Assembly: GCF_006345805.1 (NCBI RefSeq) | Contig: NC_043019.1 | Span: 14,073,360 to 14,137,359 of the forward strand | Direction of reading: 5' to 3' | Length of the DNA stretch: 64,000 nucleotides | Origin: Octopus sinensis | Taxonomy: Eukaryota | Shown here: in pieces, positions 1-64,000 of the stretch | Layout: each line of letters opens with the position of its first letter | Numbering within the stretch: position 1 is the first letter of the stretch | Notes under the pieces: generated by a model | Database searches by the model: none | What the model was told of the DNA's origin: nothing | What the model saw: only the letters and a program-made list of their open reading frames with translations | Position numbers and translations under genes: made by a program

Positions 1-880
1 GTCTCTTCCTGTTTCTTGAGCAACGCTGCGATGGACTGGCGTCCCGTCTATCTGGGGGGAACACATACGCCACAGAAACCGGGAAACTGGGCCCACGAGG
101 GCTTGAAAAGGGCGCATAAATAAAATTTAAAAAAAACTGTATTATTAGTTTTTAGAAATACTGAATTTTCTAAATGTCTCAGAGAGACATAAGCGGTGGT
201 GGAGCGATATAGTGGTCGTATACTGTCAACTCAATGTGACAGTCCCATAAAGGAATTACACCACTGCTATTTAGCCCTAGGAAACATCGACGTCTCCTGT
301 CGGCTTTGACGCATTTTCTGTGTCCTTATATTTGCAAAGGGGAGGCAATCACCCCTTTCCACTGTAAATAGCCAGCACCAAATATCCAGCAATAAAGATT
401 AAGGTTAAATGCTCGTGAGATGGCTTAAGTCATTATTCATACAGCCAACAAGACGTTCTGCACGTACACTACAACAATGATAATAAAGCCATCCACTTTG
501 TAGACGTAGGTGTGGCTGTATGGTAAGAACTTTGCTTCCCAACCACGTATTTCCTGATTCAGTCCTACTACGTGACATCTTGAAGACGTGTTTTCTGCTA
601 TAGTCAGGCCGACCGAATCCTTGACCAGTGAATCAATTGCCTGGGTTCAAACGATGTAATGACTGGAATATTAGAATAGAAACGCCCTCAAAAAAGGAAG
701 AAACAAACGCCTTCGGAAAAAAAAAATGTGTGCGTAGGCATAGCTACGTGGCAAAGAAGCTTGCTTTTCAACCACATGGTTAAGGGTTCAGTTCCAATAT
801 GCAGCACTTTAAGCAACTGTCTTCTATTATTCCTTGCTCCGGGCCACCCAGTATTACGTTAGTCACTTTGGTGGGCGGGA

Positions 881-918
<38 letters not shown>

Positions 919-1176
919 AAGGACAACTACTTAATAAGGAAAACTTAACAAGAAATTGTCAGGTAGATAGCGTAAAAACCTCATAAGAGAAAAAATTTCG
1001 AAAATAATTATTTCTTATTGAACATATTAATTTATATATAGAGGCATTATACATACATGCCAGGAGGCATTCTACATACACGCCATACGCTAAGAGGGAC
1101 AATCAGTCATTTCTACAAAAAATATACTAATCCCACCGAATGCAATTTTCAAAGAAAGACATTTAAAAATATATAG

Positions 1177-1220
1177 ACCTGTATCACAGTGATTTCATAC
1201 TTACGTAATCATCAGCAGGC
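1177..1220 (-). ncRNA. Type I hammerhead ribozyme motif (intact core)
   Basis: The minus strand reads GCCUG CUGAUGA U UAC GUAA GUA U GAAA UCAC U GUGA U A CAGGU. Core CUGANGA/GAAA; stem I 5 bp; stem II 3 bp with a GNRA loop; palindromic stem III; AUA cleavage triplet. Confidence 0.72.
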
Positions 1221-1383
1221 TGAATATACTATAAATAAACAACGACCCTGCTTCGCTTAAGCCGATCAGCTAACTGATCAACATCAACGACGCACATGGG
1301 TGGGTTTATATATACTATATCCGGATGAATGGAACTGGCTTTTACGAATGCATTTCGGTCGTTGTTTATTTATAGTATATTCA

Positions 1384-1427
1384 GGCTGCTGATGATTACG
1401 TAAGTATGAAATCACTGTGATACAGGT
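1384..1427 (+). ncRNA. Type I hammerhead ribozyme motif (second copy, one stem I mismatch)
   Basis: GGCUG CUGAUGA UUACGUAAGUAU GAAA UCACUGUGAU A CAGGU. Predicted cleavage 3' of 1422. Confidence 0.65.
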
Positions 1428-1565
1428 CTATATATTTTAAATGTCTTTCTTTGAAAAATTGCATTCGGTGGGATTAGTAAATTTTTTGGTAGAAATGACT
1501 GATTGTCCCTCTTAGCGTATGGCGTGTATGTAGAATGCCTCCTGGCATGTATGTATAATGCCCTC

Positions 1566-1613
<48 letters not shown>

Positions 1614-1780
1614 ATGCGCCAGGCGTGGCTGTGTGGTGAGAAGCTTGCTTCCCGACCATATGGCTCCGAGTTCAGTCCAATTGCGTAGTACCTTGGGCAA
1701 GTGTCTCTACTAAAGCCTCGGGCCGATCAAAGCCTTTTGAGTGGATTTGGTAGACTGAAACTGCTGAAAGAAGAGCCCGT

Positions 1781-1820
<40 letters not shown>

Positions 1821-2065
1821 GTTATTCCAAACATGAAAACACAACAACGCGAGGATGTGGAACAAGTATAGCGTTATTGGACGCTCAGGAAAGGAAAGAA
1901 AGAAGGAGGACTTAACGTTTCGAGCGGAGCTCTTCGTCAAAAACATAGAAGAAGGAAAGGTCCAAGGAAGGGAAGACGGAGAAAGAAAATCGCCAACGAT
2001 ACATACGCGGTCACATATTGGTTTATTGTATCGTCTTCTAAGAGTTATACGTTCTTGTCCATGTT
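1821..2065 (-). mobile_element. Penelope-derived short element with degenerate hammerhead (1911..1944)
   Basis: The minus strand reads GUUU UUGACGA A GAGC UCC GCUC GAAA CGUU AAG (C3 changed to U). Homologous to 12898..13085. Confidence 0.65.
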
Positions 2066-2085
2066 GTATTTTTCTACATACCTTA

Positions 2086-2128
<43 letters not shown>

Positions 2129-2400
2129 ATGAGTATATAGGGATAAATTATCCAGGTGGGTGGTTTAATAGCTCACAGGTATATTCCAGCTTCCAGTTAA
2201 CCACATCAAGTAGTAAGATGAATCAAGGATCGCTTAGGCTGAGGAATCCGGTTGTAATTTTTCTGATGGGAAAATCCGGATTCTCTTCACTGGATTATGA
2301 ATATATTCTCTCGTGTGTAAATCTAAAACAATTATGCTGCGTAATAAATCCAAAATAATTGGGCTGTGTGATTAATTGCTAAAATTTCAAGAAAAATTTG

Positions 2401-2447
<47 letters not shown>

Positions 2448-3244
2448 GTTCCCCCACCATCGCTTGACAACCAGCGTTTGGATTGCTTAAGTCCCCATAG
2501 CCTAACGGTTCAGCAAAAGGGACCGATAGAATATAAAAAAAAAAACATAATAAATAGGCATTGTTCGACTGAACCTTTCAAGGCAAGGTGCGTGCTCCAG
2601 CAAGGCCGCAGTTCAATGACTGGCACTAGTAAAAGACAGAAGATAAAAGATGTAGGAGTAATTTTGCCAAAGAAGAAATAATAACCGAAATTATTGATCG
2701 TCCCCTAAACGAAATGGAAGAAAAGAAGAAAGATTTATTCATCTCGATGACTTGAATTCAAGATTTAAATTGCCTTTAGATTCCAGATTCCACAGAATTA
2801 CTGCATGACTCAAATGAAAGCGACGGCATTCAGAAACGCAAATAATTTTAAAGAGAACCGCTTTCAACTTTCGACAGCTTTTATAGTATTGATGTAGACG
2901 GGTTTGAGTTTTATGAAGAGAGATTTTGAATTATAAGAAGATGCTTCTGAAAAGTCGCCAAAACATTCAAATTTCTGAGAGTGAGGAACATCTCAAGTTT
3001 ATTCTTCAGTATGGAGATGGAAATAGAATTTTTTTATTATTATTATTATTCTTTCCGAATTTGTAAGGAAATATTCCGATAATGCACACTATTATTGAAA
3101 TTTCGATTGCAAGGCGTTGCTGAACTTTCGGCAATTTGAAGATCTTATTATTTGAGCGCTTCAATGAACCAAGAATTAATATCGGCTTAAACCAACCTCA
3201 CATACCACTGCGAGGTCCATCTCGTATTGCGGTGTGGTGGCTCG

Positions 3245-3834
3245 CAGGGCCGGATTAAGACCCATAGAGGCTCTTAGCACTTAAAAAATTTTGGTGACCG
3301 CTCCCCATATATATGTAATTCAAAATATAAACGATAAAAAAAAATCATAAAATAAACTTTTATTTCTCAAAATGAAATAAAACTAACAGTATGATGGTAA
3401 GTAATATTTATGGCGATCCTTCGGTATAGGTACCGTAGGTACCGGAAGTGGCTAGCTTACATTTCTGAAGATAACAGAAACCCTTTTCTCCCACCCCTAA
3501 CCCTAACACTAAACCCCCATATATATATTTAAAATAAAAACTTTCTTGAAATGTATCCGGTACTTCCGGTACCTATACCGAAGTTACGCCATGTTTATTT
3601 TTGTATACTTCCATTTTTATTTATATTTGAAAAGCTTTCTACTTTTTTTAACTGCAAAGTCTTTGATCAGATCCTCAAAATTAATCTTATGTAACTCATC
3701 TTCTTCTTCTATACTTAGTAGCGAAAAGGCATCCCGAATATTATTTAACAAGTTTAAAGTGATTTCTTTTGTGTTGTAAACCATTTCTGTGGTGCTCCCG
3801 CCTTTCCTTGATGTTCTAAATACGTGCTTATTCT
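3245..3834 (+). mobile_element. hAT-type non-autonomous element, one end lost, with a nested MITE
   Basis: Starts with CAGGGCCGGATTAAG and aligns collinearly with the reverse complement of 24846..25815 up to about 3834, where a Helitron-like 5' end begins. Confidence 0.7.
3412..3590. mobile_element. MITE with about 29 bp TIRs and internal CCCTAA units (second copy 4814..4974)
   Basis: Ends GGCGATCCTTCGGTATAGGTACCG / CGGTACCTATACCGAAGTTACGCC. The same internal sequence is present at 4814..4974. Confidence 0.75.
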
Positions 3835-4345
3835 ACTATAATGGGCGTTATGTCCGTCTGTGTGTTCACTCTTCGCGGTCAAACGGCCGCATCAATGGTC
3901 ACGATGTTTTCCGGGATTACGAAGGAAGTATTCAGGAAGGTTTTCAGCGAAAAAGAATGTGAAAAAGTATGGTTATTTAGTGGATATTGAGTTTTGTATT
4001 AATAAATAACCGGCGACGAACATTGACTCTGGATCCTCACCACCACCACTCCCGTAGTCCGTGAATTTAGGGGGTTTAGATTTGCGATACTATCCCTTTA
4101 TTTCCCATCGTAGATTAGCAGATTCGCTGTCTGACTATAACGGGCGTTATGTCCATCTCTTTGTCTTTTCTCTCTTTACGGCTAGGCGGGCTGGACCAAT
4201 GGTTACGATATTTTTCGGGATTACAAAGATGGCCGCCAGGAAGGTTTTTAGCATATAAAAAAAATCAGAAAGTATAATTATTTCGTGGATATCGATTTTT
4301 TAATTGATAAACCACCTTCGCATTTTTATTATAAAATTCACCGAC
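3833..4345 (+). mobile_element. Two tandem divergent Helitron-like 5' ends (3833.. and about 4130..)
   Basis: Both begin (TC)TACTATAA(T/C)GGGCGTTATGTCC(G/A)TCT and stay homologous for about 200 bp. No 3' CTAG end was assigned. Confidence 0.45.
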
Positions 4346-5116
4346 CACAAGTAACTCTGGATTTTCATCGTATGGTTCGTGACCCCATCATAGATATGAA
4401 GGGGATCGCGAGGTTAATAGCGAAAATAAAATAGAAAAAGTGTGTGTCAGTATATAGTGTAGTGTGTGATTATTTAGTGGTTATCGAAGTGTGTCAGTTT
4501 CGAGCAGGATTCGAAACGGCTAATCGAAGCGGCTGTTGTTTACATCTCAGTTTTGTCAATCAAAATAATCCATGGTACTAGAACATCCAGACATTAATTC
4601 ACATAGAACAGTGAGGGGTAAGTCTTAGTTTGCTATTTTTTGCAGCCCTAAAGATTCTGCTCCGCATTCACGGCAAACAAGGCACAAGGCCAAAATTTAG
4701 ATCGTGTATACACAGCCAAATTATTATACGTCGCTATGAGTTGAGCAACGGACTCCCGGATTTTGGAAATTAGGGTCGACCAAGCAGAAAATATCGTCTA
4801 CAAAGAAGTTTTGGGCGATGCTTCGGTATATGTACACACGTGACTTTGTTTACATTTCTGAAGATAACAGAAACCCTTTTTTCCCACCCCTAACCCTAGC
4901 CCCCCACATATATAAAAAAACCTTTTTTGAAATGTATCCGGTACTTACACCGGTACATATTCCGAAGGTTCGCCAAGTTTTGTAATCATATTAATATTAT
5001 CGAAAGGAATATGAGTCATAATTTGAATAAGGAAATTTGTGAAGGAATAAAGGCGGAGCTCCAGCATGGCCGCAGTCAAATGACTGAAACAAGTAAAAGA
5101 GTAAAAGAGTTGTGCG

Positions 5117-5163
<47 letters not shown>

Positions 5164-5782
5164 ATATATATATATATATTACATATTTAATGCCTAACAC
5201 ACAAAAGAAAAATATGTGAGGCCAATGTTTGCAACATAAAATCGACTTTATTTTTCAAAATTGAAGAAATTAATCGTTATAATTTGATAATGAAAATCTT
5301 AAACACACGCTTAAAAATGGTGTACGTTATTTGATTAAATGGTCAATATAGCATTTGAGTGATAGTTACTCGCATGGATGCGCGCATATTTAGCAAAGAA
5401 GGACAAAAGCCGCACTCAAGCGAAAAGAAGCAATATTGTTATTGGTGTTTTGTAAAATGAAATCCGAAATAATTTATAAAAATAGTAAAAAAAAGATAGA
5501 TGGAAATAAAGCGTTATTTTTAAAGTTTTATACAATTAGAATGATTGAATTCCAATAAATTTTTATACTTTTTGTATTGTTTTACTCTTTTACTTGTTTC
5601 AGTCATTTGACTGTGGCCATGCAGGAGCACCGCCTTTAGTCGAGCAAATCGACCCCAAGACTTACTCTTCGGAAGCCTAGTACTCATATCGGTCTCTTTA
5701 GCCGAACCGCTAAGTTACGGGGACATAAACACACCAGCATCGGTTGTCAAGCGATGTTGGGGAGACAAACACAGACACGCAA

Positions 5783-5835
<53 letters not shown>

Positions 5836-6326
5836 TATATACGACGGGCTTCTTTCAGTTTCCGTCTACCAAATCCACTCACAAGGCTTTGTTTGGTCGG
5901 CCCGAGGCTATAGGCGAAGACACTTGTCCAAGGTGCCACGCAGTGGAACTGAACCCGGAACCATGTGGTTGGTAAGCAAGCTACTCACCACACAACCACT
6001 CCTACGCCTGTATATATATATGAGCATTTATATAACAGTTTCAAATTTTTGCACAAGGCTAGCAAATTCTGGGGACGGGGCAAGTAGATTACATTGACCC
6101 TAGTGTTTAACTGGTTTGAATTTTATCGACTCTGAAAGGATGAAAGGCAAAGTCGGCATTGGCGGAATTCGAACTCAGAACGTAAAGACGGATGAAATGC
6201 GGCTAAGCATTTGTCCGGTGTGCTAACGATTTTACCTTCAGCTCTATCTTTAAGAGATGAGGAATTATGTACTTTATTTACATTATTTACATTCGACGGA
6301 TGTTTGTCCTCATCATGTTTGTTGTT

Positions 6327-6372
6327 AACACAACGTTTCGGCTGATATACCTTCCAGCCTTCTTCAGGTGTC
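6327..6372 (-). ncRNA. Minimal hammerhead ribozyme motif in a Penelope-like end (element about 6265..6415)
   Basis: The minus strand reads GACAC CUGAAGA A GGCUG GAAGGUAUAU CAGCC GAAA CGU U GUGUU. Intact core, 5 bp stems I and II, ACGU palindromic stem III. Confidence 0.75.
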
Positions 6373-7329
6373 TTGGGGAAATTTCGAACCTGGGTTCTCA
6401 TTCTTAAGGTATTTGGTAACACACCACACCCTATGAATATTCTAAACCAAATACCTTACGAACATTAGAAACTAAATTTAATTTGAACAACTTCCGCCAC
6501 TATCCATAACACTGCTTAACACAGTTTTTTTGTCCTTGGGTAGAGACTGTTGTTCCCTATTTGCTTACCCCTGGAAAGTATGAAAAATGGTTCATATTCC
6601 CTTCAAACTTTACTTTTGTTACATTTATTCAAACCCCAAAGAATCTCACGCAACAAATGATTATGACGCTCCTCCAATACTCCTGCTCATGATCAGAGAT
6701 GCACATATTGTCAGCCATTAAGGGACATGCTAAAGTGGTTTAATGTCAAACAAATCTGTGATATTGAGCAGAATATTTGTTAAAATGATATTTTTGCTTC
6801 AGTAATTCAGCGCTAAATCTGTCTGAAATGTAATGGAAAATACGCCAGTTTCAAAACATTGATGTCTACGTCACAAAAATAAAAATCTGGAGGGAATAGT
6901 AGACATTTCCTTCGATTTATAGACAGAAGCAAATAGGAAGTACCACTTATTGACCAAATACAAATAAATAAGTGGAATAAAATGAAAATTTGGTTACACA
7001 CACTAATTGATTTCTTCCGTTTAGATCATCATGGCGTATATAACAAAGGCCCTTTGAAATATTTATTGGAAGCTTGATTAAATAATTTAATGTTGGCTAA
7101 AATGTGACAAAATATAACGAAACACTCCTTCATAATACAATGTCCGCTCGTATTTTCTCTTTTATTTTTTAATGTCTCCTTCTAGTCTGTGCGAAATTGT
7201 CGATTTTTACTCTCAAGTACCACTTGTTTCTGATTCCAAACTCTTTTTATTTGTCGGATGGATGCTTAACTTAGTTTCTAGTTGGATATGTAACGAAAAT
7301 ATAAAGACACACTCCCTCATAATGCGTTC

Positions 7330-7755
7330 TAATGACTAACAGCCACTCGTTTTTTGAGGGGTTTTTTCTTTCCTCCATATTGCCTGTACGACATTGTGGA
7401 ATTTTGCACTCAAATACCGTTCGTTCTTGATTCCAGACACTTCCTATTGTTTCATGTACATAGATATTTTATACGAAAAATAAACAGAAGAAGCAATGAC
7501 TCAATGGTCAATTCACCGTACGCAACCGGAAAATTTTACATCCTTGTCTCAACAATATAAGAAGTCGAAATATTTGCCGACATGATATTAAAAGAAAAAC
7601 TGATGCCGTGACGAAGGTTGATGCCGGAAAACAAATATCAATATTTGTGTTTGATAAATGGAAACATCGCCTGAGTATCATTTAAATTATATTGCAGAAT
7701 ATTTCACTGAACAGCGTTCAACAATTTTGCTTAGCCAAAACAGAAGCGAAGCACA
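7330..7755 (+). promoter_or_regulatory. Probable ACOD1 promoter/5' UTR region
   Basis: Unique, repeat-free sequence directly upstream of the proposed ATG. It has two CCGGAAAA motifs (7526, 7624) and TTCACTGAA at 7703..7711. The TSS is not identifiable from sequence. Confidence 0.3.
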
Positions 7756-7779
7756 ATGAATTTCTTCTCATTAGCTAAG
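7756..7779 (+). CDS. ACOD1: ACOD1 putative exon 1 (MNFFSLAK)
   Basis: gcacaATG with A at -3, followed by a strong donor AAG|GTAAGC at 7780. Phase 0 matches exon 2. Located in unique, non-repeat sequence. No homology support. Confidence 0.65.
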
Positions 7780-10663
7780 GTAAGCGAGCATTTTTCGCTC
7801 AGACATTTCTTACAATGGAGCATAGTTTTCGCTTGTTTCTCTCCTACTTGCCGCCTTTTCTTTGTTTTATTTTATTTTTCCTCTAAATTAACCCAAATTT
7901 GTATTGGCGTCTTGCATAGGATATGGAGGCGCATGGTTTATTGATTAGGTTGTTGAACTCATAATCGTAATATGACTGGCATATTTTCGTTTCGAATTAT
8001 ACAACTGCCTCCCTGTGTGTTTGCCTATCTGTTCGTCTCTCTCTCTCTCTCTCTCACGCACACGCGTGCACACACAAATACACACATACAATGATCTTCC
8101 ATCTACGAAATTTATTCACAAAGCATTGGTCGGCGCTCAGTGCTATAATAGAAGACACTTGCCCAAATAGGACTGAACCTGAAATCACGTGATTATAAAG
8201 CGCGCTTCTTAACCACACAGCCATGTCTGCTTCACACACACACACACATGCACATACACAAGAGTGGCTGTATGGTAAGTAGCTTGCTTACCAACCACAT
8301 AGTTCTGGGTTCAGTCCCACTGCGTGGCACCTTGGGCAAGTGTCTTCTACTATAGCCTCGGGCCGACCAAAACCTTGTGAGTGGATTTGGTAGACGGAAA
8401 CTGAAAGAAGCCCGTCGTATATATGTATATCTATATATATGTATGTGTGTGCGATCGGAGGATCGCGGTTTCGATTCCCATACCAGGCGTTGTGTGTATT
8501 TATTGAGCGAAAACACCTAAAGTTCCACGAGGCTCCGGCAGAAGGTGGTGGCAACCCCTGTTGTACTCTTTCGCCCCAACTTTCTCCCACTCTTTCTTCC
8601 TGTTTCTTGTCTCCGACTTCCTACGCAACCGCTGAGCCTGGATGCGCATTCATCCATCCGTCGATGCTCTTGGTGTCGGGGATTGACCTGCTTTCTCTTC
8701 TGCGGGTCTTACGAATAGCAAAGGACCAAGTTTCGGACTTCTCCCACTACAGGACGAAGACCACTTCGCTCATGAAACAATCACCAACAGCAGTGATGGC
8801 CGTGAATTTTTGCTTGAGACTATACTGGTTTGATGATCCCACTCTGCCAATGTGGCTCGGCATGGATTGGCAGATGGATGCAACTTGTTATAGTGATACC
8901 TAGGAGTAGTTAGATTGATTACATTGATCCCAGTGCGCAGCTGGTATTTATTTTATCAACCTCGAAAGGATAAAAGGCAAAGTTGACCTCGGCGGAATTT
9001 GAACAGAGAACGTAAGGACGAACGAACGACCGTTAAGCATTTCCACCAGCGTGCTAATGATTCTGTCAGCTTGCATACAAGAAAATTTCGTATCAAAGAA
9101 ATAATGTCGGAACCAAACGAAGAAACAAAGATCCATCTCAGCTTAGCACTAGTGAGATTTGAGGCTTCGTCTTAGAGTAACAAACTTTCGAAAGAAATTT
9201 GAAAAATGTGACAGCTAATACGTGAAGAAATTAACAAAAGAAGCAGAGGGAGTATATATAAAGCTTCTCATCGTGTTGAAAACTGACACTACCAGAGAGA
9301 AAATAAAGTCCAAGAAGATCTTGGGGTCAAAAATATGAGAATACAAAAACAAGAGTACGAATACAGGAATATGAAAACATCTATGGGAAAAAACAGATAA
9401 AACCTAAACATCGACTCACTGCGACAACCTCTAGGCTTCAAGAAAATTCAAACCATTAAAAGAAAAGAAGGATCTTCACAAAATAGACAAAGATACCTTA
9501 TTCCCCAAAGAAACACATTTCGATTATACATGGATGTGAAAAGAAGTGAGAGAAAACACAACTCCTACCAAAGACACGATAGATCCCGCCAGAGGCTTGA
9601 TCAAAGACCCAAGAGAACTAAATACAATAACGATAGAATTAGGGGTCAATCTCCAAGCCATTAAGAATTTACTTACCCAAAGATACCCAACCGAAAATGT
9701 CAACACAAACATTTCCAACCTCCAATGGAAACCATTTTTTAAGACAGGAGATCTATCAATAGAAAAGGAACTGAGGCGCGACACCGTTCCTCAAAAGAAA
9801 ACAGACAAATCCAAATTAATAAATTTATCCAACAAAAAATGATCTTAACAAGAAATTAGATTCTTGGAAAATGGATTAAAATTTCAACCCACTCCCAAAC
9901 CCAACCAAGCTGAACTTGTAAATGACAGAAGAATTTTGTCGAAAACTACAATTAAGAGAATTCTTCCTAAATACTGGATATACGGATGATTCGCTAGTTA
10001 AAAACAAAATGGGATTCAAAGAACTCTTTAGTAGAAACAAGCTTTTGGAAGAATACATAATCTGCCTACGATGATCGGCACAATCCGATATTACAGAGAG
10101 GAAATGTAAATTTAATGTATCCAAAGACCAATTACAAACATTAAACAATTTACAAAGAGACTCATCAATAATTATCAAAGAAGATGACCGGAGCGATCGT
10201 AATTATGGACAAAAAACATTTACAGAGACATGGTTTTGGAATAATTTAATGACCAACGCTTCTGCAAAAAGATAAATAAAAACGAAGATAAACAAAGTAT
10301 ACAAATTCGTCTGAAAACATCGAAATAGCCAATTAAAGAATTAGATAAATTATTTGACTAGCTTCGAAGTAAAAACCAGTAACGTCAATGGACTTTCTAA
10401 AACCCATAAATCGAGAGAAATTCAAGACAGGAGCTGGAAAGCCAGAAGACTGCACCAAGCTCTACTGTCCAGGTTTTGGCATAGTTTCTACAGCTGGATG
10501 CCTTTTCTAATGCCAACCCAAATTAAAAACATGTGACACCATAAAGACAAAGGTACATTTAAAACAAGCCTTTACTAACACATACACTCACCTACGAACA
10601 AACATTGAACTGTAGTTATTTATCAATACAAAATATATAAAAGAATGTCTTGATCCAATACAG

Positions 10664-10701
<38 letters not shown>

Positions 10702-11567
10702 ACTCTCTCTCTCTCTCTTATACACACACACACAAAGTATTTGTTTTTATATTTTTACATGTGGTGTTTATGAGACTTTTGCACAGATTTACCCAGTAAT
10801 CATCATCCTCATCATCCTCATCATCATTTAACGTCTGTTTTTCTTGCTGGCATGGGTCGGACGGTTCGACAAGGAGCTGGCTAGCCAGATGACTGCGTCA
10901 GGCTTCACTGTCTGTTTTGCCAAGGTTTATACAGCCCTTCCTAATGCCAAGCACTTTAGAAAAGTGACCAGGGTGCTTTTTATGCGGCACAAGCACCAAC
11001 ACCAGCATCTGGTTTTGAATTCTCCCTTGAAAATTCTTAGCTTTTATGCTGTTTCGGTAACCTTGCAGAAACAAGGCACCAAAATTACTGGACCTAAATA
11101 AAAGATGTCGATTGGCTAACAAGATGCTTAGGTTTTCCATAATTTCTCCAACTCAAACCAGGACAACCTTCAAATCAAAGACGTCGTATATTTAGATGTA
11201 TGTATATAAAGAACTTTTCATAACTTTATTTTCCTTCAAGAATGAGACGGTTGGGTGAAGCTGCTGTTGTTGTTGTTAAGCAACAAGACGGGTAAGGGTG
11301 ATTAGGTGATGGTCTAGGGCTTAAGGGCGGGAGACCCCAGACCTTGGTAAAAAAAAACTTTGGTCGTTTTGTTTTAGTTGAGGGCTCTTCGTGGACGCCC
11401 GACACCACTGGGAGGTGGCCCTCGAAGTTGCTGGAAATGGAGATCTCCAGGTCCAAATTCTTGGACGGCGGGTGAAGCTGTTTGGATGCTGACGGTTTGG
11501 CATGGCTGACTGGACATTGAACCTAGTTTGGTGATTGTACATTTTGGTATTGGAAGTAAACACCCAC

Positions 11568-11604
<37 letters not shown>

Positions 11605-14600
11605 ACACACACGCACACGCACGCACACGCACACACACACACTCACACTCACACACACATACACACATACATACCCATACACATACAGAGGGAGAGAGAG
11701 TTATTAATTGATTATGGTTGATATAAACACTTACCCTCTTTTCAGACACACAGAGAAATATACTTGCTCACATAATCAGTGAAAGGGAGGGAAAGAGAGA
11801 GGGAGAGAGAGAGAAAGAGAGAGAAATAGCATAAGACATATAAGGATTTATACACAAGTTCTCCATTCAAAATGTAGTATCATCACCATGAACATCATTA
11901 TCATCATCATTGTCATCGCCATCATCCTCATCATCATCATCCTCATTATCACCATCATCCGCATCATCATCATTATCGTCTAGGTCGTCATTGTTGTTGG
12001 CGTCATCATTGTCGTCGTCGCCATCATCATCATCACCATCATCCGCATCATTATCATCATCACAATCATCATCATCATCATCTAGGTCGTCGTTGTTGTT
12101 GTCGTCGTCATCATCATCGTCATCCACATCGTCATCATCAACATTGTCATTATCATCATCATTATCCTCATCGTCGTCCTCCTCCTTTCCCTCCTCCCCC
12201 AAACACGATTACATCGGCAACAAATTCGATGTCAGGTTTGTAGCTAGAAATAGAATATCGACTGGATCGTCATATTTGGGGCCTCAAAGAAAACGGTGAT
12301 GGTGGCATAAGAGAAAAATCGAATGAAAATAGATTTTTCCCACTGAATAATAACATAGAAATTATATGCCAATTCTGCTTTGATTCTTTCTTACCTGTAG
12401 GTGCCGAGTAACAAGTGGAATGTACGAATTTTATTCCGGACAAAACAGCAATCAAAGAATCTTTCTTTGCAGTCGAAACTAGATTTGGAAAATTATTCTG
12501 AATGTTCTCATCGTAAGTAAAACTCAATATACCAGAATATTTATCATTATACCTGTATCGTTATCATTCAGCCCCAGGTGACAAGGTATGTTCCAGAAGT
12601 TTTGAGACATTCTCAGGAAAGACTTATTAATTTCAAAGAAATACAAAAAACTCTATTTCTCCATGAAAGTCCTTTAATGCGCCATGATATTCCTTCGTCT
12701 TCTCAATATCTTCAAAATGGCTTCCCCTGTGGTCCTCTCTGAAGTTTTTTTATTCTCTCTCTGTTTATTTCCTTGTGTTCTTTTCTGGTGAAGAGCATAG
12801 GCTCGAAATGTAAAAGACTTTCTCACCTTCCCGAGTGTCAAATTAATACACCTGCTTGTTGTTCATACACCTGAATTCGTTTTTTGTTTGTCTGTAACGT
12901 GTGTACCGTTGGTGATTTTTTTTCCTCTGTCTTCCCTTTTCCTATGTTTCCGACAAAGAGCTCCGCTCGAAACGTTAAACCCTCCTTCTTTCCTGAGCGT
13001 CCAATAATACTATATTTGTTCCACGTCCTTGCGTTGTTGTGTTTTTTTTGTGTTTTCTTGTTTGGATTAACTTTATATATATATATATAGTTTAAAATAG
13101 TAAGGGTGAAAAATTGAATATTAATTTGATGGGCCAGGGGCTATAGTAGGGGACATCTGCCCATGGTGCCATGCAGTGAGATTGAACCTAAAACCATGTA
13201 GCTGGAAAAACAAACTTTCTAACCAACCAGCTATGCCTCATTTTCATAGCATTCCGTTGTTCTCTTTTAACTTCATTGATATTTCTTCTTGCAGAATCTT
13301 CTCCACCAGTTTTACGACCACAAAGTGTTACCTCACTGTTTGCAGAACTCATCAGCAATGCAAAACTTAGTAATTTATCAGAAGTAGTACAAGCCAGAAG
13401 CAGAAGAATGCTCTTGGACACTTTGGGTGTCGGTATTCTTGGCTTCAACAGCGAAACAACAAAAAGTGTGATGTCGTGGGCTGAAAATCTTGGATACTTT
13501 GAAGAACACAAAAGTGGCCGGCAAAAATCAAAGAACGTGGTGATATGGGGGAGTTCTAACAAAAGGGCTCCTATTGGTCTTGCAACATACCTCAATGGAA
13601 TTAGCATCCATTCAATGGACTTTGACGACACCTGGCACCCAGCCACTCATCCAAGTGGCCCCGTTTTACCTGCTGTTTTGTCACTGTCGGATTACATGAC
13701 TGGTTCTTATTGCCCCACTTCAGAGGAGCTTTTGGTTGCCTACAATGTTGGAATTCAGACGCAAGGGCTCCTTCTTCAAAGTTCAGCAAAGTCTAAGAAT
13801 ATTCCTGAAAGGTGAGTAGTAATTTTCTGCTTCTTTCTTTCTTTCTTTTCTTTCTTTCCTTCTTTCCTTTCTTTCTTTCCTTTCTTTCTTTCTTTCTTTC
13901 TTTCCTTCCCTCCTTTCTTTCCTTCCTTTCTTTCTTTCTGTTTTTGTGTTTACATCCCTGTAACTTAGTAGTTCAGCAAAACAGACTGATAGAATAAGTA
14001 CTAGGCTTACAAAGAATAAGTCCTGGGGGTCAATGTGTCTGATTAAAACCCTTCGAGGTGGCCACGGTCAAATGACTGAAACAAGTAAAAGAATAAAAGA
14101 CTAAATTAGGTGCAGCCACATTGGTGTCTAATCATTAGTGTTAATAACTTAATTACAATTTTTGTCAAGAAAGCAAGGGAGAGAACCCTGAGCAAAATTC
14201 TCGCTGGCTGTGGATATTCTCAGACGTAGTTGTCAATGTGAAATATTTTCTTTCATTTCAGGTTCCATCCACCAGCTGTGGTCGGGGTGATGGGAGCAGC
14301 TGCTGCCACAGCACGTTTGCTCCAGCTTGGACCACTGAAAACTAAACATGCACTCGCCATTGCAGCCTCCTTTGCTGGTGCACCAATGGCAAATGCTGGC
14401 ACTCAATGCAAACCATTGCATGCAGGAAAATCTGCCCGTTTTGGTCTGGAAGCTGCCTTAATGGCAGACCAAGGTAAGGGACAGCCAAAAATTGGCTGTA
14501 TTGATTTTTAATTGTCCCTGATTGATTTTTGGAGATTTTCTTGGTGGTGTAGCGAAGAGAGATCATTATTTGTAATATTGTCAATATTTCTTTTGATTCA

Positions 14601-15087
14601 TTAATTAAATTATAGTTTTAATTATTTTGACAAAAGTTACCATTATATGTGTGGATGTGTAATTAAGACATTTGCTTCTGAACAACGTCGCCTTATATTC
14701 AGGTTCCATTGCGTGGCACCTTGGGCAGGTGTCTTCCACCTGTAGTCTTGGGCTGACCAAAGCCTTGAGTTAATTTGGAAGACAGAAACTGGAAGAAACA
14801 CCATAGGTGTGGCTGTGTGGCAAGAAGATTGCTTCCTCACCACATGGTTCTAGGTTCAGTCCCCCTGCGAGACACCAGTCCGTCGCAGGTGAGCTGCAAG
14901 ATGCAGGAGGAAAGAGTGAGAGAAAGTTGTGGTGAAAGAGTCAGCAGAAGTTCGCTATTACCTTCTGCCAGGGCCGTGTGGAGCTTAGGTGTTTCACTCA
15001 TAAACACACACATTGCCTGGTCTGCGATTTGAACCCGTGATCCCTAGACCATGAGTCCACTGCTCTAACCACTAGGCCATGTGCCTC

Positions 15088-15125
<38 letters not shown>

Positions 15126-17534
15126 CATAGAGAGAGAGAGCGATATCTACGTGTGTCTTTGTGTTTGTGCTTGTCCCTCGATTACCACTTGACAGCCAGT
15201 GTTGGTATGTTTACATCCCTGTAACTTAGACGTTCAGACAAAGTATCCAACAGAGTAAGTACCAGGTTTTAAAAACGGAATAAGTGCCGGGGTTAATTCA
15301 TTTGACTAAAATACTTCAAGGCATTGCTCCAACATGGCCACAGCCTAATGACTGAAACAAGTAAAAGCTAAAAAATAAAAAATAAAAGTTTTCTGTTTAC
15401 AGGAATGGAAGGAAACGAAGACATTCTTGACACCGCCTCTGGTTTCAGCGTATTCTTCGAAGACTATTCACCGGATTTGTTGGTAGAAGCGGCCCTAAAT
15501 AACCAACATTATATTCTTCATAATCAAGACGTTGCCCTTAAACGGTTCCCTGCTCATTTGGCAATGCATTGGGCTATTGATGCTACGATGGAAGCTCGAC
15601 AACAAATGACTGAAGAATTCAACACTGAAATTCCATATAATGAAATAAAAGACGTCCAAATTGTAGTGCCTTCATCGAAATATATCGACCGGCCATTTCC
15701 AAAGTCTCAGCACGAAGCAAGGCATTCATTTCAGGTGAGTTAATTAGTTACAACCTGGCAGAATCTATTTCTTTATTGCCCACAAGGGGTTAAACATAGA
15801 GGGAACAAACAAGGACAGACAAACGGATTAAGTCGATTACATCGACCCCAGTGTGTAACTGGTACTTAATTTATCGACCTTGAAAGGATGAAAGGCAAAG
15901 TCGACCACGGCGGAATTTGAACTCAGAACATAACGGCAGACGAAATACGGCTATGCATTTTGCCCGGCGTGCTAACGTTTCTGCCAGCTTGCCGCCTTTA
16001 GCATTCAAATTGCTCTGTCAAATGCAACGCTTATTCATTCACAACGTTAAACACGCATTATCTTCTAGCCTCAATATTACAATGATATGATTGTATTTTT
16101 GTAGGATGACATTGTAGGGTAGGTGTGAGAGGCCAGATATGGTTAGTTTGAACATAAAACAGATAGAATATTTTTGGCTAGGAAGGGCCAGTTTAAATGC
16201 TGAAGGGTTAACCATTTAGCATTCAGATTACTCTGTCAAATGTAAAGCTTTGAATTAATCATGCATTATCTCAAAGCTTCAAGATTATGATTACAAGGGG
16301 AGAAAATGCATCAAGTGATTGGGCCGTCGCCAGCCTCCCCTGGCACCTGTGCCGGTGGCACGTAAAAAACACCCCCTACATACACGAGTGGTTGGCGTTA
16401 GGAAAGGCATCCAGCTATAGAAACACTGCCAGATCAGACTGGAGCCTGGTGCAGCCCCTGGCTTCCCAGACCACGGTCGAACCGTCCAACCCATGCTAGC
16501 ATGGAAAACGGACATTAAATGATGATGATGATGAGGAGGATGATGTGGTCTAAGTAATTATATCAACCCCAGTATTCAACTGGTACTTATTTTATTGATC
16601 CTGAAAGGATGCAAAGCAATGTTGACTTCAGCAGAATTTGAACTCAGAACGTAAAGACAGACGGAATGCCACTAAGCATTTTACCCAGCAGGCTAATAAT
16701 TGCGTCAGCTTGCCACTTTCTGGAAACAATTATTATATTACTAGCAGTATTGCCTGGCGTTGCTCGGGTTTGTTTCGACCTTTTAGAATTAGAATTTTTA
16801 AAAAGCAAAAATTCTGCATTAAGTAGCTTGTTATTCTCTTTAAGTGAACATTTTTCTGGTTGAAATACACCGAAAAATGGCGACACAGCAGTAAAAAAAT
16901 CGTAAAAAATAGGGATTTTCATAGAAAAAAAGAATCTTTTTGATGTAAATAATTTTTGGTGTTAACATGGTCTGATTTGAATTTTTTCTTCTACGGAATG
17001 AAAAGCAAGCCTTCTTCTATCATACTCTCAATTTTGGTCAACTTGCACCGCAGGGTCTCGGAGGAGATAGTGTTAGTTGAAGGCTACCAAACCTGTCATA
17101 CACAGACAACTTCAGCTTTGTATAGAGAGAGATTATTAGTAAGATTTTGTTCTTTTTTATTGTAGTTCAATGTTGCTTCAATGTTACTTGACGGAATCAT
17201 GACACCAAAGAGTTTCACCTCAGAATGTCGGTCCAGGACGAATCTTAACACTCTTCTACAAAAGTGCCATTTACTCAGGAAGGAAGACAACGTGGCAAGC
17301 TTTAACAGAATGTATGTGGAAGTAATGGTCACCTTAAAAAATAACAAGGTTTATAGGGGCCGTTGCGATACACCTTATGGTCATTGGCGTAAACCTTTGA
17401 CCGATATCGACGTCCAGTGCAAATTCCTCAACAACACAAAATCTTTACCAAACGGTATTCCTGAAGCCATCATTGAATCGGTAATGGGTTTGTCAGGCTC
17501 ACCCGAGGAACTCTTAACTTTGTTGAAAAACTGA
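7756..17534 (+). CDS. ACOD1: Cis-aconitate decarboxylase (ACOD1/IRG1, MmgE/PrpD family), 6 coding exons, 521 aa predicted
   Basis: The spliced translation contains HSMDFDDTWHPATHPSG, RFHPPAVVG, AGAPMANAGTQCKPLH, QDVALKRFPAHL, RPFPKSQHEARHSFQ and YGHWRKPL. These are near-identical to the human ACOD1 motifs as I recall them. Exons of 24+112+517+212+332+369 = 1566 nt join in frame with intron phases 0,1,2,1,0. All introns are GT-AG. Stop TGA at 17532..17534. Confidence 0.93.
9180..10420 (+). mobile_element. Decayed Penelope-like ORF fragment (pre-RT N-terminal region) in ACOD1 intron 1
   Basis: With stops and frameshifts repaired it reads KLINLSNKK..QEIRFLENGLKFQPTPKPNQAEL..D..FCRKLQLREFF, IIIKEDD..GAIVIMDKK and GLSKTHK. 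These resemble the PLE motifs INLS/GLNF.PTP, KADKG and GLPKIHK. Confidence 0.7.
11875..12185. repeat. (CAT/CGT)n trinucleotide low-complexity tract
   Basis: Visible directly. It is the source of the poly-D and poly-S ORFs. Confidence 0.95.
12401..12512 (+). CDS. ACOD1: ACOD1 putative exon 2 (VPSNKWNVRILFRTKQQSKNLSLQSKLDLENYSECSH)
   Basis: Acceptor ttctttcttacctgtag| and donor C|GTAAGT at 12513. Only one of the three frames is open across the exon, and it ends in phase 1, as exon 3 requires. Confidence 0.78.
12780..12817 (+). ncRNA. Degenerate hammerhead motif in ACOD1 intron 2 (sense)
   Basis: CUUUU CUGGUGA A GAGC AUAG GCUC GAAA UGU A AAAGA. Position 6 is G instead of A. Confidence 0.55.
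12946..12980 (+). ncRNA. Degenerate hammerhead motif in ACOD1 intron 2 (sense)
   Basis: GUUU CCGACAA A GAGC UCC GCUC GAAA CGU U AAAC. Stems are intact; the core carries U4C and G8A. Confidence 0.55.
13295..13811 (+). CDS. ACOD1: ACOD1 exon 3 (N-terminal helical domain, DFDDTWHPATH motif)
   Basis: Acceptor tttcttcttgcag| and donor AG|GTGAGT at 13812. Strong ACOD1 similarity (RMLLDTLGVG, NGISIHSMDFDDTWHPATHPSG). Confidence 0.96.
14262..14473 (+). CDS. ACOD1: ACOD1 exon 4 (FHPPAVVG...KPLH)
   Basis: Acceptor tttcatttcag| completes the split Arg codon. Donor G|GTAAGG at 14474. Confidence 0.96.
15403..15734 (+). CDS. ACOD1: ACOD1 exon 5 (GNEDILD...KRFPAHL...EARHSFQ)
   Basis: Acceptor ttctgtttacag| and donor CAG|GTGAGT at 15735. 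Confidence 0.96.
15995..16300. mobile_element. piggyBac-like MITE (15995..16207) plus a truncated second copy sharing TTAA 16208..16211
   Basis: TIR CC(C)TTTAGCATT(C/T)A at both ends. The right end reads AAATGCTGAAGGG|TTAA. Confidence 0.6.
16741..17132 (-). mobile_element. Non-autonomous Helitron (family H1) in ACOD1 intron 5
   Basis: On the minus strand it runs A|TC...GC-rich hairpin...CTAG|T with no TSD. Homologous to 34052..34442. Confidence 0.8.
17166..17534 (+). CDS. ACOD1: ACOD1 terminal exon 6 (FNVASMLLDG...YGHWRKPL...LLKN*)
   Basis: Acceptor tttttattgtag|, in frame with the ORF at 17181..17534. Confidence 0.95.
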   Translation, partial: FNVASMLLDGIMTPKSFTSECRSRTNLNTLLQKCHLLRKEDNVASFNRMYVEVMVTLKNNKVYRGRCDTPYGHWRKPLTDIDVQCKFLNNTKSLPNGIPEAIIESVMGLSGSPEELLTLLKN

Positions 17535-18156
17535 TTTATGTTAATGAGACACCACCAAGACTTGAGGAAGAATCTATTTTTGTCTTACATAGATTTTTAT
17601 GTATTTAGTCTCTTTGACACCAACCTGAGATCGCTCCTTGATTCTGTGATGTAAACTTTTTTATAAAATGATCTAAATTAAAATCTTTTTTTAAAAAAAT
17701 TTATGCTAATTTATGTTAATTTATGTTCCAAACACCAGCTTAATAACTACAATAACTAAATTAATTGAAACAAAGAGATTGTATTGCAAGCAGTATATCT
17801 CTTTTACTCTTTTACTGGTTTCAGTTATTTAACTGTGGCCATGCTGGAGCACCACCTTCTAGTCGAACTAACTGAACCCAGGACTTATTCTTTGTGAGCC
17901 TAGTACTCATTCTATTGGTCTCTTTTGCTGAACTGCTAAGTTACAGGGAATATAAACACACCAACTTTGTTGTCAAGTGATGGTGGGAGAACAAGCACAG
18001 GCATATAAACACATACACACACACACACATACATACATATATATATTCCAAGAAAGTTAGAGGTTGTGAATACAACCAACTAAGGGATGTTATCTATTCA
18101 ATATAATGTCTAAAAGTTGATGAATACCATCTATTGATCCCCTCCATTTTCTTCCT

Positions 18157-18237
<81 letters not shown>

Positions 18238-18379
18238 GACAGGCGTCTTTCAGTTTCTGTCTGCCAAATCCACTCACAAGGCTTTGGTAGAAGACACTTG
18301 CCCAAGGTGCCACACAGTGGGACTGAACCCAGAACCATGTAGTTGGGAAACAAGCTTCTTACTCTTATATGCCTGTGCC

Positions 18380-18700
18380 TATATGGTTACAAAATGTTAA
18401 AGTGATTTAAATTAAAAATCTTCCATCAAAATTTCATATTAATTAAATGTTCCATACTCCAACACAATAATGACCAAAGTTATTTTTACTAAATTTCTTT
18501 GCAAAATTGATCAAAACAAAAAAATGCAGTGAATTTCAACAGAAATATGGTAACAAAAGGGTTAAAGTGATCTAAAGTGATCCATCAAAATTTCATGTTA
18601 ATTTTATGTGCCAAACTCCAGCTCAATAATGACCAAAGTTATTTTACTAAATTCTTTATCATTTTCAAAATTAATATGGTAACAAAAGCATTAAATATTC
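18380..18700 (+). repeat. Tandem ~150 bp imperfect repeats ending in ATGGTAACAAAAGGGTTAA (piggyBac-like MITE ends)
   Basis: The segment ccatcaaaatttcat...aataatgaccaaagttatttt is repeated at about 18423 and 18581. A related fragment lies at 17610..17770. Confidence 0.5.
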
Positions 18701-18914
18701 TTAAAATTACATTTTTTGCAATACAATTGATCCGGACAAATTAAAACGAGTAAAAGCTCTTTGTCTGTCTTCCTAATTAATTAAAAACTTTTTTGTAATT
18801 TACTGGAAATTTCCATACAGCAACCTCTAAAATATTATATTTCACAGATTTAAGACGAACTGAAAATTTATGATCTAAAACAATTGCATCTTCTGTCTTT
18901 GGTTTTACAATTTA

Positions 18915-19479
18915 CTAGCAGTGTAGCCTGGCGTTGCTCGGGTTTGTTTTTAGTTGTGCTTAAAACGGCAGACTTTGATGTCGCATTTACAAAGTTTTGA
19001 CATTGTTTCTATCTATGAATAAAAGTATAGAGTAGCAATGCTCAAGTTTGCTCTGAATGTGCATTGGATCAGCTGATCTGTCATTTGCTCAAAATCAATG
19101 ACATCACAAAAAAAATTCTTTTCGACCCTTTAGAATTGGAATTTTTGAAAAGTAAAAATTTTGCATTATGTAGCTTGTTATTTTCTTCAAGTGAACATTT
19201 TACTGGTTGAAATACACCGAAAAATGACGACACAGCAATAAAAAAAATCATTAAAAAATAGGGATTTTCATAGAAAAAAAGCACCTTTTTGATGTAAATA
19301 ATTTTTGGTTTTAACATGGTCCGATTTGAATTTTTTCTTCTATGGAAGGAAGAGCAAGCCGCTTTCTATCATACTCTCAATTTTGGTCAACTTGCGCCGC
19401 AGGGTGTCGGAGGAGATAGTGTTAGTTGAAGACTACCAAACCTGCCACACGCAGACAACTTCAGCTTTATATATAGAGA
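18915..19479 (-). mobile_element. Helitron H1 copy carrying a ~170 bp extra segment (about 18950..19120)
   Basis: Same termini as the other H1 copies. The extra sequence sits between GGGTTTGTT and TCGACCC, which are adjacent in the other copies. Confidence 0.8.
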
Positions 19480-20689
19480 TTTCTTTAGTGGAAACACATG
19501 GCTCAGTGGTTAAGGTTTTGGACTCGTGATTGTAACATTGTCTTTTTGATTCCTGGACAGGACAATGCATTGTGTTTTTTTGTCTTTTACTTGTTTCATT
19601 CATTTGACCATTAGGCCATGCTGGGGCACTGCACTGAGGGATTTTAGTCGAACTAATCAACTTATCAATCCCAGTACTTATTTCCATTTTAAAAACTGGT
19701 ACTTTTTCTATCAATCTCTTTTGTCAAACCACTAAGTGATGGGGACATAAACACACCAACACTGGTTGCCAATCAGTGATGGGGGTGGGATAAACACAAG
19801 CACAAAGACACACATACATAGACATACATACATATATATATATGTCATATATCATCATTATCATATATCTATCATCATCATCATCGTTACTTTTGCTGAT
19901 CAGCTAGGTTATGGGGACATAAACAAACCAACACCAGGTGAGAGAACAGATAGATACACACACACACGTACACACACACATTCACACACACATACACATG
20001 CACATATATATATATTATTATTATTATTATTATTTTTTATGTATATATATATATATGGCGGTGCCCCAGCATGGCCACAGCTCGTGAGCTGAAACTAGAT
20101 ACTATATATATATATATACACGCACACACACACATATATATAATATACACATTCATATACGTAAATATAAAGCAGGATTCCACATGGTTTCCATAGCTAC
20201 TCACAAGGCATTGGCTAGCTTGGGGCTATGGCAGAAGACTGGGAATCGAACCCAGAACCATGATCTTGCAACGTGAACTTTTTTTCACCGCACAAGCCAT
20301 GCTGCACCAACAGTGTGAATAGATTGGACGAAACCGACAATTATAAAAGGAGAGAATAACAATGAAAAGAACAACGGCGAAAATAACAACAACAACAATA
20401 ATAATAATAATGATAATAGTAATAGCGACAACAACAACAACAACAAAAGATTTACGACCTTATTTGGGTTAGAAGAGAATAATTACAAATTTATTCAAAA
20501 TATCGCTTATTGATTCATAAAGCTATAAGTAAACGAAGAGTTATCTCCCCTACATATGTTTTAATTAATAATTCTTCCTTTTTTTTTTTATGTACAGATT
20601 CTTTTACTGGTTTCAGTCATTTGTCTGCGGCCATTCTGGGGCACCGCCTTTAGTTGAACAAATCGACGCCAGCACTTATTCTTTGTAAG

Positions 20690-21530
20690 CCTTCTGGACG
20701 GTCTCCTTGTTGAAGTTTGGTGAATGCTGCCATAATCCTTGCCTTCAGTTCATCTTTGGTGTTACAAGGGGTTTTGTTGGTATCTCACGCAACTGCACCT
20801 CCTCCCATACAATAATCAAGGGGGCTGCAGTCTGGGGAGTTTGGTGGCCAGATGTTAGGGGTGATGTGGTCGCGGAAATTGTCTCAGAGCCACGACTGGG
20901 TTCTCCTGATTGCGTGGCATGATGCAGAGTCCTGTTGCCAGACATATAGGGTCTTCCAGCAGCCAACCTCTTGACCCAGGGCAGCAAAAAAGTGAAAAAA
21001 GTTAAGAATGGAAGGAAATAGGGGTGGGGGTAATTTAAAAATGTCAATTTTTACCAAATTTTTTTGCAGATTCATATTCCCCATAGCCGGAAAGAAAAAT
21101 TTAAGGATGGCTTGGGGTGGGGTGGAAGTCTTGCCAAGGGTTCCGTTTGTTATAAAAGCATAAATTTACAGAAAAACGGGATCGACCGGACCCAGAATTC
21201 GAATCACAAAACTGTATAATTCATTGAGATGTGGTTATGAATCGTTGCTTGCCTATAAAGCCCTTTATTTCTCTTTATAAAACCTTTTATTCTCCAGGCA
21301 CTTGATGTAGACCTCCGTGTTGAGTCTAAGGCTGTGTGGGAAGATGAATGGAGGCATAACGTCACCATCACTAGTGATCACTCCAAACACCATGTCGACT
21401 GGATGTTTGGTTTTTATCATTCTCGCTACATGTTTAGGGGACTCAGATTGACACCCAACACTCTGAAATGTTCATATTGGAGCTTCAGGCACGAATGCCA
21501 AGCATTACAGCTTGTCATTTCCAAATTTCT
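20690..21530 (-). pseudogene. Decayed IS630-Tc1-mariner (maT-like) transposase C-terminal half, split by an insertion at about 20989..21293
   Basis: Reads KTKHPVDMVFGVITSDGDVMPPFIFPHSLRLNTEVYIKCLE, then PWVKRLAAGRPYVWQQDSASCHA..TQSW..WPPNSPDCSPLDY. Confidence 0.85.
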
Positions 21531-21952
21531 GGCAGAGTAAATTGCGTTGTGTTGCTGTTTTTCTCACAGATGGTGTCCGACTGACCCTACTATACTGTGT
21601 AGTCAACAAAATCGAAAACAAACGAGGCACATGTGCAAAATTAAAAATATAAAATGCAACAATTCACTTATTGCACCCTATATACACAAACACACACACG
21701 TGTGTGTGTGTGTGTATATATACATACATACATATATATATGTGTGTGTACATACATACATATATATATATATATATTTATATAAATAAGGATAAGATCG
21801 TTAATTTAAAATAAAATAACGATTTTATCAAGTGGTCAGCATGGAAAAAATAACCTTCAAAGGTAATAATTATTAAAATTATAAATTAGGGTATCTACAA
21901 GGCACCCTATTACATCCAGTAATACATGTATGTACGTACATACATATATTTA

Positions 21953-21991
<39 letters not shown>

Positions 21992-23264
21992 CAATATATG
22001 TATGTATATATATGTACACACACACACACACACACACATGCGCGATGGCTTGCACAGAGTTCCCATCAACCAAATTCCCTTACAAAGCATTGGTCGGCCC
22101 ACAGCTTTTAGTAGGAGACACATGCCTAAGGTGCTGCAAAGTGGAACCGAACCCAGCACCCCACTTGTGCAAATCAAACATCTTAACCACAAAACCACAC
22201 CTGTAACTATATATATATCTTCTGCAAAAATGTATTACTTTAGGCATTTTCTTATTAAAAACATCAAAAGGAGCCGACTTAAGTGTTCAGTCGTTGTACG
22301 TCTTAGACACAGGAAGACATTATCAGAAGCATGTCCAGTAATCTAAAGACGCTGGGAGGTTATTGATGAGATGAATAGGAATGGAGATGATAGAGAACTC
22401 TATTCCGTCTTTGTTTGGTTCAATGCAAGTGGTGCATGGATTAAACGACGACGTCGATGAACGCAGTAAAATTGATTCAGAGACGCCATCTGCAGGAAAA
22501 AAACAACAGTTAAGTTAGTGTTGATATCTCTTACTCTTTACTCTTTTACTCTTTTACTCTTTTACTTGTTTCAGTCATTTGACTGCAGCCATGCTGGAGC
22601 ACCGCCTTTTAGTCGTGCAACTCGACCCCCGGGACTTATTCTTTGTTAAGCCTAGTACTTATTCTATCGGTCTCTTTTGCCGAACCGCTAAGTAACAGGG
22701 ACATAAACTCACCAGCATCGGTTGTCAAGCAATGCTAGGGGGACACACAGACATACACACACGCATATATATATATATATACATATATACGACGGGCTTC
22801 TTTCAGTTTCCATCTCCCAAATCCACTCACAAGGCTTTGGTCGGCCCGAGGCTATAGTAGAAGACACTTGCCCAAGGTGCCACGCAGTGGGACTGAACCC
22901 GGAACCATGTGGTTGGTAAGCAAGCTACTTACCACACAGCCACTCCTGCGCCTATATTTGATGTGTTTTAATGCTGGGAATATGAAAAGGCTAATTGGGG
23001 GAAATTGCGTTGTGAAATTAAGCTAACGAATCAATAAATAAAACAACGTTAGAAAATAACAGGTAGACGTGGATTATGGTCAAGTAGGTTGATTCTAAAT
23101 CGAAATGGTTTTAGGTTCAGTTCCACAGCATGGTACCTTGGGAAAGTGTCTTCTATTATAGCCCTGAGCTGACCATGTGGTTGGGAAGCAACCGTCATAC
23201 CACATAGACACACCTGTCATGCATACGGGAATACACCAGTTGACAAGTGATAAATAGACACACA

Positions 23265-23309
<45 letters not shown>

Positions 23310-24845
23310 CACTAGGCACAATATAAAACTAAAAAATGGAAAGCTTTAATCGTCACTAATTGTGACTGAGTGTGCCAAAGCACCTACATTGCAAGAAATA
23401 AGAGTTAAAAAGCCTTAATGCCACACAGAGCATGCAATGTATATACACTGACAGGGGAGATAACTGCCCATGAACAACTAGAGATCAATGGACCAAACTA
23501 ATTTTGCCCGTCAGTCATAGACCTGTCATCAGTGACTACTCACTTGTTTGGCTAAATTGGACTGTCAGTATATATATTTACACACAAACATACACACACA
23601 CACACACACATATATATATACATATATATATACATATACAGTTGTGAAACCTGTGCTGGTGGCACGTAAAAAGCACCATTCGAACGTGGCCGATGCCAGC
23701 ACCGCCTAGACTGGCTTCCATGCTGGTGGCACGTAAAAAACACCAATCCGATCATGGCCATTGCCAGCCTCGCCTGGCACCTGTGCCAGTGGCACGTAAA
23801 AAGCACCCACTACACTCTCGGAGTGGTTGGCGTTAGGAAGGGCATCCAACTGTAGAAACATTGCCAGATCAGACTGGAGCCTGGTGCAGCCTTCTGGCTT
23901 CGTAGATCCCCGGTCGAACCGTCCAACCCATGCTGGCATGGAGAGCGGATGTTAAACGATGATGATGATGATGATGACATATATACAACAGTCTTCTTTC
24001 AGTTTCCATCTACCAAATCCACTCACAAGTCTTTGGTCAGCCCGAGGCTATAGTAGAAGACACTTTCCCAAGATGTCATGCAGCGGGAATGAACCCAGAA
24101 CCATGTGGTTGGTAAGCAAGCTACTTACCACACAACACTCCTGCACCTATGTATTGATTTTTTCCAGTATTTTTCTTCCCATAAACACATTCAAGGGAAT
24201 GACGATGCATCCAAGGGTGATCCATTGCTGGGATTTAAGCAAGATATTCAGACTGACCATATTTTAAACTCTGATTTTTTTAAAAAGATAATTTGCAAAA
24301 GTGTGGAAATTTTAGGATTTATGGTGTGGAGGAATTAAAAGAAAAACTTTTTTCATAATTGTAAGAATTCCCATGTGTAGAAACACATTCACAAAAAGTT
24401 TTCTGAAAATTCCCCAAAATAAAAAAAAATTATGGTCAATCATAAGGGTTGCTTCAACTAAAATTCTACCAAAGTCCTTTCCTGTGGCATATAGACTCAA
24501 AGGTCCAGTTTCTCAGATTTTCTGGTGTATATACACCCCCTGGATGGGGGTGTATATACTCTGAAATTAAGTGTTTGGCACAAGAACACAACACATTGAC
24601 CAGACCAAGAATCAAAACTACAATCTTAAAACCATGAGTCGAACACCCTAACCACTAAGCTATGTACCTCAATATCCCGTAGAGTTAAAGCATAAATGTT
24701 TTACTCATCTGTGCCATAAACTATTTCCCAGATTCTCTGACAAATATATTCACCTCTGGATGGGACCCCAATCCATTGCTGGATTATTCAGTTTTGCCAG
24801 TTGAGTGGAGTTGAATAACTCGAAATGAAGTGTTTGGCACAAGAA

Positions 24846-25414
24846 CAGTGCTGGATTAACCCATTAAGCAAAATAAGCAGGTGTTTAGGGCATCAAGGGA
24901 AGGAGGTGGGGCACCACAGAAATGATAAATGGTTGACGGCACAAAAGAAATCACTTTAAACTTGCTAAAAGGCTATTCGGGATGTCTTTATGTCTATTGA
25001 GTATAGGTACAGATGCGTTACCTGAGATTAATGAGAGAGAGAAGGGGGGGAAGAAAGAAGGAAAGAAAGAAAGAAAGGAAGATAGAATGAATGAAAAATA
25101 GAATGAAAGAAAGGAAGGAAGAAAGAAAGAATGAATGAAAGAAAGAAAGAAAGAAAGAATGAAAGAAAGGAAGGAAGAAAGAATGAAAGAAGAAAGAATG
25201 AATGAAAGGAAGGAAGAAAGAATGAAAGAAAGGAAGGAAGAAAGAATGAAAGAAAGAAAGAAAGAAAGGAAGAAAGAATGAATGGATGAATGAAAGAAAG
25301 AATGAAAGAAAGAAAGGAAGGAAGGAAGAAAGAATGAAAGAAAGGAAGGAAGGAAGAAAGAAAGAAAAAGAAAGAAAGAAAGAAAGAAAGAAGGAAGAGG
25401 AAGGAAGAAAGGAA

Positions 25415-25451
<37 letters not shown>

Positions 25452-25815
25452 GAAGAAAGGAAGGAAGGAAGGAAGGAAGGAAGGAAGAAAGGAAGAAAGA
25501 AAGAAAGAAAGAAAGAAGGAAAGAAGGAAAGAAGGAAAGAAAGAAAGAAAGAGAGATAGAAAGAAAGAGAGATAGAAAGAAAGAAAGAAAGAAAGAAAGA
25601 GAGAAAGTGGGAGGAAACTTTTCAAATCTAAATAAAATGGAAGTAGACAAAAATAAACATAATTTTCCCTCTTTTACTGTTTTGTTTCTTTTTGAAAAAT
25701 AAAAATTTATTTTATGGTTTGTTTTTGTTTATATTTTAAATTACATAATCCTTTATGGTGGGGTACCAAAATCTTTTAAGTGCTTAGGGCCTCGATGGGT
25801 CTTAATCCGACCCTG
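24846..25815. mobile_element. hAT-type non-autonomous element with 8 bp TSD, carrying a (GAAA/GGAA)n tract at about 25035..25605
   Basis: TIRs are CAGTGCTGGATTAA and the reverse complement CAGGGTCGGATTAA. Perfect TSD CACAAGAA at 24838..24845 and 25816..25823. Confidence 0.88.
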
Positions 25816-26124
25816 CACAAGAACACAACACATCGCCCCCAATCCAGAAACCAAATCTACAATCTTAAAACCACGAGTCCAACACCCTAACCACTAAGCT
25901 ATGCGTCTCGATGTCCCATAGAGTTAAAGAATAAATATTTACTCATCTATGCCATAAATTATCTCAGACTTTGGCCAGTTCCATATCTCGCTCAATACAC
26001 AGTTATTGATAAAAAAAACCCCTATCTAGGCCAAAATGTCAGGTTTCCCAAACGCTAATGGTGCAGGACGTTTAACCCAATTACTCATCACTATATTACA
26101 TGTCAATATATATACATACATACA

Positions 26125-26160
<36 letters not shown>

Positions 26161-26251
26161 ATAATATATTATATATATTATATATAATATAGATATATCT
26201 ATATATATATTAATTATGTATATATATATATACACACACACACACCATAAC

Positions 26252-26283
<32 letters not shown>

Positions 26284-26384
26284 TATATATATCCTATATA
26301 CATATATATTATACATATATATATACATATATATATATATAATATATATATATATATAATATATCACACACACACACCATATAC

Positions 26385-26415
<31 letters not shown>

Positions 26416-26699
26416 TTATCATATTATATATATTATGTATATATATATATATATACATACACAGAGAGAGAGGGAAATTTGCTAATTTTCTAATTAGCTG
26501 TGTGGTAATTATGTAATTATTTATTCCCTACATTTGTCCAACATAATCTGTTTGACGAAACCCACTCCCTCTCTGTTAATGTGTGTGTGTGTTTATCTTT
26601 TATTATTTTTTTTGCTGTTGCTTCAGTCATTGGACTGCGGCCATGCTGGAGCACTGTCCCAAAGTTGTTTGAACAAACCCCAGTGCTTATGTGTTTTTA

Positions 26700-27078
26700 A
26701 GCTAAGTTAAGTTAAGTTAATTTTTTGGCTCAAAAAGCAAAAAGCAAGGCCATGTAGGGGGACATGGAGTTATGTACAGGGTGGTGTTCATGCAAAGAGT
26801 TCAGGCCATTTCCGGTCAAGAGAGACTTTGAACCGAGCGGTCGTCGGCATCTCACTATCTCGTATCTCGTCCGGCAGCTTATTCCACGGATCCGCAACCC
26901 GACGGAGAAAGCCCCTCCTCTCTCGATCGAGATGAAATCGTCGCAGATAGAGCTTTTCAGAGTGACCCCTTAGCCGACGCTCTGGAGCAGGAGTGAAGAA
27001 CAGCTCTTTCGAGAGGTTACACTTTCCGCTTATGATGTTGTGAGCAAGAATGAGATCACCATGGCGGCCTCAAAACAG
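26700..27078 (-). mobile_element. CR1/L2-clade LINE 3' end
   Basis: Open frame RHGDLILAHNIISG..RRLRGHSEKLY..RVADPWNKLPDE, followed by a short 3' UTR and a (TTAAC)n tail. Confidence 0.85.
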
Positions 27079-27897
27079 ACATGAAATGAGTGAATGAACA
27101 AATTGAATGAATAGTAAAGATTTTCTTTCTTTTTTTTGTAAAGTAAGTCACTAAGATAAAGAACTTAATCAGCAAAGAGATATTAACAAAGATATGAGGG
27201 ACAATTATTTCAAACACGTGTTTTTTGATGTGAGAGAAAACCTTATTCCATTACAGCTATGTTCAATGGCCATTAGCCACCACTTTTCTAATCTGTAATA
27301 AATGGATTATATATCTTCAATTTAATTATCGCACATTTAAAGATAACTCATGGACGATTTTATATAGGTATACATGTGTGTGTGTGTGTGTATGTGTGTA
27401 TGCATATATCTATGTATATGTGTGCGTGTGTGTATGCATATATGTATGTATATGTGTGTGTGTATACATGCATATACATATATATGTATATGTGTGTGTG
27501 TATACATGCATATACATATATATGTGTGTGAGTGTGTGTGTATGCGTATATATATATGTTTATATATGTGTATGTGTATGGATATATATATATATATATA
27601 TGTATGCATGCAAATATATATATATATTTATATATGTATGTATGCGTGTATATATATATACTCTTTACTCTTTTACTCTTTTACTTGTTTCAGTCATTTG
27701 ACTGTGGCCATGCTGGAGCATTGCCTTTTAGTCGAGCAAATCGAACCCAGGACTTATTATTTTTAAGCCTAGTACTTATTCTATCATTCTCTTTTGCCAA
27801 ACCGCTAAGTTACAGGGACGTAAATACACCAGCATCGGTTGTCAAGCAATGTTGGGGGCACAAACACAGACACACAAACATATACACACACTCATAC

Positions 27898-27928
<31 letters not shown>

Positions 27929-28102
27929 TACGACGGGCTTCTTTCAGTTTCCGTCTACCAAATCCACTCACAAGGCTTTGGTCATCCCAAGGCTATAGTA
28001 GAAGACACTTGCCCAAAAACACACACATCGCCCGGTCTGAGATTCGAACCCATGATCCCTCAGCCACTAGTCCGCTGCTGTAACCACTAGGTCATGTGCC
28101 TC

Positions 28103-28143
<41 letters not shown>

Positions 28144-28372
28144 TCATATATATATATGTGTGTGAGTGTGTGCGTGTCCGTGTGTATATAAATATATATA
28201 TATGCATATATATATATGTGTGTGCATTCATTATTTTTTTTCTTTACCTATGTAAAAAAAGTGTGTTACTGTCTGGGAGATATTTATGGTAGCAGAAAAA
28301 GTATTTTAACTGCTATTTCTAAATTCAGTGCGTGGCGAATCAATTAGCTGACCCCTAATTATAATTATGCTT

Positions 28373-28405
<33 letters not shown>

Positions 28406-28769
28406 ATAAAACTTATATATAAAGAACGTGAAATTCACGAATTGACAAACACGGAAAAATGGACAGTAATTCAGAGACTTCATTCTTCAGTCAGAAACCG
28501 ACTCATCATGGCAAATTTCGGCTGTTTAATTCTGAGATTTGCTCCGAAAAGGCCAGCCCCAAGGAAAAGCTAAGCTATGGGCATTAGATTTGCTTGGTAG
28601 AAGGAAAGAATGTGACAACCGAGACGAATAGGAAAACAAGAGACGAAGATAAAATTGGAAACAGTAACGAATAAAAACAGGAATGACACGGGGGCGTCTT
28701 ACGACTTTGAGACAAAATGAGACAAAACAATTGATCAGCAAGCGTATACATACATATATATATATATAA

Positions 28770-29670
28770 AGGTTATTCGAAGAATACTGTCTGATTTTTC
28801 CAAAGCATTTTTTCAAATTCAATTTAAGAGGACAGTTTTGTAGTGTTTTAGACGAAATTTTACATGCTTAATAATTAATGTGTATTCTTTAATAAATTTT
28901 TATTGATTTCTTTCAGAATATAATTTTGAAGCATAGAAATCTTGAATTTGAAATATGAAAAAAGAAGAAATGCATTTACTTTTTTTGCATGAATTCAAGC
29001 TTGGACATAATTCTTTCCAAACACCCACCAATATCAACAGAGCATGGGGTGAAGGGCCTACTAGTGACTGGATGGTACAACAGTGGTTTGAGAGATTCCA
29101 TAGTGGGCATGAGAGAAATGAAGGTCAAGAAAGTAGAGGCAGCGAGCTGGCAGAAACATTAGCATGCCGGGCGAAATGCTTAGCAGTATTTCGTCTGTCT
29201 TTACGTTCAGAGTTCAAATTCCACTGAGGTCGACTTTGCCTTTCATCATTTGAGGGTCGATAAATTAAGTACCAGTTACGCACTGGGGTCAATGTAATCG
29301 ACTTAATCTGTTTGTCTATCCTTGGCAGAATTTGAACTCAGAACTCGAAATACTGCTAAGCATTTCGCCTGGCATGCTAACGATTCTGCCAGCTCCAGTT
29401 CTGCTCCATGACAACGCTTGACTGCACATTTCCAGGATGACACTGCAGAAGCTCACAGACTTGGGATACAAGACTTTACCACATCCTCCATATTCTCCTG
29501 AACTTTCCTTTCACCCAACAACTATCACTTTTTCAAGCACCTAGACACTTTTTTTATGGCAAAAACCCTTTTGTTCCAAAACCAAGGTCAAAACTGAAAT
29601 CAAGGATTTCTGGGTATCAAAACCTTTGGATTGTTATTGATGAGGCATAACTGACCTTGCTAATCAATGG
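28770..29670 (+). pseudogene. Decayed mariner (DD34D) transposon, internally deleted and interrupted by SINE B (about 29137..29390)
   Basis: HTH region MKKEEMHLLFLHEFKLGHN..NINRAWG..VQQWFERF (28955..29135). Catalytic region LLHDNA*..LQKLTDLGYKTLPHPPYSPEL (from about 29401). Confidence 0.85.
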
Positions 29671-30122
29671 GAGAAATACATATCTGTCCAGGGATCATAT
29701 TTAGGAAAATTAAACCTTTCCTGGCTTTAGGTAAAAGAAAATACAGGAGCATCAGTTAATTATGATTTTATTCAACATATTCCACTCTTAGATTCGCATA
29801 CTTATTTCAATGATTCTTCAGTTTTTCTAAACCCTGTAAAGGAATTTGGAAGGTTGGGTCTGCAACCAGGCCTTTCATGATACCTTTAAAGCCTGGAGCT
29901 TTACAACACCCCTTTCTATGTATATATGCATGTAAGATTTCCATTGAAATCACATGCTGATTTCATAAACTCTGATTACGTTATATATCTTTATACATAC
30001 ATACATACATACATACTATATATATATAGGGAGAGTTCATGAAAAAACAAAAAACGAAGACAGGTGGTATAGAAAACAAACAGATGTATTAGTATAATGC
30101 TCAGGAATAGAAATAGAACAAG

Positions 30123-30160
30123 TCTTTTACGTTTCGAGCCTACACTCTTCGACAGAAAGA
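30123..30160 (-). ncRNA. Hammerhead-like motif, A6-variant family (element about 30028..30225)
   Basis: The minus strand reads UCUUU CUGUCGA A GAGU GUAG GCUC GAAA CGU A AAAGA. Confidence 0.55.
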
Positions 30161-31038
30161 GACACAGAAAAAAACAAGGAGAGAAATAAGGAGAGAAAAA
30201 AATGTGTGTAGTGGCTAACGATCTATCACATATATATATCTGTATGTATGTATATATGTATACACATGACAGGCTTCTTTCAGTTTCCATCTACCAAACG
30301 CACTCACGAGACTTTGGTTAGCTTGGAGTTATAGCAGAAGACACTTGCCCAAGGTGCGACACAGTGGGATGGAACCCGAAAACATGCAATTAAGAAGCAA
30401 ATTTCTTACCACACAGCTATGCCTACACCTCCTACACTTACGCCTTTTGCCCACGCAAATTATTTGAGACAGAAAATGAAAATGAAAAGGTAAAATAAAA
30501 TAACAACGGTTTGAATTTGTACAAGCTTAATATTTACTTATGAGTGATGCTCTTGGGAAAGATGTTAACCTCAAAACTACCCATCCACCAATTGTTTCAG
30601 CATTAAGAAATCAATACTCTCAAAAGAGAAATCAATAAACACAATGGTGCTATTTCTTAGAATGTGTGATTCTTGTGTGAGAAGGCTGTGACATAGTTTT
30701 AGAAAACGTGTTATTTCTAAAAGATTGATAAACAAAACGCCAAAAACTACTACAACGAAAACCGAAATATAATTGTTCGTTTTTAGTTATGTGTCAGAGG
30801 GAAATTAAAAACTTTGAGATTAGAGACATTGGTTGGAATGTGATAATTGCAAGGAATAGATTTTAATTTACATGGTTTTTTGTCTATGCACGTGTGTGTG
30901 TGTGTGTGTGTGTATAAATATATATACATGAATTAATATACATGATATATAAATGTGTGTATATATGTATGAATATATATATATTTATATGTATATACAT
31001 ATATATATGTAAATGTATACATACATATATATATATAT

Positions 31039-31130
<92 letters not shown>

Positions 31131-32207
31131 TTAAGTGAATGATATGGTAGTATTTCAAAACTAGCCATTAAGCAATTTTTTTTCTAGTTCAGCAAATTGG
31201 TAAATGTTCTAAGAAAAGCTGTGTCTTTTTCCCGAAGGCAATTGGTAGTCATTAGAGCATCATGCTCTATGCTTTTTTTGGGGGGGTTTTTATTCCAACT
31301 ATCTAGGTCCTAGGTTCAAATCCCACTGCTGTCTAATTTCCTTTTTATTTTGCTTTTCATTCCTTTGAGGTTGATTAAAAAAAATTATTACTGATTCAGT
31401 GTAGTTTCTTTATGCATAAATGTGGGAACAAAACTTGCTTAAGGGGTGCAAACCCAGATCCAGCCCAGGATGTTGATAGCATTTTCATTGCCCCAAAAAT
31501 TTTAAGGGGTACACTTACATCCCCTGAACCCCGTATTCTCAAGCCAGTGCTGTATGAAAATCAGACTAGATGTATTATAGTATTCATTCTTTCGTTTTGG
31601 CTATATGCATTCTGAGTTCAAATCCTACCCTGGCCTACTTAAGTTTAGATTTACTTCATCAGATTAACACCACCACCACCACCATCACAACCTAGCACCT
31701 ATGGGTCTCTATAGTAGAGTCCACTCTGTTTCAATCACTTCAGACAGACCTTTGGTTTGAGGACGTCTTCTTTCTTCCATGCCTTCCTTCCTTCGTGTCT
31801 CCCTTCCACAAGTTTTAGAGAACTTTCATCTGTTGTTACGTTCTGAGTTCAAATTCCACCGAGGTAAACTTTACCTTTCATCCTTTCATAGTCGATAAAT
31901 TAAGCACCAGTTACGCACTGGGGGGGGTCAATGTAATCGACTTAATCCCTTTGTCTGTCCTTATTTGCCCCCTCTGTATTTAGCCCCTTGGAGGCAACAA
32001 AGAAATAAATGTTTTAGAGGACTTGTAAAGAGCTACAGACAAATGCCTTTATTCCTGACTAAAAAGTATTTAAAAAAAAAATAAAAATGAAATTGCATAA
32101 ATTCGCTGAAGCCCCGTGGAACATTAAAATTAGAAAGAAGAACATTGCTTAGGCTGAAAACAATCCTTGTTGTTGGCGCCGGTCGAGGCTGAATTCTTTT
32201 AACATCC

Positions 32208-32295
32208 AAGCTACATAATGCAAAATTTTTACTTTTAAAAACTCCAATTCTAAAGGGTCGAAACAAACCCAAGCAACGCCGGGCGATACTGCTAG
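32208..32295 (+). mobile_element. Helitron H1 3' terminal fragment
   Basis: The last ~90 bp match 34355..34442 and end in CTAG|T. The upstream sequence is unrelated to H1. Confidence 0.7.
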
Positions 32296-32662
32296 TCTAT
32301 ATATCTCTCTGCGAACTGGCAGAAACGTTAGCACGCCGGGCGAAATGCTTAGCGGTATTTCGTCTGCCGTTACGTTGTGAGTTCAAATTCCGCTGAGGTC
32401 GACTTTGCCTTTCATCCTTTCGGGGTCGATAAATAAAGTACCAGTTACGCACTGGGGTCGATGTAATCGACTTAATCCCTTTGTCTGTCCTTGTTTGTCC
32501 CCTCTATGTTTAGCCCCTAGTGGGCAATAAAGAAATATATATATCTCTCTTACTCTCTTACTCTTACTTGTTTCAGTCATTTTGACTGCGGCCATGCCGG
32601 AGCACCGCCTTATATATCTATGTATGGACATGCATATATTTATGTGTGTGCGTGTACATATA

Positions 32663-32893
32663 TATTTCTTTACTACCCACAAGGGGCTAAACATAGAGGG
32701 GACAAACAAAGACAGACAAAGGGATTAAGTCGATTACATCGACCCCAGTGCAAAACTGGTACTTAATTTATCGACCCCGAAAGGATGAAAGGCAAAGTCG
32801 ACCTCAACGGAATTTGAACTCAGAATGTAACGACAGACGAAATATGGCTACGCATTTCGCCCGGCGTGCTAACGTTTCTGCCAGCTCGCCGCC
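32663..32893 (-). mobile_element. SINE family B, representative full-length copy (tRNA-like head, GCCTTTCATCCTTTCGGGGTCGATAAA central domain)
   Basis: B-box GAGTTCAAATTCC. Other copies are at about 15766-15996(-), 32311-32537(+), 59593-59864(-), 60598-61015 (two in tandem, -), 29137-29320(+), 31830-32010(+), 8905-9075(-), 16555-16715(-), 55040-55140(-) and 57264-57395(-). The central domain resembles Meta/MESC-type SINE domains (from memory). Confidence 0.9.
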
Positions 32894-32904
32894 CATGCAT
32901 GTAC

Positions 32905-32945
<41 letters not shown>

Positions 32946-34051
32946 TGTCTTTACTACTTTCTTCCTTCTTTCCTTCCTTCCTTCCTTCCTTTATTTATTC
33001 CTTTCTAAAATGATACAATAAATAATATCTTCACCAAAATTATGCCAGCTAAAACCCCGTTTCTTATCCAACATAAGAATCTAGCCATATCGCTCACATT
33101 ACTTTTAATAATGGTTCCTTACATACCGTTATCTACATGAAAAAGAATCTTTATGTAGGAAATCAGACTTTTTCCTTTAAAATAACTTTTCATGTCTTAC
33201 TTCGGAATTAAAATCAATATACCTTGCCTTGTTTGTGCCTTCCCCGTAGCTCTTTGTATTCCTACCAGATGTTGATATTTTGACTCCAGTCCAATCCATT
33301 TCATCCTGCTGATTAATGGCCTCATATCGGTAAGCAACAACCATTTTGATTTCTTTTGTTGTGGTTTTGTAAATCTTTACCGATTTTTGGCAAGGAAAGT
33401 CATTGAAATCAATGATTTTTCATGGAGTTATTGCAATACTTTTGATATAATTCCTATTCTCGTAACCAACTGGTTAGTGTTAGAATTTATATTTTGTAGA
33501 AGTAGTTCCGTGGAAAAGCTATTGTTAAGTAGGTATTTTATGGCAACATGTTTTGAGGAATTAGCTGGCCATTTGGCAGAATCGTTCAAATGACAGATAA
33601 ATTGGTTGGCAGTAATTGTTCTGACTCACGGTGTTGTGAGTTCAAACCCTACTAACTTTGCCTTTCATTCTTCCTCCTTTCAGGCTTTGTGAGCCCTAAA
33701 GTTCAAAGGGTGCTTTTTTATGTGGCACCAGCATGGGTACTGCAACACTAGCGTTGTCCATGTCAAATGATCTGACTTGGCTTGACAGGTCTTCTCAAGC
33801 ACTGCATATCACCCAATGTTCAAAGGGTGCTAGGTATTCCACACTGGCATTGGCCACAACTGTGATTTCACCTGGCTTGGCAGGCCTTCTCAGGTTCAGC
33901 ATATTACCAAAGGTCTTAATCGCTTGTCATTGCCACCATGAGGCCCAGCGTTCAAAGATCATGCTTCACTACCTTGTCCCAAATCTTCCTCGGTCTACAT
34001 CTTCCATGCAATTTCACTCGGCTTGATGGGTCTTCTCAAGTACAGCATATA

Positions 34052-34442
34052 TCTCTATATATATAAAGCCGAAGTTGTCTGTGTATGGCAGGTTTCGTAG
34101 CCTTCAACTAACACTATCTCCTCCGAGACCCTGCGGCACAAGTTGACCAAAATTGAAAGTATGATAGAAGAAGGCTTGCTCTTCCTTCCATAGAAGAAAA
34201 AATTCAAGTCAGACCATGTTAACACCAAAAATTATTTACATCAAAAAGGTGCTTTTTTTCTATGAAAATCCCTATTTTTACGATTTCTTTACTGCTGTGT
34301 TGCTATTTTTCAGTGTATTTCAACCAGAAAAATGTTCATTTAAAGAGAATAACAAGCTACATAATGTAAAATTTTTACTTTTCAAAAATTCCATTTCTAA
34401 AGGGTCGAAACAAACCAGAGCAACGCCGGGCGATACTGCTAG
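34052..34442 (+). mobile_element. Non-autonomous Helitron H1, complete
   Basis: A|TCTCTATATATATAAAGCCGAAGTTGTCTG ... CCAGAGCAACGCCGGGCGATACTGCTAG|T. Confidence 0.82.
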
Positions 34443-34804
34443 TATATATATATATATATATATGAAAGAAGGTTTGAAAATACAGTTTTAAAGATGTTTA
34501 TTCACTTGGCTGGTTTCACTTTTTTAGAAAAAGATTGTCAAAAGTAAAATGTAAAGCTTTGTATAAGCTTTGTTGTGTTAAGTACCGGTTGTCACAAAAT
34601 ATTACAATACATATTTACATTCTTTGATAATAATAAGAAAATGTTAAAAACAGATTACAACGAAATATTTTGAGAAAATATTAAACAAAAAGTATTAGGA
34701 ATTCAATAAAAATATTAGGAGTTCAATAAAAATCATGTTTGGTAGTATATATATACACAGAAGGAGATATATTTAGGATATATTTAACTGTATGTGTGTG
34801 TATG

Positions 34805-34838
<34 letters not shown>

Positions 34839-35216
34839 GCATATATAAATATATATATACACATACATAGATATATCCATTTAATTTTGCGGGGTGAATG
34901 CCTTAGAATGTACTCTTAAATGGTCTTATGCTCCGTGATGTTGGCTACCATCCAAAAGTCGTATCTTCCAATTTAATCCGAGGGAATGGTTATACAGGTG
35001 GGTTTCTTTTCATCTTAGGCTTGGAAATTTAGAGTCTTCAATAATGTATCACAACATATGTTTCTGCATCCCTTATGTTCATTAATTAGAACCTTTACAT
35101 ATTCATAAGATATTGTTTAAGATTATTCATCGTAAGTTTTCCTCCATCACTATGTGTATGCTTCATCAAGCATATATATATATATATATATATAGATATA
35201 TATATATATAGATATC

Positions 35217-35252
<36 letters not shown>

Positions 35253-36429
35253 ATATATATTATATATATATATATGTATGTATGTATGTATGTATTATGT
35301 ATATAGTACATATATAAACATACACATGATTATGTCCATATATATATATATATATACATACACGCTCACACATATATGCACATACACCTACTCTCACAAT
35401 CACACACATATATCTGTGTGTGTGAGTGTGTGTGTGTATGTATTAGAATCTGTGTGGTTGTATTTGTGTTAATGTGTATTCACCCATGCATGACTGATAT
35501 TTTGAACTTGAATCACTGATGCACTTCGCTGCACTCCGCTGCACTTCATTACGTTTGTCCAATTCAATAACATGAAACAAAGGTAACAAGAAAAAAAAGA
35601 ACAAAAACAAAAAGCAAAAGAAATAAAATAATGTAAACAAAAAACTAAAAGAAAAACGGAAACAAAAAGATCAAAATATAAAAAAATAAAAAAAAGGCCC
35701 CTGCTAATGATGTATTAGGATTTGATGTTTTTCCTCAAACTGTGCAATTTCGTTAAGAAAGAAACTGATACGAAAGTCTGTTATTGCAGAAAACCACTTT
35801 TGTTGTTGACTGTCGATTCCGAAGACCATCAATCATATTTGCAGATAGGAGAACGTTACGAAGAGGAATTAAAAGGGAAAGAAAAGGAAGAGAGATGAGA
35901 GAGAGAGAGAGAAGAAGAGAAAAGAAAAAAAACAAAGATAAATCTTTGACAGATAATGATAATGTTTGGTAGAATCAATGATTTCCATTGAAAAGAAACC
36001 TCCGTACTGATACAATACGCAAGCATTTCTGATATCTTTGTTGGAATGTCAGCATGTGTAATGTTACGTTAGAGTAGCGTAGAGTTATTTCTGTAGACTT
36101 GAGCTATATTCCACAGCATGCAGCCTACATGCTGTGATATACTGTAAGTTTAATTGGGGGAGCAGAGGGCATGGTTCATTTCTGTGTATTTTTTACTATT
36201 TCTACAATATGCAGCTTCTCTGCAATGGTATAATCTGTGATTAATTGAGGGCCAGAGGGCACAGTTCATTTCTGCAGAGTTAAAAAGTATTTTATTGAAA
36301 ACAGTGAATTGATGACGGTGAACATTCCACAGGGGAAATATTAACTTACTTGGAAGCAAGATAAGGGTTGGTGACGGTAAAGGCATCTGGCAATGGAATA
36401 CCAACAAATTCTGTCCAATCCATACAAAC

Positions 36430-36447
36430 ATAGACAAAGCAGACATT

Positions 36448-36479
<32 letters not shown>

Positions 36480-37514
36480 GGTAGTGGTGATGGTAGTAGT
36501 GGTAGTTTTGGTGGTGGTGGTGATAGTTTTAGTGGTGGTGGTTTTGGTGGTGGTGGTGATAGTTTTAGTGGTGGTGGTTTTGGTGGTGGTGGTGGTGGTG
36601 GTTTTGGTGGTGGTGGTGTTGATGATGGTCATAGTGGTGATGGTGACAATGATAGTAGTAATGGTGGTGGTAGTGGTTTTGGTGGTGGTGATGGTGACAA
36701 TGATGATGTTGATGGTGGTGGTGGTAGTGGTGGTGATGATGATGATAGTGGTGATGATGATGCTGATGGTGATGGTGGTGGTGGTGGCGACAATGATGGT
36801 AGTGGTGAGGATGGGGGAGTGATGATGGTGGTTGTGGTGGTGAGGATGATGATGATGGTGATGATGATAATGACGGCGGTGGTGGGTGGTGATAGAGGTA
36901 GTGGTGGCAGTAGTTGTAGCAGTGGTGGTGGTGGTGGTGGCAGTGGCATGTGACGACAACAACGACAACAACGATTGCGGTGGTAGCTGTGATGGTACCA
37001 GTGGTGGTGGCGATGATGATGATGATGATAATGATGGAGATGTGTGCATCTACGCTTGCGTATGTGCATGCATGTGAGCATACAGCAAAGCAAAAGTGCC
37101 AATCGCACACAGTCGGTTGTAAAATCTCACATCTTAGTAACTTTGCAGGAATTCTACCATTTTGGAACGTTGCTTGTAGAAGGAACTGTGATGCTTGTTG
37201 CAGAGGAGAAGAATTGAATGGTTCCCTAAGAGTCCAAATGGATTCCAATTGCTGCCATGGCAACGGCAACAAATGGATTGTATTGACTATGGAAATTGCA
37301 AACCGTTCTGTTTATCAAAAGTTTGCTATCAGCGAGATGTGTAAGAATGGAAATTGCTGAGGGGTGGCGGTGGGGTGGGATGATTGGTGGTGGGGGACAA
37401 AAAAAAACCCCAAAAAGATAGCATACAAACAAACAAACAAAAATGACGAATATTTGAATATTTTCCTACAACAACAGCTATTTCCACGAATCTGGTTTTT
37501 CTCTTGTCACCACC

Positions 37515-37566
<52 letters not shown>

Positions 37567-38060
37567 GCACCGCCATCATCATCATCATCATCATCATCAC
37601 CACCACCACCGCCACCACCACCACCATCGTCATCATTCTCATCATCATCATCAAAACCACCACGATCATAGTTGTTGTCATCACCACCACCACCACCACC
37701 ACCACCACCACCATCATCATCCTCATTGTCATTGCCATCGTCATCATCGTAATCCTCACCATCCTCAACATCATCATCGTCATCATCATTCATCATTGTT
37801 GTCATCAACATCATCTTCCTCAATCATTGCCGTTGTTGTCGTCATAATCATTGTCATCGTCCTCCTCCTCCTCCTCCTCCTCTTCCTCCTCCTCCCCCTC
37901 TTCCTCCTCATCATCATCAGTATCATCAACATTGTTGTCATCCTCCCGTTCCCCTCCTCCCCCCTTCTCTTCCTTCTCCCCTCCTTCTCTTCCTCCTCAT
38001 TCCCTCCTCCTCCTCCTCCTCATCATCATCATCATCATCTTCATTGTCATCGTCGTCGTC
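36430..38060. repeat. Two trinucleotide low-complexity tracts: (GGT/GAT)n 36430..37030 and (CAC/CAT/CAG/CCT)n 37505..38060
   Basis: Visible directly. All six frames give homopolymeric translations. Confidence 0.95.
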
Positions 38061-38472
38061 ATCGTTTCAATGTCCACTTTCCCATGCTTGCATGATGCCA
38101 AACAGGATTCATTGAATCAGATCTCTTCGCTCCAGCCCTTTTTTCTCGCCAGCCTCCATTCATTTCCAAGCAAGGTAATAATTTCCCCATGGCCAGACAT
38201 GCTTTCACGGATGACTGGCCATGGGGACACATTGTTGCTTGCATCTCTGCCACACGAGATTATGACTACTGTCCTGCAATGACAAAACATGCCACACACA
38301 CACACACACACACATGCATGAATATTTACATATATATGTGTGTATATATGTGTATATATATATATATATATATAACGGGAAGCTTTATGAAAATAAACAA
38401 AAGACGAAGGCAGGTGGAAAACAAACGAACAATTGTATTAGTATGGCGCTCAGGAAATATAAATAAAACAAG

Positions 38473-38510
38473 TCTTTAACGTTTCGAGCCTACGCTCTTC
38501 AACAGAAAGA
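38473..38510 (-). ncRNA. Hammerhead-like motif, A6-variant family (element about 38373..38515)
   Basis: The minus strand reads UCUUU CUGUUGA A GAGC GUAG GCUC GAAA CGU U AAAGA. All stems pair perfectly. Confidence 0.58.
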
Positions 38511-38511
38511 T

Positions 38512-38542
<31 letters not shown>

Positions 38543-38543
<1 letters not shown>

Positions 38544-41500
38544 CATCATCATCATTTAACGTCCGCTTTCCATGCTAGCATGGGTTGGACGGTTCACTGG
38601 GGTCTGGGAGCGCCCGAAAGCTGCACCAGTCCAGTCAGATCTGACATGTTTTCTACAGCTGGATGCCCTTCCTAACGCCAACCACTCCGAGAGTGTAGTG
38701 GGTGATTTTATGTGCCACCGACACAGGTGCCAGACGAGGCTGGCAGACGGCCACGCTCGGATGGTGCTTGTTACGTGCCCACAGCACAGAGGCCAGTCGA
38801 TGCGGTACTGGCTACGGCCACTTTCGGATGGTTTTCTTGTGTGCCACGTGCCACCGGCACTGGTACCACAAAGATACAAATTCCATTGATGTTCATCTAT
38901 TTTGATTTGTTTTGATTTGATTTTCACTTGCCTCAACAGGTCTTCACAAGTGTCACAAGAAGGAAGGTATGCACAGGTGGACTGACTACGTCCCAGGTAG
39001 GGGCCATGGTTTATGGCCTGACTAGTCTTGCCGTGTCTTCGGATGGTGTTTTTATGTGCCACCGACACAGGTGCTAGATGAGGCTGGCGAACGGCCACGA
39101 TCGGATGGTGTTTGTCATGTGCCCACCGCACTGACTACGGCACTGATGGATTTCTTGTGTGCCACAGGCACTGGTACCACAAGATACAAATTCCATTGAT
39201 GTTCATCTATTTTGTCTATTTTGATTTGATTTGATTTGATTTTCACTTGCCTCAACCGGTCTTCACAAGTGTCACAAGAAGGAAGGTATGCACAGGTGGA
39301 CTGACTAGTCTTGCCGGGTCTTCGGAAGGTGTTTTTATGTGCCACCGACACAGGTGCCAGATGAGGCTGGCGACCAGCCATGATCGGATGGTGTTTGTTA
39401 CGTGCCCACAGCATGGAGGCCGGTCGATGCGGAACTGGCTACGGCCACGTTCGGATGGTTCTCTTGTGTGCCACCGGCACTGGTACCACAAAGTGTGTGC
39501 CAATCACTTTACCACAAAGATACAGTTCCATTGATATTCATCTATTTTGATTTGTTTTGATTTTGATTTTCACTTGCCTCAACAGGTCTTCACAAGTGTC
39601 ACAAGAAGGAAGGTATGCACAGGTGGACGACTACGTCCCAGGTAGGGGCCATGGGTTATGGCCTGACTAGTCTTGCCGGGTCTTCGGATGGTGTTTTTAT
39701 GTGCCACCAGACACAGGTGCTAGATGAGGCTGGCGAACGGCCACGATCGGATGGTGTTTGTCATGTGCCCACAGCACGGAGGCCAGTCGATGCGGTACTG
39801 GCTACGGCCACTTTCGGATGGTTTTCTCTTGTGTGCCACCGGCACTGGTACCACAAAGATACAAATTCCATTGATGTTCATCTATTTGATTTGTTTTGAT
39901 TTGATTTTGATTTTGATTTTCACTTGCCTCAACAGGCCTTCACAAGTATCACAAGGAGGAAGGTATGCACAGGTGGACTGACTACGTCCCAGGTAGGGGC
40001 CATGGGTCTTCGGATGGTGTTTTTATGTGCCACCGACACAGGTGCTAGATGAGGCTGGCGAACGGCCACGACCGGATGGTGTTTGTTATGTGCCCACAGC
40101 ACGATGGCCGTGATGCGGTACTGACTACGGCCACGTTCGGTGGATTCTTGTGTGCCACCGGCACTGGTACCACAAGCGGTACTGACTATGGCCACGTTCG
40201 GATGGATTCTTGTGTGCCACCGGCACTGGTACCACAAAGATACAAATTCCATTGATGTTCATCTATTTTGATTTGTTTTGATTTGATTTTCACTTGCCTC
40301 AACAGTCTTCACAAGTGTCACAAGAAGGAAGTTTACAGTGTGACTGACTACGTCCCAGGTAGGGCCCACGGTTTGACCTGACTAGTCTTGCCGGGTCTTC
40401 GGATGGTGTTTTTATGTGCCACCATGTGTCCCACAGCACGGAGGCCAGTCGATGCGGTACTGGCTACGGCCACGTTTCGGATGGTTTTCTTGTGTGCCAC
40501 AGGCACTGGTACCACAAAGATACATTCCATTGATGTTCATCTATTTTGATTGATTTTCACTTGCCTCAGCAGGTCTTCACAAGTGTCACAAGAAGGAAGG
40601 TATGCACAGGTGGATCGACTACGTCCCAGGTAGGGGCCACGGGATATGGCCTGACTAGTCCTGCCGGTCCTCTCATGCACAGCACACTTCCATAGGACTC
40701 GGTCTTCAGTCATTTCCTTGGTGAGACCTAAAGTTCGAAGGTCGTGCTTCACCACCTCGTCCCAGGTTTTCCTGGGTCTACCTCTTCCACAGTTCCCTCA
40801 ACTGCTAGGGTGTAGCACTTTTGCACACAACTATCTTCAGCCATTCTCGTCACATGACCATACCAGCACAGCCGTCTCTCTTGCACACCACAACTGACAC
40901 TTCTTAGGTTCAACTTTTCTCTCAAAGTACTTACACTCTGACGATTATGAACACTGACATTACACATCCATCGGAGCATACTGGCTTCATTTCTTGCAAG
41001 CTTACGCATATCCTCAGCTGTCACGGCCATGTTTTCACTACCATGTAGCATGGCTGTACGTACACACACATATAGTCTGCCTTTTACTCTTAGCGAGAGG
41101 CCTTTTGTCACCAGCAGGGGTAAGAGCTCTCTAAACTTTGCCCAGGCTATTCTTACTCTAGCAGTTACACTTTCAGCACACACCCACCCCCGCTACTGAC
41201 TTGGTCTCCTAGGTAGCGGAAGCTATCAACTACTTCTAGTTTGTCTCCCTGGAACGTGGTAGAAGTTGGTCTCTGCACATTTCCATGTTTATCTCTTGAG
41301 CATCTGCCACAGACAAAAACTATTTTCTTGTTAGCCTTCCTTTGACATTGCTGCACCTCTTATGTGTCCATAGCTTACACTTGGTGCACCTTATAGAGTT
41401 TCTACCTACAACACTTTTTTACAGATCGAGCAGGGCCATCTACCTGAAGTCGTTTGTGGTTGGTCCACCTTCCTACTTATTAGGACTTTGGTTTTGGCTA

Positions 41501-41626
41501 GGTTGATTCTAAGGCCCTTCGATTTAATCCTTGTTTCCACACCTGAACTTCTCCTCCAGTTCTGATAGTGACTCAGCAATTAGAGCAAGGTCATCAGCAT
41601 ATAGGAGCCCCAGGGGCATCCTGTCT
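38543..41626 (-). mobile_element. 5'-truncated RTE-clade LINE with PHD finger and tandemly amplified 3' end
   Basis: [10 protein letters not shown] at about 41575..41607. RT C-terminal motifs FRYLG, ESVTARVRIAWAKFRELL, RLCWYGHV and TWDEVVKHDL. (GAT)n tail at 38543..38556. (TA)n on both flanks. Confidence 0.92.
38700..40660 (-). repeat. Tandem array of six ~270-370 bp units derived from the RTE ORF end and 3' UTR
   Basis: The marker TCTTCACAAGTGTCACAAGAAGGAAG recurs near 38940, 39260, 39587, 39937, 40306 and 40573. Confidence 0.9.
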
Positions 41627-41656
41627 TATATATATATATATATATATAATATATAT

Positions 41657-41705
<49 letters not shown>

Positions 41706-41749
41706 GCATATATATATATGTATATATATATTGTGTGTGTGTGTACATA

Positions 41750-41818
<69 letters not shown>

Positions 41819-42089
41819 CTTCATCATCATCATTGTTAACGTCCATTTTCCATGCTGGCATGGGTTGGATGGTTTAACTGGTGTCTGGGAAGCCAGGAGG
41901 CTGCACCAGGCTCAAGTCTGATCTGGCAGTGTTTCTACAGCTGGATGCCCTTCCTAACGCCAACCACTCCGTGAGTGTAGTGGGTGCTTTTTACGTGCCA
42001 CCGGCACAGGTGCCAGTCAGTGGGTACTGGCATCGGCCACATTCAGATGGTGCTTTTCATGTGCCACTGGCACGGAGTCAGTCTGGATG

Positions 42090-42234
42090 ATATTAATGAT
42101 GATGTTAATGATGATGATGATAATGATGATGATGACGACAATGCCAATGAAGATGATGATGCTGACGATGACGATGATGATGATGAAGACAACAATTATG
42201 ATGATGATGATGATGAGGATGATGATGATGATGT

Positions 42235-42267
<33 letters not shown>

Positions 42268-42330
42268 CATTAATGATGATGATGTTGATGATGATGATGA
42301 GGAGGAGGATGATGATGATGACATTTATGA
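42090..42330. repeat. (GAT)n tract
   Basis: Visible directly. Confidence 0.95.
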
Positions 42331-42468
42331 TTTCATGTAGTATTGAAACCAAAATCACTATTGTGATTCTCAGCTCAGTAAATAATACAGTATTTTCCCC
42401 CCACCTCTCTCTCTCTCCTTCTCTCTCTCTTTCTCTCTCTCTCTCCTTCTCTTTCTCTCTCTCTCTCC

Positions 42469-42499
<31 letters not shown>

Positions 42500-42708
42500 G
42501 CTCTTTTCTCTCTCCTCTCTCTCCCCACTCTATTTCAGCAGTAATAAATCTTTGTCTGACCCTGATCATTTATTAATTACAAGTTGTGCAAGTACTAAAG
42601 GTAAGATTTACTGGATTGCTGCAATTAATTTAACTATTTATAACAAGACTACTAGTTGACAAGAACAGGTTTCATCATGACATTCGGCACATGTACATTC
42701 GATATACC

Positions 42709-42745
<37 letters not shown>

Positions 42746-42760
42746 TAATAATAATAATAA

Positions 42761-43408
42761 CAAGGAGCTTCTCTGCCCTAGGTGTACGGAAAACACTCGG
42801 CGAGAAATGGAAGAAAATTTGAAGAAAGAAGGAAAAAAAAAATAATAATGATAGAGTTGGGACCTATATACACTGGAAGCTATACCAACACTATGGAATA
42901 ACAACAGAAAAGAGATGGTGTAGGCACATGCCAGAAAAGGTCACAGAAAAAGGGAAAGCAACCAGATTCTGGAATGTGTCAATATACACAGATAGAGAAA
43001 TTAAGGCTAATAGGCCAGATATAGTTGTCAGAGATCGGCAAGAAAAAAAAAACTTTCTAATCGATGTATCAATACTAACAGATGACAGGTTGATAAATAT
43101 GGAGACCTGAGGATTGAGATTGCTATGATGTGGCAGCTACGAGAGTCAAACATAAAGGTTATCCCTATTGTCATCGGAACATTGGGTTCAATACCACCCA
43201 ATCTGAAAAGAAAAAAACATCTGAAACTTTAGAAATATCTTACAATCTAGGTGTATTGCAAAAGTTGGCGTTACTTGGAACTGCACGCAGTTTGCATAAA
43301 GCTCTGTCTGTCTGAGGTCCTTGTTGTGACTTGACAAACAGTATAAATCCCCGCTGGACACAATACCTTCAATCAACAACCTCATGATATTGTACACTGT
43401 GCGACGTC
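42761..43408 (+). mobile_element. R4/Dong-like non-LTR retrotransposon 3' fragment (RLE domain), copy 1
   Basis: DRVGTYIHWKLYQHYG..WCRHMPEKV..NRPDIVVRDRQEKKNFLIDVSI..LQKLALLGTARSLHKALS, flanked by (TAA)n on both sides. Confidence 0.82.
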
Positions 43409-43437
43409 TATAATAATAATAATAATAATAATAATAA

Positions 43438-43823
43438 AGAAAAAAGAAAAAATATTTTCTAATCGATGTATCAATACCAACAGACGACAGCATTTCTCTA
43501 AAAGAAATGGAGAAACTTTCTAAATACAAAGACCTGGAAATAGAGGTAACTTGAATGTGGAGTCTAAAAAAAAAAGAAACAATTTCTATCATAATAGGAG
43601 CATTAGGTATGATAAAAAAATATTCAGACAAATATATAACAAAAACACCAGGACTTACAAATATATATAACATACCGAAAATTGCACTACTGGGCACTGC
43701 ACACATCCTATGCAAAATACTTTCAATACAGTAACTATCACAACAAACCACAGCACATACCCAAGGCACACAGAGCTGCACTCGGTAGTGAAGTGAAAGC
43801 ACGCTATAAAAATAAGACTACTG
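43438..43823 (+). mobile_element. R4/Dong-like RLE 3' fragment, copy 2 (different subfamily)
   Basis: FLIDVSIPTDDSISLKEMEKLSKYKDLEIEV..IIGALG..KIALLGTAHILCKILS*, flanked by (TAA)n. Confidence 0.85.
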
Positions 43824-43861
43824 AATAATAATAATATAATAATAATGATATAATAATAATA

Positions 43862-43910
<49 letters not shown>

Positions 43911-43931
43911 CCGATAATAATAATAGCGATA

Positions 43932-43969
<38 letters not shown>

Positions 43970-44696
43970 ATAAAGTGGTTGGCATTTGGAAGGGCATCCA
44001 GCTGTAAAAACCATGCCAAAACTGACCATGCCTATGCTAGTTCAATGTAAAAAGCATTTTATGGGGTGGTTGTTGTTAGGAAGGGCATCCAGCCATGAAA
44101 ACCATGCCAATAAAGACAATGAAGGCTGGTGTAGTCTTCTGGCTTGCCAGCTCCTGTCAAACCGTCCAACTCATGCCAGCATGGAAAGCGGATGTTAAAT
44201 AATGATGATGAGGAGGCGGAGGATGATGATATATATGTGTGTGTCTTTGTGTCTGTATTTGCCCCCTTCACTACTGATGTTGGTATGTTTACATCCCGGT
44301 AACTGAGCAATTTGGCAAAAGAGAATGATAAAATAGGTATCAGGCTTAAAGGAAGTACCAGGGTTGATCCAATCAAGTAAAATTCTTCAAGGTGATGCCC
44401 CAGCATGGCCACAATCTAATGACTGAAACAAGTAAACTGTAAGCAATAAATATAAGAAACTTCCAAACTGCACAGTCAGGCCTGCATTTGGAATAGAAGC
44501 TAAAAATATCACCATATCTCAACAGAGGGCAGGAGTGGCTGTGTGGTAAGTAGCTTGTTTACGAACTACATGGTTCCAGGTTCAGTCCCATTGCGTGGCA
44601 CCTTGGGCAAGTGTCTTCTACTATAGCCTAGGGTCAACCAAAGACTTGTGAGTGGATTTGGTAGACGGAAACTGAGAGAAGCCCATCGTATATATG

Positions 44697-44729
<33 letters not shown>

Positions 44730-46142
44730 ATGTTAAAGTGTCTGCGTTTGTCCCCCCACCCCAACATCACTTGACAACCGAAGCTGGTGTGTTTACGTCC
44801 CCGTAACTTAGCGGTTCGGCAAAAGTGACCGATAGAATAAGTACTAGGCTTGCAAATAATAAGTCCTGGGGTCAATTTGCTCGACTAAAGGTGGTGCTCC
44901 AGCATGGCCACAGTCAAATGACTGAAACCAGTAAAAGAGTAAAAATAGTAAAACAGAAATGTTAGAGGTTTGGTTCTAAGCAAGATGCTGTAATAGAAGT
45001 TCTTATTCTCGTGTAAGAAAATGGAAAAATTGTCTTGGAGTTTAATCTAAAGGAAAAGCTCGCTGATCGATTTCTTAGGAAGTGTTTAGAAGATAAAATG
45101 CTTTACCAAAGTGGCTGCTAATTAAAGTAAATCTGGTGTCTTATAACTGGACCATTGGTTTCCCACTGAAGATTTCGGTATCTTTTAGTGATTCAAAGAA
45201 TGGAAAATTTCTCAGGAGTGGTTTGTTACTTACTTCTCAAAAATCATTGATCGATTTAGAACCAATAGCTACCACCTCCTGGCTAATAAATCACTAGATT
45301 AAGACAAAATATCCTTGTTACGAACAATTAAGAATTGTATCTCTTCAAGGGACATGTTTTACAAGGTTACCTGGATAATTGACAATTTAAGAGGCGTTTT
45401 TTTTTTATTTTTTATTAAACCAGTGAATGGATAGGAATTGTTAAATCTCTTATGTCTGGTAACAGGTTTATTACATACCATGGTTGCTAAGAATAAAGGG
45501 TGGGAAATGAAGGTTTTAATAGAAGTTTCAATAAAAAAACTTTTAACAGCCACCCTGCTCTCCCACTCCCCAATTCTTTGGGTACCTTTAGCATTACATC
45601 ATCATCATCATCATCATCGTCGTTATTGTCATCATCATCATCATCATCATCATCATCAATATCCGTTTTCCATGCTGGCATGGGTTGGACAGTTTGATAG
45701 GAGTCTGGAAAGCCGGAGAGCTGCAACAGGTTCTAATTGTCTGCTTTGGCACATTTTCAAGGGCTGGATGCCCTTCCTAATGCCAACTACTTTACAGAGT
45801 GTACTGGGTACTTTATACATGGGTACTTTATACTGGGTACTTTATACATGGCATGACATGGGTGCTTTTTATGTGGCATGGCACATACGTACATACATAA
45901 ATACATACATATGTATGTACATACATACATACATAAATACATACGTACATACATACAGACATACATACATGATATCAATGTTTCTTTCAGTTTCTGTGTG
46001 CCTAAATTCACTCAGGAGGCTTTGGTTTACCTGGGGTCATAGTAGAAGACACTTGTTTAAGGTCCCATGCAGTGGGACTAAACCTGAAACCATGTAATCG
46101 GGAAGCATGATTCTTACCACACAGATACACCTGTGCCTACAA

Positions 46143-46449
46143 TTTGTTTGTTTGTTCCTACTTGAGCCATGTCTAACTCATAAGGGCCGGTTTCCTGGTT
46201 TCCTTGGTGCGTAGGTTTCCCACCTGGACGGGACCCCGGTCCATCGCAGGTGAGCTGCAAGATGCAGGAGGAAAGAGTGAGAGAAAGTTGTGGTGAAAGA
46301 GTCAGCAGAAGTTCGCCATTACCTTCAGCCAGAGCCACGTGGAACTTATGCATTTCACTCATAAACACATATATCGCCTGATCTGGGATTCAAACCTGCG
46401 ATCCCTCGACCGTGAGTCCACTGCTCTAACCATTGGGCCATGTGCCTCC
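46143..46449 (-). mobile_element. SINE family C, representative full-length copy
   Basis: tRNA-like head GGAGGCACATGGCCCAATGGTTAGAGC..GGTTTGAATCCC. Partial copies are at 1-115(+), 8455-8610(+), 14876-15088(-), 28020-28103(-) and 61080-61272(+). Confidence 0.88.
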
Positions 46450-46702
46450 ACGTGCCTACAATTACTCTTAGTAAAAACAGTTAATGCAAAGAAGAAATGT
46501 TTCTTTATTTATTTATTCTGGTGTAGTGGAAGGAAAGAGTATTATGAAGAAGCTGATATCTCGAATGAAATATTGGTTTAGATTGCAATGAAGATTAAAC
46601 TATATCTTATTAAAAATGGACTAATACTTTATATTGAATATGCTAATGAGACATCTGTGGGATGATAGAAAACGTAATGGTGTGACTGTGAAGATGAAAA
46701 GA

Positions 46703-46742
<40 letters not shown>

Positions 46743-46958
46743 TATATATTATTGTATATATGAAATAACAAGTGTGTTTGTGATTTGATCAGTCACCGAT
46801 CTTTAGATATTGTCTCCCACTTTGCAGATGAACAATTTTTGTCGATTTATCTGATATGGTGTAAAATTGAAGGAGACTGTCAACAGCTGTTTGTCATTGT
46901 TGAGCTTCCAGATTAGGCCTAATTGTTGGAAACTGTGTGGAATCAGATCGTATACACA

Positions 46959-47042
<84 letters not shown>

Positions 47043-47047
47043 CATCC

Positions 47048-47079
<32 letters not shown>

Positions 47080-47342
47080 GTCTGTCTGTCTATCAATCTA
47101 TCAATGTATGTGTGTGTGTATGCTTGTGTGTGTATGCTTGTGTGTGTGTGTGTAGAGGTGGTTACTAAAATCTTTGAAGAATTATGGATAAGAGATCACA
47201 TACATGTTTCCTACATGCATATATCCTGTAATTGCTATCATGTAATGAAACACATGTAAGATGGAATTAAAAATACACAAATTTTCCAGTCTATGCCTCA
47301 TACATATGTATTTATATATATATATTATATATATAATATACA

Positions 47343-47391
<49 letters not shown>

Positions 47392-47400
47392 TATATATAT

Positions 47401-47437
<37 letters not shown>

Positions 47438-47848
47438 GGCGCAGGAGGTGGCTGTGTGGTAAGTAGCTTGCTTACCAACCATATGGTTCCGGGTTCAGTC
47501 CCACTGTGTGGCACCTTGGGCAAGTGTCTCTACTATAGCCTCGGGCCGACGAAAGCCTTGTGATGGATTTGGTAGACGGAAACTGAAAGAAGCCCATCGT
47601 ATATATGTATATATATATATATGTGCGTGTATGTATGTGTGTGTGTGTGTTTGTCCCCCTAGCATTGCTTGACAACCGATGCTGGTGTGTTTATGTCCCC
47701 GTCACTTAGCGGTTCGTCAAAAGAGACCGATAGAATAAGTACTGGGCTTACAAAGAATAAGTCCCGGGGTTGATTTGCTCGACTAAATGCGGTGCTCCAG
47801 CATGGCCGCAGTCAAATGACTGAAACAAGTAAAAAAAAGAGTAAAGAG
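47438..47848 (+). mobile_element. SINE family A, representative full-length copy (tRNA-like head, CCTTGGGCAAG CORE-like motif, internal (TA)n(TG)n, (GAGTAAAA)n tail)
   Basis: A-box-like TGGCTGTGTGG and B-box-like GGTTCAGTCC. Other near-full copies are at about 5581-6010(-), 22532-22953(-), 27660-28015(-), 44528-44945(+), 49780-50232(+), 50555-50980(+) and 61628-62032(-), plus many half copies. Confidence 0.9.
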
Positions 47849-47922
47849 TATATATATATATTTAAGTAGGTGAATGAATTATCCTATGTTTATTGTCCAT
47901 CTTTGTTCGACTCCATTCTTTC

Positions 47923-47964
<42 letters not shown>

Positions 47965-48717
47965 GTATACTCTTTTACTCTTTTACTTGTTTCAGTCATG
48001 TCACTGTGGCCATGCTGGAGCACCACCTCTAGTTGAGCAAACTCTCTTTTCTAGCGAGGAAACTTAAAGAAGCAAAAGTGCAATACATCACATTGATGGT
48101 GATAAAAAGCGCATATCCATGCAATGCATTCTCAAGATCTTACAATCTCTGTTCCGAAAAAGCACTAAGCATTTTAATGTGTACAGATAAACTTGTGAAT
48201 GGGTATTCTGAAAGAATTATCAGATGCAACCATGGGCTAAAATGCTCGTTTTCACAGTTTTGGAAAAGCAATTAACGCTTCAAACTCTATTGATCGAACC
48301 TGTTTTAATCTTTCCTTCATCATATTGTATGTGTTTATATCAGATTTTTAAAAATAGTTAAATGTATGTAAGAAGGAATATATCAGGGTGTGTCTATCTG
48401 AGGATGCGTATATATGAGGGTACGTATTTATTAATGCACTTAAAGATGGCATTGCATTTAAAATAATGTAATGATTGCATTGTTCAATTAAATGGAGCGA
48501 CTGGAAACGGTCGTGTTACACAACTACTTGATATCCTGTTGCTTATATATATATATATATAATATATATATATATCTATATATATACTCTTTTATTCTTC
48601 TACTTGTTTCAGTCATTTGACAGTGGACATGCTGGAGCACCACCTTTCATCAAGCAAAATCGACGCGAGGACGTATGCTTTGTGACCCTAGTACTTATTC
48701 TATCGGTCTCTTTTGCC

Positions 48718-48817
48718 NNNNNNNNNNNNNNNNNNNNNNNNNNNNNNNNNNNNNNNNNNNNNNNNNNNNNNNNNNNNNNNNNNNNNNNNNNNNNNNNNNN
48801 NNNNNNNNNNNNNNNNN
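48718..48817. other. Assembly gap (100 N)
   Basis: Exactly 100 N, so probably a placeholder of unknown true size. It truncates a SINE A copy. Confidence 0.99.
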
Positions 48818-49700
48818 ATTAAATATTTCATAAAATCTGGAACGTACATATTAAATGCTTTCAAAATATCATTATTTGGTTTGATTCCTTTTTATGTAAA
48901 GAATTATATAAAAGCGGTGGGCTGGTAAAGCTGTTAGCACACCAGGCAAAATGCTTAGTGGTATTTCGTCTGAGTTCTGAGTTCAAATTGCTCTTAGGTT
49001 GACTTGATCTTTCATTCTTTGTCCCCCACCATCACTTGACAACCAGTGTGTGTATGTTTACGTTCCCTTTAATTAGCGGTTCAGCAAGAGATCGATAGAA
49101 TAAGTACCAGGCTTTAAAAAAATAATAGTATTGGGGTTGATTTGTTCAACTAAAGTTCTTCAAGGCTGTTCCCCAGGATGGCCTTTGTCTTATGACTGAA
49201 ATGAGTAAAATATGAGATAAGAGAAAGAAAAAAAGAACAATGAATGGAAGAAAGAGAGGGGCAAGTGATAGGAAGAAAGAGATGGTAATAATATGAGAGA
49301 GAGTGAGAGAGAGAGAGAGATAAAGGGAAGTTGAAGACATTAGAATAAAGGAAGAGTGAGATACGAAAAGGAATTAAAAGCATCGAGAGAAAAAGAGAAA
49401 AAGAAATAGAGGTCAAAGTGGTGTTGATAGTATTTGAGCAATAGATGTGGAGAGGAATTAAAAACAAGATAAAAGAAAGCATAAACAGGAGAGGAGAGAG
49501 AGAGGGGGGTAGAGGGGAGTTGCTGGAAGTGACAAAGCTTTCAGTGAGGAGCAGGAAAAAGAGTTGAATAGTAAAACTGAGATTCAGCACTGTGGTGGCA
49601 GCAAAGTACAGGTAATTGTCACATACAAAAGGGGATGATCATGTAAAAGCACACACACGAACCTTTTGCAAATTTATAATAGATACACAAAGGTACACAC

Positions 49701-49734
<34 letters not shown>

Positions 49735-50698
49735 TTCTTTTAGGTCTGTGACTGCAAATCAAAATTGGAAAATTACATAAGTGGCTGAGTGGTAAGTAGC
49801 TTGCTTACCAACCACATGGTTCTGGGTTCAGTCCCACTGCGTGGCACCTTGGACAAGTGTCTTCTATTATAGCCTCGGGTCGACCAAAGCCTTGTGAGTG
49901 GATTTGGTAGATAGAAACTGAAAGAAGCCCGTCGTATATATGTATATATATAAATATGTGTATGTATGTATGTATGTATGTATGTATGTATGTATGTATG
50001 TGTGTGTATATGTTTGTGTGTCTGTGTTTATTCCCTCAGCATCGCTTGACAACCGATGCTGGTGTGTTTACGTCCCTGTAACTTAGCAGTTCGTCAAAAA
50101 GAGAGCGATAGAATAAGTACTAGGGGCTTACAAAGAATAAGTCCTGGGGGGGTCGATTTGCTCGACTAAAGGTGGTGCTCCAGCATGGCCGCAGTCAAAT
50201 GACTGAAACAAGTAAAAGAGAGTAAAAGAGTAAAGCATTGAAATTTTTAAAAAGAAAAATTCTATTTTTTTCCTTCTTCAGAATTATAATGTCTGTATTT
50301 TTAAACACGGAAAATCCCGCTGACCCCCCCAAAAATACCCTAAGCTAAAACCAGGTTTGTGTTTTTTTTTTGTTTGTTTTTTTTTTTGGTCGAGTGAAAT
50401 AGGGATGATATGGAGGTGGGGGTGGGAGTTGGGTTGGAAATTTGAAAACAATTTTTTATTTGTTTTTCTTTTCCTTTCTGCAAAACGAGGACCTCTGTTG
50501 TGGAACCATATGATTCCTTAGTAATATTTGAAGAAAAAGAAAGAAAAAAAGAAGTGGTAAGTAGCTTGCTTACCAACCACATGGTTCCAGGTTCAGTCCC
50601 ACTGCGTGGCATCTTGGGCAAGTGTCTTCTGCTATAGCCCCGGGCCGACCAATGCCTTGTGAGTGGATTTGTAGACGGAAATTGAAAGAAGCCTGTCG

Positions 50699-50733
<35 letters not shown>

Positions 50734-51285
50734 TATATATATGCATGTGTGTGTTTGTGTGTCTGTGTTTGTCCCCCTAGCATTGCTTGACAACCGATAC
50801 TGGTGTGTTTACGTCTCCGTCACTTAGCGATTCGGCAAAAGAGACCGATTGAATAAGTACTGGGCTTACAAAGAATAAGTCCCGGGGGTCGATTTGCTCG
50901 ACTAAAAAAAGGCGGTGCTCCAGCATGGCCGCAGTCAAATGACTGAAACTAGTAAAAGAGTAAAAGAGTAAAGAGTAAAGTAAGAATGCGTATTGAACAT
51001 TATCTGAACGTTGCCAAAATTTATAGTATGAGTATTTCCAATTCCAACTTGTGGTCACAAACCAACTAAAATGCCTCATATGGCTGTGCGTCTGCGTCTG
51101 CGTGTTTCTATGTTTGTGTGTAAATGTATATACACACACACACACACACACATATTAATTGTATTTATAGCGTACTTAGAGGAAAAACGACTTTGTGGCT
51201 ATGAGTATTTAAGTGTTTTTGTAGAGGACTGGGAATGCCAATTGAATGTTGGTGAATTACATAAATGCGTTTGTGCACGGGAGCT

Positions 51286-51287
<2 letters not shown>

Positions 51288-51365
<78 letters not shown>

Positions 51366-51460
51366 ATAGGTGGATGGTGGGGTGAATAGACAGATAGATG
51401 GATGAATAGGTAGATAGGTACATAAATGGATAGACTGATTGATGGTTGGGTGAATGGATG

Positions 51461-51521
<61 letters not shown>

Positions 51522-52541
51522 GTAGAGAGATAGAGAGAGAGAGAGAGAGAGGGAGAGGAAGAGAGAGAGACTTCGATCGTAAGGTGGTGAAAAATACGGC
51601 TTAAACAAATGGGATTTAGAGGGATTAATTAAAAAACCGCCTGTAAAAGAGAAAAGGGGGAACTCGGAGATTAAGGAAAATTGGAGGGAAAAGAGAAAGT
51701 GAGAGAAAAAAGTGTGAATGCGGGAAGTAGGGAGTGGGAAATGTGGTGGTTTTTGAAAAAGAGAAAGCTTAAATAATTGATAATGTGGGATTTGAAAGAG
51801 ATAGGGAGAGAAATATAGAGAGAAAGAGTAAAAGATGAAAAGAGAGAAAGGGGGAAAGAAAGAGAGACAGTTAGAGAGAGATAGGGAAAGGATGAAAGAC
51901 GGACAGAGTGAAAGCTAGAAAGTGAGATAGAGAAAGGGGGAGAAAGAGAGAGGGAAAGAGAAGCATCGTGAGAGATAGAGAGAAAAAGGAAAAGATAGAA
52001 TAAGAAAGATAGAGAGAATTGGAGAAGGAAAGAAACGAAAAAGAGGAGTAAGAGATAGAGAGAAATGGAGAGGAAAAAAAAGAAAGAGACGGCAAAGCGA
52101 AAGAGTAAAAGTGATAGAGAGAAACAGTGTAAGCTAGAGATAGTGACAGAGAAATGAGGGGAAAAGAGGGAGAGAGAAGAGAGGGAGAGAAAAGAGAGGG
52201 AGAAAAATAAAGAGAAAGAGAGAGAAAGAGTGTAAAAGAGGAAAGAGAGTGAAACTGTGTGACAGTTGGACTGAGAATGAGAGAAAGAGAAAAGAAGAAA
52301 ATGAGGAATAAGTATGAATCGGAGATAAAGGAAATGAAAGACAGAGGATGGTCATCTTGAGAGGGATTGGTAAGAGGAGGAGAAAAAGGCCTAAATTAAT
52401 AAAATTGAAGTGAGAGAGGCAGAGAGAAAGGGGGAGAGATTGGGACAGGGTGAGAGAAGCGTGAGAGGGTGAGAGGTTCGATTAGAGAGAGGAGGACAAA
52501 CAGAAGCCAGATTAGATAGATAGATAGATAGATAGAGAGAA

Positions 52542-52572
<31 letters not shown>

Positions 52573-52930
52573 TTGGAGAAGCTGGAAATAGTGAAAGAGA
52601 AGCAATTACAGAGAGAAGGAGGAGAAGCAGAACGAAAGAGAGAGAGATAGAGATAGATAGTTATATAGAGAGATAGAGAGAGAGATTGGAGAAGCTGGAA
52701 ATAGTGAAAGAGAAGCAATTACAGAGAGAAGGAGAACGAAAGAGATAGAGAGAGAAATAGAGCGAGCACTTGGTTACAGAGGTTGAAAGAAAGAGGCATG
52801 TGAAAAGCATTGTTGCTTTTGAGAGAAACGAGCGAAGCTAAAATTCATTTGGTGAGAGAGAGAGAGAAAGAGAAAAAGAGAGATATAATAGAGATAGAAT
52901 GAATGTATGAATGACTGGGGAGAAGAGGAG
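51288..52930. repeat. (GATA)n arrays and a ~1.1 kb purine-rich GA tract, including a ~113 bp tandem duplication (about 52570 and 52683)
   Basis: Visible directly. The segment gattggagaagctggaaatagtgaaagagaagcaattacagagagaaggag occurs twice. Confidence 0.9.
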
Positions 52931-53073
52931 AAAAGATAAGAAGAAGGAAAAAGCGACAGACGGACTGACAGGCATTACCGAAGAGCTTGCTGTAGAGCAC
53001 TCAGCCTGTTGTTGTGGAAGGAAGGCAGGCGGAACATTCTGTCTTGTCATTTGACTTACTACTATAGGAAAAC

Positions 53074-53103
53074 ATGTCCAACACGTTACAACCTTTACTG
53101 CTG
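53074..53103 (+). CDS. Putative first coding exon of an unidentified gene (MSNTLQPLLL)
   Basis: aaacATG with A at -3, 10 open codons and a consensus donor CTG|GTAAGT at 53104. Preceded by a unique GC-richer leader (about 52950-53073) and a long GA-rich tract. No downstream exon was identified. Confidence 0.45.
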
Positions 53104-53344
53104 GTAAGTTTTACGTAGTTTTTCTATTATTATTATTATTATTTCTTGTAATGAAAATACTATATACACATTGGACATTTATTTCTGTAGTGGTTTGCTT
53201 TGTTTGTGTGTGGACCCCGCCCTCGTGCAATGAATATTAAAAAAAAAAAAAAAAGCACTTTACACTCCCCCGACTTCTTTCATAAACACCGCTGTTTAAT
53301 ATAAATAATACATTCATCGCATACATACATACATACATCTCTTC

Positions 53345-54502
53345 TCTATCTATCTGTCTATCTATCATTCTATCTATCTATCTGTCTATCTATCATTCTA
53401 TCTATCTTATATCTATCATTCTATCTATCTATCTATCTATCTATCATTCTATCTATCTATCTATCATTCTATCTATCTATCTATTTGTCTATCTATTTGT
53501 CTATCTATCTATCTATCTGTCTATCTATCTGTCTATCTATCTGTCTATCTATCTATCTATCTATCTAATCTATCTATCTATCTATATACCTATCTATCTA
53601 TATACCTATCTATCTATCTATCTATTAATCTAGTGTATGTGTGACATAAGCTCAACAGTGCATCTTAATTCGTTTTAATCTCTCGTGTTATTCACTAAAA
53701 GGCTCGTATCTGTTTAGATATACAAATCTCTCTCTATATATATATACACATACTGTATGTTGGTGTATATACGTGCTCGTGTGTGTGTATACAATACAAC
53801 CATTTCTCCAGTTACATGTTTGTGTGTTCGTATATAAATATGTGTGCGAATGTTTGCATATATAGATATATGTGTGTCTGTATATATATATGTATAGGTA
53901 TGTCTGTGTGTGTATATATATATATGTGTATGTATAGGTATGTCTGTGTGTGTATATATATATATATATATGTATCGGTATGTCTGTGTGTGTATATATA
54001 TATGTGTATGTATAGGTATGTCTGTGTGTGTGTATATATATATATATGTGTATGTATAGGTATGTCTGTATATATAGGTGTGTATATGTATGTATATATA
54101 TGTTTATATGCGTATGTATATATATGTTTATATGCGTATGTATATATATGTTTATATGCGTATGTATATATATATGTTTATATGCGTATGTATATATATA
54201 TGTTTATATGCGTATGTATATATATGTTTATATGTGTATGTATATATATGTTTATATGTGTATGTATATATATGTTTATATGTGTATGTATATATATGTT
54301 TATATGTGTATGTATATATATGTTTATATGTGTATGTATATATATGTTTATATGTGTATGTATATATATGTTTATATGTGTATGTATATATATGGTTATA
54401 TGTGTATGTATATATATGGTTATATGTGTATGTATATATATGGTTATATGTGTATGTATATATAGGTGTGTGTATATGTATATATGTTTGTGTGTGTACG
54501 TT

Positions 54503-54537
<35 letters not shown>

Positions 54538-55480
54538 GTATATATATATGACTCATGAACAGTGTGTATAGTAATTTATCTTAATTAGCGTTGTTGACGA
54601 AAAAGAACAAAAAAAAAACCCCAACAAAAACACAGTTATAAATTATACACACATATATTTATTTACATATTGTGTGTGTGGGTGTATATGCACGCGAGTG
54701 TCTCTGTGTGTGTCTGTGTCTATATATATATCAAGTGTTTTGTTTATATCTCAGGCCTGGCTGTTTACTTCGTTTGCTTTCGCATTCATTCTTTCCTCTC
54801 ACCTTATTTATTTTTGATGTTAATGTCAAAAATGTCAGTGAGCCAATATACCTGTTCTGTTCTGTTCTGTTCTGTTCTGTCTGTTCTTGTAGCTTACATT
54901 ATTATGTATTACAAAGCAAACATCTCTCTCTCTCTCCCTGCTGAGCAAAACCGAAAACCTAATTGTTGCTTCAGATATTCCTTTCTCAAACTAGCAAAGG
55001 ATCCCCAACGATAAACAACAACGCATGAATGACAATATATATTTCTTTATTGCCCACAAGGGGCTACACACATAGAGGGGGACAAACGAGGACAGACAAA
55101 GGGATTAAGTCGATTACATCAACCCCCCAGTGCGTAACTGGTATAGTTTGATATCAATGTGTGTGCGAATGTATGCATATATATATGTGTCTCTGTGTGT
55201 GTGTATATATATGTGTATGTATAGGTATGTCTGTGTGTATATATATATGTATAGGTATGTCTGTGTGTATATATATATGTATAGGTATGTCTGTGTGTAT
55301 ATATATATGTATAGGTATGTCTGTGTGTATATATATATGTGTAGGTATGTCTGTGTGTATATATATATATGGTATAGGTATGTCTGTGTGTATATATATA
55401 TGTGTAGGTATGTCTGTGTGTGTATATATATATATGTGTAAGTCGAAAGAAAAGCACAAGTAAAAACAACACACACACAT

Positions 55481-55513
<33 letters not shown>

Positions 55514-56209
55514 CACGTGTGTGTGTGTGTAATTATATACATGCATACTAACGTACACGCAAACACACACACACACATACATACAAGCATTTAGATATAT
55601 CTACACACAGACATAAACATACATCTGCACACTGACACATTTACACACACATATACACACATCTAGATATATAAATACACATACCTACGCACACACGCAC
55701 ATCCGCATGTTGACATCCACATATACACACACATTATATATATATATACACACACACATGCATCTAGATCTATCTACCTATCTACCTATCTACCTATCTA
55801 TCTATCTACCTATCTATCTATCTACCTATCTATCTATCTACCTATCTATCTATCTACCTATCTATCTATCTACCTATCTATCTACCTATCTATCTATCTA
55901 CCTATCTATCTATCTACCTATCTATCTATCTACCTATCTATCTATCTACCTATCTATCTATCTACCTATCTATCTATCTACCTATCTATCTACCTATCTA
56001 TCTACCTATCTATCTACCTATCTATCTATCTATCTATCTACCTATCTATCTACCTATCTATCTACCTATCTATCTACCTATCTATCTACCTATCTACCTA
56101 CCTATCTACCTACCTATCTACCTACCTATCTACCTACCTATCTACCTACCTATCTACCTACCTATCTACCTACCTACCTACCTACCTACCTATCTACCTA
56201 TCTATCTAC

Positions 56210-56260
<51 letters not shown>

Positions 56261-56823
56261 CCTATATATATATATATATAACACATACATGCACCCCTCT
56301 CTCTCTCTCATATATACATATATAACAGGTAAATTTATACGTATATCTACACATTGACATATGCATATATACATCCACACACCACAAACAAGCACAAACA
56401 TACATATACTCACAATCACGCATATTTACACATACATACATACATACCTGTACATACACATATATACACACCTACAATTTGGGCTGGAAAATAGAGGGGG
56501 AAAAAAATTAAAAATCAAATAAAACCCAAACATTATACCAAATCATTATTATTACCACCCTTATTATTATTATTATTATTATTATCATCATTATTATTAT
56601 TATATAACCCGCGGTCGGTCATTAGTAGGAGTGCTAACAGCATGTCCTGCTTATTAAATTACATGAATTCTTATGAAAGACAACGGCTTTTACTGTGACT
56701 TGTTGCCAACCCATACGTCATTTTGGATGTATGCTTCCTTAAAAAGACGGCACACCATTTCATGAATGCTACCTGAATTTAATTTATTTCTATTCCATAT
56801 ATTTATATATGTGTGTATGTATG

Positions 56824-56873
<50 letters not shown>

Positions 56874-56998
56874 TGATTGTAAAGGTAACTGTATATAATG
56901 CACCTTAATTTTATGTATGTGTGTTTGTGTATGTGTGTCTGTATATCTGTATAGGATGTATATATATGTGTGTGTGTGTGTGTATGTATGTGTGTGTG

Positions 56999-57034
<36 letters not shown>

Positions 57035-57117
57035 ATTGTAAAGGTAACGGTATATAATGCACCTTAATTTTATGTATGTGTGTTTGTGTATGTGTGTCTG
57101 TATATCTATATAGGATG

Positions 57118-57148
<31 letters not shown>

Positions 57149-57632
57149 AGGTATGTATAATTGTATGAATGTGTGTCGTGTGTATGTATTTACATAGATG
57201 TGTGTATAGTTGCATCTCTATTCGCGCGTGCAGTGTGTATGTATGTGTGTGTATATATATATATATTTCTTTACTGCCCACAAGGGGCTAAACACAGAGG
57301 GGACAAACAAGGACAGACAAAGGGATTAAGTCGATTACATCGACCCCAGTGCGAAACTGGTACTTTATTTATCGACCCCGAAAAGATGAAAGGTGACGTC
57401 CACACACACACACACAAGGGGGTCCTGAAAAGCCCCTGGGTTAGGGTTAAAAAAAAATACAGGAAGGTCAGCTAATTATGATTTTATCCAACATATTCCC
57501 TTTCTCATATTCACACACTTATTGCAACGGCCCTTCAGATTTTAATAAGGCTTCTAAAAGAACTCGGAAGGCTGGGCTTCCAACCAGGCCTTTCGTGAGT
57601 CCCTTAAAGCCAGGAACCTTTCAGCACCCTCC

Positions 57633-57673
<41 letters not shown>

Positions 57674-58252
57674 TTTGAAATATCTATTGATAGATGTATA
57701 TGTAGGGTTCTGTGCCTGTGTCTGTGTATAGACAGACACATACATACACACACACTTGTAATTCTAATTGGCAGAAAATTATGAAAGTGATTGAAGTGCC
57801 AAGAGTTTCGAGCTTGGCACTTATCAATTTTATTTTTGTTGTCAAACCAATGTAGGCACACATATACGTGTGTGTGTGTGTATATGTATGTGTGTATGTA
57901 TATATATATATATGTGTGTGTGTGTACAAATATATATATGTATGTGTGTGTGTGTACAAATATATGTATGTGTATATATATATATGTATGTGTATATATA
58001 TATGTATGTGTATATGTATATATATGTGTATGTGTGTATATATATGTGTATATATATGTGTATGTGTATATATATGTGTATATATATGTGTATGTGTATG
58101 TATGTGTGTATGTGTATATATATGTATGTGTGTATGTGTATATATATGTATGTGTGTATGTGTATATATATGTATGTGTGTATGTGTATATATATGTATG
58201 TGTGTATGTGTATATATGTGTATATATATGTATGTGTATATATGTGTATATA

Positions 58253-58285
<33 letters not shown>

Positions 58286-59150
58286 GTGTATTATATGTGT
58301 ATGTATATAAATGTGTATGTGTATTATTATGTGTGTATGTGTATATGTATGTGTATATGTATGTTGTTATATATATGTGTATATATTGTGTATGTGTATA
58401 TGTATGTGATATGTATGTGTATAGATATGTGTATGTGTATATGTATGTGTATATGTATGTGTATATATATGTGTATATGTATATATATGTGTATGTGTAT
58501 ATATATGTGTATATGTATATATATGTGTATATGTATATATATGTGTATATGTATATATATGTGTATATGTATATATATGTGTATATGTATATATATGTGT
58601 ATATGTATATATATGTGTATATGTATATATATGTGTATATGTATATATATGTGTATATGTATATATATGTGTATATGTATAAATGTGTATATGTATATAA
58701 TGTGTAATGATATATATATGTGTATATGTATATATATCTGTGTATGGTATATATATATGTGTATAGTATAGATGTGTAATGTATATATATGTGTATGTGT
58801 ATATATATATGTGTATGTGTATATATATATGGTATATATAGTGTATATATAGTGTATATATATGTGGTATGTATATATATATGTGTAGGTGTATATATAT
58901 ATGTGTATATATATGTGTATGTGTATATTATTGTGTATGTGTATATATATATTGTATATCATGTGTATGTGTATATAGTGTGGTATATAATGTGTATGTG
59001 TATATATATGTGTGTATGTGTATATATATGTGCATGTGTATATATATGTGTATATGTATATATATGTGTATATGTATATATTACTGTATGTATGTGTTTA
59101 TATGTTTGTGTATGTATATGTGTGTGTACATGTATGTGTGTATGTATGAC
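53345..59150. repeat. Microsatellite/minisatellite block: (TCTA)n, (CTAC/CTAT)n and higher-order TA/TG arrays
   Basis: 22-mer units at 54090-54460; ~30-mer GTATAGGTATGTCTGTGTGTATATATAT units at 53870-54070 and 55190-55430; (CTAC/CTAT)n at 55770-56265; a ~160 bp tandem duplication at 56875/57035; a TA/TG array at 57870-59150. Confidence 0.95.
57415..57636. mobile_element. Tc1/mariner-type MITE (second copy about 29715..29916)
   Basis: TIR of about GGGGGT(C/G)CTGAAAAG(C/T)(C/T)CCTGG at both ends, with TA at the right end. The internal sequence is shared with 29715..29916. Confidence 0.7.
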
Positions 59151-59989
59151 CATGCAAGTATGGAAAAATGGTTGTTAAAATGATGATGATGATGATGATG
59201 CTTATGTGTGTTTAATTACGTTTGCTTCTCCAAAAAATCTTAATCTACCAGCAGTGATGTCGTCGTTAGTTCTCCTATCAGCAAGTCTGTCACTGGTTTA
59301 GTGTCTCTGAAGTCTAATATACAGACAGGTGCAGGAGTGGCTGTGTGGTAAACTGCTTACTTCCCAACCACATGGTTACAGGTTCAGTCCCACTGCATGG
59401 CAACTTGGGCAAGTGCCTTTTTCACTATAGCCTCAGGTCGACCAAAGCCTTATGATGGTAGACAGAAACTGAAAGAAGCCCATTGTATATATATAATCTA
59501 TCTATGTGTCTGTCTTTATGCCTCTCTTTGTACCCCTATCACTGCTTGACAACTGATGTTGGTGTGGTTATGTCCCTGCAACTAGTGGTTCAGCAAAAGG
59601 AGCTGATATAGTAAGTACTAGGCTTAAAAAACTATTTCTTTATTACCCACAAGGGACCAAACACAGAGGGGACAAACAAGGACAGACAAAGGGATTAAGT
59701 CAATTACATCGACCCCAGTGCATAACTGGTACTTAATTAATCAACCCCGAAAGGATGAAAGGCAAAGTCGACCTCGGCGGAATTTGAACTCAGAACATAG
59801 CGACAGACGAAATACCGCTAAGCATTTCGCCCAGCGTGCTAACGTTTCTGCCCAGCTCGCCGCCTGTCAATATGTTTGACTAAAACTCTTTAAAGCAGTG
59901 CTCCAGCATAGCCACAATCAGATGACTGAAACAAGTAAAAGATTTAAAGAATATGTCAGCACCTCATCTCCCAATATGTACCTTTTCTT

Positions 59990-60535
59990 CTTTTATGCAC
60001 AGGTTGTCCCTTTATGATGGAACACATCTCCAACCATCCATCTTTTCTGTCTACTATTCCTGAGAGAGGGTCATGGAGTGTATACCCCTCGGGCAACTCC
60101 TCCATAGAGACCTAACAGAAGCAACTGTTATTGCACTCTGTTGCTGGATTTCCAGGCATGACCAACCAAGATGATAGTCATTACCCAACCATTACATTCT
60201 TGGTCTACTGCAGGTCTCTTGCAGTTGGCTTAGCTTTAAGAATCTGTCTTGTGTAACTCTTTCCTGAGACTTTCAGATCATGTCCATTTTGCCAGAGCTG
60301 TGGTTTCCCAATGCAGAGAAATAACAACTTGACTTTGAGAGACTCCTTGATCTTCAAGCTATGCACCTTCTTCAATAACATTACTCTAAGCATCCTTTGG
60401 AGAAACCCCATTTTTGCCACCTGTATTCGCAATTGTACCCTTTCGGTCATTACCCATCGTTCATGACCATAAATGTGGATAAACATGAAAACCCGAATTG
60501 AAGATAACGAGTTTGACTTTTTTTTTAACGAACTC
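59990..60535 (-). mobile_element. RTE (Expander/Rex3-like) RT C-terminal fragment
   Basis: YGHERWVMTERVQLRIQVAKMGFLQRM..IKESLKV..QLW..GH is a typical RTE thumb-region signature. Confidence 0.75.
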
Positions 60536-62292
60536 ATTATCTAAAAGTTCACCTCCAATGAGTTTGAACTCTGAACTTAAACCGATATAACTAAATACTT
60601 ATTTCTTTACTACCCACAAGGGGCTAAACACTGAGAGGACAAACAAGGACAGACAAACGAATTAAGTCGATTATATCGACCCCAGTACATAACTGGTACT
60701 TATTTAATCAACCCCGAAAGGATGAAAGGCAAAGTCGACCTCGGCGGAATTTGAACTCAGAATGTAGCGGAAGACGAAATACCTATTTCTTTACTACCCA
60801 CAAGGGGCTAAACACAGAGAGGACAAACAAGGACAGACAAACGGATTAAGTCGATTATATCGACCCCAGTACATAACTAGTACTTAATTTATCGACCCCA
60901 AAAGGATGAAAGGCAAAGTTGACCTCGGCAGAATTTGAACTCAGAACGTAGCAGCAGACGAAATACCGCTAAGCATTTCGCCCTGCGTGCTAACGTTTCT
61001 GTCAGCTCGCTGCCTTTGATATAACTAAATACCCACTACCACCTCCTTTACCAATTTACCTTCCATGTAATTAAAGATTGGAGGCACAATGGCCCAGTGG
61101 TTAGGGCAGCGGACTCGTGGTCGGAGGATCGCGGTTTCGATTCCCAGACCAGGTGTTGTGTGTGTTTATTGAGCGAAAACACCTAAAGCTCCATGAGGCT
61201 CCAGCAGGGGGTGGTGGCAACCCCTGTTGTACTCTTTCACCCCAACTTTCTCTCACTCTTTCTTCCTGTTTCTTAATATATTATATATATATATATATAA
61301 TATTGTCTTGCAAGTACTTTGTGACCCTATCAGTGCAGGTGCCACTTAAAAGCACCCAGCCCACACTGTAAAATGGTTGGTGTTTGGAAGAACATCCAGC
61401 TGTAAAAACTTTGCCAAAACTGACCTCGCCTGTGCTTGTGCCAAGTAAAAAGTACTAAGTTCTCTCTGTTGAGAGGTTGATGTCAGGAAGGGCATCCAGT
61501 TGTAAAAATCCTGCAAAAGCAGTCACAGAAGTCTGGTGGATGCGCCTGCCTGGCCGGCTCTTGTCAGACCGTTCCACCTATGCTAGCATGGAAGACGGAC
61601 GTTAAACAATGATGATGATGATGATATATTACTCTTTTACTTTCTCTTTTACTTGTTTCAGTCATTTGACTGCGGCCATGCTGGAGCACCGCCTTTAGTC
61701 GAGCAAATCGACCCCAGGACTTATTCTTTGTAAGCCCAGTACTTATTCTATCAGCCGAACCGCTAAGTGACGGGGACGTAAACACACCAGCATCGGTTGT
61801 CAAGCAATGCTAGGGGGACAAACACAGACACACAAACACACACACGCATATATATACATATATATATATGACGGGCTTCTTTCAGTTTCCGTCTACCAAA
61901 TCTACTCACAAAGCTTTGGTCGGCCCGAGGCTATAGTAGAAGACACTTGCCCAAGATGCCACGCAGTGGGACTGAACCTGGAACCATGTGGTTGGTAAGC
62001 AAGCTACTTACCACATAGCCACTCCTGCACCTATATATATATATAATAAGTAAAAATGAGATCCAAGGATCAAGGTGTAGGGTGTTAGTAAGCTTCAAGC
62101 AGTCAGCAGAATGTATAAAAAGCAACTTCCAGGAATAGCAGAGGTTTATTGACGTAGAAGGTTGTAAGTTTTTCCCTTATCGAAGATTGTTAACCTGAAA
62201 AAGCTTACTGCTTCTGAGGTTCTGCTAGTTATGAAACATATGTAGCCTGGGTTTTATCTACTTCATCCCCTAATTTTGGATATATATATATA

Positions 62293-63180
62293 TCATCATC
62301 ATCATCATACATCTGTTGTTCATGCTGGCATGGGTTGGACAGTTTGACTGGGTTAACGTGCTGGAAGGCTGCACCAGACTCCAGCCTGATTTGGCATGGT
62401 TTTCTACAGCTGGATGCCCTTCCTAATGCCAGCCACTCTGAGAGTGTAATGGGTGCTCTACATGCCATTAGCACAGATGCCATTTGCATGACACCAGGGT
62501 ACGTTTATGTGCCATCGGCGCAGGTGCCATTTTGCGTGACACCGATATCTTCCATGACTGCGATTTTGTTCAGTTTGATGGGTCTTCTTCTCAAGCTCAA
62601 CATAATGCCAAAGGTCTTGGTCATTGCCTCCATGAGGCCCAACACTCAAAAGGAACTCACCCACTTTGCATTCGTGAGGCCCAATGCTAGAAAGGAACTC
62701 AGCCACTTTGCCTCCGAGGGGCCCAACGTTCAAAAGATGTTTTTTACATGTCACCAGCATCAGTGCACTTGGCTTGCCGGGTCTTCTCAAGCACAGCACA
62801 TTTCCAAAGGTCTTGGTCACCAATCATTGCCTCTTTGATGCTCAAAATTCAAAGATCATGCTTCACCACCTCATCCCATGTTTTCCTGGGTCTGCCACCA
62901 CACCCCAGGTTCCCTCCACAGTTAGAGATCAGCACTTCTTCACGCAACTGTCTTTGTCCATACACATCATATGACCATACCAGTGCAGTCATCTCTCTTG
63001 CACACCACGTCTGGTTCCTCTTATGCCTAACATCTGTCTCAAGATGCTTACACTCTCTCATACATGCACACTGACATTGCATGTCCAGTGACGCATACTG
63101 GTTTCATTTCTTTCTAGCCTATGCATGTCCTCAGCTGTCGTAGCCCATGTTTCACTGCTATGCAGCTTAGCTGTTAGCAT
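62293..63180 (-). mobile_element. 5'-truncated RTE LINE, related subfamily
   Basis: LHSSETWATTAEDMHRLERNETSM and GRPRKTWDEVVKHDL, with 3' UTR and (GAT)n tail next to (TA)n. Shorter 3' fragments of the same UTR are at about 10420-10515, 10800-10990, 16310-16545, 23640-23976, 33700-34045, 41818-42080, 43965-44230, 45600-45880 and 61320-61625. Confidence 0.88.
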
Positions 63181-63200
63181 ATAAATGTACACACACACAC

Positions 63201-63237
<37 letters not shown>

Positions 63238-64000
63238 CTCACCTCTTATTTTATCGTTCATTCCATCTTGGTCGCAAACCACAATTAACATCAATGAATC
63301 TGTATTGACGAAATCTTAACCTTCCAGCTAGTAGAAGACTTTGTTATTGGTTAATTCATACATTAATGAATTAATTAGTCTTTAATTATGTGGAAGGTAA
63401 ATCGGTGGCGGAAGTGGTAGTGGGTTGCATTAAGTGTTTCGTAGTATTTAGTTATATTGTTTTAAGTTCAGAGTTCAAATCCAGTGGAGGTAAACTTTTA
63501 TTTTTTTAAATTCTGGGGCAGGACTTGATAATATAAAAACCAGTTTCATATTGCTGGAAATCAATAAAATCATCTGTATCCTTCTTTTATGAATGTATGC
63601 CTGTACAACAATACAAACAATTATTATTATTATTATTATTATGGCAGTGAGCTTGCAGAATCGTGAGCATGCCAGCGCCAGGCAAAATGCTGTTAAGCAT
63701 TTTGTTCAGCTTTGTTCCCAGTTCAAATTCTACTGGGGTTGACTTTGCCTTTCATCCTTTTGGCGTCAAAATATGCACAGCCAAACACTGGGGTTGATCT
63801 AATCAACATACCCTGTCCCCTGAAATTGCTGGTCTTGTGCCTATAATAGAAAGGATTATTACCGTAAATCCTCATGTATAATCCACATTTTCTCCCCAAA
63901 ATTTAAAGGTCAAAATCCTTAGTGCGTACCATATACGAGGTTAAAAATGAAAAGTATTTTCTAAGCAATGTCTGAGTCTCTATTTGCTGTCCAGCAATGT

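What the first reader, a model, noticed from the sequence alone, without database searches (positions are those of the whole stretch)
7756..17534. Complete ACOD1/IRG1 gene implies an itaconate immunometabolic pathway in a probable cephalopod
Seen: an intact six-exon ORF with no stops or frameshifts, despite introns full of transposons. Known (human numbering from memory): the active-site residues D93, T97, H103, H159, K207, K272 and Y318 all have identical counterparts here (DFDDTWHPATH, RFHP, CKPLH, LKRFP, SKYID). ACOD1 converts cis-aconitate to itaconate, which inhibits bacterial isocitrate lyase and host SDH. Inference: this animal can make itaconate as an antibacterial or immunoregulatory metabolite. 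IRG1-like genes have been reported in other molluscs, so the novelty is the probable cephalopod context and gene structure rather than the family.
Basis: partly seen in the sequence, partly recalled or inferred. Interest (0 to 1): 0.72.

Follow-up and report, generated by a model that had tools for sequence, protein, structure and literature searches.

The report
Octopus cis-aconitate decarboxylase (ACOD1/IRG1) gene
The region holds an intact six-exon octopus gene for the enzyme that makes the defence metabolite itaconate, but the gene is already annotated in public databases and belongs to a mollusc branch of the family already described, so it is real and ordinary.

Summary
Exons 7756-7779, 12401-12512, 13295-13811, 14262-14473, 15403-15734 and 17166-17534 (+ strand, all GT..AG) give a 521-aa protein. 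It is 100% identical to RefSeq XP_029650023.1, "cis-aconitate decarboxylase-like [Octopus sinensis]". The overlapping 27.5 kb of the window match O. sinensis chromosome record CM016881.1 with no mismatch.

The protein is an animal ACOD1/IRG1 orthologue:
- It scores E~1e-120 against human and mouse CAD crystal-structure sequences, against 1e-28 for IDS epimerase. It falls far below the PrpD cut-offs.
- It sits in a mollusc clade with 100% bootstrap inside a 100% animal clade.
- All eight mutagenesis-validated active-site residues are conserved.
- dN/dS for the catalytic domain against O. bimaculoides is 0.14.

The phase-2 intron in the Arg of RFHP is shared with limpet, oyster, amphioxus, fish and mammal genes. 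Two further introns are found only in octopods among the genes compared. Exons 1-2 encode a basic, unstructured leader of about 50 aa, like those of other mollusc "paleo-IRG1" proteins, and probably a mitochondrial presequence.

Enzyme activity and an immune role are inferred, not shown. Novelty is low: the gene is already annotated in three Octopus species, and a CAD transcript was listed in the O. maya white body in 2019.

The parts
7756..7779 (+). Exon 1 (coding part): ATG plus 7 codons (MNFFSLAK), followed by a phase-0 intron. It has A at -3 and an in-frame stop 21 nt upstream. The 5' UTR and transcription start are not determined.
   Evidence: The 8 residues are identical in O. bimaculoides, and Argonauta has a 7-codon exon at the same place.
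7780..12400 (+). Intron 1 (4,621 nt). It holds SINE copies (about 8097-8451), other interspersed repeats (8917-9075, 10426-10518, 10800-10996), CA/CT microsatellites and a 9-nt-period array (11858-12196).
12401..12512 (+). Exon 2: the rest of the N-terminal leader (residues 9-45 and the first base of codon 46), followed by a phase-1 intron.
   Evidence: A phase-1 intron lies 31-34 residues before the RSxRM motif in the octopods, Lottia, Saccostrea, amphioxus and stickleback IRG1L.
12513..13294 (+). Intron 2 (782 nt). About 650 nt (12534-13185) have no counterpart in the 130-nt O. bimaculoides intron and consist largely of repeats, so this is a lineage-specific insertion.
13295..13811 (+). Exon 3: start of the MmgE/PrpD N-terminal domain. 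Active-site codons are D154 (13618-13620), T158 (13630-13632) and H164 (13648-13650). It ends inside the Arg218 codon (phase 2).
13812..14261 (+). Intron 3 (450 nt), phase 2, in the Arg codon of RFHP. This position is shared by all seven other animal loci examined. Argonauta keeps the exon and intron there, but its expected donor dinucleotide reads TT.
14262..14473 (+). Exon 4: active-site codons H220 (14266-14268) and K268 (14410-14412).
14474..15402 (+). Intron 4 (929 nt), phase 1 (ADQ|G). Among the genes compared it occurs only in octopods. 78% of its bases are repeated elsewhere in the window.
15403..15734 (+). Exon 5: the small (lid) domain, with K335 (15540-15542), H340 (15555-15557), Y382 (15681-15683) and R395 (15720-15722).
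15735..17165 (+). Intron 5 (1,431 nt), phase 0 (HSFQ|FN). Among the genes compared it occurs only in octopods. 78% of its bases are repeated elsewhere in the window.
17166..17534 (+). Exon 6 (coding part): the C-terminal part of the MmgE/PrpD fold, with TGA at 17532-17534. The first polyA-like hexamer (ATTAAA) is at 17677.

Best explanation
This is the single-copy Octopus sinensis orthologue of animal ACOD1/IRG1, in the mollusc 'paleo-IRG1' branch. It is a nuclear, spliced gene under purifying selection that encodes cis-aconitate decarboxylase.

Shown:
- An intact six-exon gene.
- The MmgE/PrpD two-domain fold.
- All eight residues whose mutation to alanine abolishes or strongly lowers human CAD activity.
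- Placement inside the mollusc clade of animal IRG1.
- Ancient introns shared with chordates.

Inferred:
- The enzyme decarboxylates cis-aconitate, released by mitochondrial aconitase, to itaconate plus CO2.
- The basic, unstructured leader of about 50 aa encoded by exons 1-2 is a mitochondrial presequence that takes the enzyme to the matrix, as shown experimentally for zebrafish IRG1L.
- The gene is expressed in haemocytes or the white body and induced by infection, as in oyster, mussel and amphioxus. Itaconate would then inhibit bacterial isocitrate lyase and host succinate dehydrogenase.
For: - Identity and organism: the protein is 521/521 identical to XP_029650023.1. The window matches CM016881.1 with 0 mismatches over 27,534 bases.
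- Family: Pfam MmgE_PrpD_N (3.8e-53) and MmgE_PrpD_C (1.3e-29). phmmer against PDB sequences gives human and mouse CAD at about 400-404 bits (E about 1e-118 to 1e-120), IDS epimerase at 103 bits and B. subtilis 'IRG1' at 78 bits, with no PrpD at E<=1e-3. The NCBIfam PrpD equivalogs score 44 and 31 bits against cut-offs of 575 and 458.
- Library of 1.84 billion representatives: the animal clusters score 427 bits or more, and the next full-length (metagenomic) protein scores 209 bits at 33% identity.
- NJ tree (66 sequences, 447 columns, 100 bootstraps, rooted on E. coli PrpD): animals 100, molluscs 100, vertebrates 100, with the window protein inside the molluscs.
- Active site: D93, T97, H103, H159, K207, K272, H277 and Y318, plus R331, are all identical. 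Their role rests on mutagenesis reported in PMC6789909.
- Structure: the AF2 model has mean pLDDT 85. The best Foldseek hits are 6R6U, 6R6T and 7BR9 (target-normalised TM 0.92-0.94), against 0.85-0.87 for IDS epimerase and 0.68-0.80 for PrpD.
- Selection: against O. bimaculoides, dN/dS is 0.20 overall and 0.14 for the domain.
- Shared introns rule out contamination or recent transfer.
- Leader: residues 1-35 carry net charge +7, and the first acidic residue is at position 36. pLDDT is below 50 and there is no secondary structure for residues 1-51. Most mollusc homologues have comparable K/R/S/T-rich extensions of 26-96 aa. TargetP calls a presequence in 34.6% of pIRG1/IRG1L proteins, and zebrafish IRG1L is in the matrix and makes itaconate in vitro.
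- Expression and immune context in relatives: a CAD transcript is listed among 'hematopoietic fingerprint' proteins of the O. maya white body. Oyster pIRG1 is highest in haemocytes and induced by poly(I:C), amphioxus pIRG1 is induced by LPS and poly(I:C), and mussel haemocyte IRG1 is induced by poly(I:C).
Against: - No enzyme assay, metabolite measurement or expression data exist for O. sinensis.
- D93, H103, K207 and K272 are strictly conserved in IDS epimerase and 2-methylcitrate dehydratase too, and H159 has a near-equivalent His in both. These five residues therefore do not prove decarboxylase chemistry (PMC6789909).
- The leader evolves almost neutrally between the two Octopus species (dN/dS 0.96, on only 17 substitutions). 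No dedicated targeting predictor could be run.
- Most pIRG1/IRG1L sequences were not called as presequence-bearing by TargetP in the preprint.
- The 1-kb upstream region shows no NF-kB or ISRE site. It has only single GAS-like and AP-1 matches, which is chance level.
- In oysters LPS induced the gene only minimally, so a specifically antibacterial role is not established even in the best-studied mollusc.
Confidence: 0.85

Rival explanations
1. The enzyme is a genuine cis-aconitate decarboxylase, but its main role in octopus is not immune defence. It could instead act in stress or hypoxia metabolism, or in regulating the TCA cycle through SDH inhibition in the matrix.
For: Full-text hits report itaconic acid in mollusc metabolomics of transport stress, heat stress and air exposure (PMC8623598, PMC6993748, PMC10756084; titles and abstracts only). 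Oyster pIRG1 is detectable in several tissues at rest and responds little to LPS. A matrix-targeted enzyme would inhibit the host's own SDH directly, as the preprint argues. No immune promoter motifs appear above chance.
Against: In every animal tested so far (oyster, mussel, amphioxus, zebrafish, mammals) the gene is induced by immune stimuli or enriched in immune cells. The one octopus record is from the white body, which is considered the haematopoietic organ of cephalopods.
Confidence: 0.15
2. The protein has the same fold but different chemistry. It would be an MmgE/PrpD-family enzyme acting on another substrate, for example a dehydratase, an epimerase or another decarboxylase.
For: The family is functionally diverse. 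Half of the eight active-site residues are shared family-wide. No pIRG1 from a mollusc has been assayed in vitro; the preprint assayed zebrafish IRG1L.
Against: All eight residues are identical to human CAD, including the four that differ even in the fungal CAD. The protein is 46% identical to human CAD over 443 aligned positions. It nests with 100% support among animal IRG1 proteins, of which both vertebrate paralogues make itaconate. The PrpD equivalog scores are more than tenfold below their cut-offs.
Confidence: 0.04
3. The gene is silent or decaying, or is an artefact of gene prediction, rather than an expressed gene.
For: The public models are computational predictions. The leader exons evolve nearly neutrally. 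In Argonauta hians the donor of the conserved intron reads TT, and the annotated model skips 42 residues.
Against: The ORF is intact with canonical splice sites in both O. sinensis and O. bimaculoides, with identical exon structure. Domain dN/dS is 0.14 with dS 0.17. A CAD transcript was assembled from O. maya.
Confidence: 0.03
4. The gene is bacterial contamination or a recent horizontal transfer into the octopus genome.
For: MmgE/PrpD proteins are mainly prokaryotic. The preprint proposes an ancient prokaryotic origin for animal IRG1.
Against: The gene has five spliceosomal introns, and two of them sit at positions shared with chordates. It lies in a 32.9-Mb chromosome record surrounded by octopus SINEs. 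The nearest non-animal proteins are only 28-36% identical.
Confidence: 0.01

Closest known systems
Human and mouse ACOD1/IRG1/CAD (PDB 6R6U, 6R6T, 7BR9)
   Same: The same two-domain MmgE/PrpD fold (target-normalised TM 0.92-0.94). 46% identity over 443 aligned positions. All eight validated active-site residues and R331 are identical. The phase-2 intron in the Arg of RFHP is shared with mammalian ACOD1.
   Different: The octopus protein has a leader of about 50 aa on two extra exons, which the mammalian enzyme lacks. It has two octopod-specific introns and lacks the two phase-0 introns of vertebrates. The mammalian enzyme is reported to lie outside the matrix.
Mollusc, amphioxus and lamprey 'paleo-IRG1' (Szeligowski et al., bioRxiv 10.1101/2022.06.17.496652), e.g. 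Crassostrea virginica pIRG1
   Same: The octopus protein falls in the mollusc clade (100% bootstrap) at 49-57% identity to gastropod and bivalve proteins. It has the N-terminal extension typical of this group, and a phase-1 intron separates leader from domain.
   Different: The preprint's main text does not mention cephalopods or introns. The octopod genes carry two additional introns. No expression or induction data exist for octopus apart from one transcript listing.
Zebrafish IRG1L (vertebrate paralogue with a presequence)
   Same: Leader plus catalytic domain. The stickleback IRG1L gene shares both ancient introns with octopus. The zebrafish enzyme is in the matrix and makes itaconate in vitro.
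   Different: It is a vertebrate-specific paralogue arising from a duplication in the gnathostome stem, not an orthologue of one particular mollusc gene.
Aspergillus terreus CadA (fungal cis-aconitate decarboxylase)
   Same: The same reaction and the same superfamily.
   Different: It is only about 23-25% identical to the mammalian enzymes, four of the eight active-site residues differ, and it sits on a separate branch among prokaryotic sequences. It was not compared directly here.
PrpD/MmgE 2-methylcitrate dehydratase and IDS epimerase
   Same: The same fold. D93, H103, K207 and K272 are strictly shared, and H159 has a near-equivalent His.
   Different: 18-21% identity. PrpD models score far below their cut-offs, and E. 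coli PrpD serves as a distant outgroup in the tree.

Membership tests
MmgE/PrpD superfamily | Both Pfam domains (PF03972 N-terminal, PF19305 C-terminal) above the gathering score | tested here: met
   180.7 and 103.6 bits against a cut-off of 32.1 for each.
Animal ACOD1/IRG1 (cis-aconitate decarboxylase) | Closest characterised relatives are animal CADs, by sequence and by fold | tested here: met
   Human and mouse CAD at E about 1e-118 to 1e-120 against 1e-28 for the next family. Foldseek top six hits are all human or mouse CAD.
Animal ACOD1/IRG1 (cis-aconitate decarboxylase) | Monophyly with animal IRG1 sequences to the exclusion of prokaryotic MmgE/PrpD proteins and PrpD | tested here: met
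   The animal clade has 100/100 bootstraps and the window protein lies inside the molluscs (100/100). This was NJ only; no ML tree was run.
Animal ACOD1/IRG1 (cis-aconitate decarboxylase) | The eight active-site residues validated by mutagenesis in human CAD (D93, T97, H103, H159, K207, K272, H277, Y318) | tested here: met
   All are identical: D154, T158, H164, H220, K268, K335, H340, Y382. Residue list from PMC6789909.
Animal ACOD1/IRG1 (cis-aconitate decarboxylase) | Shared gene structure (ancient intron positions) | tested here: met
   The phase-2 intron in the Arg of RFHP is present at the same codon position in Octopus (2 species), Lottia, Saccostrea, amphioxus, stickleback IRG1L and porcupine ACOD1. 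In Argonauta the expected donor reads TT and the annotated model uses an upstream donor.
Animal ACOD1/IRG1 (cis-aconitate decarboxylase) | Catalysis: cis-aconitate to itaconate plus CO2 | not testable with these tools
   Needs recombinant enzyme and HPLC or LC-MS.
Animal ACOD1/IRG1 (cis-aconitate decarboxylase) | Induction by infection or PAMPs in immune cells | tested here: inconclusive
   Only a motif scan of the 1 kb upstream was possible, and it found nothing above chance. A CAD transcript exists in the O. maya white body.
Paleo-IRG1 (pIRG1) subgroup with mitochondrial presequence | N-terminal extension relative to mammalian IRG1 | tested here: met
   52 residues precede the position of human Met1. 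They are encoded by exons 1-2 and the first codons of exon 3, have pLDDT below 50 and lie outside the fold.
Paleo-IRG1 (pIRG1) subgroup with mitochondrial presequence | The extension is a functional matrix-targeting signal | tested here: inconclusive
   Composition fits: net +7 over residues 1-35 and no acidic residue before position 36. TargetP and MitoFates were not available, and the leader's dN/dS is about 1.
PrpD 2-methylcitrate dehydratase | Score at or above the NCBIfam equivalog cut-off (TIGR02330, NF006943) | tested here: not met
   30.6 bits against 458, and 43.9 bits against 575.
IDS epimerase | Closest similarity to Agrobacterium IDS epimerase (2HP0/2HP3) | tested here: not met
   103 bits and 21% identity, against about 400-404 bits and 42-46% identity for CAD.

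The most novel reading that the evidence does not exclude
Two intron positions are shared between octopus and chordate genes: the phase-2 intron in the Arg of RFHP, and the phase-1 intron at the leader/domain boundary. This shows that IRG1 was already an intron-bearing nuclear gene, with its leader on a separate exon, in the last common ancestor of protostomes and deuterostomes. The patchy animal distribution would then reflect repeated loss rather than separate transfers. Within cephalopods the gene may survive only in octopods, which gained two introns, and it may already be decaying in Argonauta, where the donor is lost. Neither point is in the literature I could search.
Probability: 0.6. 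Interest if true: 0.3.

Novelty: already known. Interest (0 to 1): 0.14.

Why it matters
The window adds no new kind of system. It confirms that octopuses carry the conserved animal gene for itaconate synthesis. This supports the view that itaconate biochemistry predates the split between protostomes and deuterostomes, and it gives cephalopod immunologists a ready target in haemocytes and the white body.

The small new contributions are comparative:
- Intron positions are conserved across bilaterians. The published evolutionary analysis did not examine them.
- Two introns occur only in octopods among the genes compared.
- The leader sits on its own exons.

These points bear on whether animal IRG1 arose once, and on whether the ancestral enzyme worked in the mitochondrial matrix.

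Tried and rejected
- Pfam scan of eight TE-like or long ORFs in intron 1 and elsewhere in the window (9540-9839, 9849-9986, 10075-10272, 8394-8900, 38556-39131, 40749-41183, 43188-43802, 62335-62838): no hits. No transposon could therefore be classified by protein domain.
- Promoter scan of 6756-7755 for NF-kB, ISRE/IRF, GAS, AP-1, C/EBP and TATA motifs. It found one palindromic GAS-like site (7703, conserved in O. bimaculoides), one AP-1 site (7497, not conserved) and no NF-kB or ISRE site, which is chance level. The upstream 800 nt are about 87% identical to O. bimaculoides, similar to the introns, so footprinting at this divergence is uninformative.
- Rfam at gathering thresholds and ARAGORN on the whole window: nothing.
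- tblastn of the protein against the window: no second copy or pseudogene.
- Literature: 'itaconate' with 'octopus' returned 8 papers, none relevant. 'octopus' with 'IRG1' returned 1 irrelevant paper. 'cephalopod' with 'aconitate decarboxylase' returned 1 paper, the O. maya table entry.
- The antisense ORF 13188-13646 (152 aa) overlapping exon 3 is the usual shadow of a coding exon and was not pursued.
- Synteny with the VOC, YrdC, 2OG-oxygenase and GAT neighbours described for pIRG1 could not be tested. No other gene is called from the window's start to position 27,534 (10 kb of flank either side of the gene), and no convincing coding ORF appears in the rest of the window.
Full report
**Observation**

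Reading the + strand between 7.7 and 17.6 kb shows four long stop-free stretches with MmgE/PrpD-like sequence, flanked by canonical splice signals. Two short upstream exons were located by comparison with the O. bimaculoides protein.

The six exons are 7756-7779, 12401-12512, 13295-13811, 14262-14473, 15403-15734 and 17166-17534. They join into a 1,566-nt ORF of 521 codons plus TGA, with GT..AG at every intron and phases 0, 1, 2, 1, 0. An exact spliced mapper I wrote takes only the protein and the DNA, and it recovers the same model. tblastn finds no second copy in the window.

**Source**

The product is identical over all 521 residues to XP_029650023.1, 'cis-aconitate decarboxylase-like [Octopus sinensis]'. 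It is 93% identical to the O. bimaculoides protein XP_014779084.1. An O. vulgaris model (CAI9739276.1) is in the same 90% cluster.

The gene lies on O. sinensis record CM016881.1 (GCA_006345805.1). The 27,534 bases of overlap with the window show no mismatch, and window base 1 is record base 14,073,360. 'Probable cephalopod' is therefore right, and the gene is already annotated.

**Family assignment**

- Pfam finds both MmgE/PrpD domains.
- Against PDB sequences, human and mouse CAD score about 400-404 bits (E about 1e-118 to 1e-120). IDS epimerase scores 103 bits, B. subtilis 'IRG1' scores 78 bits, and PrpD is not found at E<=1e-3.
- The two NCBIfam PrpD equivalog models give 44 and 31 bits against cut-offs of 575 and 458.
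- In a library of 1.84 billion representatives, the only strong full-length matches are the Octopus cluster and an amphioxus cluster (427 bits). The next full-length proteins are metagenomic, at 209 bits or less and 28-36% identity.
- An NJ tree was built from 66 sequences (12 mollusc, 12 vertebrate, amphioxus, 40 non-animal representatives, and E. coli PrpD as root) over 447 columns with 100 bootstraps. It gives 100% support for animals, molluscs and vertebrates, with the window protein inside the molluscs.
- An AlphaFold2 model (mean pLDDT 85) matches 6R6U, 6R6T and 7BR9 best, with target-normalised TM 0.92-0.94. IDS epimerase gives 0.85-0.87 and PrpD 0.68-0.80.

**Active site**

Chen et al. 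2019 (PMC6789909) identified eight pocket residues in human CAD: D93, T97, H103, H159, K207, K272, H277 and Y318. Changing any of them to alanine abolished or strongly reduced activity, and the natural variant R331H also abolished or markedly reduced it.

From the HMMER alignment, these map to identical residues in octopus: D154, T158, H164, H220, K268, K335, H340, Y382 and R395.

One caveat comes from the same paper. D93, H103, K207 and K272 are strictly conserved in IDS epimerase and 2-methylcitrate dehydratase as well, and H159 has a near-equivalent His in both. The argument for decarboxylase chemistry therefore rests on the whole set together with orthology.

**Gene structure compared**

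I fetched the genomic loci of seven relatives and mapped their introns exactly.

- The phase-2 intron in the Arg codon of RFHP sits at the same position in O. sinensis, O. bimaculoides, Lottia, Saccostrea, amphioxus, stickleback IRG1L and porcupine ACOD1. It lies in an unambiguous alignment block.
- A phase-1 intron lies 31-34 residues before the RSxRM motif, at the boundary between leader and catalytic domain. It is present in the octopods, Lottia, Saccostrea, amphioxus and IRG1L.
- The introns after ADQ|G (phase 1) and HSFQ|FN (phase 0) occur only in Octopus and Argonauta.
- The two vertebrate genes share two phase-0 introns of their own, and amphioxus has further private ones.

It also argues that the animal gene was already intron-bearing in the bilaterian ancestor. 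The published evolutionary study has no occurrence of the word 'intron'.

**Selection**

Against O. bimaculoides (Nei-Gojobori method), dS is 0.163 and dN is 0.033, giving dN/dS of 0.20. The value is 0.14 for codons 53-521 and 0.96 for codons 1-52, the latter resting on only 17 substitutions. The catalytic domain is under clear purifying selection, and the leader is only loosely constrained.

**Leader**

Exons 1-2 and the first codons of exon 3 encode 52 residues ahead of the position of human Met1.

- Residues 1-35 carry seven K/R and no D/E, and the first acidic residue is D36.
- AlphaFold gives pLDDT below 50 and no secondary structure for residues 1-51.
- Most of the mollusc homologues examined carry K/R/S/T-rich extensions of 26-96 aa.
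- The preprint reports that such extensions are frequent in pIRG1 and IRG1L, that TargetP.6% of them presequences, and that zebrafish IRG1L is a matrix protein that makes itaconate in vitro.

I infer a mitochondrial presequence, with a sub-claim confidence of about 0.6. No targeting predictor was available.

**Introns and surroundings**

Self-comparison of the gene against the window shows that 27%, 57%, 37%, 78% and 78% of the bases of introns 1-5 have other copies in the window. No exon base does.

The commonest element is a SINE-like unit of about 190 nt with a B-box-like GGTTCAGTCCC, present in at least 18 copies in 64 kb. Intron 2 carries about 650 nt that are absent from O. bimaculoides.

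No other gene is called from the window's start to position 27,534, which covers 10 kb of flank either side of the gene. The remainder of the window consists of repeats, microsatellite arrays and a LINE-like fragment.

**Function**

What is shown is gene identity, integrity and constraint. What is inferred is the reaction, the compartment and the immune role.

Support from relatives:
- Oyster pIRG1 is highest in haemocytes and induced by poly(I:C).
- Amphioxus pIRG1 is induced by LPS and poly(I:C).
- Mussel haemocyte IRG1 is induced by poly(I:C).
- A CAD transcript heads the 'hematopoietic fingerprint' table of the O. maya white-body transcriptome.

The upstream kilobase shows no immune-type motif above chance, so the sequence itself says nothing about inducibility.

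**Verdict**

This is a real, intact gene, correctly identified and ordinary. It is already annotated in three Octopus species and belongs to a described clade. The only new points are comparative: the shared and octopod-specific introns, the leader on its own exons, and the lost donor in Argonauta. Interest is low.

Noticed in passing
window 8260-8450; also 5815-6001, 22756-22948, 23977-24143, 44530-44722, 47429-47633, 49780-49968, 50555-50725, 59332-59513, 61837-62027 and others: A SINE-like interspersed repeat of about 190 nt, with a tRNA B-box-like GGTTCAGTCCC and a microsatellite tail. It occurs in at least 18 copies on both strands of the 64-kb window at 74-94% identity, including inside introns 1, 2 and 4 of the gene. 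ARAGORN and Rfam do not recognise it.
   Followed up: partly
window 12534-13185 (intron 2): About 650 nt present in O. sinensis have no counterpart in the orthologous 130-nt intron of O. bimaculoides. Much of this stretch has other copies in the window, so it is a repeat insertion (or a deletion in O. bimaculoides) that arose after the species split.
   Followed up: partly
L002 (Argonauta hians BAAFZT010000097.1) 2550-2551: The donor of the universally conserved phase-2 intron reads TT instead of GT (GAAAG|TTTAGT against GAAAG|GTGAGT in Octopus). The annotated protein uses an upstream donor and lacks 42 residues, although the genomic exon is otherwise intact. This could be an assembly error, a non-canonical splice site or incipient gene decay.
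   Followed up: partly
hit list (not in the window): Among cephalopods only Octopus (3 species) and Argonauta appear among the best 120 homologues. No squid, cuttlefish or Nautilus protein appears, although an orthologue would be expected to rank with the other molluscs. This may reflect missing annotations or real loss.
   Followed up: no
P0122 (O. vulgaris CAI9739276.1) C-terminus; P0121 (O. bimaculoides isoform X2): The O. vulgaris model replaces the last 14 residues with a repetitive 57-aa tail (VNILCGKLMTVNIPCGKLM...), which is probably an annotation artefact. O. bimaculoides isoform X2 starts at Met51 and lacks the leader. That codon is Val in O. sinensis, so the same short form cannot be made there.
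   Followed up: no
window 38556-40300 and 16287-16545, 10801-10888: Another repeat family occurs as several tandem-like units of about 550 nt at 38.5-40.3 kb, with recurring translations such as '...HLCRWH...WLALG...'. Related copies lie in introns 1 and 5 of the gene. The ORF tested at 38556-39131 gave no Pfam hit.
   Followed up: partly
window 40537-41183 (- strand): An ORF fragment contains '...ERRLCWYGHVTRM...', which from memory resembles the C-terminal tail of LINE-type reverse-transcriptase ORFs. It gave no Pfam hit and lies in the GC-richer 36-42 kb stretch.
   Followed up: partly
window 25051-25607, 53345-53625, 53851-54545, 55178-55435, 55768-56277, 57868-59145, 60593-60967; 36150-38100; 11858-12196: There are long microsatellite and minisatellite arrays: (AAGA)n of 140 copies, (TCTA)n, (ATCT)n, 18-nt and 48/72-nt TG/TA-rich units, and a 184-nt dimer. 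Trinucleotide-periodic low-complexity stretches produce long spurious ORFs, and these account for the strong GC-skew excursions at 50-54 kb and 58-60 kb.
   Followed up: no
L009 14356-15348 (- strand; O. bimaculoides intron 1): A 113-aa gene with no Pfam hit is called on the opposite strand inside intron 1 of the O. bimaculoides orthologue. No equivalent is called in O. sinensis.
   Followed up: no
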